The translations under genes were made by a program, and so were the position numbers. The notes under the pieces are model-generated. The model searched no databases. It was not told where the DNA came from and saw only the letters and a program-made list of their open reading frames with translations. A stretch of DNA of 64,000 nucleotides from Catajapyx aquilonaris (lineage: Eukaryota): positions 1 to 64,000 of the forward strand of contig KZ538457.1 in NCBI GenBank assembly GCA_000934665.2. The letters are read 5' to 3'. Below, piece by piece: positions 1 to 64,000 of the stretch (the stretch's first letter is position 1; every line of letters begins with the position of its first letter).

Positions 1-1620
1 CGCTAAATTTCATCCTTAGGATGTCAAAAATGATCTGCGATCATAAAAAAAAGGTCCCCTCAAAAAACGCATGGGTTTCGGTTTCTCGACCGGACTATCG
101 GCTCTACAGACGCAAGTTAGAAAAAATCGCCGATTGTGTAATGGTATTCACAATATGTAGTCAAAGATATCCTTCTTAATTTGCCTTGATACAACCGTCC
201 TTTAGTCTTCATTTTCTGTGGAATTTGAAGAAGAATAATGGGAAAACTTCATATGCCATTAAGCATTACGTTCAATTGCTTCAATTCAATCTATATTCAA
301 TTGCATACATTTGGTTACGAGCAGACGTTTTGATCCGAAATCAAACATCTAATTATTCGCTAGACTGCATAATGTATAAATAAACCATGAGTCAGTCATA
401 ATACTGCGGGGACTTGAATGTACGTATCACAGCTGAGCTCGCTTAGTTTCCCCTTCCCTCGATGTACAACGCTGTGGCACTACTGTCTAGAGCCCTGTCT
501 ACATATTGACTATCCTTTACCGGTTTGACGCCTTAGGTTGTGCTGCTTTTTTGTAAATGTACATTGAGGCTATGCGACGAGACACGCCCCTCTTTTTATG
601 GCACAGTACAGTTGCTAAATGCATCAATGCAACTGCATTGAAGTACATACAATTTAGGGCAGGTTGTATGGTACCAGGGAAAGCTTCAGGTACTGTATGG
701 GCACGATCTGTCCTGGTTATTAATTGTTGGGAACAATAAACTAACAATATTAATTACTAGGGTAGATCCATTCCTGTATACATGTATATTGTGCTGGTGC
801 AACCGGCTCTTACTGTTATAGGCTGCACGGTATGGCTGAAACTTAGGTTTTTATTATGTTAGCACTGGTAGTACCGGGTAGTACAGAGAATATCCTGAAG
901 AGCATACCACCCGTAAAAAACGGACGTTGGACGTGTGGTGTATATGCAGGATATAATAAATAGGCCGAAAGTCATATCAGTTTGGTCTTTGAATACGGCT
1001 CGAGATCGCCATACCTGAAGCATTTGAGTTAGTAACGGCTCTATGATGACCTGAAGCCACTTGTTTGAGGGCACGACATAAGATAAGCTTTGTATGTGCA
1101 ATTTTCCGTGTTTCATACGATTGCCACAAGCCATTTTATCTGCGCACTTTTTGTTCCTTGATGGAAGGATATCCTCTTCAGTGAATATTGCATTGGCATT
1201 AACTCGAAAACCTAATCTAATAATAATAATAGTCAGTGATGGTTGCGTGCACAATGGATGAATTTTATAATCTCTTGTAAAATATTCTGACATTAGGCAG
1301 TCACAATTTAAAGGTCCACTGTCATAGAAATTAATACTTGAAATTGTCTTTTTTTTAAAAAAAAACCCTAACATGAACTGCAAAAGGTATACCTGTGAAA
1401 ATCCACACAAAATGAGTGAAAGCAAACCAATCCATTTTTACTATGTGGCATGGTTTCTTATAGAAACTACAGTATAGTATGTGGTGTTCTTATTGAAATA
1501 TCAGTAGCGCTTAACAATAATTTTAGCACAAATATGCTTATTTTAAGCAGATCCATTTACTGGTGACTTTTGCCTTGGGATTATTAGAATTCCTGCATGG
1601 TATTCGTAAGGACCTTCAAC

Positions 1621-3039
1621 GCATTGTACGTGGAGTTGCTGAATGAAACTATGGCACAATAATATAGGAAGGTAAGTTATTAACCAAAATGCAAACCCTT
1701 TCAGCCCAGCGCTACAAGGTCAAAGTTATGACCTCTCGATGTCAACGATGTAAGCCGGAAGCATACAAACTAGTTCAAAGGTGGCGCGCCAAGTTCGCAG
1801 CAAAATCAACTCAATGCTGATCATTTTCTTTGACATTTTAGAAATTGTACATATGTAACTTCTTCCACTTGGTGAAATTGTCAACAGGAAGTCTTACTAC
1901 GATGGTTTGAGACTATATTCAGGTTCAAATGGGCGGAGATGTGTAAGAACATAGACTGGTTGCTGCATCATGACAATGCACTTGCACACACCTCAAGCTT
2001 AGTCAGGGACTTCCTGACAACAAACAACATGACCACCGTCCCCCACCCTGACTGTTTGTTTGTCCTGGCCCAATGTGATTTCTATCTCTTCCCTAAAATG
2101 AAAATTGGGCTGAAAAGGAGGCATTGTGACTCCACTAAAGAGATCTAAGCAAAATCGCAGCAGGTGCTGAACACGCTATACAGTTGGCCAATTATTTTGG
2201 GTGCTTCCAAAAATGGGAAATTCGCTGGGATAGTAGTATACGAGACCAAGGTGGCAGTGGAAATTAGGACTTAAAAGTAAATATCAATGTTTTTATAAGC
2301 AAAAGCCCGAAAATTTTGGATCACACCTAAGCTGCACCTAAGCCACTTGCAGATGAAATGAAAGACATTTGACTCATGGACTTCATTTCAAGATCATGCT
2401 GCAATAGAGCAAAAGGTTCCATCAGACGTTAACATTCAATTGTGTCATGTGCCACCCAAGTACACTGGGTTGATTGGTGCTGCCTCTGGATGTTTATTTC
2501 TTCCGGCCATACAAAAATTTTGTGAAGTATGTAACTGATTCGTGTTTGTATATTGTCCCTGACTATGAAGTCTGGCAACAGGAGAACCTTCTTCTTCTCC
2601 AGGCACTTACTCATTTTCAGTTTTCGGCTTCATTAATACTTCATTAATAACACATTTTACAAACCTGGTTATTTGGAAGAGAGGCCTGATGCATTGATGC
2701 ATTCCAAACGCCTTCCGAATTCTGCTTCGACTCAAGTAGTAGTCCAAATCATACATGCCTGCAATGCAGAAACTTGTCGTTTATGAGATGTGCTCATTGT
2801 ACAAATATGTTTTGTTTTGAACATATAATTAAAAAGATGCATAAGTGCTAATTTGCTATGCTTCTTTTTATCTGCCAGTGCTTTAACTTCCCGCTTAGGT
2901 AAGATGTCCGGGCTGACATCGAGAGAGGTCATAACCTTTGACCTTGTAACGCTGGGCCGAAACCATTTGCATTTTGGTTAATAACTTACCTGCCTAGATT
3001 ATTGTGCCAAGTTTCATTCAGCAACTCCATGTACAATGC
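1621..3039. mobile_element. Non-autonomous element with ~125-bp terminal inverted repeats
   Basis: 1621-1745 (gcattgtacgtggagttgctgaatgaaact...acctctcgatgtca) is the diverged reverse complement of 2914-3039. Confidence 0.7.
1770..2327 (+). mobile_element. Decayed mariner transposase fragment, nested in the 1621-3039 element
   Basis: WLLHHDNALAHTS...TVPHPDCLFVLAQCDFYLFPKMKIGLK matches mariner HHDNA.AH / HPPYSPDLAPCDFxLFPKxK; boundaries approximate. Confidence 0.8.
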
Positions 3040-4668
3040 TTCTTGTAAGCAACAAACCGAACGCATATGCGGTCATATGATTCATATATGCATAGAATCG
3101 TCTATAAGCAAACCGTCTTACAAATTCCGCATATTTCAGTAATGAGGACCTTCTTAATTATTATAGTGACTAATAAAAGGTATTCAAGCAGATAACTTTC
3201 TTCATTTAATTGAACCACAATAATTTAATAAGGGCCTAAGAGAAATGTTCAGGAAGGGATTAGAACTGTTTATTTCTGTTTCTGATAATAGTTCAGTAAT
3301 AAATTTTTGAAAGCCTGGTTCAGACGCTTCTATATAGTGACATTTCGGCTTTCGTATGTGTATCCATCAGATGGAGGACGGTAAACTATAAACGCATTTT
3401 TGTGAAAATGATAGGTGGGCACATATTGCACTGCCGTCCTCAAATAATTGTAGGTTTTTTTGCCTCCATACTAACACTTGTTTATCATCCGACTTTAAGG
3501 TGGACTGCTGCATGTAACACAAGTCGATATTTTTATTCATTGTATTTATGGCGCTTTGATCAGCAGCTCTACCTTAGTACCTAAGGAGTAGCCTACCTGG
3601 GAGTTACCATTCGCAGGTGTACACGAGTACACCGGAGTATCGAAGCGGTTACCCACTTACCTCTTTGCCTAATGGTTTAGATGAAGCCATTGCATGAAGT
3701 TCAATGAAACTGATATACTGTATGAATACCTCGGAAGAAAAACGATCAAGGTCCACCTGAGGTGAAACAGAGATAATCCTATTTTAAATTTCGAAGGTCC
3801 ATAAGGTTCCAGTTTAAATCCCACATTCGGGGCCTTCCATAGTGACCTATGATCATTACTCCACAACCACGACCAAACCATCCTATTCTACACTATAGGG
3901 AGAGTATCTTTTGAGATATGTAACTCATTTTTGACAAAAAGTGGACCTTGATCTTTCTTCCTCCGAGGACTTCGTATACACACTGTCTTCTAAAGGGGGA
4001 GAGTTTATTTGAGTTAGTGATTTTACAGTAACATGCTGATTAAGAGCTTACCCTTACGAACAGCTACTTTTGCATACTAGCAATAATATAACTCCTGCAA
4101 GACGATCTAGGGCTCTAATCTACTGAATATTAATTTAACGCTTGACATCAGATGCAAATGGATCCTTTCCAACGTTTTCGGGCAGATATTCATTGCGATT
4201 CAAGACCTGAAAAAACTATTTTCATTTAGCATAATAATTACAAAATAATTTTGATAACACACAAAGATATATATAGTATAACTGCTTGAATTACGCAAGA
4301 GAATTAAAAATTGCCAACACGGATACTTTATTTGGAACACACTGATGGATAATGAAATATATTGATGTGTGAGCATTATTGTCTGTGCATTGTGTAATAT
4401 CCCACTTGAAACAATGACACTGTATGCATCCATCAATTTCATTAAGTGCCACTTTTATAGTGAACAATGGGTTATGATAATTTCCGAAAACTATGCTTCT
4501 TCTAAATACCATTTAATTACCTTAAAATTGCAGCAAACATGATTCAAAGCAACATCATTTTGCAATTTCGCGATATTCAAACTCAGATTTACACAATTAA
4601 GGGAACATATGGTTTAAATAAAACGAGCAATTCGCTTTTTCATCCTTTATTAACAAATAAGACTTCTA

Positions 4669-4723
4669 CATTCTTATGTTCCATTATTAGTAGAACTTCT
4701 ACTAATGATGGAACATAAGAATG
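4669..4723. repeat. Near-perfect 55-bp palindrome
   Basis: cattcttatgttccattattagtagaa-c-ttctactaatgatggaacataagaatg, one mismatch. Confidence 0.85.
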
Positions 4724-4886
4724 CAAGAGCTACAGGTAACTGATGCACAGGTGGAGCTCTGAGAAAATCGGAGAAAATTCAAGTTGAAGCTTCGAATTTC
4801 ACATGACCATCTTGACATGCAAACATTTTTTGGTTATGTTCATTATTACATCATTCTACAAAATATTGTGCATCAGCATATAATGT

Positions 4887-4983
4887 TGTTGTTGTAAGCG
4901 TTTATTTATTCCAGGGTCGGCCTGCGGCTCGTGCCGCTTGGCCGACCCTCCACAATTTTTTTTGCGAAGCCTATAGTTACATA
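4887..4983 (-). mobile_element. Short 5'-truncated retroposon 3' end (GC hairpin, AATAAA, (CAA)n tail)
   Basis: Flanked by 29-bp direct repeats at 4858-4886 and 4984-5012; hairpin agggtcggcc...ggccgaccct at 4913-4949. Confidence 0.6.
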
Positions 4984-5639
4984 ACAAAATATTGTGCATC
5001 AACATATAACGTAGACTAGAGTAATCAAAATGTTGTGCGGTATTTTACACAGGCAAAAAAAGTGTTAAACTCCATGTCGCATAGTAGTTTTTGCGGAGAA
5101 AACCGTCATGACAGCAACAGTAAGCATCAGACGAGGCGGAATTCCTCAAAATGCATCATTTAAATAAAATAATTGAGTAATGATTCACAGTCCCACACTG
5201 AGCCATGTGGAGGCATTTCCACCATTTAGACATCCACATAATTATTATAGTTTCCAATAGCAACATAAGCCACTACATTTAGGTGCATCTCATTTTATTA
5301 TTAATCCCATTTGATTAGTAAAATATAATGAACCACTCATGAAAGTTAAGAAATGGGGTGAACATTACGCATTCAGCGGAGAATGAACTTCGCTATTAAG
5401 TTGGTTCTACTGAATTATGTCAACCACTAGACTGATGGAGCCACCAGACACTGATCCATTCTCTTCACGCCCGCGCCCTCCCTTCCTCCCCGATCTTCAT
5501 CCGCCTCCCTCTTTTTGGGAGAGTCTAGCTCTACGAGGGAATGGAGGAGAAAGTTCTCTATATGCGTGGACTATCTTTTGCCTAAGTATCGCTAAAAACT
5601 AAAGTCACTTACCTAGTTTTTGCTTCCATATACTTTATA

Positions 5640-5863
5640 ATTGATAAGGACGAGGTTGGCCCAGCATTGCCTTTCAACCTCCAAGAGGATATAGGGAAGG
5701 AAGGAAGCGGCTGTGGCCTATAATACGGAAGCGACCCCGGAATTATCCTAGAAAGACCGTGGAAAACCACAGAAAACCACGGTCAGGGTTGCCGGCCCCG
5801 GGATTCGAACCAAGGACCTCCCGATTAGCAGTCAGACGCCCTATCCACTACGCCAACCTGCTT
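5640..5863 (-). mobile_element. tRNA-derived SINE, family A (Meta-domain-like core)
   Basis: B box GGTTCGAATCCC on the minus strand; core ggttttctgtggttttcc...aggccacagccgcttccttcc; paralogue at 50199-50495. Confidence 0.8.
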
Positions 5864-7505
5864 ATACTGTAGGCCTACTCAATTATCGGGACGTGGGGAG
5901 GGTATAGGACGCAAAAGCAATCCGACTGCTTATTACACGTTCATCACGACTGCATATACGACATTTACGTCGTATAATGGTAAACGCTAAAAATAGCTTT
6001 CAGATACTGCTGCAAGTTTTGCTGGTTTCATATAAAAATAATATTGTAATTGGGATTCAGCTGCAACAAGCATAGCTACTAATTGAGGCTCCTTCAGCAG
6101 TAGCCGACTAATCGTGCCATGAACAATTGAGGGGTGTGGTAGGATTACAACCCTCATTTTTGTTATTTTTGACCTGAACACCTATAGCTACTAAGTGTAA
6201 ATGACATGACAAACAGTTCAGTATACTTCAAGTTCACATATCATGCACGAGACGGCATCACGGACTAGAACAAACCCGCACTCCCTATGATTTGTGATAA
6301 GAGTGCAAACGTCAATTGACTCTCCTGAAAAATGATACTTTTGAGGGTTGTCACGTTTTTCCACCACCCCTCAATTCATCTCTTAATATTATTTAGTACT
6401 TCCTTATGAATTTTTTGTCAAATTATGCTTTTAAGAAGAAGCTAGCCTCCAGCCTGAAAAATCACTTCAACTGTGTTATAATGACTAACTAATAATTATT
6501 TATTTTCTGACAAAAAATGCAACATACCTTCACAACTTCCTCCCTGTTACAATATTTTGAGGACAGTTAATATTTAGGCTACACTATGGCCCAAGCTGCC
6601 AATAATATGGATGTTTAGGCTATTCACATGTTCAGCATTTTAAATGTTAAGCCACGAATAAGATTGTTTTATGAAATAATATATATGCAATTTGTCGCCA
6701 GAGTATGCATACCATTTGTATTATGGCCGGACGACCATAAAAACCCACAATTAAGCGTCGTCAGTGACAATAACAACAGGGATAGTGCGCTGCTTCGCCT
6801 GTTTACTCCGCCCAAAGGGAAGAAAAAGGATGTGGAAAGAATTTGCTGACTTTTTTTCAGCAGATTATAGACGCCGTCGTCTGGCCTTGGACTCTTCGTT
6901 TAAGAAATGCATTAGCTTTTTTTTCTAGCTGTTTCCCTAAAGAAGGCTGCATTTTTGTCCTGGATTACTGTAGGACGAGAGCCACAAATGCATTTATGAG
7001 TCGTTGTGACCCTACTATTATGTCATTATTTTTTACGAGCAAGAAGCCTCCTTTTGCACACTACACGTGATACCTTTCTAAATAATATCTGCACCAAAAT
7101 TTTATCTTTAAAAATTTGAGTCACAACCATTGTAATGTATCCAGTTTTATCTATTTCTTAGAATAGCCGATATAAATCCTCGTGCTCATGAGAGTGCCCT
7201 TCACCTCAGATGACTGTTCTCTCCTCCTCAAAAAATGAACACGTTTACAGATATTTTACATGCGTTTCGGCACATTGAGGTAGACCAGAGAGCTCGCCAT
7301 TTTGAGATATGATACCAGAGTAGCACGACTATAGAAGTGCAAAATCTACTTGCGGTTTTCATCATTTATGCGTCAATCGTACTCGTGAGAACACCTTGAT
7401 TCACATCAACCATCTTATGAGCATGAATCAGGGAGAAATATATCTTTTCTACAATATAATTCTCACTAATACGTTAACAAGCATTTTAAAAATCTGCAAA
7501 ATCTA

Positions 7506-8369
7506 CAGGGTGATTCTCTCGGATGGAAACCCAAACATTCCTCAATAACTTTTTAACTATTGTATGATTCTCTATGGAAATTGACATGTACTTACCATGT
7601 ATGATGCCAAACAAGGTCTGCCTAAAGCATATGCTGAAAATAATGGTCCCCTTCAGCATCCAAATTTTTTTGAATGCGAGCCTGCATATTGGCGTATATA
7701 TGGTATATGTGCTAATGTGACATCATAATGGCAGCAAACTCCCGCCGTATCGGTGCTATGGAGGGCGTCAATTGTTCTAGGCTTCATCGCGAGGGGTTAG
7801 TCACTCGGGAACACCGGTGTACACTTCGAGTAGAGCACCACTCCGGTGTTCCCCGGTGTTCCAGAGGATTCTGGACTAATTATTGTGGGACAACGGGGGT
7901 GCCGGCAACACACGGGAAATTACGACGGAAATTACCGGGGAGCACCTGCGGGAACACCGACAGAACACCCGAGAACACCGGGTAGTTGGAACACCAGTGT
8001 ACACTTTTTGGTCTAGTGACTAACCCCTCGCTTCATCGTGTATGTGCGGCCCTTCAGTAAACCCTACAAGAAGAAATCAGGTGGAGTCAGGTCTGGTGAT
8101 CTGAGCCCAGACCTGGGGTGACCGATTAATTACAATAAATTTGTGGCCGCCAAGGCCTGTCGCCACCTGATTTCTTCTTGTGGGGTCAATATGCAGACTC
8201 GCAAACTAAAGTGCTTGGATGCTGCAGGGGACCATTTTCGGTATATTCTCTAGGCAGACCCTGTTTGGTCACATACAATGTAAGTACATGTCTATTTTCA
8301 TCTGGAACCATACAATAGTTAAAAAGTTATTGAGCAATGTTTGGGTTTCCATTCGAGAGAATCACCCTG
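7506..8369. mobile_element. Deleted Tc1/mariner element (rosa/DD41D-like)
   Basis: TA|CAGGGTGATTCTCTC...GAGAGAATCACCCTG|TA, ~150-bp TIRs; minus-strand remnant RSPDLTPPDFFL at ~8065-8102. Confidence 0.8.
7790..8030. mobile_element. MITE with 8-bp TSD (hAT or P-like) nested in the Tc1/mariner element
   Basis: TIR CGAGGGGTTAGTCACT/AGTGACTAACCCCTCG; TSD CTTCATCG at 7782-7789 and 8031-8038; internal ggaacacc repeats. Confidence 0.85.
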
Positions 8370-8833
8370 TATATGCAATATTTCCGATCATTATAGTAAG
8401 AAGCATATCAGCATATAAATATGTATGTCTTTCTCGTGAATATCCCAATGCAGTCTAAATAAACAAAACAATAAAATTGTTGTAAAAAAATAATGACATT
8501 AGAATGTGTATTAAAAAACGAATACTTATTTGACAAATCAGCTGCACTTCCGATACAATGTCACTCACAACCCGACTGTGTTACGATTTGATTTGGATGA
8601 TGAAAAAAACTGTTCCCTTTCCCCGTCTTGGAAAAGCAGAACATAATATAATTTTGTACAGTACATCCACTGGTAAGCTCATTTGGCAGGTATAATAAAT
8701 ATGCCAAATGAAGTGAAGCGACTGAGGCTTGTCCTCTGTTTTAACCTATACATGAATGAAGGCTTGTGTAGTATAACGCTGTAACTGACAGGACTGGTCC
8801 CGTTAGTTACAACGTTATTCCATACAAGATATA

Positions 8834-9123
8834 CTCTCTAAAAAAATAAGAGTTAAATTAACTCTTTTAAACCTTGAAAGTGGTCATTACAAAAAATGAG
8901 TTATAATAACTCTTTGCTGGAGTTAAAACAACTCTTTTAGTTCATTTCATCCTCCGAAAGAGTGAATGAATAACTATTTCGGAGGATGAAATGAACTAAA
9001 AGAGTTGTTTTAACTCCAGCGAAAGAGTTATTATAACTCATTTTTGGTAATGACCACTTTCAAGGTTAAAAAGAGTTAATTTAACTCTTATTGAGTTTTT
9101 TTAACTCTATTTTTTTTAGAGAG
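8834..9123. mobile_element. Foldback MITE, almost fully palindromic, TA flanks
   Basis: ctctctaaaaaaa...ttttttttagagag with ~130-bp arms centred near 8966. Confidence 0.85.
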
Positions 9124-11259
9124 TAAGTCTTCATTTTTCCCAAACTGACATTCCCAGCATGGCATTACACAATAACGTGATCGTCCAAATTTTTATAGCT
9201 TACAAAAGCGAATCCCCTTTTAATTCAGCAGTTATGAACGGCGGAATGTACGAAGATTCCAATAATTTTAATATTACACAATATTAATAAGAAAAAGAGA
9301 CGGGAAGCACTAATATATTAGTTTCCTATAGACTGGGCGAAGTTTAAGGAATTTGCAAAGGAGATCTACAGTTGCGCCCATTTTGTCAGTAACTGAAGTT
9401 GTCATCGGCAGAAAAGACCGTGTTGTGCAATGACAATTTTTCAATGAATTTTTTAAAAAAGACCGTGTTTCCTGTTATATACCCTGCCACAACAGGTTAT
9501 ATTTTATAAGTCGTAAATTCTTATTTGGAAAGCTAAGAAGTCTCGACCCAATGCAGCCATGTGACAGATTCAACTTTATATACGAATAAGGCTGCCTGCT
9601 AAATATCACTGCTTCATCTTGTCGTTTTTACTGCATTTTTTCTCCCAAGAAGTTCCATGCCGCCATATTTAATATAATGAAGACAGTCATCTCGCGAATA
9701 GAAGAGGTTGTTCCTGTACATATTCGCAGAAAAAACTGTCGTTAATCTTGATATATAAACTTGCACTCTGAAAGTATATGCTACTCTTCGCTTACTACAA
9801 ACATCACAGTGCCGTATGTCAATTCTGGACTTCAATGTTTTCTGTGTCATATGCACTGAAACCGCTTTATATGACGGGCAGATGAATGGCTATCAGGGAA
9901 AAGCCACAAAAACATTTTGTTACTGTATAAGCTTATATCACTATAGCAAAATATTCAACAATAATGGAGTTTCAGAGCCATCCAGTTTGCAGGGTAGGCC
10001 TACATATAAATATTATGCAGTGCATTGTGTAATGCATAATATTATTATGCATTTGGTATTCACTCCTGATCTATGGAAGAGTCCAGAGACAAATCACTGC
10101 AACGCCCTCATCAGTGTGCTTCAAGGCATGTTCGGTACCTTGAATTTCAACAAATAAGATATCCACTGAGTGCACTCCATTGGTGTTGAATTTCGATCTA
10201 TCTTTGAAGCACTAGTAACCTACTGCGTAACGCACAAGCTAATTTTCAAAGCATTTCTACTGCAACACTGGCATCAACTTCCGCTGAATTTGAGTTCCAT
10301 TAGCCGCTGTAATTCGCTGTTTCCTTCTTAAAGCTAATAAGGTCGGACGCTGTCCTTAATGGCACCTGATGTGATTCATATATTGGGAGTAGACCTCATT
10401 ATAGGCTTCACTGACATGTATGATGCATACATCCTCCTATAAAACCGGTCTGTTCAACTGCAGTGACTTTCATAGACCAAGAACTCTTAGGAGTATATTG
10501 GGGTCACTTTAGCCCATCATGGCAATAGAAACAGCAAGTACTTTTGGCCAAGTAACTCTGCGACCTAACCTTCTAGTGAATATCATTGAGTTGTCATGGA
10601 ATAACCTTTTACGTGCAGTACGTATACAAGTTATCTGTAACCTATATATTAGTATTGAGCAAACTATAGCGCGTAAGCCTATATCACTGTATATTTAAGT
10701 TCAGTTTGCCTATATACAGAGTAAGATGCAGTGACTGACTTCACTGTTATTTTCCGCTATTTTTATGATCGATAAATAATAATTAACGATTGATATTGGT
10801 ATAGCCATGATCGGACCAAGGTTATAGCATCAGGGACATGAAGGTGACTTTTATACATAAACTATACAGAAGCAACCATGGTTTTGAAATAAGCACACGC
10901 CACCATACGCTCGATTATGAACCGAATATCACACTATCTACTGTCAAGTCACATGAAAAGGTATACCATAAATTTATACTATAGGAACCTTGGGTAATAT
11001 TTGCAATGAGAGCAAAGCCTGTGCACCATTTTGAATTCGTAAAAAGCAGGAAGGTACCGAATATTGATATTATAATTAATCTTTGTATTTTTCAATCGCA
11101 GTGTTGCATGGGTATCAAAATGACCAAAAATGCTGTGCAGAACTTTTCTTTAGTTGTAGTCTAACTGAATAGTTATTTGATATGTAGGCCCACTTTCGGT
11201 ATTCTGGGTTTCTGGCATCTGAAAATTCAAAGCATTGCATCTGCAAATTCATGTGAGGT

Positions 11260-11540
11260 ATACATGTGGCGAGGACATTCCGACCGCAACGCCAGCACGC
11301 ACTACACACATCGCTGCGCTTGACAAGAAGTGCTGATGGCGGCCTCGACTTTCCTGGCCACAAGCACCCTCCGACTCCGACCTATATCCTTGTACCACAG
11401 AATCACCATCTTTTCGTTAAGGAGCGGTTGGCGGGCTGCATATCCTGCTCTATAACGGACTTGAAATAGCCAGAAAATATCCCAAAATGGACCTCCCGTA
11501 GACCAGGCAAGCCTCCATAAGTGCGGATGACACATGCATA
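11260..11540 (+). mobile_element. Highly decayed mariner transposase remnant
   Basis: RNASTH (cf. HDNARPH) followed by HPPTPTYILVPQNHHLFVKERLAG (cf. HPPYSPDLAPSDYHLFxxLKExLAG). Confidence 0.5.
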
Positions 11541-11874
11541 TGGATGTGAGAGAAAGCAGGAAAGATGAAATGAAATAATTGAGATCAAGCAATAATGAGT
11601 TTAAATATTCAAATGTAGGGTAGGCCTACTCCCCAAGACTATTGCGATGTTGTCCCACTGCTTCATCAAAATGTGGCGAAATGTTGTCCTATATAACTAC
11701 CTATTATAACTAGAATGAGGCCAATGGTTAGGGAAATGGGTTAGGGGCACAACAAGATACAAAAAAATAACTGCTATCGGGCGATATCAGTTATCAAGAG
11801 GTGACCCGCGAACTTGGAACACCCTGTATATTCAGCGTCACCTGCTACTCTGATGTCAGCCAAATGGTTCACTC

Positions 11875-11943
11875 GGGCGACACGGTAGTGGAGAGGTTAG
11901 TGCCACAGCCTTTCACCTGTGAAGTCCCGAGTTCGATCCCAGG
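11875..11943 (+). mobile_element. tRNA-like SINE head only, family E
   Basis: gggcgacacggtagtggagaggttag...cccgagttcgatccc; matches heads at 40850-40915 and 63944-64000. Confidence 0.65.
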
Positions 11944-12200
11944 ATACATGTTTTTTTAAACAAAATGTAACATCTAACAAAATTACATTCGGTGTGATGT
12001 ATAGAAGCAAACCCTTCCGGCAAACTTACTTGGGTATTTACCTCACCAGAGGACAGAAAGCCAAAGCTGTGTAATGGGCCCAAAATACATTTTGTGGCCA
12101 TACTACTATGGGTTACTGCATGGTTGAGCTGTTCCATATATTTTTGAGGAGATGTTGCATTACTGCCTGTTTCATGGTTGCTTAGATTCTGTCCTTCTAA

Positions 12201-12329
12201 TGCCTGGTTGCACCAACAAAATTACCGGTCCGATAGCTCCTATAACGGACCGATAGCACATGTTAAAAGGTCTACCTATCTGTCCATTAGGAGCTATCGG
12301 ACCGGTAATTTTGTTGGTGCAACCAGGCA
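12201..12329. mobile_element. PIF/Harbinger-type MITE
   Basis: TAA|TGCCTGGTTGCACCAAC...GTTGGTGCAACCAGGCA|TAA, ~40-bp perfect arms. Confidence 0.85.
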
Positions 12330-15300
12330 TAAGAAGGTAAGTGTATAATAGAATATGATGTAATATGTAACACTGAAATGGTCACTGAGATGTAACACTT
12401 CATGAAATGTATTATAGCTTCTACTTTTACAACGTTACAGGGACAGCTACACTTCCATATTATCACGATTTAGGCTGAGTACGTTTAACCAGAGTCCACT
12501 CTCTGTCATTGAATTCAGACTTGAGTCTTACATCTTAGTCCAGTTCATGACTTTTGTTGGACTCCTGCCAGTCTGCTCAGTTAAGCAAAAATCGGTTATA
12601 TTCGGGAGGTAATCCATTTATATTTCCCACAATAACCAACTGTGGCCGACTACTCTGCAATCTTCCACCTATAAATGTGCAACTGCATGAAATGTTTTGG
12701 GTTATAGGATGGGACAAATCATGCTCTTGTATTTTAAATTGGGTGAAATTGGGCCTAAGATTTAACATTCTGAAATTGAATATCAAGATGCTAGAAAAGG
12801 CCCGCCAAATAGGCATCCTGGGGCTTCCACCTGCATGTTGTGCAGTGTCTTTTGCAAAATAATGTAAGTTACACATACGACTATTAATATGTATTATAAT
12901 TAAATTACTATGTTTGCTACTAAGTACTGTGCCCAAGTTAGTCATGAATATGCGAGGATTTTATGTGGCTTCATAAATCCAAGTTCTCGCCTGGAAAAAG
13001 GTTTTAATACGCTGTTAATTAATTTCAATGGTCTCAGAAAAAGTATGCAGGCGTTTCTAACGTAGGGGGCATGAACTAATGCTAAGATCTATTTTCCCTT
13101 AGGCCGCCAGGATTGATACCACTTCCGGCATCACAATATGAAGAACATCCATCATTCAAAGCATTATTTTTACCATATGACGAAATCGAACATATCTCCC
13201 AGTGCGTTAGCCTATTGTTTGAATAACGGACCAAAAACTTACTGACCTTTACGTAAAGGGGAATATATACTACAGAATATAGCGAAATGGTGAAGAGAAA
13301 AAACATGTTTAAAGAACCTCGCACACAGAATTAATAGTAAGCATTTGAACATTTGCTTCGGGTACTGTAAACCCTACTAAGTTTTTACTGACTGCACTAT
13401 TATAAACAATACATCTTGAAAAACTGACCTGATTTCCTCTTGGAAAATTTGCACGTCATATAACCAAATGGGTACAATTTTCTGCTCTTGACTGCAAACT
13501 CTGCTGTATAACAGGTTGAATTTTAAAATATAGATATGTAATAATAGAGCTAGTGGTTATAGGTTCACATGTTGCGTAACTCATAAACTGCCCCATGCAA
13601 ATAAAAGCAGTGATTAGGTTGTGGCCTAAGGCATGATAACGGGCTACCGCTTGCACCAGTCGCCACTGTGTGTGTGTCGGTATGTGTGTACTTTATTAAG
13701 CAATGTAGGAGAAATAGGCAACAATTTAAGGATATCGCAATCTTATTTGCTCTATAATTATCATGGACAACTCAAAACCTATACAGAAACTCCTGTGATG
13801 CAGCTCGAGTCTACAAGATAGCAATGTTATACTTGTAATAGTACAAGTATAACATTGCAACAAGTCTTGTACATCGGCATTAATATCGATGTAAGTTTTA
13901 TCACATAGTGTAAAGACAGTCATGGCAGCTAGATTTCCGGTTTTTATTTGTCTATTTCCAAACATGCAGATAATAAAGTGGCACCAAGTGTCACTCTTTA
14001 TATACTCAAGTGCAGTATACAAATATGTGACAAAGACGTCTCCATGTAAGAATATCAAAACTGATATGTCAATGCAATCTGTTTGCGTTGGATAGGTGAA
14101 TTCCCATAAAACATAGTGCAACAGTCCGGCTAATATTTTGATAGCCTATCTGCTGAATATCGCCTGCTGAATTTTTTTTGTTCCTATTTTTAGTATATGC
14201 CTGCATGCACCGAAGAGAGTATGTACTTGAAAGTAGTAATCTATATGTCTACTGAAACATAGTCTAATCCCATTGGAATAATTTGGCCATATCAATTCCT
14301 CAATTCCATTCATTTAAACCAAGTTATTACACCCGGTCACACCCAATTTCTCCCTTTGTAATTATAGGGAGGGCAGGATCCAATGAGGGGAATAGGAAGA
14401 CTCATCTCCCCTAAATTGAATCGTGGTCACGGATCCAGAAAATACCTGCAGGTAAACCTGAATTAATAAGTTTTTCTATTAGACAACGCCTTATAAATTA
14501 CAAACAAAATTCAGGTTCGTATATTCGAAATTCTAAAAAATATATATCAAGCCTCGCCCCTTTCATTACTAGCAAACCTGGCTTATTTTCACCCTTAACT
14601 ATATTGGACCATAAAGCAGTCGTGGCGTTTGCGTTTCGCCAAAATACGTTCCTCCATGCCATAAGGGAAAAAAAACTGAACCGTAACTCCGGAAAAATCA
14701 AATTCCTCTCATTCCTTTCTGAAAGCACTCCGGAATGGGCCCGAAATCGACGAAGCCATCTTGCGGTGCGAAGGTATATTGTACGTTGTAATCAGCGTCA
14801 GGTAGGCTAGCCCGCATGAGTAAGGTCGCTGTTTTTTTTTTTTTTTCCTTGGAAGAGCCGGTGGGATGGTGAGGGTTTTTTTTTTATAGACCTGCTCACA
14901 AACCAGACCTGAGGATATAACCGCCCCAAATTCCCCGCCAAGGCGTAAAAAAAACCAGTCCTTCACGCGGATTTATCCCTTAGACTCGAACGTTACTAGG
15001 CGCCGTTGTACCAATTATGGTGCTGAGTCACTACTGACCAATCGGCTAAAAGTGAAGAGGACAATACGTGCATTGCGACGCTTATCGGTGTCAATTTTTA
15101 CAAATGCGTCGTTTTTTGAGTGTCGCGTGAGGATAAGATTATGTCAGACTTGGCCAAAACAGGTATCTGAGCGGACGCAAGTGACACTGATGAATCACGA
15201 TTTTCCCAACGTCCTAATGGAGACCTTGCGCTTAGGCCGTTGCAATGTGCAACGAATTACATATCAGGGCCATCCTCCTACCAGGCATTTTTGTAGCTAT

Positions 15301-15910
15301 ACCATTGGCTGAGTTGTAACACTAACAAAAGTCTGTCTCGTCACGTAGCGTTGCGCGGTTTTATAATATTCGGTGCATAATAGTGCTTCGAATGTCGGTA
15401 AAAGTTCAGATTTCTTGTCGCAAGATGTCGACGTGTTCCTCAGGACGACAGCAGATGACACGTCCTGAACAAAAAATTGATTCGATATTGTTTGTACAAC
15501 CGGGATGCATATACTTAATTCACTGTTCTTCTCGCGCTTGTTATGTAAAAAATTCTGTTGTGTCCTCAGAAGTGCAGTGGTGACCAATAATTTAGGTTGA
15601 TTGTTATTATACAGTATAATGTGCGAAACAAAATGGTAATTCCATCTAACACAAAACGTCCCATGCTGCAATTTTTACTGTTAAAATGCTGTGTCACTAA
15701 CAGACTGCAGGCCTAGCCTATATTGTTTATACACTCATGGGGAGCAAAAGGTTCCACCTGAAAATTGCATATAGCCTACCTAACCCTAATTATTATCACA
15801 AATTTTTCTTCTGGTGTACTTCATCATACTTATAGGTCGGGTGTTGGGAAGGCAGTCACCCTTTAGACCCCATATCCCTTGTCGGCCCAATAATATTATC
15901 AACAATATTA

Positions 15911-16955
15911 GGGGTAAACCATACAGTTATGGGACACTTAAATTTTTTTACAAGTTCACATCGTCACATGACTCACAGTAATTACATCTGCAGTTTGATT
16001 ATATTTTTTTCTGAATCTTCAGAATGTCCTCTTTCAAGGAGCAACTGTAATTTTGAAATTCTCCTTTACTGTCATTTTTGGTAATGAAAAGTTCCAAAAG
16101 AGTCACAAAAGTACTAACAGTAGTGGGACACTTTTCACAGTTATGGGCCACCTTTGGGACAGTGGTGGGACACATAATTGTAGGGACTCTGATTGTCGTT
16201 TGGAGCCCTTGCGTGGTGCACGGTGTTGCCCAGCACTGTTTCCGACTGTCTCAGCAGCTTTTCAAGTTTGAATCATCATCCCCATCATCTTGTCGTCATT
16301 TGCGTGAAAGATGAATTTACTCCGGAATTATTACCGAACCTGCCTGCCAAGAAAAGAATTTTGTTAAGAACAGATGACTTTCTTATCTGAAATTCCTTCT
16401 AGTCTAGTATCATCAAAAGTTGAATAGTTGCATACCTGCATTAAGCCTACAACAATATTCCATACCAAGAAGCATTTCAAAAAGCAATTTTTAAAATTTA
16501 CCTCGAAATACAGGTATGGGCATTGGGCACGGTATGCACATTTCTGTAAAGTGATGGTTTTGATCCACACAGTTATGGGACACCCCCTTCTACTCATGCT
16601 ATCTATACCGACTCATCATTATTTACAAAATATGAAACTATAGAGCCATGAAAATTGACATCGGAAACCTGGAGTGACGAGAACCCTTGTAAGTTGTAAC
16701 TTATCACTAGCTGCAGTGCTACTCCTTACCGACTACTTAAGGAAGTGGCCCTGATGGAAGTGACCCAGAGACGCGAGGCTCTGGCGACCTTGATGAAAGT
16801 CCAACCGGGAAAAAATTATATACAAAGTTCGCCCAACGATACAGGGCACCCATGGGCAAAAATGATCACTACGTTAACTACACAAATTAATGTGAATAAG
16901 ATTACTATAAGTGTCTCATTACTGTATGGTGTCCCATAACTGTATGGTTTACCCC
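15911..16955. mobile_element. Non-autonomous TA-target (pogo-like) DNA transposon
   Basis: TA|GGGGTAAACCATACAGTTATGGGACAC...GTGTCCCATAACTGTATGGTTTACCCC|TA; the acagttatggg motif recurs internally at ~16137 and ~16569. Confidence 0.8.
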
Positions 16956-19900
16956 TACTTAGGCTACAAAAAAAACACTATATTACAGTATTTTAGATTC
17001 GGTATTCCTACGAATATCCAGAAAAAATTATGACAATTTTCCGAGCTTGGCATGCCAGGTTCAGTCACGCTGGCCACATAATTATACAGTAACTTAAATA
17101 ATATACCCCTAATGCTGTACAAGCTATATGCATGACCAAGAGTAACGGGCTTTATGGATGGCTTCTATTAATAGAATTATAAAATGAAGCAGTATATCTC
17201 TGCCTAACTCTAAAATAATAATGGTGTCGAGAAGACTTTTCTGAAAAGTTGTGAAAATTTATTGCTCATTCACCAAACAAAATATTTACATGTTAAATCT
17301 GTCACGTACAGTGTAACATATGGAGGGAATCAGATAGTTGGTGCTTACTTGTGCAGTACATAAGTTATTTTGAAACAGAACTTCTAAGTAGAAAATATAT
17401 TCATACAGTATCATGATATTTTGGCATGCTCAATTTTACACTGTGCATATAAGCGGTGCCTTTAATCACCATATTTTGTTGTCCCATTTCAGTGAGTAGA
17501 ATGTTTCTTCCTCTTTTTAAATTTTTTTACACATTTTTCACCAATCATAGCCTTGCATTCCTCTCTTCCTTCGAATTTCGTGTTTCCATAAGCCCTATCC
17601 TATTATTATTGAGCACCTGCCCTTCGTTATGGTGACTGACCTAGCCGTAATATTCCCGACTGTACCCCACCTCAGTGACCTCCCTCTTTTCAACCCACCA
17701 ACTCCCAAGCATGTGTTTATCCTCCGACATCTCCCACGCATGACGAGGAAAATCCAGAAAAAAAAGTTAACGTAATGTCTCAATTCGTACAAGGATGACA
17801 AACGTTGGTTATACAAGGTCCACCACTCAGATGAGAGTGAGCCTGTCAGCATGGTTACAATTAAATACACATAAAATATGCGAAAAGTCCCAAGACTATA
17901 CAGACACATATCCACTTCTGGACCAAACGTACGCACATGTATGGCATTGTTCATACAATGCGCATCTACGCGGGGTTTAGGCGAGTGCGTTAGGCCTTCA
18001 ATTTGATAGTTTACAGTGCATCACTAGCAGAACTGGTGTTTACATGGGTGATGCTCTGGCCAAGTCCCCAGTTCAAGAGGAGTATAGGAGAAATTATGGA
18101 TCGTTCACTTCTGCAACCATTTTAAAAAGAAGCAACCGATTTGAAGAAACAATCAAACCACATGAACTTGGCAGGACTGCTGTTTCTGTAACTGGTTACT
18201 GAAGTGGATAATCCACAACTTTTCGGCCTATACCTTCCTCTTATTAAACTAGAGATTTGCGAGGGACACCATAATATATCCTGTAAAATACTATACTCAC
18301 TGTCAGTAAAGTTATACCACCATATTGAGTGTAGATTGTGTCTCGTAATACTTATGCAGAAACCTGTTACACCATAGAGCAGTGGTCTCAAACTTGTTCT
18401 TAAACTTGTTGCATCACAAATAAATACAACCCTTTCCAGTCTGTCGACCCACAGGACCGGTACTTAGGGCCGGTTGTATGGAGGAAAATTGAGAGAATTT
18501 CCCAATATGTCTGATTACGTATTATGAATACCTATGCACAATCAAATATTTTCTCTAATTTGCTTTCAGGACACAAATTAGGGAGAAAATTTCTGATTTT
18601 GGCCCTGATTGTACATACCTATACGTAATCGAAGAATTATCCCTAATTGTCTTTGCGAAAATCTCCCATATTCGCAGGTATTCCCGATGCTTGATCGTGC
18701 AGATATGTCCATTTCGTTTGAGTTGACAACTTGACTTGAACAAAACTCACATGCACTTTTACTGCACCCATTTTGTAACCAAAATAATTTCCTCTCCAGT
18801 AACCTTCACGCGACCCTCAGAACCATCCGAGCGACCCTCGTCTGGGTCGCGACCTCGCACCACGGCCATGTGCAGAATATCACAAGCAAAACTTGGTCAC
18901 TATCATACAGTATATGTGACTGAAGCGCCTGCATTATGCCGTTGTCATATCCTACGCTTTAAGATGATACTCTAACGTCTATAACACGTGTCCAACTATA
19001 TTAAACGCACCTTATGTATCCGTACATTTAACCTTGTCCTTTCTTGGTCTTCTGTTGCCTAACCTTAATATTAGCTTTGCAAAGATAACTTCTAGGGCAA
19101 TTTCCTGTTATGCAATGCTAGGACTGTAATCCATCCGCACCAAGAATATCGTGACCATGATAATCAGGACATACGAGTCAAAAAGGAGCAATGCTTTGTC
19201 ATCTATAGTGTGTGAGTCACCAATGCCAAACTGCACTAAAGAACCACAACTAAGCGTCACCAGTTCTAATTCAGTTAAAATCCTTTTAAAACTCCTCTTA
19301 CCAGTCAACCATTGCGGTCTTCCTGTATTCATGCCACTGACGCCTACAAATTCCTAACACTTCCTCCATAACTTCGCAAGACACAACCATCGCACTAAAA
19401 CCACTTTGACACCAGCCTAAAACCTATATTTTTTTCACTCCAAAAATGGTACAACGCAATTGCAACAGTCGAGGTAAAAATGTCTGTTATAGCGAAGGCA
19501 AGCTACGTGCTGCACAGAACCTTGACAATTAAAGTCTAGCCCCAAGACTCTATATGCATGAAGGCTAAACAAGTTGCAGCCTTGGGAGTGCACATGTGTC
19601 TGAGCATTTGAACAAGCAGAACTGTTACCCTATAGCCAGTCAAGCAGACTGAGGCTGCAGCTGGAGGAGACTCAACTTCATGACCCTCAGCACTTCCCAA
19701 GTCTAGACGGGTTACGTAGGATACTCGAGGTCTTTACGTCTCATGGTCACTTGTATCGGGGCCGACAGTGGAAGCAGGAAAAGGTGTTATCATTTTGTGC
19801 TGATTGCCGCCAAGGTGAGGTTTTGGTCAGGGTCAGCTACCGATGGAATATATGACAGGCATTTTATTTATTTGCATATTTAGTGTAAGAATTTGGGGGA

Positions 19901-21229
19901 GTGGGTTTTTGATTGGTGGAACTAAAAATTGCGCTTATTTGATGGTTACATTGTGGCTCGAAGGCTCCTTCATGGTGTCACTTTCCGCAATCTAAAAAAA
20001 ATGTGTTTAAACCTTAGCGCTAGTGACTCAATGTACTCTAGTGAAAGGATTCAAAATGCTGTCGATAGAGGTCCTCAAGTTACGCCTTTGCCTCTTGCTT
20101 GGATTATTCTTGGCGCTCTCTGAGGGCCAGATCGGCAAGTAACACAGTGAAAATGAATCCTCCCTTCAATCTCCAATGATTAATAATAATAATTGTGACA
20201 ATAACATTATGGAAGTGTAACATTTTATCATTCATTTTTCTGCTTCTGTAGGTGATACGTCATATCTGCAATATTCTCCCTGTTTTCGGAAAATGGAGGA
20301 GGGGTGCAAAGGGGTCCTCGACTGAACAGTAGTCTAATAACACGAAATCCGCAACATATTCCTTTTGTGCCAGTGTAGTACTATAACGAAAATGTTGAGG
20401 TATTTGGTCTTTGTACGAGGGTGTTTTTTAGCCTTCCATTGCGAATAGTTTGTGTTTGTTTCCCAAGTCCATTGGCCATGTGTCCTCCCGTTGCTGCCAA
20501 TTCGAGTAGAAAAAACCTGCTGATCTTTCTGATTCAAATTAAACTGCTCTACTACACCTATAGCTACATACTAAACGATGTGATGGTGTGAATATATTAT
20601 GGTCCGTCGTACTCATGAGAACCTACTGTAATTTTGCACAATTGCCTTTCATACAGGTATCCAAACACTACCGGTACCTGTAAAAGGCTACACAGTTGGA
20701 TAAGGCTAGAAAAAAGTATATGATGTAACTAACTTATGTAAATCGTGACGTCATTCATTGTAAAGCTCTTGATCAGAAAGTACGGCCATGCTTTGACTTG
20801 CGTCATCGGCCTCCATTTTTGGCCTACTATGCCGTAGCATGCTTGAGTTGGACGATGTTTTAATCCTCACCAGGATGCCACAATGCTGTAGAGTAAATTT
20901 TATTGTCACAAACACAGTTGCCTGCTACAGTTACACATTATACTACTGTCTAGCTGACCAAGAAATGGGGGAAATAAAAACGGAAACTTTTGCCTCAGAC
21001 ATTATAGATGGACAGACTGATGGATTATATTATTTTTCACACTACAGTTGGTGTTTACTCAATCTGCTATATTGGCATATATTGCTATATTGGCAGTTAA
21101 CTAGTTTTAAAGGTCTGTATGTATTTTATAGTCTTACCCACAATACGCGAAATATTATACCGTATCGTAAGAATAAGCCAGCTGTTAAAGATAATTTCTA
21201 GATATCCACAATGTTTGGGATGTTTACTG

Positions 21230-21558
21230 TAGTACAGGACATTCACTAAGTGTGGTTCCCCATACTGTTGCTATGAGCCCTTGGGCGACCCTGAAGTATG
21301 TATTATTCTGGGTCTTTTTAGTTGGTTTCAGTTTAGTATTGGTGTTCAGTGTGACAATATACCGTATTGTTGCTTTGTGGTCCGCCTACATGTGGGCTAG
21401 AATTTTTTTCGTATTGCGAACAAAATTTCTATCGCCAGCGCCAGTTCTAAATTGCGTGTTTTCGGATATTTATGGTACGTAGATATCTGCGCTTCAAGTG
21501 TGGCTCACCCAGAAGTTGGTTAAAATAATCACAAAAAATATAAGGAAACGCAAAGCCT
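21230..21558. repeat. Dispersed ~330-bp repeat, copy 1
   Basis: Colinear diverged direct copy at 26503-26868. Confidence 0.75.
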
Positions 21559-21661
21559 GTTCCATATTAAATATCAGACCCGTGGAGTTTTTTATATTAA
21601 CACCAATCAACACCAACTATAGCGAGGCATAGCAATCGTAAGGGGCCTTGTAAGGGGTAAT

Positions 21662-21886
21662 ATTTTTTTACCCCGTGATGTCCCTTACGGGATCTATAGG
21701 GGGGGGGGGGCAGACCACCATCAGTTATATATATTCAATCTTCGGTGCAAGGTGCCAGACACCTCCAAGGTGCAGGTCAGAGACCCTCCCGATGCAGGCG
21801 AAAGGTAGCTCCCAGGCGGGGATCGAAACTGGGACCTTTCACTCAGCAAGCCGAGACGTTACTATCTCGGCCACCACACCTCCCCC
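21662..21886 (-). mobile_element. tRNA-derived SINE, family B (internally deleted)
   Basis: Head and tail match 38678-39045, 47921-48260 and 63476-63802; TSD taaggggt(a/g)at. Confidence 0.8.
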
Positions 21887-21899
21887 TTAAGGGGTGATG

Positions 21900-22182
21900 T
21901 ATTTCTTGTAATACTCCGTGATAGGGCCTTGGGCCCTTTTAGGGAGGGGGTGGAGGTTCTCAAGGGAGGGTTCTCTTAATTAGTTTGTAGTCATTTCTGA
22001 CCCTCTTAAATACCAGACCTTTTCTCTTGGCCCTGAGCAGCGAAGGGAGTGCAAGTCTGCCCGGACATGTCGGGTGAAAAGCGGAAAAAGACCCGACCAT
22101 GCGAAGGTGACGGGAACGGGATTTGAACCCCGGACCTCCCGCTTGGCTGGCCAGTAGCATAGCCACTAGATCACCATGCCCT
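21900..22182 (-). mobile_element. tRNA-derived SINE, family C
   Basis: B box GGTTCAAATCCC; paralogue at 61924-62244. Confidence 0.8.
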
Positions 22183-22984
22183 CTGATAATATTTATTAAC
22201 AACCTTTCTCCATTCGACTGAAACTCTCAAGCAATACTCTCCACGAACATTGAATATATGGACAAGCGCGAAAAAATGAGTATCAAATTTTAGTCATATA
22301 AGGTACAAGAATGTAAATTGGGCAAAATAGCCAGTTATGATGTACGGGTATTTATACAACTGGCCCTTAAAGGTATACAGGAAATCTCATATCTCGACTC
22401 TCTGATTTTGCGTGTTAATACTAGACCATCTGGCAACACACTACGCTTCTCGCTCCTTGCTTGAACAGGTCACTCTACAATAATTTTCTACATCATGATT
22501 TCGCATTCTAGACTTTTGCTGGGGGTATGGTAAATCTCTAAACGTGTCAGTTTATGACTTATAAACACACAATTTAGTACTACAAGAAGTATCCCTCCTA
22601 AATCCTGTGCTTCATGACTTTAGAACATTTTACATCAATCTGATACCGTAAATTATTTTTATATAATTATCCATATTTGCAGAATTATTGATACAAATAC
22701 CATATAACGGCATGAAGAACATTTTGATGATAATTAATTCCTATCAGGAATGTTTAATTAGCGTTAAAATGTATTATAAATTACACTATAATTGTACATG
22801 CATGGGTGTGTTGTCCGGTATATTGGACATTTGTTGCAATAATCAAAATATTTATACTTTTAATCAAGAGTAGACTACTATATTCTTGAATGTATCTGAT
22901 AAAATAATGGATTTGCAACTGAAATGTTCAAATTCAAGACTGAAGAGAAAAGTATTCGCAAAATCAGAGATTTCCGTATATGTG

Positions 22985-23314
22985 GGGAGGCGAAGTGGCG
23001 CTGCGGTAACGTATGCGCCCGCGGATGTTAAGGTCCCGGGTTCGATCCCAACCCGGGGTTCCCCCCTTCATCTCGCGCAGAGTGAGACCGTCTCTGGCTT
23101 CGTTTCGGGTGGCGATCCTTTCACATATGCCACCCGGGGGAGTTCACAAAACGGCACATCAACGACATTGCACACGCACTTTGCACATCCCCTCCTACCT
23201 ACCCTTGGAACACACTAAATACTATCTTAGTATACCGGTTCCACCCAAAAATGGTGGTATTCCATCCCCCTAAAGGAAATGTAACTCCCAATGGGGTAAT
23301 ACAAAAAAAAAAAA
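22985..23314 (+). mobile_element. tRNA-derived SINE, family D
   Basis: A box-like tggcgctgcgg, B box ggttcgatccc, A-tail, TSD tccgtatatgtg at 22973-22984 and 23315-23326. Confidence 0.85.
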
Positions 23315-24706
23315 TCCGTATATGTGAGTGAAGCAACTTTGATAATAATGAGCACATCTCATGCTTTAGACTGTACAGAAGAAACGGAAATCAATATATG
23401 GTTTTATTAAGAGATACATGAGGCAAAAAAATAATCTGCTCTAGAGTTTATTGCAAACGTTACTCGATACTAGCAACCAATGTCGATTATGAAGAAAGTT
23501 TGACGCTGAATAAACCAAAGCATGACACTTTATTATTTTCACCGACCGAAATATTTCTTATTCTTATACCTATAGTAGAATTATTGTGTGTCCAATATGC
23601 ACTACAAATGACTTACACCTACACAAATCAAATAGATTTCTCTATAAGTAATATAGGACCTCGGATTTCATTAGGTCATTAGTCCCAAAATTCAAGATGC
23701 GTTGACTCCACTGCAACAGTTTTTATCCGATGAAAAATAACCCAAACAGGGGGCATTCACTTTTTATGGTTTATGATTTTCTTCGTAGTGAATTTGATTA
23801 CTGCATGAAACTGCAGTATGTAGAGTACAGAGCGTTCACTAATTCAAAGAGCGCTATAAAATTTATAGCAGTGTTCCACTTACATTCTGACACTTGCAAG
23901 GACAGCATGTGCAAAATGAATCGGTCGCTGCTTATCGTACCTTATTCCTGGCCTTCCAGATCCCAGTCCAAAGTAGATTATTATCCATCTTCTAAACTGG
24001 TCAACAGTCTTCAAGCACTTGCTGTCGAGGAACCCTGTTACTATCTTATAAAACTTTGCCAGTTAAGCTTCACTGTGACACGTTTTTAACCACAAGATAC
24101 TATACGATATACCTTGCTCCAAGCCACTAATATTACTCTCTTGTTATTCATTTGGCAGAGACGTTAATACGTAAGTTAGCTACACTTCTCGACTAGCCTG
24201 AGAATAATGAACCCTATAGAATAACTTCTGACCTTACTGATATATGAAAATTCATGTGGCAAATAAACTGGCCATTCCAAATATCGTCGCGGACACTTTG
24301 GAATGCTCAAAGACCCCTGGGTCGAGGTTTGCTATTCACACGAAACACACAATGAAGGAAACACGCACGCACTGCACATCGAAAAAGAATACTCGGATTT
24401 TGAAACGTTATAACTCGAAAACTTGTAGACATATCTAAATGATTTAAGTGCAATCTTTTTCGAAGACCCTGTATAAGCACAGCACTGTTCCACGATCACC
24501 CATGTGTGCCCCGAAAGCAACTGCAGTCAAAGTGTCATATCTGCACGTATATACTGTATGATTCATTCTCCCCAGCTGGTGGTGCATCCTTCAGTCAAAT
24601 GCAATGGAGTATACAACAAATGTAGCCTATGTGATTCAGTTCAATGGGGAGGTAGGGGAATAGATAACAAGTCTGATCTTTAACCTTTTTGTTGTGCCAC
24701 GCCTTA

Positions 24707-24831
24707 GGGCCGGTTCCACCGAGCTCGGTATATGATAAAACCAGGTTTCTTTAGGAAAATCCATACAAATAGATAGGGATTTTGAGAAATACCCTGGTTT
24801 TATCATATACTGAGCTCGGTGAAACCGGCCC
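24707..24831. mobile_element. PIF/Harbinger-type MITE
   Basis: GGGCCGGTT(C/T)CACCGAGCTC...GAGCTCGGTGAAACCGGCCC, ~38-bp arms, TTA/ATA flanks. Confidence 0.8.
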
Positions 24832-26301
24832 ATAGTAACATTTTGGTTCATTACTATTCCTTGCATTTTCCGCAACAGTTAGTTGCTTCATTATTTTTGG
24901 TTATTCTGAAATACCTGGAGTTGTGGTATTAGTCTATTTGAGCTATTCCAGCGCTACGGACGTGAAAATCGCACATGCAGATTGGGAAATATCGCCACGG
25001 TATTATATGCATGTGATGATGTCATGTGTATGGAAAAGAAAAAAATAAGGATCTGAAGTACCATATACCTAGGTATAATACTCTATACGTAACGACCTCC
25101 TGCAATTGCGCACGGAGGAACAGTAAGGGTTATTGTACGTCTTACAAAAGTATCCGCCCACCCATGAAATACAGTATACCGGTATAGGGTGCGGGTGATA
25201 GGAAAAAAACCACCGGAACCATTGAACATAGGATATGGAAGGTCGCTTACCAACCCAAGGGCACACATAGCTGTAGATCTATCTCTTCACCACAGTTATA
25301 TAACTTAACATGGGAGATAATGACAAATAAAATTGTGCTAGTGATGTCAAATATTTCTGCCCACCGCGAAACTCCAGTCCCACTACGATGGGTACTAGCA
25401 AGAGCTTGGTACAGTACTAGTGACACCCTTTTTTATACAGGAAAACCCCCTTTCACGCGTTAAAAGAATGGATCCACGTAATAATGTAATAGTGTTAATA
25501 ACCACTAACATTAACTACGCACTTTAAGTTAGCAGTTTAGGGCCCAAAATCGCTAACCACTTTAATAGCACTTTCAGTGCCTTTGATTTCTAAAAGCTCT
25601 GTACTGCACGTGGAGCTGACAGTGTTCAATTTGTCACAATAACCAGGTTTATTTCTCAAAGGAATTTACTGCTGAATGCAAGACGTTTTTGCTGATTTTC
25701 TTCCTCACTTACTAGTAGAGTCTTGTTACTCCAACATGGCATTTGAATTTAGATCGGGGACCTGAACACTCTTCATGGGCCAATACCACAAAAAATTAAA
25801 ACTTGCAATGGTGTTTTGAAAGCATTGCACGACCTGCAAAAGCATGCAGTGCTGAGAGCCCCCAAAAAATTCGATGCTCCAAACAGAGCAAAGGAATTAT
25901 TTCAGTTAGAAAGTGGTGGGACCACATGGCCATGAGTGTGACATGAGTTCATGAGTAAACAGTTAACAATAGAGCCTGGCCTGGCCTTGCATTTACATAC
26001 CCATGTGGACACATTCCATGGTTTTCTTGGATTTTTTTAATTCGGAGACAGAAACCCTTCAACTTGCTGTGTGACAGATATTTTGTATCTTCAATTTGCT
26101 GTCGACATCTGTGCCTTCCTTCCGGCCGCAGGCGAAATTTTTTTGGGGTTCAAGGTCACAAAGTTCAGGTGAATGTAGCTGACAAAGTACAGTGGAATCT
26201 TCCTACACTGCAAGCACATCGGATACAAGCAAGGAGAAAAGTCGGTCCCTTCATATTTCCAGCAGCGCCAAGTGGAAACATGTTACAGTACATTATTTTA
26301 C

Positions 26302-26328
26302 NNNNNNNNNNNNNNNNNNNNNNNNNNN
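26302..26328. other. Assembly gap (27 N) next to a poly-C run
   Basis: N characters in the sequence. Confidence 1.
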
Positions 26329-26502
26329 CCCCCCCCCCCCCCAGGTTGCTATAGACACTTCTTCGCATTTCAAAACTTCAATCATTAAGATACCGTATGT
26401 CTACAAGTTTTCGAGTTATAAGGGTTTTAAAATCCGCCCATTCTTTTTCGATCACCCTGTATATTACCGGTACTTCATAATGATTGTGTCTCTCTTACTG
26501 TA

Positions 26503-26868
26503 TAGTACAGGACTGCCAAGCGTGATTCCCCATAAGACTGTTGTTATGAACCCCTGGGCGGCCCTGAAGTAGATGATTGTATTATTCTAGGTCTTTTTTA
26601 GTTGGTTTCAGTTCAGTCTTTAGTGTTCAGTGTGACAATATATTCTTGCATTTTGGTCCGCCTAGATGTGGGCTAGAATTTTCTTCGTATTGCCAACAAA
26701 ATTTCTATCGCCAGCGCAGCGCCAGTTCTAAATTGTGTGTTTTCAGATATTATTTTCTGGCGCGTAGATGTCTGCTCTGCAAGTTATTAGTGTGAGCCAA
26801 TTTTTAACTTTCTGGCTCACCCATAAGTGGGTTAAAATAATCACAAAAATGTAAGGAAACGCAAAGGC
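26503..26868. repeat. Dispersed ~330-bp repeat, copy 2
   Basis: Direct copy of 21230-21558. Confidence 0.75.
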
Positions 26869-28683
26869 TCTCCGCTTTTTTGACGTCGTAGCAGGCAGGC
26901 GTCGCGACAGAGGGCTCGTACGTGAAGGAATTGGCGAGTGTAAATGTGTTTGGAGCTATTAGCCAATCTGGAGTACTTGAATCCGGTAATTTTGCTTCCA
27001 TTTGATGGTAATTCATACTGGGAATAAATTAATATCTGGCATTGACGCAGGAATATGACCTGGGAAATAAATTAATTGCTTATTAAATAAAGCAGATATT
27101 GACGATTTTCTGCATGCGTATGGAAAATAACATTTCAAGCTAGGCGTTATGCAGGCGTCTGGGATGTTTTCCTCCTGACCTCACCCCAATATGGGCATGT
27201 GTAAGGGCCTCGTATGGCCTAGTTAATCATAATTAAGAGGCCTTCCCTCACTGCAATTAGACCTGGGAATGTTCCAGAGAGATCACACGAAGCTGAATTG
27301 TGATTACTTGCTTTAATTGCTCGTAATATATTATGACTTCTAAACGTGCGTCTGGAGGGGAAGTCCTCGTGACTGTGGAAGACCCGACGACGCGACGCGA
27401 CGTGGCCATCTTGGTGGAGAAGTGGTGTTCCCTGGCGAGAATGGTTGGCTCCGAGGCAAGTGGTGCCAGTGGAGGAAAAGGGTGCTTATACAGTAGTCTG
27501 GGTGGTCAACTCGTCGCAAAAGGTGGGGAAGGTGTGGTTTAAAGAGAATCACGACAAGTGGTCGTGGCCTTCATTGTTGCTCCTATGAAGGTTTTTTCTC
27601 TTTCTAAACGGATGGCTTCTTCCTATAGACTACATCCTATAGTATAGGGCTTACTCTTAAAATGTGGACTTGGATCAGTGCACCTTTCATCTGATGTCTG
27701 GATGATTTCTGTAATCAATATGATAGATTGGCGAAGATGAATGTCGTTCCAATCCTAATATTTAAATATTTAAATATTCATCCTGAATATTTTTTTCTTT
27801 TAAAATCTCATCAAGCGTCAATCAAATGCTTTTGTTCTCTATTACCATTTTTGCAGAATTGGATTCAAAGCCTTATTCTTGGGCTGGAAGTGGAGGTGGT
27901 GGCTTACGGGACTTATTCATTCCAAGAAAATATGCGAGAGTTTGGGGCACAGTGCTGCTTTGTATTTTACAAAGAAAGTACAGTATGTTGAATATTTTTA
28001 TCAACTAGGCTATTATGATTAAAGAGTATCATCCCTAAATTCATTCCTTTTCATTGTACCCTTTTTTTCTCGGCGTTTAAAGAATGTTCAGAGGTTTATA
28101 CTGTTGCTTATTTTGTAGCTCTTCTCTGTAATTATTTAGACTTCCTGAAATGTTGCAAAAGGTTCGATGCCCCCTATAGAGCCTGTTGGCACAGCTCGGG
28201 ATGTCTGAAATAGAAAATTAAACTTTTTCGATTAATGATTAATGAAAGTCTTTCATCAACAACAATAATACTGTATAGGGCAGCTGTTCCCAAACTGTGC
28301 TCCGAGTAACCATTGAGAATTTTTGAGAATTGAGAAACAGGACACTTTTGAAGGAAAAAAATAGTAACTGGTCCACCTGCCCTTGAACACAACCCTTGAA
28401 CACATAATTTTTTAATTTATTGTACTAATTTTTCACTGCAAATGGCAGAACAACTGCATCAATGTATGTACAGTTGGTCCGAAGGCAATGACTGGCCAGA
28501 CTGCCGGAGCTATCACCAGAATAAAAGAAAAATCAAAGCAGTGCAACAGTAGTCACTCTGTCTTCCACAGACAAGTAGTGATAAGTTAGCCGTTAAAAAC
28601 GCCTTCCTCTTAAAAAGTTCTGGACGAGGTTGTACACTAGCTACTTAGCCGGAAATTCTAATAGCTTTTAAACTCAAATCATG

Positions 28684-28950
28684 TTATTGCAACGAAATTT
28701 GAACTGAGCTAACCTCATTATGTGAGAAAGTAGGATACCGTATGGCATCACATGTGCTGGATATGGTCACCATTTGGGTCCAGGCAGGCCTCAACACGAC
28801 GCTACATATATTTTGGAAGGTTCTGCTGGCCAGCATGACCTGAGGCACTGCCTGAATTTCTTGGGTTATGTGTTCTTTCAAAGAGTCGATGGATTGTGGT
28901 TTGTTTTGGTACACTCGCCCTCTCAGATAGCCCCAGAAGAAGTAATCAGG
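28684..28950 (-). mobile_element. rosa/DD41D-type Tc1/mariner transposase C-terminal remnant
   Basis: PDYFFWGYLRGRVYQNKPQSIDSLKEHITQEIQAVPQVML. Confidence 0.8.
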
Positions 28951-30052
28951 CAGTATAATCAGTCATCTGTGATTTTTTTCACCAAAATCCGAGATGGTCT
29001 AAAGCAGAATTTCGGAAGACTGTTTTCAAACTGTATCACAATGATTTCAATTCTACTGATATTTCCTGGACCCTGCACAATTGTATGTTCCATGAGCATA
29101 GTTCAGTGTTAGGTACTGTACAACTTGTAATTTGGCTGAAAATTCGCTGGTATCCCATGCTTCAAAAAATGGGGAGAGGGGGAAATCTGATTTCCTTGAC
29201 TAGACAATATATTATGCATCTGAGGACTTGGGATGATTTACATTTCAGATATTCCATTGCTGCAGCCTAAATGAAACATTTGCTTAGGCCTCATGTTATA
29301 TGAATATACAGGATGTCTCAAAATGATTCAGACATAATTCTGTGTAATGGTCCAAATGGAGAACCAAAGGTTCACTTTATAGGGTGTGTCACTTTGGTGA
29401 CGGCCGGTGCGGCCGGCAGTACAGTCTTCTAAATAAGACATACATCTAAACTATACTGATATCTAAAATGCTATTTAAAAATCCACAGTGTATTGTCCGG
29501 TCAGTCTTTGACAAAAGCATATTCCACAATATCACTGAGCTAAGAGCATGTTTTGTGCCCCTAAATGGACAACTCGTCGTGATGATATATTTCTAATTCA
29601 AATAATTATTGTAACAGATGAGCATGTGAAAAGGAGTCAGGACAGCATTTTAACTTCTTATCTCGAAATAACTCCTCATTTGCGGTACAGAATATACCAT
29701 AATATTTTAATATACCAAGACGAGTGAGGTACAATAATAGGCATATCTAGGGCCACCATTTGAGTAAGAATGCTTGAATACCGGTATCCAGTTTTTGGTG
29801 CAGACCCAGGTGGAAAAATGGTGCCTCCACACAACGACAATGTATTGCTGCCTGTTTCCTGTTGTCACAATGTAAATATACCATACATTCTTATTTCCAT
29901 AAGTTAGTGAAGATCACGAATATTACGTACGAGTCACTGTTCATCAGTGATCAAGGCACCAAGATTCCTGCATCACGCATTAATCCATCATACGTGTATA
30001 TCCACAATGAACTTTTTAATTAAGTTACATGAAAAATCTACAAACGGTGACA

Positions 30053-30358
30053 TTACGATTGACTCCTGATTCTTTCCGCTTCAGTTGGATATGGCGCCGG
30101 ATTTCTACTAGAGATATCTCCGAGAACGGGATACAGAGGAAGAGGAGCTTCCGGATTACTAGGAGCGTTTTCTTCAATATCCGGGTATGGAGGTGGCATC
30201 ACTTCTGGCAACTGCTCCATCTTCGCTGGTGCTGACGGAGGCGCAGGCTGCGGACCATCTGATGGTACAGCGTTGACCGGTATCGGAGGCAGGCGAGGCA
30301 CCCTGGTTATAGACGCACTCTCGGCTCTTGTAGGCTGCTTGGGATACCATCCGTTCAC
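30053..30358 (-). CDS. TMEM145: TMEM145 exon 12 (Pro-rich cytoplasmic tail, stop)
   Basis: ttgttag|VNGWYPKQ...PPSAP...PPPYP...LYPVL...RSQS*; phase 0 and in frame with exon 11. Confidence 0.78.
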   Translation of the reverse strand: MNGWYPKQPTRAESASITRVPRLPPIPVNAVPSDGPQPAPPSAPAKMEQLPEVMPPPYPDIEENAPSNPEAPLPLYPVLGDISSRNPAPYPTEAERIRSQS

Positions 30359-33300
30359 CTAACAAATAGAAATTGCAAGTCACGATATGTCCGTGGTGTA
30401 ATAATATCGGTGGCTGACCTGTATGCCTACCACCCCGCTAACTGTGAAGAGGTCAAGGGGTGTTGGTAGGGGACCACGACGGTGAATGTCGCCACTAGGG
30501 GCGTAAGGATGGCGACCGAAGCGATCCAAATGACTGTTTCCAGCAGCTCCTGATGGATCGTTTTCCATCACTCCTATTTGAGAAGTCCGGACGTGGAATG
30601 GAAACCGTCGATTTGCCATTGATGGTCTCGTCAGGATCTGCGCCATACATGTAGTTATTAATATCTGTTACCAACCATGTTGTCACAAAGTGTCCAATTA
30701 TTGTTAAAATTCAGAGTTATCTGTTGACATAATTTTCTATGCTCGCACAATTCACCACCCATGCTGTTCTCTAAATGTAGCCTAAAAGAAATTGAACCCA
30801 ACCCAGTACCTAAATCACTGCCTTTACCATGAGACTTAATGGTGGAAAGCTAAAACTTTAGTAATTAATAAAAGTCCATTAACGGGAAAGTGAGTCCTTA
30901 ATGATTCATTTCTATGTTTCTTCTAATGACTTAATGCATGAATATTCTCAATTATTAATTGAAATAGTTGGTGAGGGTAATTCTACCAGAATGCTATCTG
31001 ATAACATTGCCAACGTATACAATAAGGGAACGGCAACGTACAAGTATATTGTGGCAGAAAAAGATGTGCATTTAGTGTTATATGTCCTACCAGAAACACA
31101 ACGTGCCCCACGAAGGTGATTGTGTGTTCAACTCCGCAAACCACCTTCTCTCGTACCCATTTGGAAATCAGGTGGTTGGCAATGATGATCACAACTGGAC
31201 CAGAAATGCACCTGAAAAGTATGTGTGGTTCTACTGCCCATATACGAAGCTGAAGTGTGCATCTTTAGCATATATCTTACCAGAGAGTGTAGAATCCAAA
31301 AAACGGGAGGTAAAATGATGATTTTTCCGGATGATTTTTCAAAGTGAAAAACACGGAATAAATGAGCATGGCCCATCCGACTAGGCGCAAAAATATAAGC
31401 CCATATCCTGCAGGAGACTCGTAAATATACAGCACTCTTCCAGGGTCAAAAAACTGAAATGAGGTACATATTATCATAATACATTCGGGCCATATAGTTA
31501 CATTAAATGCCAACTCATGGTGCTCCCTTACCTCTTGCTCGTAGATAAAAAGGGTTGCGTACACGACACAGTATACGCACATAAAAATAGTCACTTTGAC
31601 TGCACTAGCTTGTCGCAATCTTCCTCTAGTAATTGTGTATCCTTTTGCAATTAGGATAAGCATGAGCAAGAAAACAATGTCGCTGATAGATTCGTACACT
31701 CGCCCTGTAAGAAAAATGCATGCAATGAACTATTAGAATTTGTACGTTTTATCTATCATAGCCTTACCGAACAGTTTAGCAGCAGGATACCCTACACCAT
31801 CTGCACCGTATTTCCCGTAATTCGTACAGAGCAATATTATGCCTACTGTCTCGGACAGTACAGAAACTAGGTACAACTTGTATGTGGTATGGAGGAGCTG
31901 CCGAGAGCGCAGTGCAACTGAAAATGATCCATATAATTATGGTCAGATTTGAAATATCACTTTGTATCGCCTACTACAGGCCTACTGTTAGTTGATGATA
32001 TACATACCTGCGCATATAACACTTACGGCGGAAATGAATACGTAAATTGCACAAAATATCACCAGAATTATTATAATATCTGAAAAGGAGCAATTTAGTA
32101 ATCAGGTTAATGTACAGTACTAGAAAAGTTAGTGCTTTTGTGTCTCAAAAGTGGCGCATATACCGTGTGCACATGAGTGGCAGATAGACGCATTACAAGG
32201 TGAAACATAAAATGACGCATAATTTGATTTTTGGTGTTATTTATTCAAGCCTAATAATAAAAATTAACAAATCAAAAATAGATTCAGTCTGCGCGATTCA
32301 GATGTTCTCCTTGGAAACTTACGCCATACAAGAACTGACGTTGTTGATCACCCGACGGCACAGTCTGTTGTCTCAATATTCATGCCTGAACGAGTACTAG
32401 TGACTTGTTTCGTGATTGTTTGGAATATTATGTTTATTTTTTCCTGAAATAAAATGGTTTGTGTCTCCAAAAGTGCCCATGTTACGAAAACGCTCGAACA
32501 TTTCGTAGACTGTTTTAATAGGGTAAACATCGCATTTGGAATTGATCTCGAAATCGAAACACTCTCCGTGCGACACACATTTGTTTCAGAGTTTTCCTAA
32601 AATAAGCTCACCCTAAACAATCATGGAACTGCTGTAGGCCTACTCTTTCTAGTTCATGAAACTAAATAAGTGGCCTCGATAATGGGCTTCAAGCACGACG
32701 TATAAAGTATCCTGGTTGGTATGCGTCCCTCCGCGCGGTCTTGCTTTTATCACAATGCATAATCAGATTTGATCGTAATTTGCGTTCATACAACCGGTCC
32801 TAAATGTATGAGGAATTAATTATTATCTGTGCATTGTAAGTAAATATAAGTTTTTAACTGCCATGGTGCCTAAGCATTTAAAATAATACAGGTGTAGGGC
32901 CTACAATAAAATAATACAGGTGCTCCATATTGGCTTGTAGTACCGTACGTATATCTACATGCAGTGTAAGTGTTCGAATAACTACCGTACTTTATACTTA
33001 CAAAATTCGTCCGCCGAAAAATGCTCATACAGAAAATCTCCTGGTGGTCCATTAGTCATCCACAATTTGTATCTTAAACTTATTCCCTGAAGAAGTAAAT
33101 ACTGAGTTATTAAGATTACGAATCATAACGCATTAGAGAGAAACCTCTCTCTAAATTTGACTCAAGAAGTCTCAATGGTCAAAAGGCATGAGAAAAGAGA
33201 TCATCGTCCTCATATACTGCATCCCTGTGGTTAACTGCACGTGATCATAAGACATGCAATACACCCATAATGTTTACCGATTCTATAGGCCTACGTTGCA

Positions 33301-34294
33301 ATTTCGTAAGTCATTCTCATCTGATGACATAATCGTACTGTACCTTGGTAGATTCGCAATTACCGACTGCTATGAACCACCATCTTTCTCTGGCTGTCCT
33401 GAAACTTCGGGCGCTGTGGCAGTAATACTTGGTCTTTTGGCCATCTTTAGGAGGAACCACTTCGCAACCAGAATGCGGAAACGTAGCGGTCAGGTTCACA
33501 ATCTGTCCATTCTCTACTTTCAACACCTTTTCTCGGTCAGAGCAGCTCTGAAAATCGGAATTTCCTACTAATATTCGCTAGCTTCACCCATATCACTATG
33601 ACATGGTTTTAGACGCACAAGGTAGAGAACACCCCAAAAGAATAACGAAGTCACATTTACCTTTTGCTTCCTGTATATGGATGACCACTGGTCATCCGTG
33701 TCGTAGTACAACAAAATCTTTTGCACCTCGTAATCCTGCAAAAATTGGAACACCAATTTATTGCCATAATTAAAATCGAGGAAAATCTTCTAGGTGTGCC
33801 AAATCGGAAACACCCCCGTAAAATTAGTCCTAAAGCACCTGCAAAAGTTCCTTTCTTCCCTGGTGAAAATACTAACAACGAAGTTGCCTGGGAATCGATT
33901 TTGTCATTATCTATTCATGGAACGAGATGGCAAGATTCGGCCTCCCAAGCGATCTCTATAGATAAATGCACACGACGCACATTCCGCAGCAGGAATAGGA
34001 TTAATTAATGAAACGCTTGCTAAACATACCTTGTCATACTCCAGCTCGTATCTGAACTGTCCGTCGTACGACAGGAAGCAAAACCGTGCCAGGAACGACC
34101 ATTTCTACATGAATAAAGCACAAGACATTTTTTTTAAACTGTCCAATGTGGGCTCTGATTATTGGCAATAGAAGTCGAAACCGGACTCTTACCTCATTTG
34201 TGACCAAATGACCCTCCAGGTACTTGCCCTTTGAGCACGGGAGCAGCAGCAGTAGAATAGGCCAAACACCCTGAAGTCCAAGTCTATGAATCAT
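30053..34294 (-). CDS. TMEM145: Transmembrane protein 145-like (GOST / GpcrRhopsn4 7TM family), complete 12-exon model: complement(join(30053..30358,30431..30637,31091..31211,31281..31453,31532..31704,31768..31917,32008..32079,33002..33086,33344..33547,33661..33735,34030..34104,34193..34294)), ~580 aa
   Basis: All introns are GT-AG and exon phases join into one open frame. Signal peptide MIHRLGLQGVWPILLLLLPCSKG. Family motifs WSFLARFCFLS, RSFRTARERWWFIAVGNC, HFSADEF, LLHTTYKLY, LIAKGYTITRGRL, FFDPGRVLYIYESPAGYG, KWVREKVV, ILTRPSMANRRFPFHVRTSQI. Confidence 0.92.
30431..30637 (-). CDS. TMEM145: TMEM145 exon 11 (alternative in-frame donor would extend it to 30419)
   Basis: gcgcag|ILTRPSMANRRFPFHVRTSQIGVME...LFTVSGV|gtaggc (or ...VGIQ|gtcagc). 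Confidence 0.85.
31091..31211 (-). CDS. TMEM145: TMEM145 exon 10
   Basis: tttcag|(W)CISGPVVIIIANHLISKWVREKVVCGVEHTITFVGHVVFL|gtagga. Confidence 0.92.
31281..31453 (-). CDS. TMEM145: TMEM145 exon 9
   Basis: tttcag|FFDPGRVLYIYESPAGYGL...FYLPFFGFYTL+TG|gtaaga. Confidence 0.93.
31532..31704 (-). CDS. TMEM145: TMEM145 exon 8
   Basis: ttacag|(G)RVYESISDIVFLLMLILIAKGYTITRGRL...FIYEQE|gtaagg. Confidence 0.93.
31768..31917 (-). CDS. TMEM145: TMEM145 exon 7
   Basis: tttcag|(V)ALRSRQLLHTTYKLYLVSVLSETVGIILLCTNYGKYGADGVGYPAAKLF+G|gtaagg. Confidence 0.92.
32008..32079 (-). CDS. TMEM145: TMEM145 exon 6 (first TM helix)
   Basis: tttcag|(Y)IIIILVIFCAIYVFISAVSVICA+G|gtatgt, phase 1 on both sides. Confidence 0.88.
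33002..33086 (-). CDS. TMEM145: TMEM145 exon 5
   Basis: cttcag|GISLRYKLWMTNGPPGDFLYEHFSADEF+T|gtaagt. Confidence 0.92.
33344..33547 (-). CDS. TMEM145: TMEM145 exon 4
   Basis: tttcag|SCSDREKVLKVENGQIVNLT...RSFRTARERWWFIAVGNCESTK|gtacag. Confidence 0.92.
33661..33735 (-). CDS. TMEM145: TMEM145 exon 3
   Basis: ttgcag|DYEVQKILLYYDTDDQWSSIYRKQK|gtaaat. Confidence 0.92.
34030..34104 (-). CDS. TMEM145: TMEM145 exon 2
   Basis: tgtag|KWSFLARFCFLSYDGQFRYELEYDK|gtatgt. Confidence 0.92.
34193..34294 (-). CDS. TMEM145: TMEM145 exon 1 (ATG, signal peptide)
   Basis: MIHRLGLQGVWPILLLLLPCSKGKYLEGHLVTNE, donor GAG|gtaaga. Confidence 0.88.
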
Positions 34295-34412
34295 GATGGT
34301 GGTAGCGTGTGTTTGGTGCTACCTGTTCGGGCCGCACCATCACATTTTCCCTCAGGCACACATTTGACCACAATGAAAGTCGAAGGAGGTGCCCAAGGTT
34401 TCGATTTTGGTT

Positions 34413-34422
34413 GTCACGTGAT
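34413..34422. promoter_or_regulatory. CLEAR/M-box-like E-box GTCACGTGAT ~120 bp upstream of the TMEM145 ATG
   Basis: Motif read directly; overlaps the palindrome CGTGATCACG; function is inferred. Confidence 0.4.
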
Positions 34423-35082
34423 CACGGATCGTTATTGCTACCACACGCCATCTGAAGTATAGTAGAAGTGGAGGAGGGGGAGAAAGGTGGGGGACAGGTC
34501 ACTTGCACAAACATTCTATGGTTGCTATGTATGTGCGTGTGCCTCCAATTACCAAAAGGTGGGCCTACTTTATTGATAATTATTGAAATCACTTCGTAGA
34601 GGCCTATGGCAGGTGCGGAAGTAGCCTGCAGTGTGTGTTGGAGTGTAACAGTGTCCAATGTGACCGTACACATTGCGAACAGGATGGAAATTAGTGCAGT
34701 TAGTTTGCGTTACGATTGGTTAAGATTATTACTTTACAGGGTGGATGTATATCGTGAATTAATGGACAAAATGAGAGAAGAAAATTAAATACAAACATAG
34801 TGACCCCTACACTCTTATCCAGGTTACCTCTTATGAGAAGCACCTTTTTTTCAATAATTATACTTCTATCAAAATGCTTCAGTGTGACGTAAATAATCAC
34901 AATCTTCCGGCAAGCTTAATTACTTGGGTATTTACTTCACAAAATTACGAAAAGGTCAAGCAGTGTATATCTGATTCAAAACACATTTTGTGGCCATATT
35001 CACGATTACCAAATGTACAGGTCTTCAATTAGCTCAGGGGACGGAAGTTTGTGTGTTTTTTTTAAAAATTTTACTACGAGTA

Positions 35083-35369
35083 TAGCTGTGGGGACGTGTG
35101 TCCCCACAATTTAATTGTGGGAACATTTTCAGGTCCCTACTCATGCACGCACGCGCTGTGTACTATTACAGTGGGGACGTGAAAAAATAGTGGGGACATG
35201 TCCCCACTATTTTCATTCGTAGGGTTTCACAAAAGTCCATTTTTCTCAGCCTAGGTGAGTTAGGGTAGCGGGTAGATTAGGTAGGGTAGGGTAGGTTAGG
35301 TATGGTTATGTTAGGTTAGGTTAGTTTACACTAGCTTCGAAAAGTTGCATTTTCACGTCCCCACGGCTA
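35083..35369. mobile_element. MITE with internal degenerate (TTAGG)n tract
   Basis: TIR tagctgtggggacgtg/cacgtccccacggcta; repeated gtggggac motifs; ttagg/gtagg tract at ~35250-35325. Confidence 0.65.
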
Positions 35370-36445
35370 ATTCAGAACAGAATTGTGTGTGTATGTTTGA
35401 GTTGTTCCAAAATGTTTGCGCACATTCTGCATTACTGCCTATTTCGTAGCTACTAGATGCTGAATGTGCTTCCATGACACCAATGCCCATGTAAGTCATG
35501 GAAAAATTATGCACTTGTACCGACATTGACATTGACACAAAAAGTACAACTTTGCAAGACTTGTAATGCATCAATGGTCCATGCGCTAGAAATGAAGGCC
35601 ACTACAACCATTAGATAGGCACATGGAACTACTCTGCTTGAGTGCTCTTCAGCTTTTAAAAATAATAGCACGCAAATCCTTGCCACTGTTCACAATGTGC
35701 CGAGAAGCATTTGTGTTGAATCATTAAAATAATGTTCATCCAGTATTAGTAGACTAACATTGGTGGCTAAATGCTGTGGCAACCAGTTACCATCGTGGAA
35801 CCCAATCAGATACCGAGATGTCTACATAGTGCTATGCATAAGCACATGTGATGATATTCGCGTATATGTGAATGAGCTCATGTTTATTACAGTCGAAACC
35901 ATGTCAATAAATACAGTATATTAAGTTTTGCACTGGTGTACAGTACAATAGTTAGACAATTGGATTACAAAAAATACACAAAAATATGCACTTCCTTTCA
36001 TCAATAAAATGTACATTAAATAAGGTATTTTTAGAGCCATGCTTTCATACTTGTATTGTTTTGACAGTATGGGAAGGAATTTGGAAGGGCATGTACTATT
36101 TATTGGCAACTATATTAGCATTAGTTTGGAACCCATCAATATTGGTCACATCCACAGAAGACTTCCTCCAAGAGAGCCTGACCAGCTCAAGCCCTAATTG
36201 ACAGGTCACCTAAATAAAAACCTGATACATTACACACAAATCACTTGATGGTACACATTAATTTTGAAAGTGGCAGAGTCCATTAGTTTCCAAAGAATAG
36301 GCAAGTGATAACATCATGCAAATGCTGGTCTCATCTAAGGTAGTGTTAATCAGGAAAGAGTACTTCTCTGTAAGCTTAGCAAAATTATAGTGCTGAACTG
36401 GTATGAAGGCAGTTGCTTATGGATCCAAGATTTGCTTCCTGTACA

Positions 36446-36538
36446 AAAAAGAAGTAAATAAAACAGTCAGGAAAAACTGCCGAAAACTATTCTGTTCTGT
36501 GTCTCTGTTTTTCCTGACTGTTTTATTTACTTCTTTTT
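36446..36538. repeat. Hairpin with perfect 32-bp stem and ~29-nt loop
   Basis: aaaaagaagtaaataaaacagtcaggaaaaac ... gtttttcctgactgttttatttacttcttttt. Confidence 0.8.
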
Positions 36539-37171
36539 ATGATTATTATAATTTTGATTAGGCCTTGCAGACCTTATAATAAGGGCATTTTCTGAGAAAT
36601 TTCACAAATCTGACAACTAAATTGTTACAATTTTTTTTCACCAATATGCTTATAAATGTGTGTACTAACATGTTTTAACATGTTGAAGTGTAAGTCCAGC
36701 TTTTATTTGGTGGTTAAGGGTTTAAAATATATCACATACAGTTTTTTGAAATGTGCCACTTTCAAGCCACAAATAATCCCCCTAATGCAACTGGATTACA
36801 TGAGAAGTACTTGTATTGGTGCTTCATATTACACAATACATAATTATACTGTATAAACTATAGAGCATTGTATCATCCAAGAGTGTGTCCAGGTGTCTTA
36901 GTGGTTGTCATTGAAGCATAATGGCCTTATGGAAAAAGATCCTTCCAGGATGGCTTTTACAGTGTATTACTGTCTTTCATGTTGAAAATTGTACCCAATA
37001 TTAGATGACAAAGTGAAATTCAGTTTTTTAATATGTTCTCTGAATAGGGAAAATCTAGGCCTGAAAGCTGAGAATTTCCATATTTTTCACATTTCAAATG
37101 GCCACAGAAGGCAGCTTAAGAACCAGACAAATTTTTATTTCTTTTTTTATTGTTATGACAATGATGGTCAA

Positions 37172-37510
37172 AAATTTTTTTTTCATTACCCCACGGGGGG
37201 AGTTATGCTACTCCTTAGGGGGGTGGGTTACCACCATTGGAATTTGATTTTTGGAGCGAGTTTAAGAAGATCTTAATTAGTGTACTCCAAGGGTGGGTGG
37301 GAGGGGATGTGCGAAGTGCAAGTGCAATGTCTCTAATCGTCATTTTGTGAACTCCCCCGGGTGGCTTAGTCTATCGGAAATTGCCACCCGAAACGAAGCC
37401 AGAGATGGCCCAACTCTGCACGAAAGAAGGTGGGAACCCCGGGTGGGGATTGAACCCGGGACCTTAACTTCCGTGGGCGCGCGCGTTACCGCGGCGCCAC
37501 TCCGTCTCCC
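37172..37510 (-). mobile_element. tRNA-derived SINE, family D
   Basis: Homologous to 22985-23314; TSD caatgatggtcaa at 37159-37171 and 37511-37523. Confidence 0.85.
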
Positions 37511-37649
37511 CAATGATGGTCAATATTAAGATCATATTGTTCACTTAAACTTATATTTAATATAATAAATGCTAGTTGAGCAATGTGCAAGATTGTGTCA
37601 TTAATGACTTACCGAAATGTTATGTTTATGTGACGGTGGACAGGCTTAA

Positions 37650-38281
37650 CCCCGCGACAGTGACGTGCAAGAAGTTCAACCTCCAGTGACATGTGGCCTC
37701 TTTTCTTGACGAAGTCACATTTTTTGTTATAACATGGGAAATATATCACATTTGGGCTTAACCTTTGAGACAGTCTTGGGTTGATTCCTTCTGTGATAAA
37801 TGACATTTAGTTTACATTTCTTGAGCAAATAGTACAATCAGAAAAAATTATTATTATGCATCGTTGCGAAGTTGGGATCAAAACATCCTGTGTTCGAGAG
37901 CTGGCATTCAGATCGAATCAGGGGGTTATTTCTTTATTTGTCTATTTTCTAAAGTCACCAGAGGGTTGGATTTATTTTAGAATAACTGTTCACGAATGAA
38001 CGTGTTCCTGAATCACACCTGATAAGCTCAGGTCCTCCTCTAAAAAGGAGGAGGTGAATCATTCTTGGAATGCAGTCTTAGCCATAACTACGCATTGGTG
38101 CCTAATTTATTTTATCCTGATCGTTCTGTTTACTCAAAAAATTTGAACTAAACACCATTTATCGTACGAGGAATGAAATGGGGATGTTCTCAAAGGTGAA
38201 GCTCAAGTGTGCTTTATTTTCCATGTTACAAGAAAAAAAGTGGTGTTGGTCACAAAAAGAGGCCACGTCACCATCCAAGGG
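37650..38281. mobile_element. TTAA-target (piggyBac-like) non-autonomous element
   Basis: TTAA|CCCC...CAAGGG|TTAA with diverged ~110-bp inverted arms (gtggcctctttt / aaaagaggccac; ctttgaga / tctcaaag). Confidence 0.6.
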
Positions 38282-38677
38282 TTAAAGATTTTTTCTGATA
38301 TGTTCATCAGAAAAAATGAAAATAAAATTGTGAATAAAATCCAGGCAAGTATTGGTCACGATATACATTTAGTACAGTTTATTGGTGTGGCAGAATCCTT
38401 TGGAAAAAACCACTTATGAAAATAAGGTACCTGGCTGAAACCATGGTGGAAATAGGAGAAAAGGAGCCTGTCATAGAGGTAAGCATCATATTTCCTTTTT
38501 TTTTTTTAAGCATAAATGTTGTATATTTCATATCATGGCCTGCAAAAAAATTTGGAATATAAAATTAATATTGAATGATGTGATGCTGTTTCTCCAAAAG
38601 GTCAAAGCCAAACATTTTCAGTGTAACTTTTAAACTGCATATTAAGATTTTCTTGCCCTCACCATCTAGCTGATAAT

Positions 38678-39045
38678 TTTTATTTTTTAATTTTTATTTG
38701 TTTTTATTTATTTTATCCCGTGATGTCCCTTACGGGAGCTATAGGGGGGTGGCATACCACCATCATTTTTCTGTATATATTTTCACTTCATTCACCAGTG
38801 CAAGGAAACAGGGACAGTGGGAAAGGATAGGGATTTTTGGGGAGGGAACATGGGTGCAAGGTGCAATGTCGTAGCTAATGGGTCATGTGCTGTTCCCCGG
38901 GAGGTTAGGTTGCCAGACACCTCCTTGGTGCAGGTCAGAGACCCTCCTGACGCAGGTGAAAGGAAAGTTCCCCAGGCGGGAATCGAACCTGGGGCCTTTC
39001 ACTCAGCAAGCCAAGACGTTACCATCTCGGCCACCACACCTCCCC
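38678..39045 (-). mobile_element. tRNA-derived SINE, family B, full length
   Basis: A and B boxes, T-rich tail on +, TSD ccatctagctgataat at 38662-38677 and 39044-39059. Confidence 0.88.
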
Positions 39046-39125
39046 ATCTAGCTGATAATATGAAAAGAAGTTTTTACTTGTTGTCTCACAAAGGGTGCAA
39101 CGCAACCCACTTATTTGGTAGTATA

Positions 39126-39300
39126 CAGTTGACTCTGGATACAAGAGCCTCGGCTATAAGCAACCCTTGGTTACAGCCAACTTGAAAGGTGGTCCCAGCA
39201 TACTTCCATATGTGGCTTGTGTATTTGGATATAGGAAACATCAGTTGTAGGATGCTCATTTCCACGGTCCTTTGAAGTCTCTTATATCAGGAGTAGGCTG
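39126..39300. mobile_element. Tigger/pogo-like MITE (diverged)
   Basis: ta|cagttgactctggatacaagag...ctcttatatcaggagtaggctg|ta; related to 59585-59757. Confidence 0.55.
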
Positions 39301-39667
39301 TAATATGAAAGTAGCCGGTATGTTTCCCTTTCCAAAAATTAACAGTTTCTCTCCTTTTCCCACTTCTGGTTTGGTTTCCCTAGAAGACCTAGATTCACAA
39401 AGTCAAAGGCATATCAAAAATCCTGCATTCAGAGATTAGGCTGAAGGTCAAGCAGGTGGGACAGCAACTGCACTGCAGTGGTCACTCACATCTAGGCAAA
39501 AAAAGAGCCTTAGGTCTTTGCTATGGTTTAGTCAATCCACACAAAAATCATTCAAAATTTTCATGCTTGGGCAATGTCCATCTGTGCAGGAACAATGGAC
39601 TTGAAATATGCCGCTCACTGCCAAAAATTACTGCTATAACTAAACGGACACTTGGGACAGTCTAATC

Positions 39668-40605
39668 CAGTGGTTTCCAACCTCTTACCAACTGCGACCC
39701 CCTAAACATGTTTCCATGTTCCTGCGACCCCCCCCCCCNTTCCCCAGCCCCTCCTACAACTGCCCCCTTTCCAGAAAACATACACTCTTTAGACCGCAAA
39801 AATGGTTCAATTGACACAGAAATTGCACGGAAAAAAAATGATGATTTGGCACGGGGCACCTAGTTCGTCTTTCTTCCATTTTGGCCCTAGAAATTAATGA
39901 CCTTTACGGCGAGTCGAAGTGAACAGAAAACGGTGTTTCTGAAATGTGAATTTTATTAATATGGCGGAAGGAATAGAGAGATAATCGCACACATTTATGA
40001 TTTTAATACAATCGTGTCGACTATGGTACCATTTTGAAGGCCAAATCTTTGCACACGTTTTTCCGAGATTAACATTTCGGGACAAAAAATTACATTCCCT
40101 ATGAAATGCATTACCATATTTTTACTGCTGACCCCACCTTAATCTCAGGTATTCCCCCTGCACATCCAGCCAGAACTTCATCATCAATTCTCCATCTTGA
40201 AATAGATCTTGAATGTGTGGTCCCAGAACAAATCAATGAGCTGCTCTCATTCATAAGTAGACAGTTTTTCCCTTGAGAACTCACTGAAGAGATCGAACCT
40301 ATTCGACCTCTGCAATGTCACTGTCACTGAAATATTTCTCAAAACCCTCTTTTAGTATTTCCAAATGTGTGGATGTGACTCGCCCTTGAAATTTGCGCCA
40401 CTGCCCTCGATAGACGATGAAACATTTCAAATGAAGATTGCTCCACTTTTTTTCTGCCAGCCAGAGTTCTTGTTTTAATAAAAATGCGCTATTTTTTCAT
40501 GCAATGAAAAAATGTTCCTTAATTTGACCCCTTGCAGAGAAGTATTGAGCACATTCAGCTCCTAAAACATATCTGCAAAATATGCCAGTCATCATAAAGT
40601 AATTT

Positions 40606-40648
<43 letters not shown>

Positions 40649-41206
40649 TGATGATGATGATGATTACCCCGTGATAAGCCTCCTTGGGCTTTTTAGGGGA
40701 TCATCTTTTCATTCATCAACTTTAATCATTGCCTGCGCTGTGATGGATTTTTATTGTGGGAGGAAATGGGAGAACCCCAAGAAAACCCACGCGAACGCAG
40801 AGAGTACCCATCGAAACTCGAGCCACATAAGTATCCTCTGTCCGATCCGGGGATCGAACTCGGGACCTTAGAGGTGGAAGGCTGCGGAGCTAACCACTCC
40901 GCCACCATGTTGCCCTTTAATAATTGTATCTGCTTCTCCTGGATAGCTTATTTCCTTCAGATGAAAGTGTCGATTGATTGGCTCCATAGCAAGCTCGGTA
41001 GCGGGGCTTCCGCAGATAGAGGAGAGCGTGAGGGCGAACGTTGAGCATAGATTTCTCTCGACGAACTATGGTTCAAACATGAAACTCGTACACAGTATTC
41101 ATCCATTTTTTATTCTTAAATTAATCATTATTGCGCATAAATTGCACACAAAAAAAGTTGAACCAAGGCTTCCGACTCCCCGCAACCCACCAGTTGGAAA
41201 CCACAG
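39668..41206 (-). mobile_element. hAT (Buster/Charlie-type) deletion derivative
   Basis: CAGTGGTTTCCAAC...GTTGGAAACCACAG termini; 8-bp TSD GTCTAATC at 39660-39667 and 41207-41214; minus-strand remnant LAYFADMF*ELNVLNTSLQG at ~40530-40590. Confidence 0.85.
40607..40915 (-). mobile_element. tRNA-derived SINE, family E (V-domain-like core), inside the hAT element
   Basis: Minus-strand core gcgtgggttttcttggggttctcccatttcctcccaca; (TAA)n/(GAT)n tail. Confidence 0.8.
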
Positions 41207-41860
41207 GTCTAATCACTGTAATGGTATATCTAATAAACTACATGTGATACACTTTATATGAATTCAGAACAGTGCAATGCATTTGAAATGACAATTATTC
41301 CCAAAATGTAAAAGAAAATAAAAAAATTCGCTGCAGTGTACACAGTATTAACACTTACCAAACCCAGAAGTTAAGACAGGGATAAAATAGTTTCCTTTAA
41401 ACCTCATTAACGTTTATTCTCAACAATAGGTTTCTTACATCATAATAGTTCTTACAGCTTCAATGGTCGCACCATCATTTTCACATGACTGCAAAAAAAA
41501 TAAAAATACGAAGTTTCAATTAAGGCAGTGTTATACGTAAGATGAAAAGCAACATATCAAATAACAATTTTTAGGTCCCAGTATTTTGCTGCCAGTTTCA
41601 TATAGCTCCCTCTCACTCTACATACCAGTAGTGCATGAACATAATGGTAGCTAACCTTCCATACATAGCTCACATCTGTTCTATGTTCTTTAAAAAACCA
41701 GCTATGAGAAGAAATGTTATCTGGGTCTATCGCTCATAACCAAACCGCCACCTTTTTCTTACAGCCAGATGCACAGTCAACAGTTTCACTACATCACACA
41801 ATTTGAAACATGCTGCAAACTGTTTATATGCACTGTCAATTGGCCAAATATTCAGTGAAG

Positions 41861-42121
41861 GGATAGAGTTGACCTTACTGGTGTGCGGGAGGCGGAAGGG
41901 TAGTAGTCGGTGGGGGCAGCGGGCTGTGTTGCAAAGGCAAGGATAAAGGATAGGTGTGTATCCGCACGGAAGGAAGGTTAGGCTTGGTTAGGTTAGGTTA
42001 ATACCCCTTCCAAAATCCAAAAAATCAATCCTTGCATCCTTGCCTTTGCGACACAGCCAAGCTGCCCCCAGCGACCACTCACCCTGCCACCTCCCGCACG
42101 CCAGTAAGGGTTACTCTCTCC
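41861..42121. mobile_element. MITE with GG termini and 8-bp TSD (Merlin-like), internal TTAGG tract
   Basis: ~85-bp imperfect inverted arms; TSD CAGTGAAG at 41853-41860 and 42122-42129. Confidence 0.7.
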
Positions 42122-43949
42122 CAGTGAAGTAGGGAAAACCCGATGTTTCTCCTCTCAAAAAAATAATTTAAAAACTAATGCAGCCTCATGTGGAGGAAAC
42201 CATGAATCCTAAACCACCTCATGATGCACACATAATTTATGCAGGGTACAAAAAGGACATGGGGCACTGCTTATGAGAAACATTGAGCCAGATGGATTTG
42301 TCTGAAAGTTGGTCAGTTGATAGACCTTGACCTCAGGGTCAGTTGTTCTGAAGACCAAAGAAAATCTACCGTGCCTTTTGGCCAATAGAGGAAAAATGTG
42401 ACTGTGCTGCTGTGTTGCCATGTTTAAGACAAGGCACATCCAAGTCATTCGCATGTGAGAAGCTCGAAAGTAAAAGCAGCTAAGTCAGCGGTTCTCAGCC
42501 AAAGGGGCAAAGGGGCAAAGGGGCAAAGGGGGGGCACGGGGTGAATCCAAAAATTATGTGACTCGAAACAGGCACAAAAGTCACACTGATTAGGTAAGAA
42601 CTACTTCTCAGGGCTTACTGTAGCATGCAGTTCTACACAATTTGTGCAGTTCTAAAAGCCAAAAGTGCAGTTCTGTATAAGGACTTGGGCAGTCAGAAAA
42701 TAGCAGACTAGTCTGTCATATCCAGATTCAACTGCACTTGTAAATTGGCACTGCTGACAATATGAAGGGACCAATCTTTCTACTTGCTTATATCTGATGT
42801 GCTTACAGAATAGGAGGATTCCACTGTACTTAGTCAGTTATTACATTCACCGAAAGGTGTGTGACCTTGAAACAAAAAATAATAATTCCAAACAAGAAAT
42901 TGTACAGGAGAGGAGATAAACCTCTCATTTGGAAACGGTTGCAAACTGAAAGTAACTGATAGGGGGAGTCACGAGATGGCATTTTTATGCATTTTTAAAT
43001 GTAAGTTTTGAAAATCATGGATTGCTAGTTTAGCCACAAATTTGGAGGTCGGTACTTGTCAGGGTAGACATCGTCGGTGTTAGAGGTCGACATCTCCTAG
43101 CCGTAGCTTCGACTGCCTTTCAGGCCCATGCCACACCTCTTAAATACACGCCCCCCTACCACCCCCATCACTTTGGCAGACGAATTTGCCAACACCCTGT
43201 ATTATGCCAAAGTGTGAAATATATTTGAAAGGTTTCATGTCTTATACACCAAAAGAATGATTCTGGTATTACATACCGCTTTCCCCAATAATAATGTGTG
43301 AGTGCAAACCAGACAAGAGGGCATGTTATCCTAGAACCTCGTAATTCATGCACAAAATAAATTGGAACCAAATAAAATTTTGAGAATCATGCATTGCCTT
43401 TACATTAACATCTCACAATTACTTTTTAAAACCTAAATAAAACAAAGACCTGCACATAATGAATATCAATGACTTGCATGGCCAAAAAGACGCAGGCAAT
43501 CATGTTGCAAGGCTCCAACAAGTTTGCTGGAAAATTGGCTGTGTCTGGGCTCCAATATGGATACCTGGGTACCCAAAAAAATCTGATACCTGTTCAATTC
43601 AGAGTATTGCTCACTTACTGCTCAAAGGCAGTTCCCACCCACTGCCTTATCTGAATGCCATCCACTCTGGAGAACCCAAAGTGATAACTTAGGGTAGCAA
43701 GAGGCTCAGCAGAACTCAATAGTAGTAACATGTCATGTATTTGACACAAGGTACCTCGGAAATTGTCACACATAAGGCATGACAACTCTGCATCTTGCTG
43801 CATCTCTTATTGGCCTACCTTGTAAGTTAAAAATTTAGGTTTCCTGGAGATAACGTGTTGGTTGGGATATGCCTTTGAGCAAAAAACGAATACCACAGAA
43901 CCCATAAGGCATCTTGAGCTATATGCCATAAACCATACACCCTTAGGTA

Positions 43950-44337
43950 CAGTACCATTCATAAAGAATGGTATGACTCTACATGGACGAAATGTTTATT
44001 CTGTTCCCAACCCCTGGGTCGCCAGCATGTTTTTAGGGGTCACGAGGAAGTCCCGGAAAAGGGAATCAAAATAAAATAAAAAAGAGAAGAGAAAAACAAA
44101 GCTAAGTAGGAAAATTTTAGGGGGGAAATTCACATCAAATCTACGTAAGCATTGCACCGGGTTGAACATTTTGGTCACAAAAATTTTATTTCAAAATCGG
44201 GATCGGTCATACGAGTCACCGAAGGTCCAGAAAAGGTTGTCCATATCGTTTTGTCGAATTAAGGTTGGGAATAATGCTCGATAATCAGGATAAACATTTT
44301 GTCCATAGAGTCGTACCATTCTTTATGAGCGGGACTG
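43950..44337. mobile_element. TA-target MITE containing a hAT-like fragment
   Basis: ta|cagtaccattcataaagaatggtatgactcta...tagagtcgtaccattctttatgagcgggactg|ta; internal gttcccaacc...ggttgggaat. Confidence 0.7.
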
Positions 44338-45383
44338 TACTGTGAAGCATGGGCCATGAGAAGTCACACAGAACATAACTGGTTTGGTTAAACAGGCTTA
44401 ATCCTTTGGCCCCAGGGCTCTCTCTCCTCCTCCTCCCCCCCCCCCCTCCCAAATGGGGCCAAAGGAGTTAAATACGATTCATATATATATCAGGAAAAAA
44501 TGCCTTTGGTGTCAATTTACCACCAACCAGGAATAGGTCCTATTAGTCATGATTTTCTAAATCAACTGCTTTATTTGGGCTATATTTAGATTCACCTAAG
44601 CCACTTGAGTGTCGTTTTGCACCTGCTCCATGAAACTCCTCACAATTCCTGCATCCAGCAGATGTTAATCTACACACAGTGTATAAACCAATGATGCCAC
44701 AATGAGATCCAGATTAGAAGTGCTAGGACACCATAATTATTGGCATCCCTTGCCTAATTTCAGTATGAACAATCAAGCCAAGAGCAATGATACATGCCAA
44801 GGCCACAATGGACTTCCACAGCAGTTCATCCCAGCCATACGCTGCTAGGTCATGACAGATGTCACATTTTATTCAAAAATCCACTATTTGTCCATAAGAA
44901 AAATGAATTTTCCTATGACTTACTGATTGACAAGCAAAACCAAATCCCTATTTTCTATAACACTCAAAAAATAGACAAAATTTTCTTATTCAATATTTAC
45001 TTTTGGAAAAGTGAGGCTGACTAGAACTTGACAAATTCCGGACTAGATTGCACTATTAAATGCTATTAAATCACACTATTAAACAGCACCTGGCAAAACA
45101 TGTACTATTTCTGCTACGAATCAGAGAGGAACCAGAAACACCGGTAATTTGGATTACAAAGTACTTCATGTAGATGAATGGGAACCATTCAAGCAAATTG
45201 TCCTGAAAGTTGTGAAAGTCTGATGGCACTTTTAGCCTTTTGCTTATGCAAATAAACAAGCACATAATCCTAACATCTTTGTATGGCAAAAGAACTCCCA
45301 TCACAAACCTCCCTCCTCCATCCATTCTCCAACAACCCACCAAAAATAAAAAATAAAAAATAATAATGTAAAAATATTTGCGA

Positions 45384-45614
45384 TCAACTAGCCTCCAGAG
45401 TAAGTGGATTAATCATGTCTGAATCCAACACAGCTGCATGTCCCTGATGAGCTGAAGTGGTAGTAAATATCCTGAGCCTGTTTTGCTGCAGCCTCATCTT
45501 CTGAAGGTGTTTCTGCTCACATTCTTGGACCAGATGGTTAAGCTCTTCTGCACTGTAGCCCACGACATCCTTCAGGTCACACACAAAACGGTAAACAAAT
45601 CTTTTGCCATGAAC
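45384..45614 (-). CDS. GABPA: GABPA last coding exon (end of ETS, C-terminal helices, stop)
   Basis: tttcag|[35 protein letters not shown]...LEAS*. Confidence 0.93.
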   Translation of the reverse strand, partial: VHGKRFVYRFVCDLKDVVGYSAEELNHLVQECEQKHLQKMRLQQNRLRIFTTTSAHQGHAAVLDSDMINPLTLEAS

Positions 45615-48600
45615 CTGAAACAAGTGAAATCACAAATCCCCCTTCAAAAAGGAAGCCATGTTTTTATAGTTTCCTGACCTTCACTGTGTGCAGTGTTTTA
45701 TATCAACTTACACCTATATCAAGTTGTTCTTCACAAATATTATCACCATATTACCCTGCAATCTGTGGTATGCTGGTATAAAACAAGGTCAACCTGGGGA
45801 CCGGTATACCCATGGGAAACCAGCCAGCTGGATAAAGGTCATTTACATTATTTTCTCCTTCCCTTCAAAATTACCAATATTCCCAATTAAATAAAGGCAG
45901 TTGCCAACTTACGTCTAGCTCCAATAAACATAGATTTGGACTAAGTCTTAAAATGTCAGATGTGAGCAAAAATTCTTTGGGACAAATTGGTAAAAAAATG
46001 CTGGCAATTGCAAGAAAACCTGTTAAATTTTGCTGCATGGCAAATCTAACCTTCCTGCAAAGACTCATTCCCTCACTCAGTTTAAATATGGCATAGCAAG
46101 TTGTGGCGACCCCCAAGCTGGTCGCAGTGGGCGAGAGGGTGGCTAGCAAGCTACTCGGCTGCATCTTGCTACACGACTTGGAAAATGGGAAAGCTATCAA
46201 AGAGGAGGGTTTGATATCACACTCCCCTCGCTCCGCCCCATTGAAACTTACCAAGACGTTGAAAATAAAGCCCTTAATATGTAATAATATTAAATACATA
46301 GTTGGTATACAGAGGTGGCCAAGGGGAAAGAGCCCTGGGGCCGAACGGGTTAATAAACGATACAAAACGAAACGTAAAATACTTTGACCACTACAAAAAG
46401 GTTGCCGACGTATTAAGTCAGTCAGACAAAGAGAAAAGGGGTGTTGACTCCTTGTTCAACCGCATACCTTGGGGATGGGTTGGACTCTCAACTCCTTGAC
46501 TACAGCAGACTCTGCCAGCCAGGGTTGACAGCATTTTAAAAATTGCAATTGTTAGAAATTTTTCGAAGCTCCATGAGGAGATAGAGGCTAGTAATCAAGT
46601 ATGGTACTAGTTTTATTAGAAGTCTGGCCTGCCCGCTGGGAGAGCATCTGAGGGTTATGGCGAACCCATGGAGGTGTACATGTACGGTATTTCTCTCCAT
46701 GTTTATATCTTAGGTTTAGTTGGAGTTCTCCTATTTTCACTCAATGTCCAATAACTCTCTTCCCTTTATATGGTGTCACACACTATTTCAGCTCAAAGAT
46801 GCTCCCAAAGAGCCACAGCAGCCAATGCAACTGGCGCGAGTCACACATTGCAAACTTTACAGAATCAGGGTGCAACAAAGTGCCACCAAAGTGGCCAACA
46901 ACTTTTGTTAAAGGGCAATAAAATTACTTGCAAGTTATCAATACTTACTTTGGCAATCATATCTCCATCATAGTAGTACCTAAGAGCTCGGCTGAGCTTC
47001 TCATAGTTCATGTTGGGCTTATTCTTCCGCATTCCCCAGAGTTGAGCCACCATCTCTGGGCTGTTCAGCTTGAACTCCCCATTATCCCCAAGCCATTGGA
47101 TTGCACTGCGGTGCTCCTTGTCTGTCAGAAGCTCAAGAAGGAACTGCCACAACTGGATCTGACCATTGTTGCCTGCAAGATTTTTTTTTTGGTGATCCCT
47201 AATAGATACAGGGGAAGGAGAGGCACATTGACGATGCTAAGGAAATAGTTCACTAAGCTATTTCTATAATTTATATAAAGGTTTCTTCTGAAAATAAGCT
47301 CTAAACTACACCATTCATTAAATAATGTTATCCTGTCTGCTCATAATTAGTGTTTTAAAATAATTATTTTACAAATCAACAATAGGCTAGGCAACGTGCA
47401 AAAATCAGATTAATACCTTTAGGAAAGAGCTCAAAGTAAGTATTCCTCAGCATCACTACATAATTAATGCTACCAGTGGTTGTATACCGAACATGCAAAA
47501 CAATATATTGCTGGTGCATCTATGGACAGTTCCTAGAAGACAAAGCCTGTAGATGGAGAATTGTCTTCAGATTCAGACACTTTGCTCCTCTTTCTTTCAG
47601 ATTTAGACTGAAGTAGGTTTATATTCTTGCATCTATTTCCCTTCCCCTCTACTGTCATATAATTTCCATCCCAATACCTTTTCTGTGGGAGATAAAATAT
47701 ACAAGAAGTTCCCGGTTTACGAACGACCTGACTTACAGCAATCCATACTTATGAATCCCAAGGCTCCCCATAAAGATAATTTATAATTATTATCCCTCCA
47801 CTCTCAATGACTTCTCCGTATTTTGACTGACACCAAGTTCAACATAAATACTGTATGATAAATAAATAATTCAAGTACTATGTACTTTCTTCCACACATG
47901 TAAACAAATGCAGATGACTTTTTTTTTAATGTTACCCCGTGATAAGGCAGAGCCTTTTAGGGGAGTGGCACACCACCATCAGTTTTCTAGTAACTGTTTT
48001 TTCTTCACTCACTGGTGCAAGGAGTCAAGGATGTAGGGTAGGGGTAGGGATTTTTGGGGAGGGAACATGGGTGCAAGTGCAAGGTCTGTAAAGGGGTCAT
48101 GTGCTGTTCCCCAGGAGGTTAGGTTGCCAGACACCTGCAAGGTGCAGGTCGGAGACCCTCCTGACGCAGGTGAAAGGAAAGTTCCCCAGGCGGGGATCAA
48201 ACCTGGGGCCTTTCACTCAGCAAGCCGAGACGTTACCATCTCGGCCATCTACACCTCCCCAATGCAGATGACTTAAACAGTTCGTTGGGCAGAATCTTTT
48301 CACTAGCAGCTGGGTCATTCCATGTCAATACAGACAAATTGGTGGCTCTACCATCTCAGAATTTGATATAAAAAATCATGTGCGTACACACACATGAGCT
48401 GTTGCTAAAAACGAAATTAGAGACACCCAGGTGAAAATCCCACGGAAATATGGCAACGTCTTTCGGCAACAATGGAGCCGGACTGACAATTTATTTCAGG
48501 TAGAGTTCTTGTTGTAAACCTATGGTCATATATATCAAAAGAACCGGAATGAAATGAGGAATATTGTGGTGGCAACGGTTTTAACCTAGAACGCAAAATA

Positions 48601-51600
48601 AAAATTCTAAAAAATTCGCATTATTGTGAAAAAATGGCACATTTCCGATGGTCCAATGTCACTGTTAAACACATGCTAGGAGTGTGAAATTAATATGGTA
48701 GATACATTGTCATGTGGTCCTTACTACTGTATAAGGAAAACAATACAGGTCAAGCAGTCTTGGAAATAATAAATCCTGAAATTCCATTTTTCTGTAAGTT
48801 GGTCATCTTCGAGGTCATTTTTCTGAATGTGGGACTGGGCCGATTTTAAAGTTACAAGAGTTAAAATAAGCGCCGTTGTATGATTTACATATCGATATAA
48901 GAATGGTTCGTGCCCCCTGACCAGTTCACCCGCAGCAAAATTTTAAAAACATCTCAAAATAACAGATTATTCTGGGATTTCTTATGCTCCTCATTGTTAA
49001 ACATATGATAAGAGTGTGAAATTCATATGGTAAGTACGTGGTCATCTGGTCACTACTACTGTAGAAGAACAACATCTCAAGTCAAATAGTCTTGGAAATA
49101 ATAATCAATCCTTAAATGCCCACTCACATAATTTGGTCATCTTTGAGGTCATTTTTCTCAATGTGGGACTGGACCGATTTTAAAGTTACATGTCTTAAAA
49201 GAAGCATCTTTCCACGCTTTACCCCAGATATATAAGAACTATTATGCCTCAGAGCGGTTCACCCGCAGAACATTTAAATATCCTCCTATAACCTACTCTA
49301 CGTTATTTGGCGCTGTATTTAATGTGTTGCGGGTGAACCGCTCAGGGGGCAGAATAGTTATGATATCTCTGGGGTCAAGCATGGAAAGACGCTTCTTTTA
49401 AGACATGTAACTTTAAAATCATTATACAGGGTGTCCCTAAATGATTGTCAACATTTGAAAGTTGCTTAATTTCTATTAGTTGCGGTGTGCAATGACAAGA
49501 CAGATATAGAACGAAAGACCACATTTGGGAGTTTTTATTGCACACACTACAAGTGCTCAATATGAGCACCTTTCGTCACACGACATGATAGTCTAATTCT
49601 CTACACAGGCCAGCATGTCTGGTGTGATTAATTCCACAGCAGCAACAATCCTGCGTTTCAACTCACACAGGCTGGTAGGTAGCCGTGGTACGAAGACCTG
49701 GTCCTTTACATATACCCCCAGAGGAAAAAGTCACATGAGGTGAGATCGGAAGACCTTGGCGGCCACTGGAGAAAAACCAGATCTTACTGACAGGCATGTC
49801 CGATCCGGCGATCCTTGCCCTTGCAAAGGCATCCTGTCGTCTGAAACTTCTGGAACCACCGTTGAATGTGATTGTAGATTTGTAGGGAGGGGCGTAACGC
49901 CCTCCGGACTGTCGCCGGAAGGCCTGCTGAACACTAACTACCGAACCAAGCTTTGCAAACTGCAGGACACGGAACGTTTTCTGTTCGGGAGACATCATTT
50001 TGTGTAGTGGCCCTGTGTGCCTCGCGGCAAAGTGCGGAACCAACTTTTCTGTGTGCAATAAAAAACTCCCAAATGTGGTCTTTCGTTCTATGTATGTCTT
50101 GTCATTGCACACCGCAACTAATAGAAATTAAGCAACTTTCAAAAGTTGACAATCATTTAGGGACACCCTGTATACAGTAGTAAGGACTACATGACAATAA
50201 TAATTGATACCCCATTATCAGCCCTTTAGGCTTTATTAGGGGGGGATTTCTCCCAATTTTTTTGTCTGGAACTCTTTCCATTTTTACTATACTTTTCATC
50301 GGAATTGAGGCAAGGGTAGGTAAGGAAGGAAGCGGCTGTGGCCTATAATTACGGTAACGACCTCGGAATTATCCTGCGGTGACCATGGGAAGCCACAGAA
50401 AACCATGATCAGGGTCGCTGGCCTCCGGGATTCGAACCCAGGACCTCCCGATTAGCAGTCGTACACCATACCACTACACCACTACTGCTTCGGTGGGACC
50501 ACATGACAATGTATCTACCATATTAATTTCACACTCCTAGCATGTGTTTAACAGTGACATTGGACCATCGGAAATGTGGCATTTTTGCACAATAATGCGA
50601 ATTTTTTAGAATTTTTATTTTGCGTTCTAGGTTAAAACCGTTGCCACCACAATATTCCTCATTTCATTCCGGTTCTTTTGATATATATGACCATGGGTTC
50701 ACAACAAGAACTCTACCTGAAATAAATTGTCAGTCCGGCTCCATTGTTGCCGAAAGACGTTGCCATATCTCCGTGGGATTTTCACCTGGGTGGCTCTAAT
50801 TTCGTTTTTAGCAACAGCTCATGTGTGTGTACGCACATGATTTTTTATATCAAATTCTGAGATGGTAGAGCCACCAATTTGTCTGTATTGACATGGAATG
50901 GCCCAGCTATTATTATTATTGTTGTTGTTACCGTATATGCACTGTTCATCAGGGATCCAAATTACTTACAAATCCCACTTGCAGACATTTTCAGGAACGT
51001 AAACCCGGTCATAGACCAGGGACTTCCCATACTTGCCTAAAACCAAGCCTAAGGTACTTGCCATCAAATGACTCTGTTGGATACCACTGGGCCCAGAAAT
51101 ACTCTGCCATACATTTTCAATGAATAAAGCAGTGTGCATATCACTGATATTATACCTAATTAATAGTTCACTGTCGTACCCCTCAGAACCTCAAAATAAT
51201 AGTAAAAATTTTTGGTAGTGCTGACCTCACATGCAGTACCTTAAAATATGACAGTGCCTTTTTTCTATATAGGGGAAGTTATAATATATTCTCCTTAACT
51301 TAGCCAAAAACAGTTCATGAACTATGGAGCAAATGACCAGTGCCCTGGTAAAGTCAGCAGCAGTCTAACCTGACAGACATCCAACAACCTCTTCCCTCAA
51401 GCCCTTCCTCCAGCTTTGAATAGTTTTGAACATGTCTTGTGACTTATCACTTGCCAATGTTTGCTATTGAACATGCTGTATCTGTTTTACTGCTGACCCA
51501 AAGTACCTGCACTTTAAGTACAGCATCTTTAAAATGCCCCTATCAAGGTGAACAGCAACAGGATTGAAATTCATGCCATTCCTTCTTTATTTCCCAACTA

Positions 51601-54600
51601 GCTGCGGCACCCGGCGTTGCCCGGGAAGAAATGAATGAAGGGAAAACACCTGCCTGTATCCCCGGCAAAATTTTCACGCACAGAGAGCCGCCATGAGACT
51701 TTTAGGAAGGCCGGGTCCAGCGTTGCCAACCTGTATGGTAAATGTGGGGGCATACGGTAATTAACTGCTTTGTACGGTGTACGGTAATGACATGTACGGT
51801 ATGCGGTAAAATGGCTTTTGTAAAATGAATCATTTCTTTTAAAGAGGCTGTCATTTTCTTTTCCCTGCTTACAGTATAGGAGGATTCCACTGTACGCTGT
51901 CAGTTACATTGACCTAAGGTTGTGCGACCTTGAACCCCAAAGACATATTCATGGTTCTCTAATCACCGCTAAGGTTTCATTGACAACATGGCATGTTTTA
52001 AAATGTATGGTATTTTAGGCGAAATACGGTAATTTTGACTCTCGTGGTACTGTGGCTTCTAGGCGTCAGGTTGGCAACGCTGGCCGGGTCGGAAGGACGG
52101 GAGAGGTTTGAGGTGTAGGAGACGGACCACAGATGGCAGGTGAATGACGTTTGGCCTCCCAGACAGAATCACATCCGTCTTTATTGATATAGAGGAAGAT
52201 ATAGAAGATATAGATATCCTGAGACAACGATGACAATGAAGACCAAAAAAAAACACCCCACTGTGTATTCCTTAGGTCAGCCCGTAAGAAAACAGTACCC
52301 ATGGCACCAAAACATGGCACGTTATCTGTTCAGAATTCTATCAACAGAGAGATTGTCATTGAAACTTGTAAATTCATAATTGTTACTGCCATCTGCAAAT
52401 GATGTGCTTGCAACCATTTTAAAAACTACATTGTAAATTTAAATTCTCCAATTTCACTTCATCTGGCATTCATTCCAATGCACTCATTAGAGAGGAGGTG
52501 GGATCTCAAGTTCTTCCCATTGGCTTGTGCAAGAGGTATGTTGTGTCAAGTTAAGTTGCCACTGACAATGAGTATAATATGCCTAGGTTTAACCCAAGTC
52601 TCATCATGGGTCCTCTTTTTTCCTAACTAGTATGCAGAGGTCAAACACCAAGCATTCAAAGATATTTCAGGTCATTAATATTATGTAAGGCTTTATATTA
52701 CTTAAGATAGATATTTTACCAGTTCGGTTTCCAGGTAGACTGATTGAAGGCGGAGGAGGAGTAATATCAGCCAACTTTGGAATCCCCATCTTGATATTCT
52801 TGGATCGGAACTGCTTTTGAAGTTTGGGGCTTACAGCATCGGAAGACGAGAACTGCACTTCAGGCTCCTTCTGGACCACAGCTAGGCATACATATACATC
52901 AATGATCATCAGTGTCATTATTCTATAACTAAAACAGCAAAACAAATGAAGGAGAATCAAGCAATTCAATTGGTAATATTGGAAAACTCGAAATGACTGT
53001 ATATCCGCATACACATGCAACAATATTGTAGGTTTTGAGTTATTTACACCACTAAGTACTGTATTATCCCTCATAGAGTGGCATGCTGGCAAAAACTGGC
53101 TTGGCCAGATTTGAGAAAACACACTTCTGGTGGCTATACCGGTGTACCGGTATAAGACATGATCAGGCAGTACAGAATAGGGGTTTGTCGATATTTTACC
53201 TGTGATGAGCACTAATTTTTTTTCAGCTGTAAAATGAATGAGAATACACCATAGTGTTGTGTCCTCTTTCCCCCATCAGCATCATCAGTCAAGAATAGCT
53301 GCTGTACATCACTTGCCAAATTTTACATGGTCAACATGGCTCAACTTGATCATTCTCGTAAAAGGTAGTCATGTTAATCCTAAGTAATATGCTCTTCACA
53401 AAGGCATTCTGCCTGTCTTCATGTCACTGGCCACAGAATGTTAGTACCAAGTAGTGCAACCATGTCAGCAACAAATAATGTCCAGGAAGCTAGAAATTTT
53501 AATTAGCTTCTCTTACCTACAAACTTGCAGCGTTTGAGGAGTTCAAGGTGCATGGTAAAAATGTCCCCAGGGTCCCTTGGAACCCTAGCCTTAACATGAT
53601 CAGTAGACATTCGGCACAGCTCTGCTCCAGACATGTCCCAGTCCGCAAGCACCACTCCAGCCAGGTTGAACTGACGCACTGCCCACTGGATCCAGTGCTT
53701 CACATGTGTTGACGTCCACTCTTCCGGATCATATGGGATTCGCAATCTCTCCTGCTCTCTTCGAAAATCCAGGTCCATTGTCCAGGGAGTTACAACTTGC
53801 TGGGGTTCCTCTTCTTCTATTTGTGGAGCTGTAGCAGCAATTGGTTCAGTTTCTGATACCAACTCATGGTGCTGTGGATGCTCTTCAGCCCCCTCCACCA
53901 TGTCCTCAGCTGGTTTTAACACATCCACAATATTTATCTTGAAGAAGTCATTATCCATTTTTATCTGCACATTTATCTGGACTAGTCCCTCCCCCTGGAC
54001 ACACTGGTCCACAAGGTTCTTGTGTGATTCCAACTATATAAAAAAAGCAAGCATCAGAGTGTTACATACTTATAAAAAAAGTTTTAATACTAATAGAATA
54101 CTGTCAACTGGCTGTCTGGTGGATACTCTCCAAGAATGTTTCAATTTTCTAGTCAGGTGCTTACAAGCTACGCATGTGATGAACTGTTTTGCAGCACTCA
54201 TGAGCTACATGCTAGTAATAAATAATAATAAATAAATCCAGGTAGTGCTTGGACCCCTCTTGGGGTATTGCACGGACCTTTATTTACTCACTTGTACAAC
54301 GTACACAATTGGAACCTTTGACGAAGCGCCCGGGCCCATGGGCAGGATGACAGGAGGGGATGTGCAAGGTGCAGTGCATGGTTGTAGAAGACTCACGTTA
54401 GGTCACTCCCCACCCACCCCCTGCCGAGGGGTTTTGCAGTGGGTGCTCACCTGAGACCGGCACGAGACATTTCCCAGAGCATTTATGTGGCGACCCTACT
54501 GGACTAAGGCTGAACTTTATAGGTACGAAAGGGGAGGGCTACATTGGGGGGCCCAACATGGCCGCCGCCGGCCATGTTGGGCCAGCATGTAGCGCTTCCC

Positions 54601-57600
54601 TTTCGTACCTATAAAGTTCAGCCTTAGTCCGGTAGGGTCGCCACATAAATGCTCTGGGAAATGTCTCGTGCCGGTCTCAGGTGAGCACCCACTGCAAAAC
54701 CCCTTGGCAGGTGATAAGCCCAGAAGATAGGGGTAGTGTCCGTGGGCTGGTGCAGTGCAATGTCTTAAACGTGGCCATTTTTAGTGAACTCCCCCGGGTG
54801 GTTTAGTCTGTTGAAAATACCACCCGAGACGAAGCCAGAGGTGACCCTGAACTCTGTACGAGATGAAGGGGGTGTCCCCGGGCTGGGATCAAACCCGGGA
54901 CCTTAACATCGGTGGGCGCGTATGTTACCGCAGCACCACTCCGCCTCCCCGTAGCTACATGCTAGTATTGTATGAATGTGCTTGACTCACTGTCAGTATC
55001 AAGATGCACGGCAGTGCATCCCGCCAAGTCTAAGCCACTTCCACCGCCACTGACCCAGACCATTCGCCCCTTCTCTCCTTTACTCTTACGTCTCGCGCTG
55101 CCGTGCATCCTTTACTCGAGCTCACTCGCTCTCTACATTTCGGCATTTTCTAGTTCGGCAAAGGGAAATGCTGCAGGGCTGAAATTTTAATACGACAATG
55201 GGGCACACCCAGGGACCCTACAAATAAATTGTCGTGAAATTTGGACCACTAGGTCCGCGCCAGGAGAGGGCCCAAATTGGCCTTTTTTGTCTGATTCATA
55301 TAATATAGGAATGGCGAGAATCAAAAAGATTGGCCAGTTCCAGTTATCGTACAGATCCCAAATTTTGTACAAAAATTGGCCCTCCTCTGAAACCCCCAGG
55401 AAAAGTCTCAAACTGTAAGTCGCCCATCTTGGGTCCAGACTGCAGCCATTCAAACACGAAAAAAATTCAAAAAAAAATACAACAATGCCAATATATGATA
55501 ATTATGTGGTCTCCATAGTACCAATGTATTGACATTGTTGCAAAGAGAATTCTAGAGGCTAGACGTGTCTTTCTCTCACTCTCTGTTCCAGTTGGCTTGG
55601 TTAACGGTGCAGTTGGGTCTGTACTCAGTGTTACATACCACCCCGATTATAGCCACAAAATGTTAAATCCATAAGAATTAAATTTTCAATTGGTCAAGAG
55701 TTAATATACTGGTTAAAACCGATCAAGAGCAAATTTCAAATTATGGCAAACGCATTCATCCATAGGAAACAGTTCCCCTGAACAATAGCTTACGGCATCC
55801 CGATTCACAAGAGCCAGGGTTTGAGCTTAGACATTATGGGCATTGGCTCGTCACTTTTCTGTTGTGGTCAAGCGTATGTGGCCTTGTCTCGAGTCAAAAA
55901 ATTGGCTGAAATTCAACTAACCAACTTCGATCCCACTCAAGTTAAAGCTAACGATGAACCATTTAACGGAATATAACAGACTAAAGGTGCATTCACATAT
56001 CCGCGATTCCGTGCCCAGCGACCTATTCTGTGCCCCGTCCATCCACGACGCGCTGACCCCAGCGACGGAGTTCCCGTCCAGTGGATGGGGTCACAATGTA
56101 GTGCCCCAAAGAGCTCTGCTACCGGGCGACACCATGGCCGCGACGTCGGTCGCTCGGGCACGGAGTCGCAGTCGCCGATATGTGAATGCACCTTAAGACT
56201 TAAATTCAGGCCGGACCTTTGCAGTTTCCAATTCACTCGTTTTAAGAGGCTCGTCGTGGACAATACTCAAAGTGAATGCAGCGCCAATAGAATCTCGGGA
56301 CATGGACATTGGCCATACTCCGAGGCAGCTATTCTTGTTATATACACCCAACAATTGACGTTACTTTCTTCGTGTCATTCTTTCATTCAACCTTGATTCA
56401 ACCTAACAAAAAGTAGTGAGATCCCACTCAAAAACGCACTCGTAAAAAAGCGCCAAGTCTTCCGCCGAAAAAAAAAACCTGTGAGATGGTGTCTGGGTGC
56501 CAAGCCTTGTCCACTCCGCCGTACAAAGTCGTGAGATCGTGGTGGACGCCAAGCCTTTCTTCGAGGCTATAAGCTAAGTGAGACGACTTGGCCGGACTTG
56601 GTTCACGGGCACGAGGAACAATGCGATACGCGGTTTAATACAATAGAAAGTAAACTTTCAACACTCATTGGTAGAGCCATTACCCAGAATGGAATATTTA
56701 CTTTTAACTGTCAGTGGTGGAGCAATAACGTAACAACTCCACCTTCAAAGTACACATATATAGTTCCTTGATTCATTAGAATGATTATAAATATACTTGG
56801 ACCTCTGATTCGTATCACAGGAACTACAAAATGTCACCTTCGAACCGCACATGATTACAATCGCGGTTTATTAGACTTGAAAATTGAGTCGTACAGCTAA
56901 AATTGGGTAACTTGACCAAATTCCAGCGAACTGTACGTGTATTGTTCCTCGTGCCCGTGAACCAAGTCCGGCCAAGTCGTCTCACTTAGCTTATAGCCTC
57001 GAAGAAAGGCTTGGCGTCCACCACGATCTCACGACTTTGTACGGCAGAGTGGACAAGGCTTGGCACCCAGACACCATCTCACAGGGTTTTTTTTTCGGCG
57101 GAAGACTTGGCGCTTTTTTACGAGTGCGTTTTTGAGTGGGATAAGCATTGTTCTGAATGGACTTTCTCTTTGACTCAAATGCTATCCTCTCTCTATATCA
57201 TCAGCATACAAGTGAAACACACCAACAGCTAAGTCCAACAAACCAAATTCAAGATAATCAAAGCGAAATATTTCATCTTGCCATTGCTTACATTGTAGTG
57301 ATAACAGAAAATCCTGGCTTGCTGACTCCTTATGAATTTGTAGGACTAAATGGACTGACCAGGCAATGAAGGCTTTTAAATGCTTCTCAGTGGCATCAGT
57401 CAACACCTTCAAAATTGGACTTATACGAGTCATTTAAATGAAAACAATGGAAGGTCATAGCAAATTGCCAAATGAGTTTCTTGTGGCATATTCTACACAA
57501 AATGTAGGTGGTACAGTGCTTGACATTAATGATCATCTAAAGGTGTCATTTTCAGCGTATAAAGATGCATTGTCAGACAGGCGTCGCCTACTAACCAACG

Positions 57601-58577
57601 AAAATATGCGAAAATATGGAACAACTGCTAGTTTGTTAACGTGCTACCAAATTCCAGGGCCAAGAGTAAACTGTAATGTAAGGGTATTCTTTCCTTTCTT
57701 TTTCTTTCTTTTTTCTTTTTTAACTAGTTTATGACAAGGTCCAGTATTTACCTTTCCTGGGCCATTGAAGGTCCGGACCCCCCGTGTAAAGATATGGATT
57801 TTATATTTTTATATGGTACCACAGGGTTCATTTTTGAAAATAGAAACATGTGCAGCACGGGTAGAAGAGCCTATCAAGACAGGACATATTAAGACATTTT
57901 TGCCCTTTTATGATGTCCTGTACAGGCGCGTAGGCAGAAAAATTTCGGAGGGGCCCCATTTCATAAGCACAAGGTGAACAAACCGTAAAGGGCGGGGAGC
58001 AAGCCCGCCGCAGGCGAAATTTTTTTGCGGGGGTGGAAGGTCACACAAGCTTATGTGAAAGTGGGAGATTTGAATGGGTGTGTATTTGATAAAATTGGTA
58101 GCACTTTTTCCAAAAAATCATGAATTAGTAATTTCTAATGCTACTTCAAACTGTCCTGTATATCATCGCGGTCCGGACAAAATTACGTCGCGGTACGGAT
58201 CCGGACCGCGGTCCGCCAGTTGAATAGCCCTGCTGTAATGTATAGGAATGAAAATAAATTATGACCTCCTTGATTTTCACTGCCTATTTAAAAGCCTATT
58301 TTGACTGTTTTCAGGACCTAAATGCCTACCTTTTTGGTGGGTTTTTAGAACCTAAAAATCCGTTCTTTAGACATAACTGTTTTTCACAGCCATACTTTTC
58401 TTGCCGCTTTTCTTATCCAGTCATTATTTTGCTCGTGTGAGACTCACAATTTGTGTATCCTGCAGCCAAAAATTGTAATGTCGAAGGGAAAATCCCATGC
58501 GTTGCTCCAGAAGTGTCCGCAAGGTTGACAAGGGCTCTCTAATGTCCATGAGTTGTGCAATTATAGATCCATCATCC
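45384..58577 (-). CDS. GABPA: GA-binding protein alpha / Ets97D-like ETS transcription factor, 5'-partial: complement(join(45384..45614,46949..47172,52720..52881,53517..54033,58448..58577))
   Basis: OST domain ([17 protein letters not shown]...[32 protein letters not shown]), PNT domain ([31 protein letters not shown]...[11 protein letters not shown]) and ETS domain ([19 protein letters not shown]...[36 protein letters not shown]). GT-AG introns with consistent phases. The start exon was not found in the window. Confidence 0.93.
46949..47172 (-). CDS. GABPA: GABPA ETS-domain exon
   Basis: ttgcag|(G)[21 protein letters not shown]...[11 protein letters not shown]|gtaagt. Confidence 0.95.
47921..48260 (-). 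mobile_element. tRNA-derived SINE, family B
   Basis: TSD aatgcagatgactt at 47907-47920 and 48261-48274. Confidence 0.88.
49427..50170 (-). mobile_element. Internally deleted rosa/DD41D-type Tc1/mariner element
   Basis: TA|CAGGGTGTCCCTAAATGATTGTCAAC ~120-bp TIRs; HTH remnant [28 protein letters not shown] and [17 protein letters not shown]. Confidence 0.88.
50199..50495 (-). mobile_element. tRNA-derived SINE, family A, inserted in the right arm of the Sola-like element
   Basis: TSD ggac(t/c)acatgacaat at 50184-50198 and 50496-50510. Confidence 0.85.
51598..51626 (-). mobile_element. Helitron-like 3' terminus
   Basis: Minus strand cccgggcaacgccgggtgccgcagCTAG|t: GC hairpin followed by CTAG; 5' end not traced. 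Confidence 0.5.
52720..52881 (-). CDS. GABPA: GABPA linker exon
   Basis: cctag|(A)[19 protein letters not shown]...SLPGNRT+G|gtaaaa. Confidence 0.9.
53517..54033 (-). CDS. GABPA: GABPA exon, rest of OST plus PNT domain
   Basis: atatag|[16 protein letters not shown]...[10 protein letters not shown]+G|gtaaga. Confidence 0.93.
54218..54952 (-). mobile_element. Composite family-D SINE with a swapped 3' tail and an internal insertion
   Basis: 15-bp TSD agctacatgctagta at 54203-54217 and 54953-54967; family-D head at ~54760-54950. Confidence 0.85.
54420..54711. repeat. 292-bp near-perfect palindrome
   Basis: cctgccgaggggttttgcagtggg...cccactgcaaaaccccttggcagg, centre cccaacatggcc-gccgcc-ggccatgttggg. 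Confidence 0.9.
55985..56193. mobile_element. PIF/Harbinger-type MITE
   Basis: TAA|AGGTGCATTCACATAT...ATATGTGAATGCACCT|TAA. Confidence 0.85.
56423..57140. mobile_element. MITE with ~200-bp near-identical TIRs, CCC ends and AT flanks (EnSpm/CACTA-like)
   Basis: 56421-56622 is the reverse complement of 56941-57142. Confidence 0.8.
58448..58577 (-). CDS. GABPA: GABPA exon, N-terminal part of OST domain
   Basis: tttttag|[44 protein letters not shown]|gtgagt; too short for the ORF track. Confidence 0.9.
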
Positions 58578-58982
58578 CTAAAAACAAAATAAAGCATTAA
58601 TTTTCAACTGTAGGGCAGAGAATGGGTTTCTTAATAGTAAAAAGCATGGAACTTCAAACATGTTAATGGGAACCTTCCCAAAAGGCAAAACGACTAATAC
58701 AGTTCCAATGCAGAAATTGTGGCTGCTATTAGCACTTGGTGCAGCTCCCCCAGACCTGAGTTCTATGCCAACAGGAGGAAAGAACTAGTACATCGTTGGT
58801 GCAAGTGTATTGCTGTAGGTGGTGAGTAAGTAGAAAAGTAAATGCAAGGTACTCCCGATTATCCGGCCTAATGATTGCACGGGCATCGCCAGATAATCGG
58901 AAAACACTGATAATCAGAAAATGGTCCTAGAAACCATAAAAAGTAGCAGTTCAGAGGTTTTTAACGAACTACAGTATACATA

Positions 58983-59520
58983 CGAGGGTCGGTCATAAAG
59001 TTTTAATTATCACCAAGAAAGAAGAGAGCTACTTTCACAGGATTTAGTGGTGGAGTTAGTCCATCTCTACATGACCCATCCAGAGTTACACACTTCTCCC
59101 ATCAATGGATGAGCTGGTGGAGACCTTTGTTGTAGAAGTCCTCTTTCTGGCTGTTCAGCAAGTGCTTCACCTCGAAAATCACACCACAAGCATCCACTGT
59201 TTGCTTTGTTTCTTTGTTTCGGGATCATAATGGTAGACCCAGCACTCATCCATAGCGATCAGCCGTTGAAAAAAGTCACCTGGGTCGGCCTGACACAGCT
59301 TCAACATTTGTGATGCCACATCCTTTCGTTTTTAGCAATGGGGTGAGCAATCACGGCACTCAGTGGGCGGCAACTTTCTTCATGTGCAGTTCATTGTGGA
59401 TGATGTTTAATACTGGCCCATGACTGATGTGGACCTTTGCCATGATCGCTTCAACAGTGATACCCCAATATGTGAGTAGTAGGGCCTCCATGTCTTTAAC
59501 AATTCCTGGTTTTTCACTGA
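58983..59520 (-). mobile_element. Decayed mariner element
   Basis: ta|cgagggtc terminus; LNIIHNELHMKKVAAH*VP*LLT (WVPHEL motif) and FFQRLIAMDECWVYHYDPETKKQSKQW. Confidence 0.85.
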
Positions 59521-59584
59521 GAGAGAGAGGGGGGGGGGGGTTGCCAAGGTAGTTTTTACATTAACAAACACTCAGCTGCGAATA

Positions 59585-59757
59585 CAGTTGAATCAGGATA
59601 TAACAGACTCTCTCGGCTATAACGACTTTCGGTTATAGCATACTCGAAAGGCCGGTCCAGGCATACTTCCATATTTGGCTTTTGTATTCGGCTATAACAG
59701 ACCTCAGCTATTGATTACCGCAGTCCCTTGAAGTCTGTTACATACGGATTCAACTGT
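59585..59757. mobile_element. Tigger/pogo-like MITE
   Basis: ta|cagttgaatc...gattcaactg|ta with repeated tcggctataac motifs. Confidence 0.7.
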
Positions 59758-60514
59758 ATAAGTTACTTATGTTATGAAGTTAATGAAAATATTTTGTTTT
59801 ATTTTAGAAAAAAAAAAATGCATTTTTATGCAAATGGGGGAGGGGCAGGTTACTTGGCATTTATAAAAGGGGGTCGCGACTCGAGAAAGGTTGGGAACCA
59901 CTGCTCTAAACCCTCCACCCAACCACTCCAAAAGTGAGGAATGCAAGCAATGAAGAATCACAATCCCATCATCAAACTAGCAATATTTCTACTCGAACTG
60001 ACATGTCCAATGCAGGTTTTAGGTCAGCTGTGGTTGGAAAAGTCAGAGAGGATGCTAATTTGGTGGAAGAGGAGTATCCCTGAGCTTTTGCAAGATTGCG
60101 GGTGCGGAAAACATCCATGACAGTTCCCAAGTTCTGATGGTAGCTGTACCTTCAACGTCACGACATAGCCAAGGGGTAAATCACTCTTGAAGTCCGTTGT
60201 ACGGTAGGCACCAAGTCCGGGCCCAAGTCCGATCTTTGTCAGGTGGAATGTGAAAAAGTCCGGGATTTTTTAAAAATCACGTCGTTAATCTTGAATAAGA
60301 CGAACTATTTGCCATGCACAATACAATGGTACCATACTTGGTACCACACTTGGCATGATTGCATTAAAATTATTGTGGACATACTAGCAGGAAATCCATC
60401 CGATTTTCGTGCAATTCCTACCACCATATTTATTCAGGCAGAATTTTCGGGACCGGCCTGCAAGGTAGTTCAAAATTGGCAAAAATATATCAAAAATAAC
60501 AGCGCCTCAATTAA

Positions 60515-61533
60515 CCCTTTATCTCCTGCTGTCCCGAGATTCGGGACAACGAAAAATTTGCCATATCTCGATGGTCAAGGTCACGATGTTGATGGCTGAG
60601 ATGTAATCGGAATCATTACAATATAAGACACATGTGACGCATATTTGATGATTCTAAGTCAATGACTTGGTTATAAAATGCTGACGCGATTTTTTTTAAA
60701 TGTGAATTTCGCGCCATTATGTAGCTCTCAGAAGTGCAATATTGCTTATATGGAGTGAAAAACTGTTTGCGTGCATGACTCAGGTCCTCTTCTATACAAC
60801 GCATAAGTTTGACATGTTTAGGTCCAGCGATAAGACGGTATAAAAGAGAGGCTGAGTATCAGGCTACGGTTGCCTGCACTCGCGTCCGCTTCAATGCAGA
60901 GTTGCCTTATATTTCCTTGAGGGTCCTTGAAAACGTATTGGAGTAGAAGCTAGTGTTTGGGAGTAGAAGGTGATAACCCTCAAATGGGTCGTAATTGAGT
61001 TATCACCTTCTTCTCCCGAACCCTATTGTAATCCATATGTCCAAAAAAAGAAGAGAGATAATGAAGGGTTTGGGAGAAGAAGGTGATAACTCAATTCCGA
61101 CCCTTTTGAGGGTTATCACCTTCTACTCCCGAACCTTTCAATTACTGGCATCATTTAGTTACACTATGGTGAAAAACAAGGCATAACAAATGTAATTAGC
61201 AAAAGCCCAATAACATTCGATATAGATTATAGCAATTAAGTTAATGGCGTAATTTCTAAATTTCGAGCTTTACTTCCTAAACTGTAATGAATGGTCATGA
61301 ATTTCTTCACGTTCATTGGTCCAATCGTGAACGACTATGAAACACAGATGTAACATTCCTGGACTTTGAATTTGGCGCATCACAGCTGATTCATTGGAAG
61401 AATTAATGAAAAAATGCAATAAATGTCGCCCCGTGACAGCTGACTCCTCCAGATGTGGCCGATGACAAGGCTAGGGTTGTAAATATAATTAAACTTCACC
61501 TGCGAAAAATTCCTTATGGCAGTAGATAAAGGG
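60515..61533. mobile_element. TTAA-target (piggyBac-like) non-autonomous element
   Basis: TTAA|CCCTTTATCT(C/A)CTGC...GCAGTAGATAAAGGG|TTAA. Confidence 0.7.
60955..61134. mobile_element. Double-hairpin MITE nested in the TTAA element
   Basis: Two self-complementary units gggag(t/a)agaaggtgataac...gttatcaccttct(t/a)ctccc in inverted arrangement. Confidence 0.75.
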
Positions 61534-61923
61534 TTAAACCGTGTAAGTAAAAAAACACGTCTTCTTAGGTTTTCCATGTATACAGGGTGTACCAAAAATG
61601 GAAGAACTTGTAGAATAAACATTGTAAGTAGACAGAAATAATATTATACTCGTCAATGTTTTCACAGTCACTCATTTTGATTTTTTGGTTATTTTGCACC
61701 AAGTCCAACAGGGTGTGCCAAAAACACCATCGAATATAAGGGTTCGTATAATAAATGGTATAAATAATTTTAAATCATGTTCTTAATTAATTAAGAGGGT
61801 TAAAAGACGAATTAAATTTCGCTTTAATTAATAATGATTTATAATTTTTATGTAATAAAATTTTAATCACATAACGTTCAGCTACACTACTCTCTGATAA
61901 AACCTAGTCTGCAAAAACAACTA

Positions 61924-61944
61924 AGTTTTTTTTTTTTCTTCTTC

Positions 61945-61977
<33 letters not shown>

Positions 61978-62244
61978 CCGTGCTCGAGCCATTCGGCTCG
62001 TTTTGGAGGGAGGGGAAGGTTCCCAAGGGGGGGCATCCTCGGTTTATAGTCACTCACGACTCTCTCAGATACACCAGACCTTTTCTCTGGCCCCGGGCAG
62101 CTAAGGGAGTGCAATGCTGCCCCGGCGTGTCGGGTGAAAAGCGGAAAAAGACCCGGCCAAGCAGAGGTGACGGGGACGGGATTTGAACCCCGGCCTCCTG
62201 CTTGGCTAGCCAGTGGCGTAACCACTAGACTACCACGCCTCCCT
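61924..62244 (-). mobile_element. tRNA-derived SINE, family C
   Basis: (TTA)n/poly-T tail on +; TSD aaaaacaacta at 61913-61923 and 62245-62255. Confidence 0.85.
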
Positions 62245-62384
62245 AAAAACAACTACGTTAATCAAGACTGAATCATGAAATTGCTGCCAGGTTGACCTTC
62301 AGGGTGTATGGTAACTGGAAAATCACTGGCCAGCTACTAATTCTGCTAGACACAATTTTGAAATGAAAACACCTATAGAGGTGC

Positions 62385-62665
62385 ATACCCTATCAGTGGG
62401 GCTTAACGTCGGCCTGTTTCTGCTGCTAAGGCTAAACACCGATGCCAGGAGGTGGTCCTCCTCCTGGAAATTTGGCCACTCTGGGGATCTTTAACGTGCA
62501 CTTGCGCAATGTCACAAGCACACAGGACCGACAGCTTTACTTCCCCTCCGAAGGAAGGTGCACTCTCACTTTTCTACCACCCGGAGAAAAGTAACCGACC
62601 TCGGCCGGGTTAGAACCCACAACTTTGGGTCTAGAGGCAAGCGCGCTAACCACCAGACCACCAGC
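62385..62665 (-). mobile_element. tRNA-derived SINE, family F (Deu/Nin-domain-like core)
   Basis: + strand ggggatctttaacgtgcac...ctttacttcccctccgaagga; head tggtctggtggttagcgcg...ggttctaacccgg on minus. Confidence 0.7.
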
Positions 62666-63121
62666 ATACCAGGGAGGTTCAGTTTATGTCTTAAACTGAG
62701 TTTCAAAAGCCAATAATTAACTTTCACCTTTTTCAGAATTAGTGTTTGTACTAAAGTTTTGATTTCCTACATTAGAAATAACTACATCATTTTAATCGCC
62801 AATCGCAAGATTGTGCAGAAACATTAAATTTGCAACTTATTATAGCCTAGGTCTACCATTTATTCTACGAGCTCTTAAATTTGATGGTGTTTTTAGTACA
62901 GCCTGTAGGTCATGGTTGAAAATAACCTAAAAATCAAAATCAGCAACCACAAAAACACCGGGAAATATTCTTTTCACCAACGTATAATGTTTTCTCTAGA
63001 AGTATTTCAATTCCATGGTGCATTATATTTTTCGTACACCCTGCAACAGGCTAAGTTAAAAAGTAGCCTATCTATAAATCTAAATCAGTGACCCCAAAAA
63101 CATAAGGAGACATGTTCTTTA

Positions 63122-63339
63122 CGGTTCCATAACAGTTCGCCCGATTCACATTCACCCCACGACAATTCGCCCGATGAATGACTATTTCCCACCATACAAA
63201 CTTGCCCCCGATGCAAGTTATTATTGGTATAGGCCTATAGAACCGATAGCTGAAACTGAATGTACTGTAATGCAATATGCACTGCAATATGACTTTGTAT
63301 GGCGGGCGAATGTGCATTGGGCGAATTGGTATGATACCG
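63122..63339. mobile_element. MITE with repeated ttcgccc motifs
   Basis: cggttccataacagttcgccc...gggcgaattggtatgataccg imperfect TIRs. Confidence 0.6.
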
Positions 63340-63475
63340 TTTATTACTTGATATGATTTAATTGAGGTGCTATTATTTCGATGCATGCTGACCTGTATTT
63401 TTATTAGTGTGCAGCTTAATATGGAGTAGTGGCATATTATAAAATATTACCAAAATATCAAGGACTACATGTAAT

Positions 63476-63802
63476 TTTATTTTTTTTTATGTACCCCGTT
63501 ATAGGGCCATAGGCCCTTATAGGGGAGTGGGACACCACCATTTTTCGTTCGATTTTTTTTTTTCTATATTTTCTTCCAACTCCGGTGCAAGGACGAAAGG
63601 ACATGGGGTAAAGGATAGGGATTTTTTGGGGAGGGAACATAGGTGCAAGTCCCCCAGGAGGTTAGGTTGCCAGACACCTCCTTGGTGCAGGTCAGGGACC
63701 CTCCCGACACAGGTGAAAGGAAAGTTCCCCAGGCGGGGATCGAACCTGGGGCCTTTCACTCAGCAAGCCGTGACGTTACCATCACGGCCACCACACCTCC
63801 CC
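63476..63802 (-). mobile_element. tRNA-derived SINE, family B
   Basis: TSD actacatgtaat at 63464-63475 and 63804-63815. Confidence 0.88.
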
Positions 63803-63943
63803 AACTACATGTAATATAAATTGCTGTTGGTGTTTTTGTTATTGTTATTATTGCATCCTAAATTCACACTGACCGAATAGATAAAAAACGTTGAAACCTG
63901 GACTTAAAATTTGCACCTTAGTAGACCTATATACCATGATAAA

Positions 63944-64000
63944 GGGCGACTCGGTGGCGGAGTGGTCAGCACCGCAGCCTTCCACCTCTAAGGTCCCGAG
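63944..64000 (+). mobile_element. Family-E SINE head, cut by the window edge
   Basis: gggcgactcggtggcggagtggtcagcaccgcagccttccacctctaaggtcccgag matches the reverse complement of 40859-40915. Confidence 0.75.

Follow-up and report, generated by a model that had tools for sequence, protein, structure and literature searches.

Recurrent PPxY and P[ST]AP motifs in the predicted cytoplasmic tail of animal TMEM145 proteins, and their arrangement in Catajapyx aquilonaris

Results

The stretch of Catajapyx aquilonaris DNA analyzed here (the first 64,000 nt of contig KZ538457.1; hereafter the window, to which all positions refer) is predicted to encode, on its minus strand, a 584-residue invertebrate orthologue of TMEM145 in 12 exons. 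The exon model was built from tblastn alignments with five orthologues followed by splice-site inspection, and it comprises 584 codons free of internal stops and 11 GT-AG introns, six of which are 60-90 nt long. Exon 1 (34193..34294, 34 codons, start codon at 34292-34294) encodes a hydrophobic, signal-peptide-like N-terminus that begins with MIHRL, and its region 34258-34193 was aligned by tblastn to the orthologues of Darwinula and amphioxus. The luminal TMEM145_N (GOLD-like) domain was assigned by Pfam and tblastn to exons 2-5 (34030-34104, 33661-33735, 33344-33547 and 33002-33086), with matches to PF21892 at 33320-33577 in exon 4 (E = 8.3e-20) and at 33910-34104 in exon 2 (E = 7.5e-07). Exons 6-10 (32008-32079, 31768-31917, 31532-31704, 31281-31453 and 31091-31211) encode the seven-transmembrane domain, as recognized by tblastn to the five orthologues and by Pfam (GPR180/TMEM145_TM, PF10192; E = 6.8e-26, 6.8e-09 and 1.9e-06), and seven hydrophobic segments lie within residues 182-411 of the model. 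The proximal tail, containing ILTRPS..N..FPFHVRTSQI, HPYAPS and DLFTVSG, was located by tblastn in exon 11 (30419..30637), where the matches to Orchesella, Darwinula, Panulirus, Lygus and Branchiostoma reach 30428-30437. Beyond the last helix the protein continues for approximately 173 residues, 33 of them proline, without a hydrophobic 19-mer above a KD value of 1.09, and neither exon 11 nor exon 12 had a Pfam match. Judging from the established topology of GOST proteins, this C-terminal tail should be cytoplasmic. A sequence resembling a polyadenylation signal, ATTAAA, occurs as a pattern match only at 30015..30020 on the minus strand, about 33 nt past the stop codon.

With a 150-residue open reading frame from the transmembrane region as query, 71 homologues were identified, the majority under the name TMEM145. 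Orchesella, Darwinula and decapods provided the best of them, and the top matches bearing this name came from crustaceans, collembolans, molluscs and amphioxus. Identity in the transmembrane exons was about 65-68% for the best among the matches listed; in the representative library 473 matches were obtained at E <= 0.001, and the best 150 of the 473 were used. The names of the matches together with the juxtamembrane FP[FY]HVRTSQI in exon 11 point to orthology with TMEM145 rather than GPR180, and the Pfam assignments on the upstream exons uphold the identification of the gene as TMEM145 that had been made in a preliminary description of this DNA. A close relative was not found by searches with exon 11 alone (46 candidates, none at E <= 0.001), with exon 12 alone against longer proteins (560 candidates, none at E <= 0.01) or with the transmembrane reading frame against metagenome contigs (207 pattern matches, none confirmed).

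Elsewhere in the window, upstream of TMEM145 and likewise on the minus strand, a reading frame at 46868-47236 encodes an Ets DNA-binding domain (PF00178, E = 2.2e-29) and belongs to an adjacent gene. Two interspersed copies of a repeat, each approximately 270 nt long and 78-94% identical, are located at 38766-39033 and 47983-48247. Translated fragments similar to this repeat, probably a short interspersed element, occur at further places of the minus strand. Some 230 nt are duplicated locally (48659-48888 and 48991-49222) with a period of 332-334 nt and 82-84% identity. The window contains 28 N, and an X in the translated frame 39665-39859 places an assembly gap at approximately 39700-39790.

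The distal tail is encoded by the coding part of exon 12 (30053..30358, minus strand), an open frame of 101 codons at 30056-30358 that is closed by a TAA stop at 30053-30055 and whose peptide (...RLPPIPVNAVPSDGPQPAPPSAPAKMEQLPEVMPPPYPDIEENAPSNPEAPLPLYPVLGDISS...) consists of proline to 25%. Exon 11 ends with ...GIQ at 30419 and is followed by the donor GTCAGC of intron 11 (30359..30418; GTCAGC...TTGTTAG), which is 60 nt long, keeps the reading frame, contains an in-frame stop and ends with the acceptor TTTCTATTTGTTAG directly before 30358. Since 6 of the 11 introns measure 60-90 nt, a length of 60 nt is normal for this gene. The donor of intron 11 is the weakest in the gene and the sole one among 11 without A at position +3. 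A second donor (GTAGGC, preceded by GTG), with which the exon would end at 30431 and the intron would be 72 nt long, is likewise in frame, so that the distal tail would be identical with either donor; retention of the intron would end the protein 12 residues past exon 11. Among sequencing runs a single one, not recorded as RNA, contained the sequence (0.22 of the words), and it gave four short contigs with identities of 99% or higher and no splice joint. Homology to the orthologues at the sequence level stops at DLFTVSGVV (30428). Local alignment of exon 12 with the distal tail of Gigantopelta yielded a score of 59, which was matched by none of 100 shuffles, and that with the Darwinula tail (TRAESASITRVPRLPPI and TVATSAEMTRMGRLPPL, respectively) a score of 53, matched by 2 of 100 shuffles. 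In Gigantopelta the sequence is RLPPI-TATAPP-(10 residues)-PPSY, as compared to RLPPI-(13 residues)-PSAP-(10 residues)-PPPY in Catajapyx, and the order RLPP[LI], [PA][ST]AP, PPxY and finally a C-terminal hydrophobic-Phe/Tyr motif is common to exon 12 and distant orthologues. Because of this shared order and the in-frame 60-nt GT-AG intron, the predicted junction of exons 11 and 12 is very probably correct, and the three-motif tail exon of the preliminary description was recovered as exon 12.

Two other ways to read this region were rejected. An overlapping frame of 87 codons at 30177-30437 had neither motif nor homology support as a coding frame. When positions 15000-31100 of the minus strand were scanned for an alternative last exon with an SFPHH-type motif, as it occurs in decapods, Lineus and Darwinula, the two matches lay beside stop codons and neither made a credible exon. 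The SFPHH motif is present in many protostome TMEM145 tails, and the gene described here is without it.

Four motifs of exon 12 deserve attention, all on the minus strand. RLPPI (30284..30298, residue 505) represents the [RKQ]LPP[LI] motif, which is found across the family. PSAP (30227..30238), which starts at residue 524 and is followed by A, not P, is of the P[ST]AP type recognized by the UEV domain of TSG101. PPPYPDI (30176..30196, with PPPY at 30185-30196) is an extended PY motif, in which PPxY is complemented by a hydrophobic Y+3 position, and LYPVL (30122..30136), which ends at residue 562, fits the ALIX-type consensus LYPxL. YPDI and YPVL, contained in the latter two, both also fit YxxPhi. 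From the start of PSAP to the end of LYPVL the three consensus matches span 39 residues (524-562) of a proline-rich tail that is predicted to be disordered and, by GOST topology, cytosolic. Translation of the reverse complement confirmed the three motif positions of the preliminary description, the peptide that it quoted was exact and its count of 39 residues holds.

When the 101 residues of exon 12 were shuffled 200,000 times with their composition preserved, P[ST]AP occurred in 7.0% of the shuffles, PP.Y in 21.7% and [LM]YP.[LI] in 0.65%, the single motifs being not rare owing to the proline content of 25%. All three occurred jointly in 0.01%, a figure that rose to 0.17% when the third motif was relaxed to YPx(1-3)L. 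The triple is thus unlikely in one given tail, yet it could arise by chance across a proteome of proline-rich tails, and therefore conservation decides the question. The reading that exon 12 has no function in this respect, either because intron 11 is retained and the exon lies outside the mature mRNA or because its motifs are chance matches in a proline-rich disordered tail, would agree with the weak donor, with the frequency of PP.Y in the shuffles and with the finding that exon 12 alone matches no homologue. However, an in-frame GT-AG intron with a second in-frame donor leads into a frame that stays open for 101 codons, the order of motifs is common to orthologues and nearly all full-length orthologues run well beyond the LFTVS motif, all of which makes this reading very unlikely.

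Conservation was assessed in 209 fetched proteins, of which 85 that had the juxtamembrane anchor and a tail of 75 residues or more were counted; the other 124 were fragments, were without the anchor pattern or had a short tail, and the odd models P0035 and P0021 were kept. PPxY was present in 24 and P[ST]AP in 19 of the 85 tails, with 6 tails containing both. Greedy de-replication removed 23 tails and left 62 non-redundant ones, in which counts were compared with the shuffle expectation, the sequences not being phylogenetically independent and many of them stemming from molluscs. PP.Y was observed in 16 of the 62 (2.5 expected) and P[ST]AP in 12 (1.3 expected), while the scrambled control motifs remained at chance level (observed against expected: PA[ST]P, 2 and 1.4; Y.PP, 2 and 2.6; PP.F, 3 and 4.1; PP.H, 1 and 3.2). 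The extended form PP.Y..[LMIVF] was found in 8 tails (0.5 expected), and Y+3 is hydrophobic in 11 of 21 PPxY sites, so that PPPYPDI appears to be the Catajapyx form of a conserved PPxYxxPhi motif in the putative cytoplasmic tail.

The PPxY carriers range from the sponge Corticium (PPAY, near the C-terminus) and the cnidarians Dendronephthya (PPPSY) and Sanderia (PPEYPQPSAP) to Branchiostoma (PPPY), copepod-like sequences (PPPPY), Orchesella (PPPKY) and chitons, gastropods and bivalves (terminal PPSYxxLF, as well as PSAPPRY, PTAPPRY and PSAPNPPSY). In bivalves and a jellyfish P[ST]AP adjoins PPxY, with PSAPPRY, PTAPPRY, PSAPNPPSY and PPEYPQPSAP as examples. PPxY was absent from decapods and from the sampled insects (Lygus, three Lepidoptera, Cylas and Anopheles), and neither PPxY nor P[ST]AP was present in the five vertebrate tails (Bison, Taeniopygia, Anser, Tachysurus and Petromyzon). 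Its absence from decapods, most insects and all five vertebrate tails indicates that the module is dispensable. Considering its conserved position late in the tail, its wide phyletic spread and the frequent hydrophobic Y+3, PPxY is the best supported of the motifs.

The support for PSAP is moderate. [ST]APP was as enriched as P[ST]AP (11 of 62 tails, 1.3 expected), and about 10 residues before PPxY Gigantopelta has ATAP, Orchesella ASAP and Liolophura PRAP, which suggests that the selected core may be broader than a TSG101 ligand. The same observations bear on the proposal that the tail is a signalling or scaffold platform for proline-recognition partners other than ESCRT, with PPxY binding non-Nedd4 WW proteins of the Yorkie/YAP, Kibra or Smurf type and with [ST]APP and RLPP[LI] binding SH3, EVH1 or WW group II domains. 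[RKQ]LPP[LI] was found in 9 of the 62 tails against 0.1 expected, and it is, like [ST]APP, enriched as strongly as the canonical motifs, and the near-misses at the PSAP position would be accommodated as well. On the other hand, a hydrophobic Y+3 in about half of the PPxY sites fits the Nedd4-type extended PY motif, and a canonical P[ST]AP adjoins PPxY in several phyla; we regard such partners as rather unlikely to be the explanation.

The picture is different for LYPVL. LYPxL occurred in none of the other 85 TMEM145 tails and YPx(1-3)L in 3; in the de-replicated set the counts were 0 for [LM]YP.[LI] (0.2 expected) and 2 for YPx(1-3)L (3.9 expected), and none of the other 85 tails contained all three motifs. 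At the site of LYPVL, where Catajapyx has LPLYPVLGDIS, amphioxus has IPDFTVKSGIS, an annelid-like sequence PFVVTK and a beetle ELFTVSG. We read LYPVL as a diverged, lineage-specific copy of the terminal hydrophobic-Phe motif that probably fits LYPxL by happenstance, although an ability to bind ALIX or AP may have been acquired. Hence, of the motifs that the preliminary description had proposed to compare among relatives, PPxY and P[ST]AP recur in distant tails, whereas LYPVL was found in this species only.

The fit of YPDI and YPVL to YxxPhi would also allow both to be adaptor signals for AP-1 or AP-2, the proline context being incidental, and the hydrophobic Y+3 of 11 PPxY sites in the family is in line with this. 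Contrarily, the conserved part is the PP before Y, 10 of the 21 PPxY sites have no hydrophobic Y+3, and YxxPhi without a preceding PP was depleted (18 of 62 tails, 36.7 expected), i.e., it is not conserved independently of the prolines, which renders the adaptor reading highly improbable.

Further elements of the tails were noted in the course of the comparison. A motif resembling (P)NFTELFTVS is the most conserved tail element, extending from cnidarians to mammals, with its proximal copy in Catajapyx at 30428-30445 (minus strand), and a second copy with the pattern hydrophobic-Phe-x-Val frequently ends TMEM145 proteins. [RKQ]LPP[LI] recurs in distal tails over a range that reaches from Hydractinia among the cnidarians to molluscs and crustaceans, its carriers including P0002, P0062, P0106, P0107, P0113, P0114 and P0128. 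The frequency of YxxPhi without a preceding PP, about half of what composition predicts, may mean that spurious sorting signals are avoided.

Discussion

The comparison of tails suggests that PPxY and P[ST]AP form an old and recurring motif set in animal TMEM145 proteins. What stands on the firmest ground and is of the greatest interest is the PY/PSAP/RLPPL architecture of the family and not the species-specific triad. PPxYxxPhi is the extended PY motif of the ENaC type, and cellular membrane proteins with PY or PSAP motifs are a kind already known, which TMEM145 would join. We lean slightly toward the view that the PY/PSAP module serves endosomal sorting via Nedd4-family ligases, possibly together with ESCRT-I. 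In such a route, PPxY would be bound by the WW domains of a Nedd4-family HECT ubiquitin ligase and so bring in the ligase, PSAP close by would contact ESCRT-I (TSG101) directly and the receptor with its luminal cargo would leave the Golgi or plasma membrane for the endosome/multivesicular-body route, to end in turnover or vesicle release; that the outcome would be vesicle release rather than turnover is speculation. In other systems, PTAP has been described to bind ESCRT-I, YPDL-type motifs to bind ALIX and PPxY to bind Nedd4-like HECT ligases (PMC2958808, PMC6874086).

The preliminary description had gone further and proposed the complete triad as a sorting or budding signal, with PSAP, PPPY and LYPVL recruiting TSG101, Nedd4 and ALIX and TMEM145 budding by itself, like Gag or ARRDC1, into intraluminal or plasma-membrane-derived vesicles. 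Three consensus matches within 39 residues, rare as they are in shuffles, and the family-wide enrichment of PSAP and PPxY are consistent with this proposal, as is the promotion of stereocilin and tubby secretion that is described for mouse TMEM145 in the available text of PMC12789471. However, LYPxL is absent from the other tails, YPx(1-3)L does not exceed the chance level and there is no second tail with three motifs, so that a complete three-motif budding domain appears to be without conservation support. Moreover, the mammalian tail, as represented by Bison, is without PPxY and PSAP, and it is the mammalian protein that has the secretion phenotype; the available main text of PMC12789471 makes no mention of ESCRT, exosome, PPxY, NEDD4 or ubiquitin. 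Taken together, the triad as a functional unit is clearly unlikely, and what stands of the original claim is its PPxY and P[ST]AP part.

To our knowledge, the vertebrate protein is the only TMEM145 that has been studied experimentally. It resembles the Catajapyx protein in its Pfam domains and in the proximal tail with FP[FY]HVRTSQI and NFTELF, and differs in that all five vertebrate tails have neither PPxY nor P[ST]AP. According to the available text of PMC12789471, the GOLD domain of TMEM145 binds stereocilin, the seven-transmembrane/cytoplasmic part binds tubby, and the protein is likened to WLS. Since the mammalian tail is without PPxY and PSAP, the stereocilin/tubby secretion phenotype cannot depend on these motifs. 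In the same text the secretion of tubby is called unconventional and its mechanism unknown, and the manner of its release is not dealt with (PMC12789471). The full-text literature search returned no paper joining TMEM145 with PPxY or TSG101, and co-mention with NEDD4 was confined to unrelated gene-list papers, in agreement with the earlier statement that an ESCRT-type role of TMEM145 had apparently not been described; one of these gene-list papers names CG9304 as the fly orthologue.

A more far-reaching idea is that an ESCRT-coupled export receptor was the ancestral role of TMEM145, whose own tail would recruit Nedd4, ESCRT-I and ALIX by means of PSAP and PPxY (plus LYPxL in Catajapyx). We consider it plainly improbable. 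Were it true, vesicles would export either the cargo of the GOLD domain or clients from the cytosol, tubby-like proteins for instance, in parallel to Wntless exosomes and ARRDC1 microvesicles; in vertebrates the module would have disappeared, with secretion maintained in a different way.

As to the favoured route of endosomal sorting, TMEM145 is a nearly unstudied receptor of the GOST family, and a PY/PSAP module ranging from sponges to arthropods would offer a testable handle on the trafficking or turnover of the invertebrate protein and a contrast with the vertebrate one. Within the GOST superfamily of GOLD plus seven-transmembrane proteins, Wntless/Evi serves a secreted ligand as its cargo receptor, follows an endosomal/multivesicular-body itinerary and is reported on exosomes; it differs in being sorted by YxxPhi and retromer motifs and is not known to use PSAP or PPxY. 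In ARRDC1, PSAP and PPxY engage TSG101 and Nedd4-family ligases and drive ARRDC1-mediated microvesicles, and TMEM145 resembles this cellular protein in combining P[ST]AP with PPxY. ARRDC1 is a soluble adaptor with an arrestin fold, whereas TMEM145 is a seven-transmembrane receptor with a GOLD domain that carries the motifs in its own tail. ENaC, NDFIP1/2 and Drosophila Commissureless are membrane proteins under the control of Nedd4-family ligases with a cytoplasmic PPxY, often as PPxYxxPhi, to which PPPYPDI of Catajapyx and PPSYEALF or PPRYDVLF of molluscs can be compared; these proteins do not belong to GOST, and most of them are not known to have an adjoining PSAP. The module would also place a seven-transmembrane cargo receptor among the few cellular proteins with virus-like late-domain combinations. 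In this respect, the overlapping PTAPPRY, PSAPPRY and PSAPPPVY of bivalve TMEM145 resemble the PTAPPEY type of filovirus VP40 and retroviral Gag, whereas in TMEM145 of Catajapyx, a cellular receptor and not a viral matrix protein, the two motifs are 10 residues apart.
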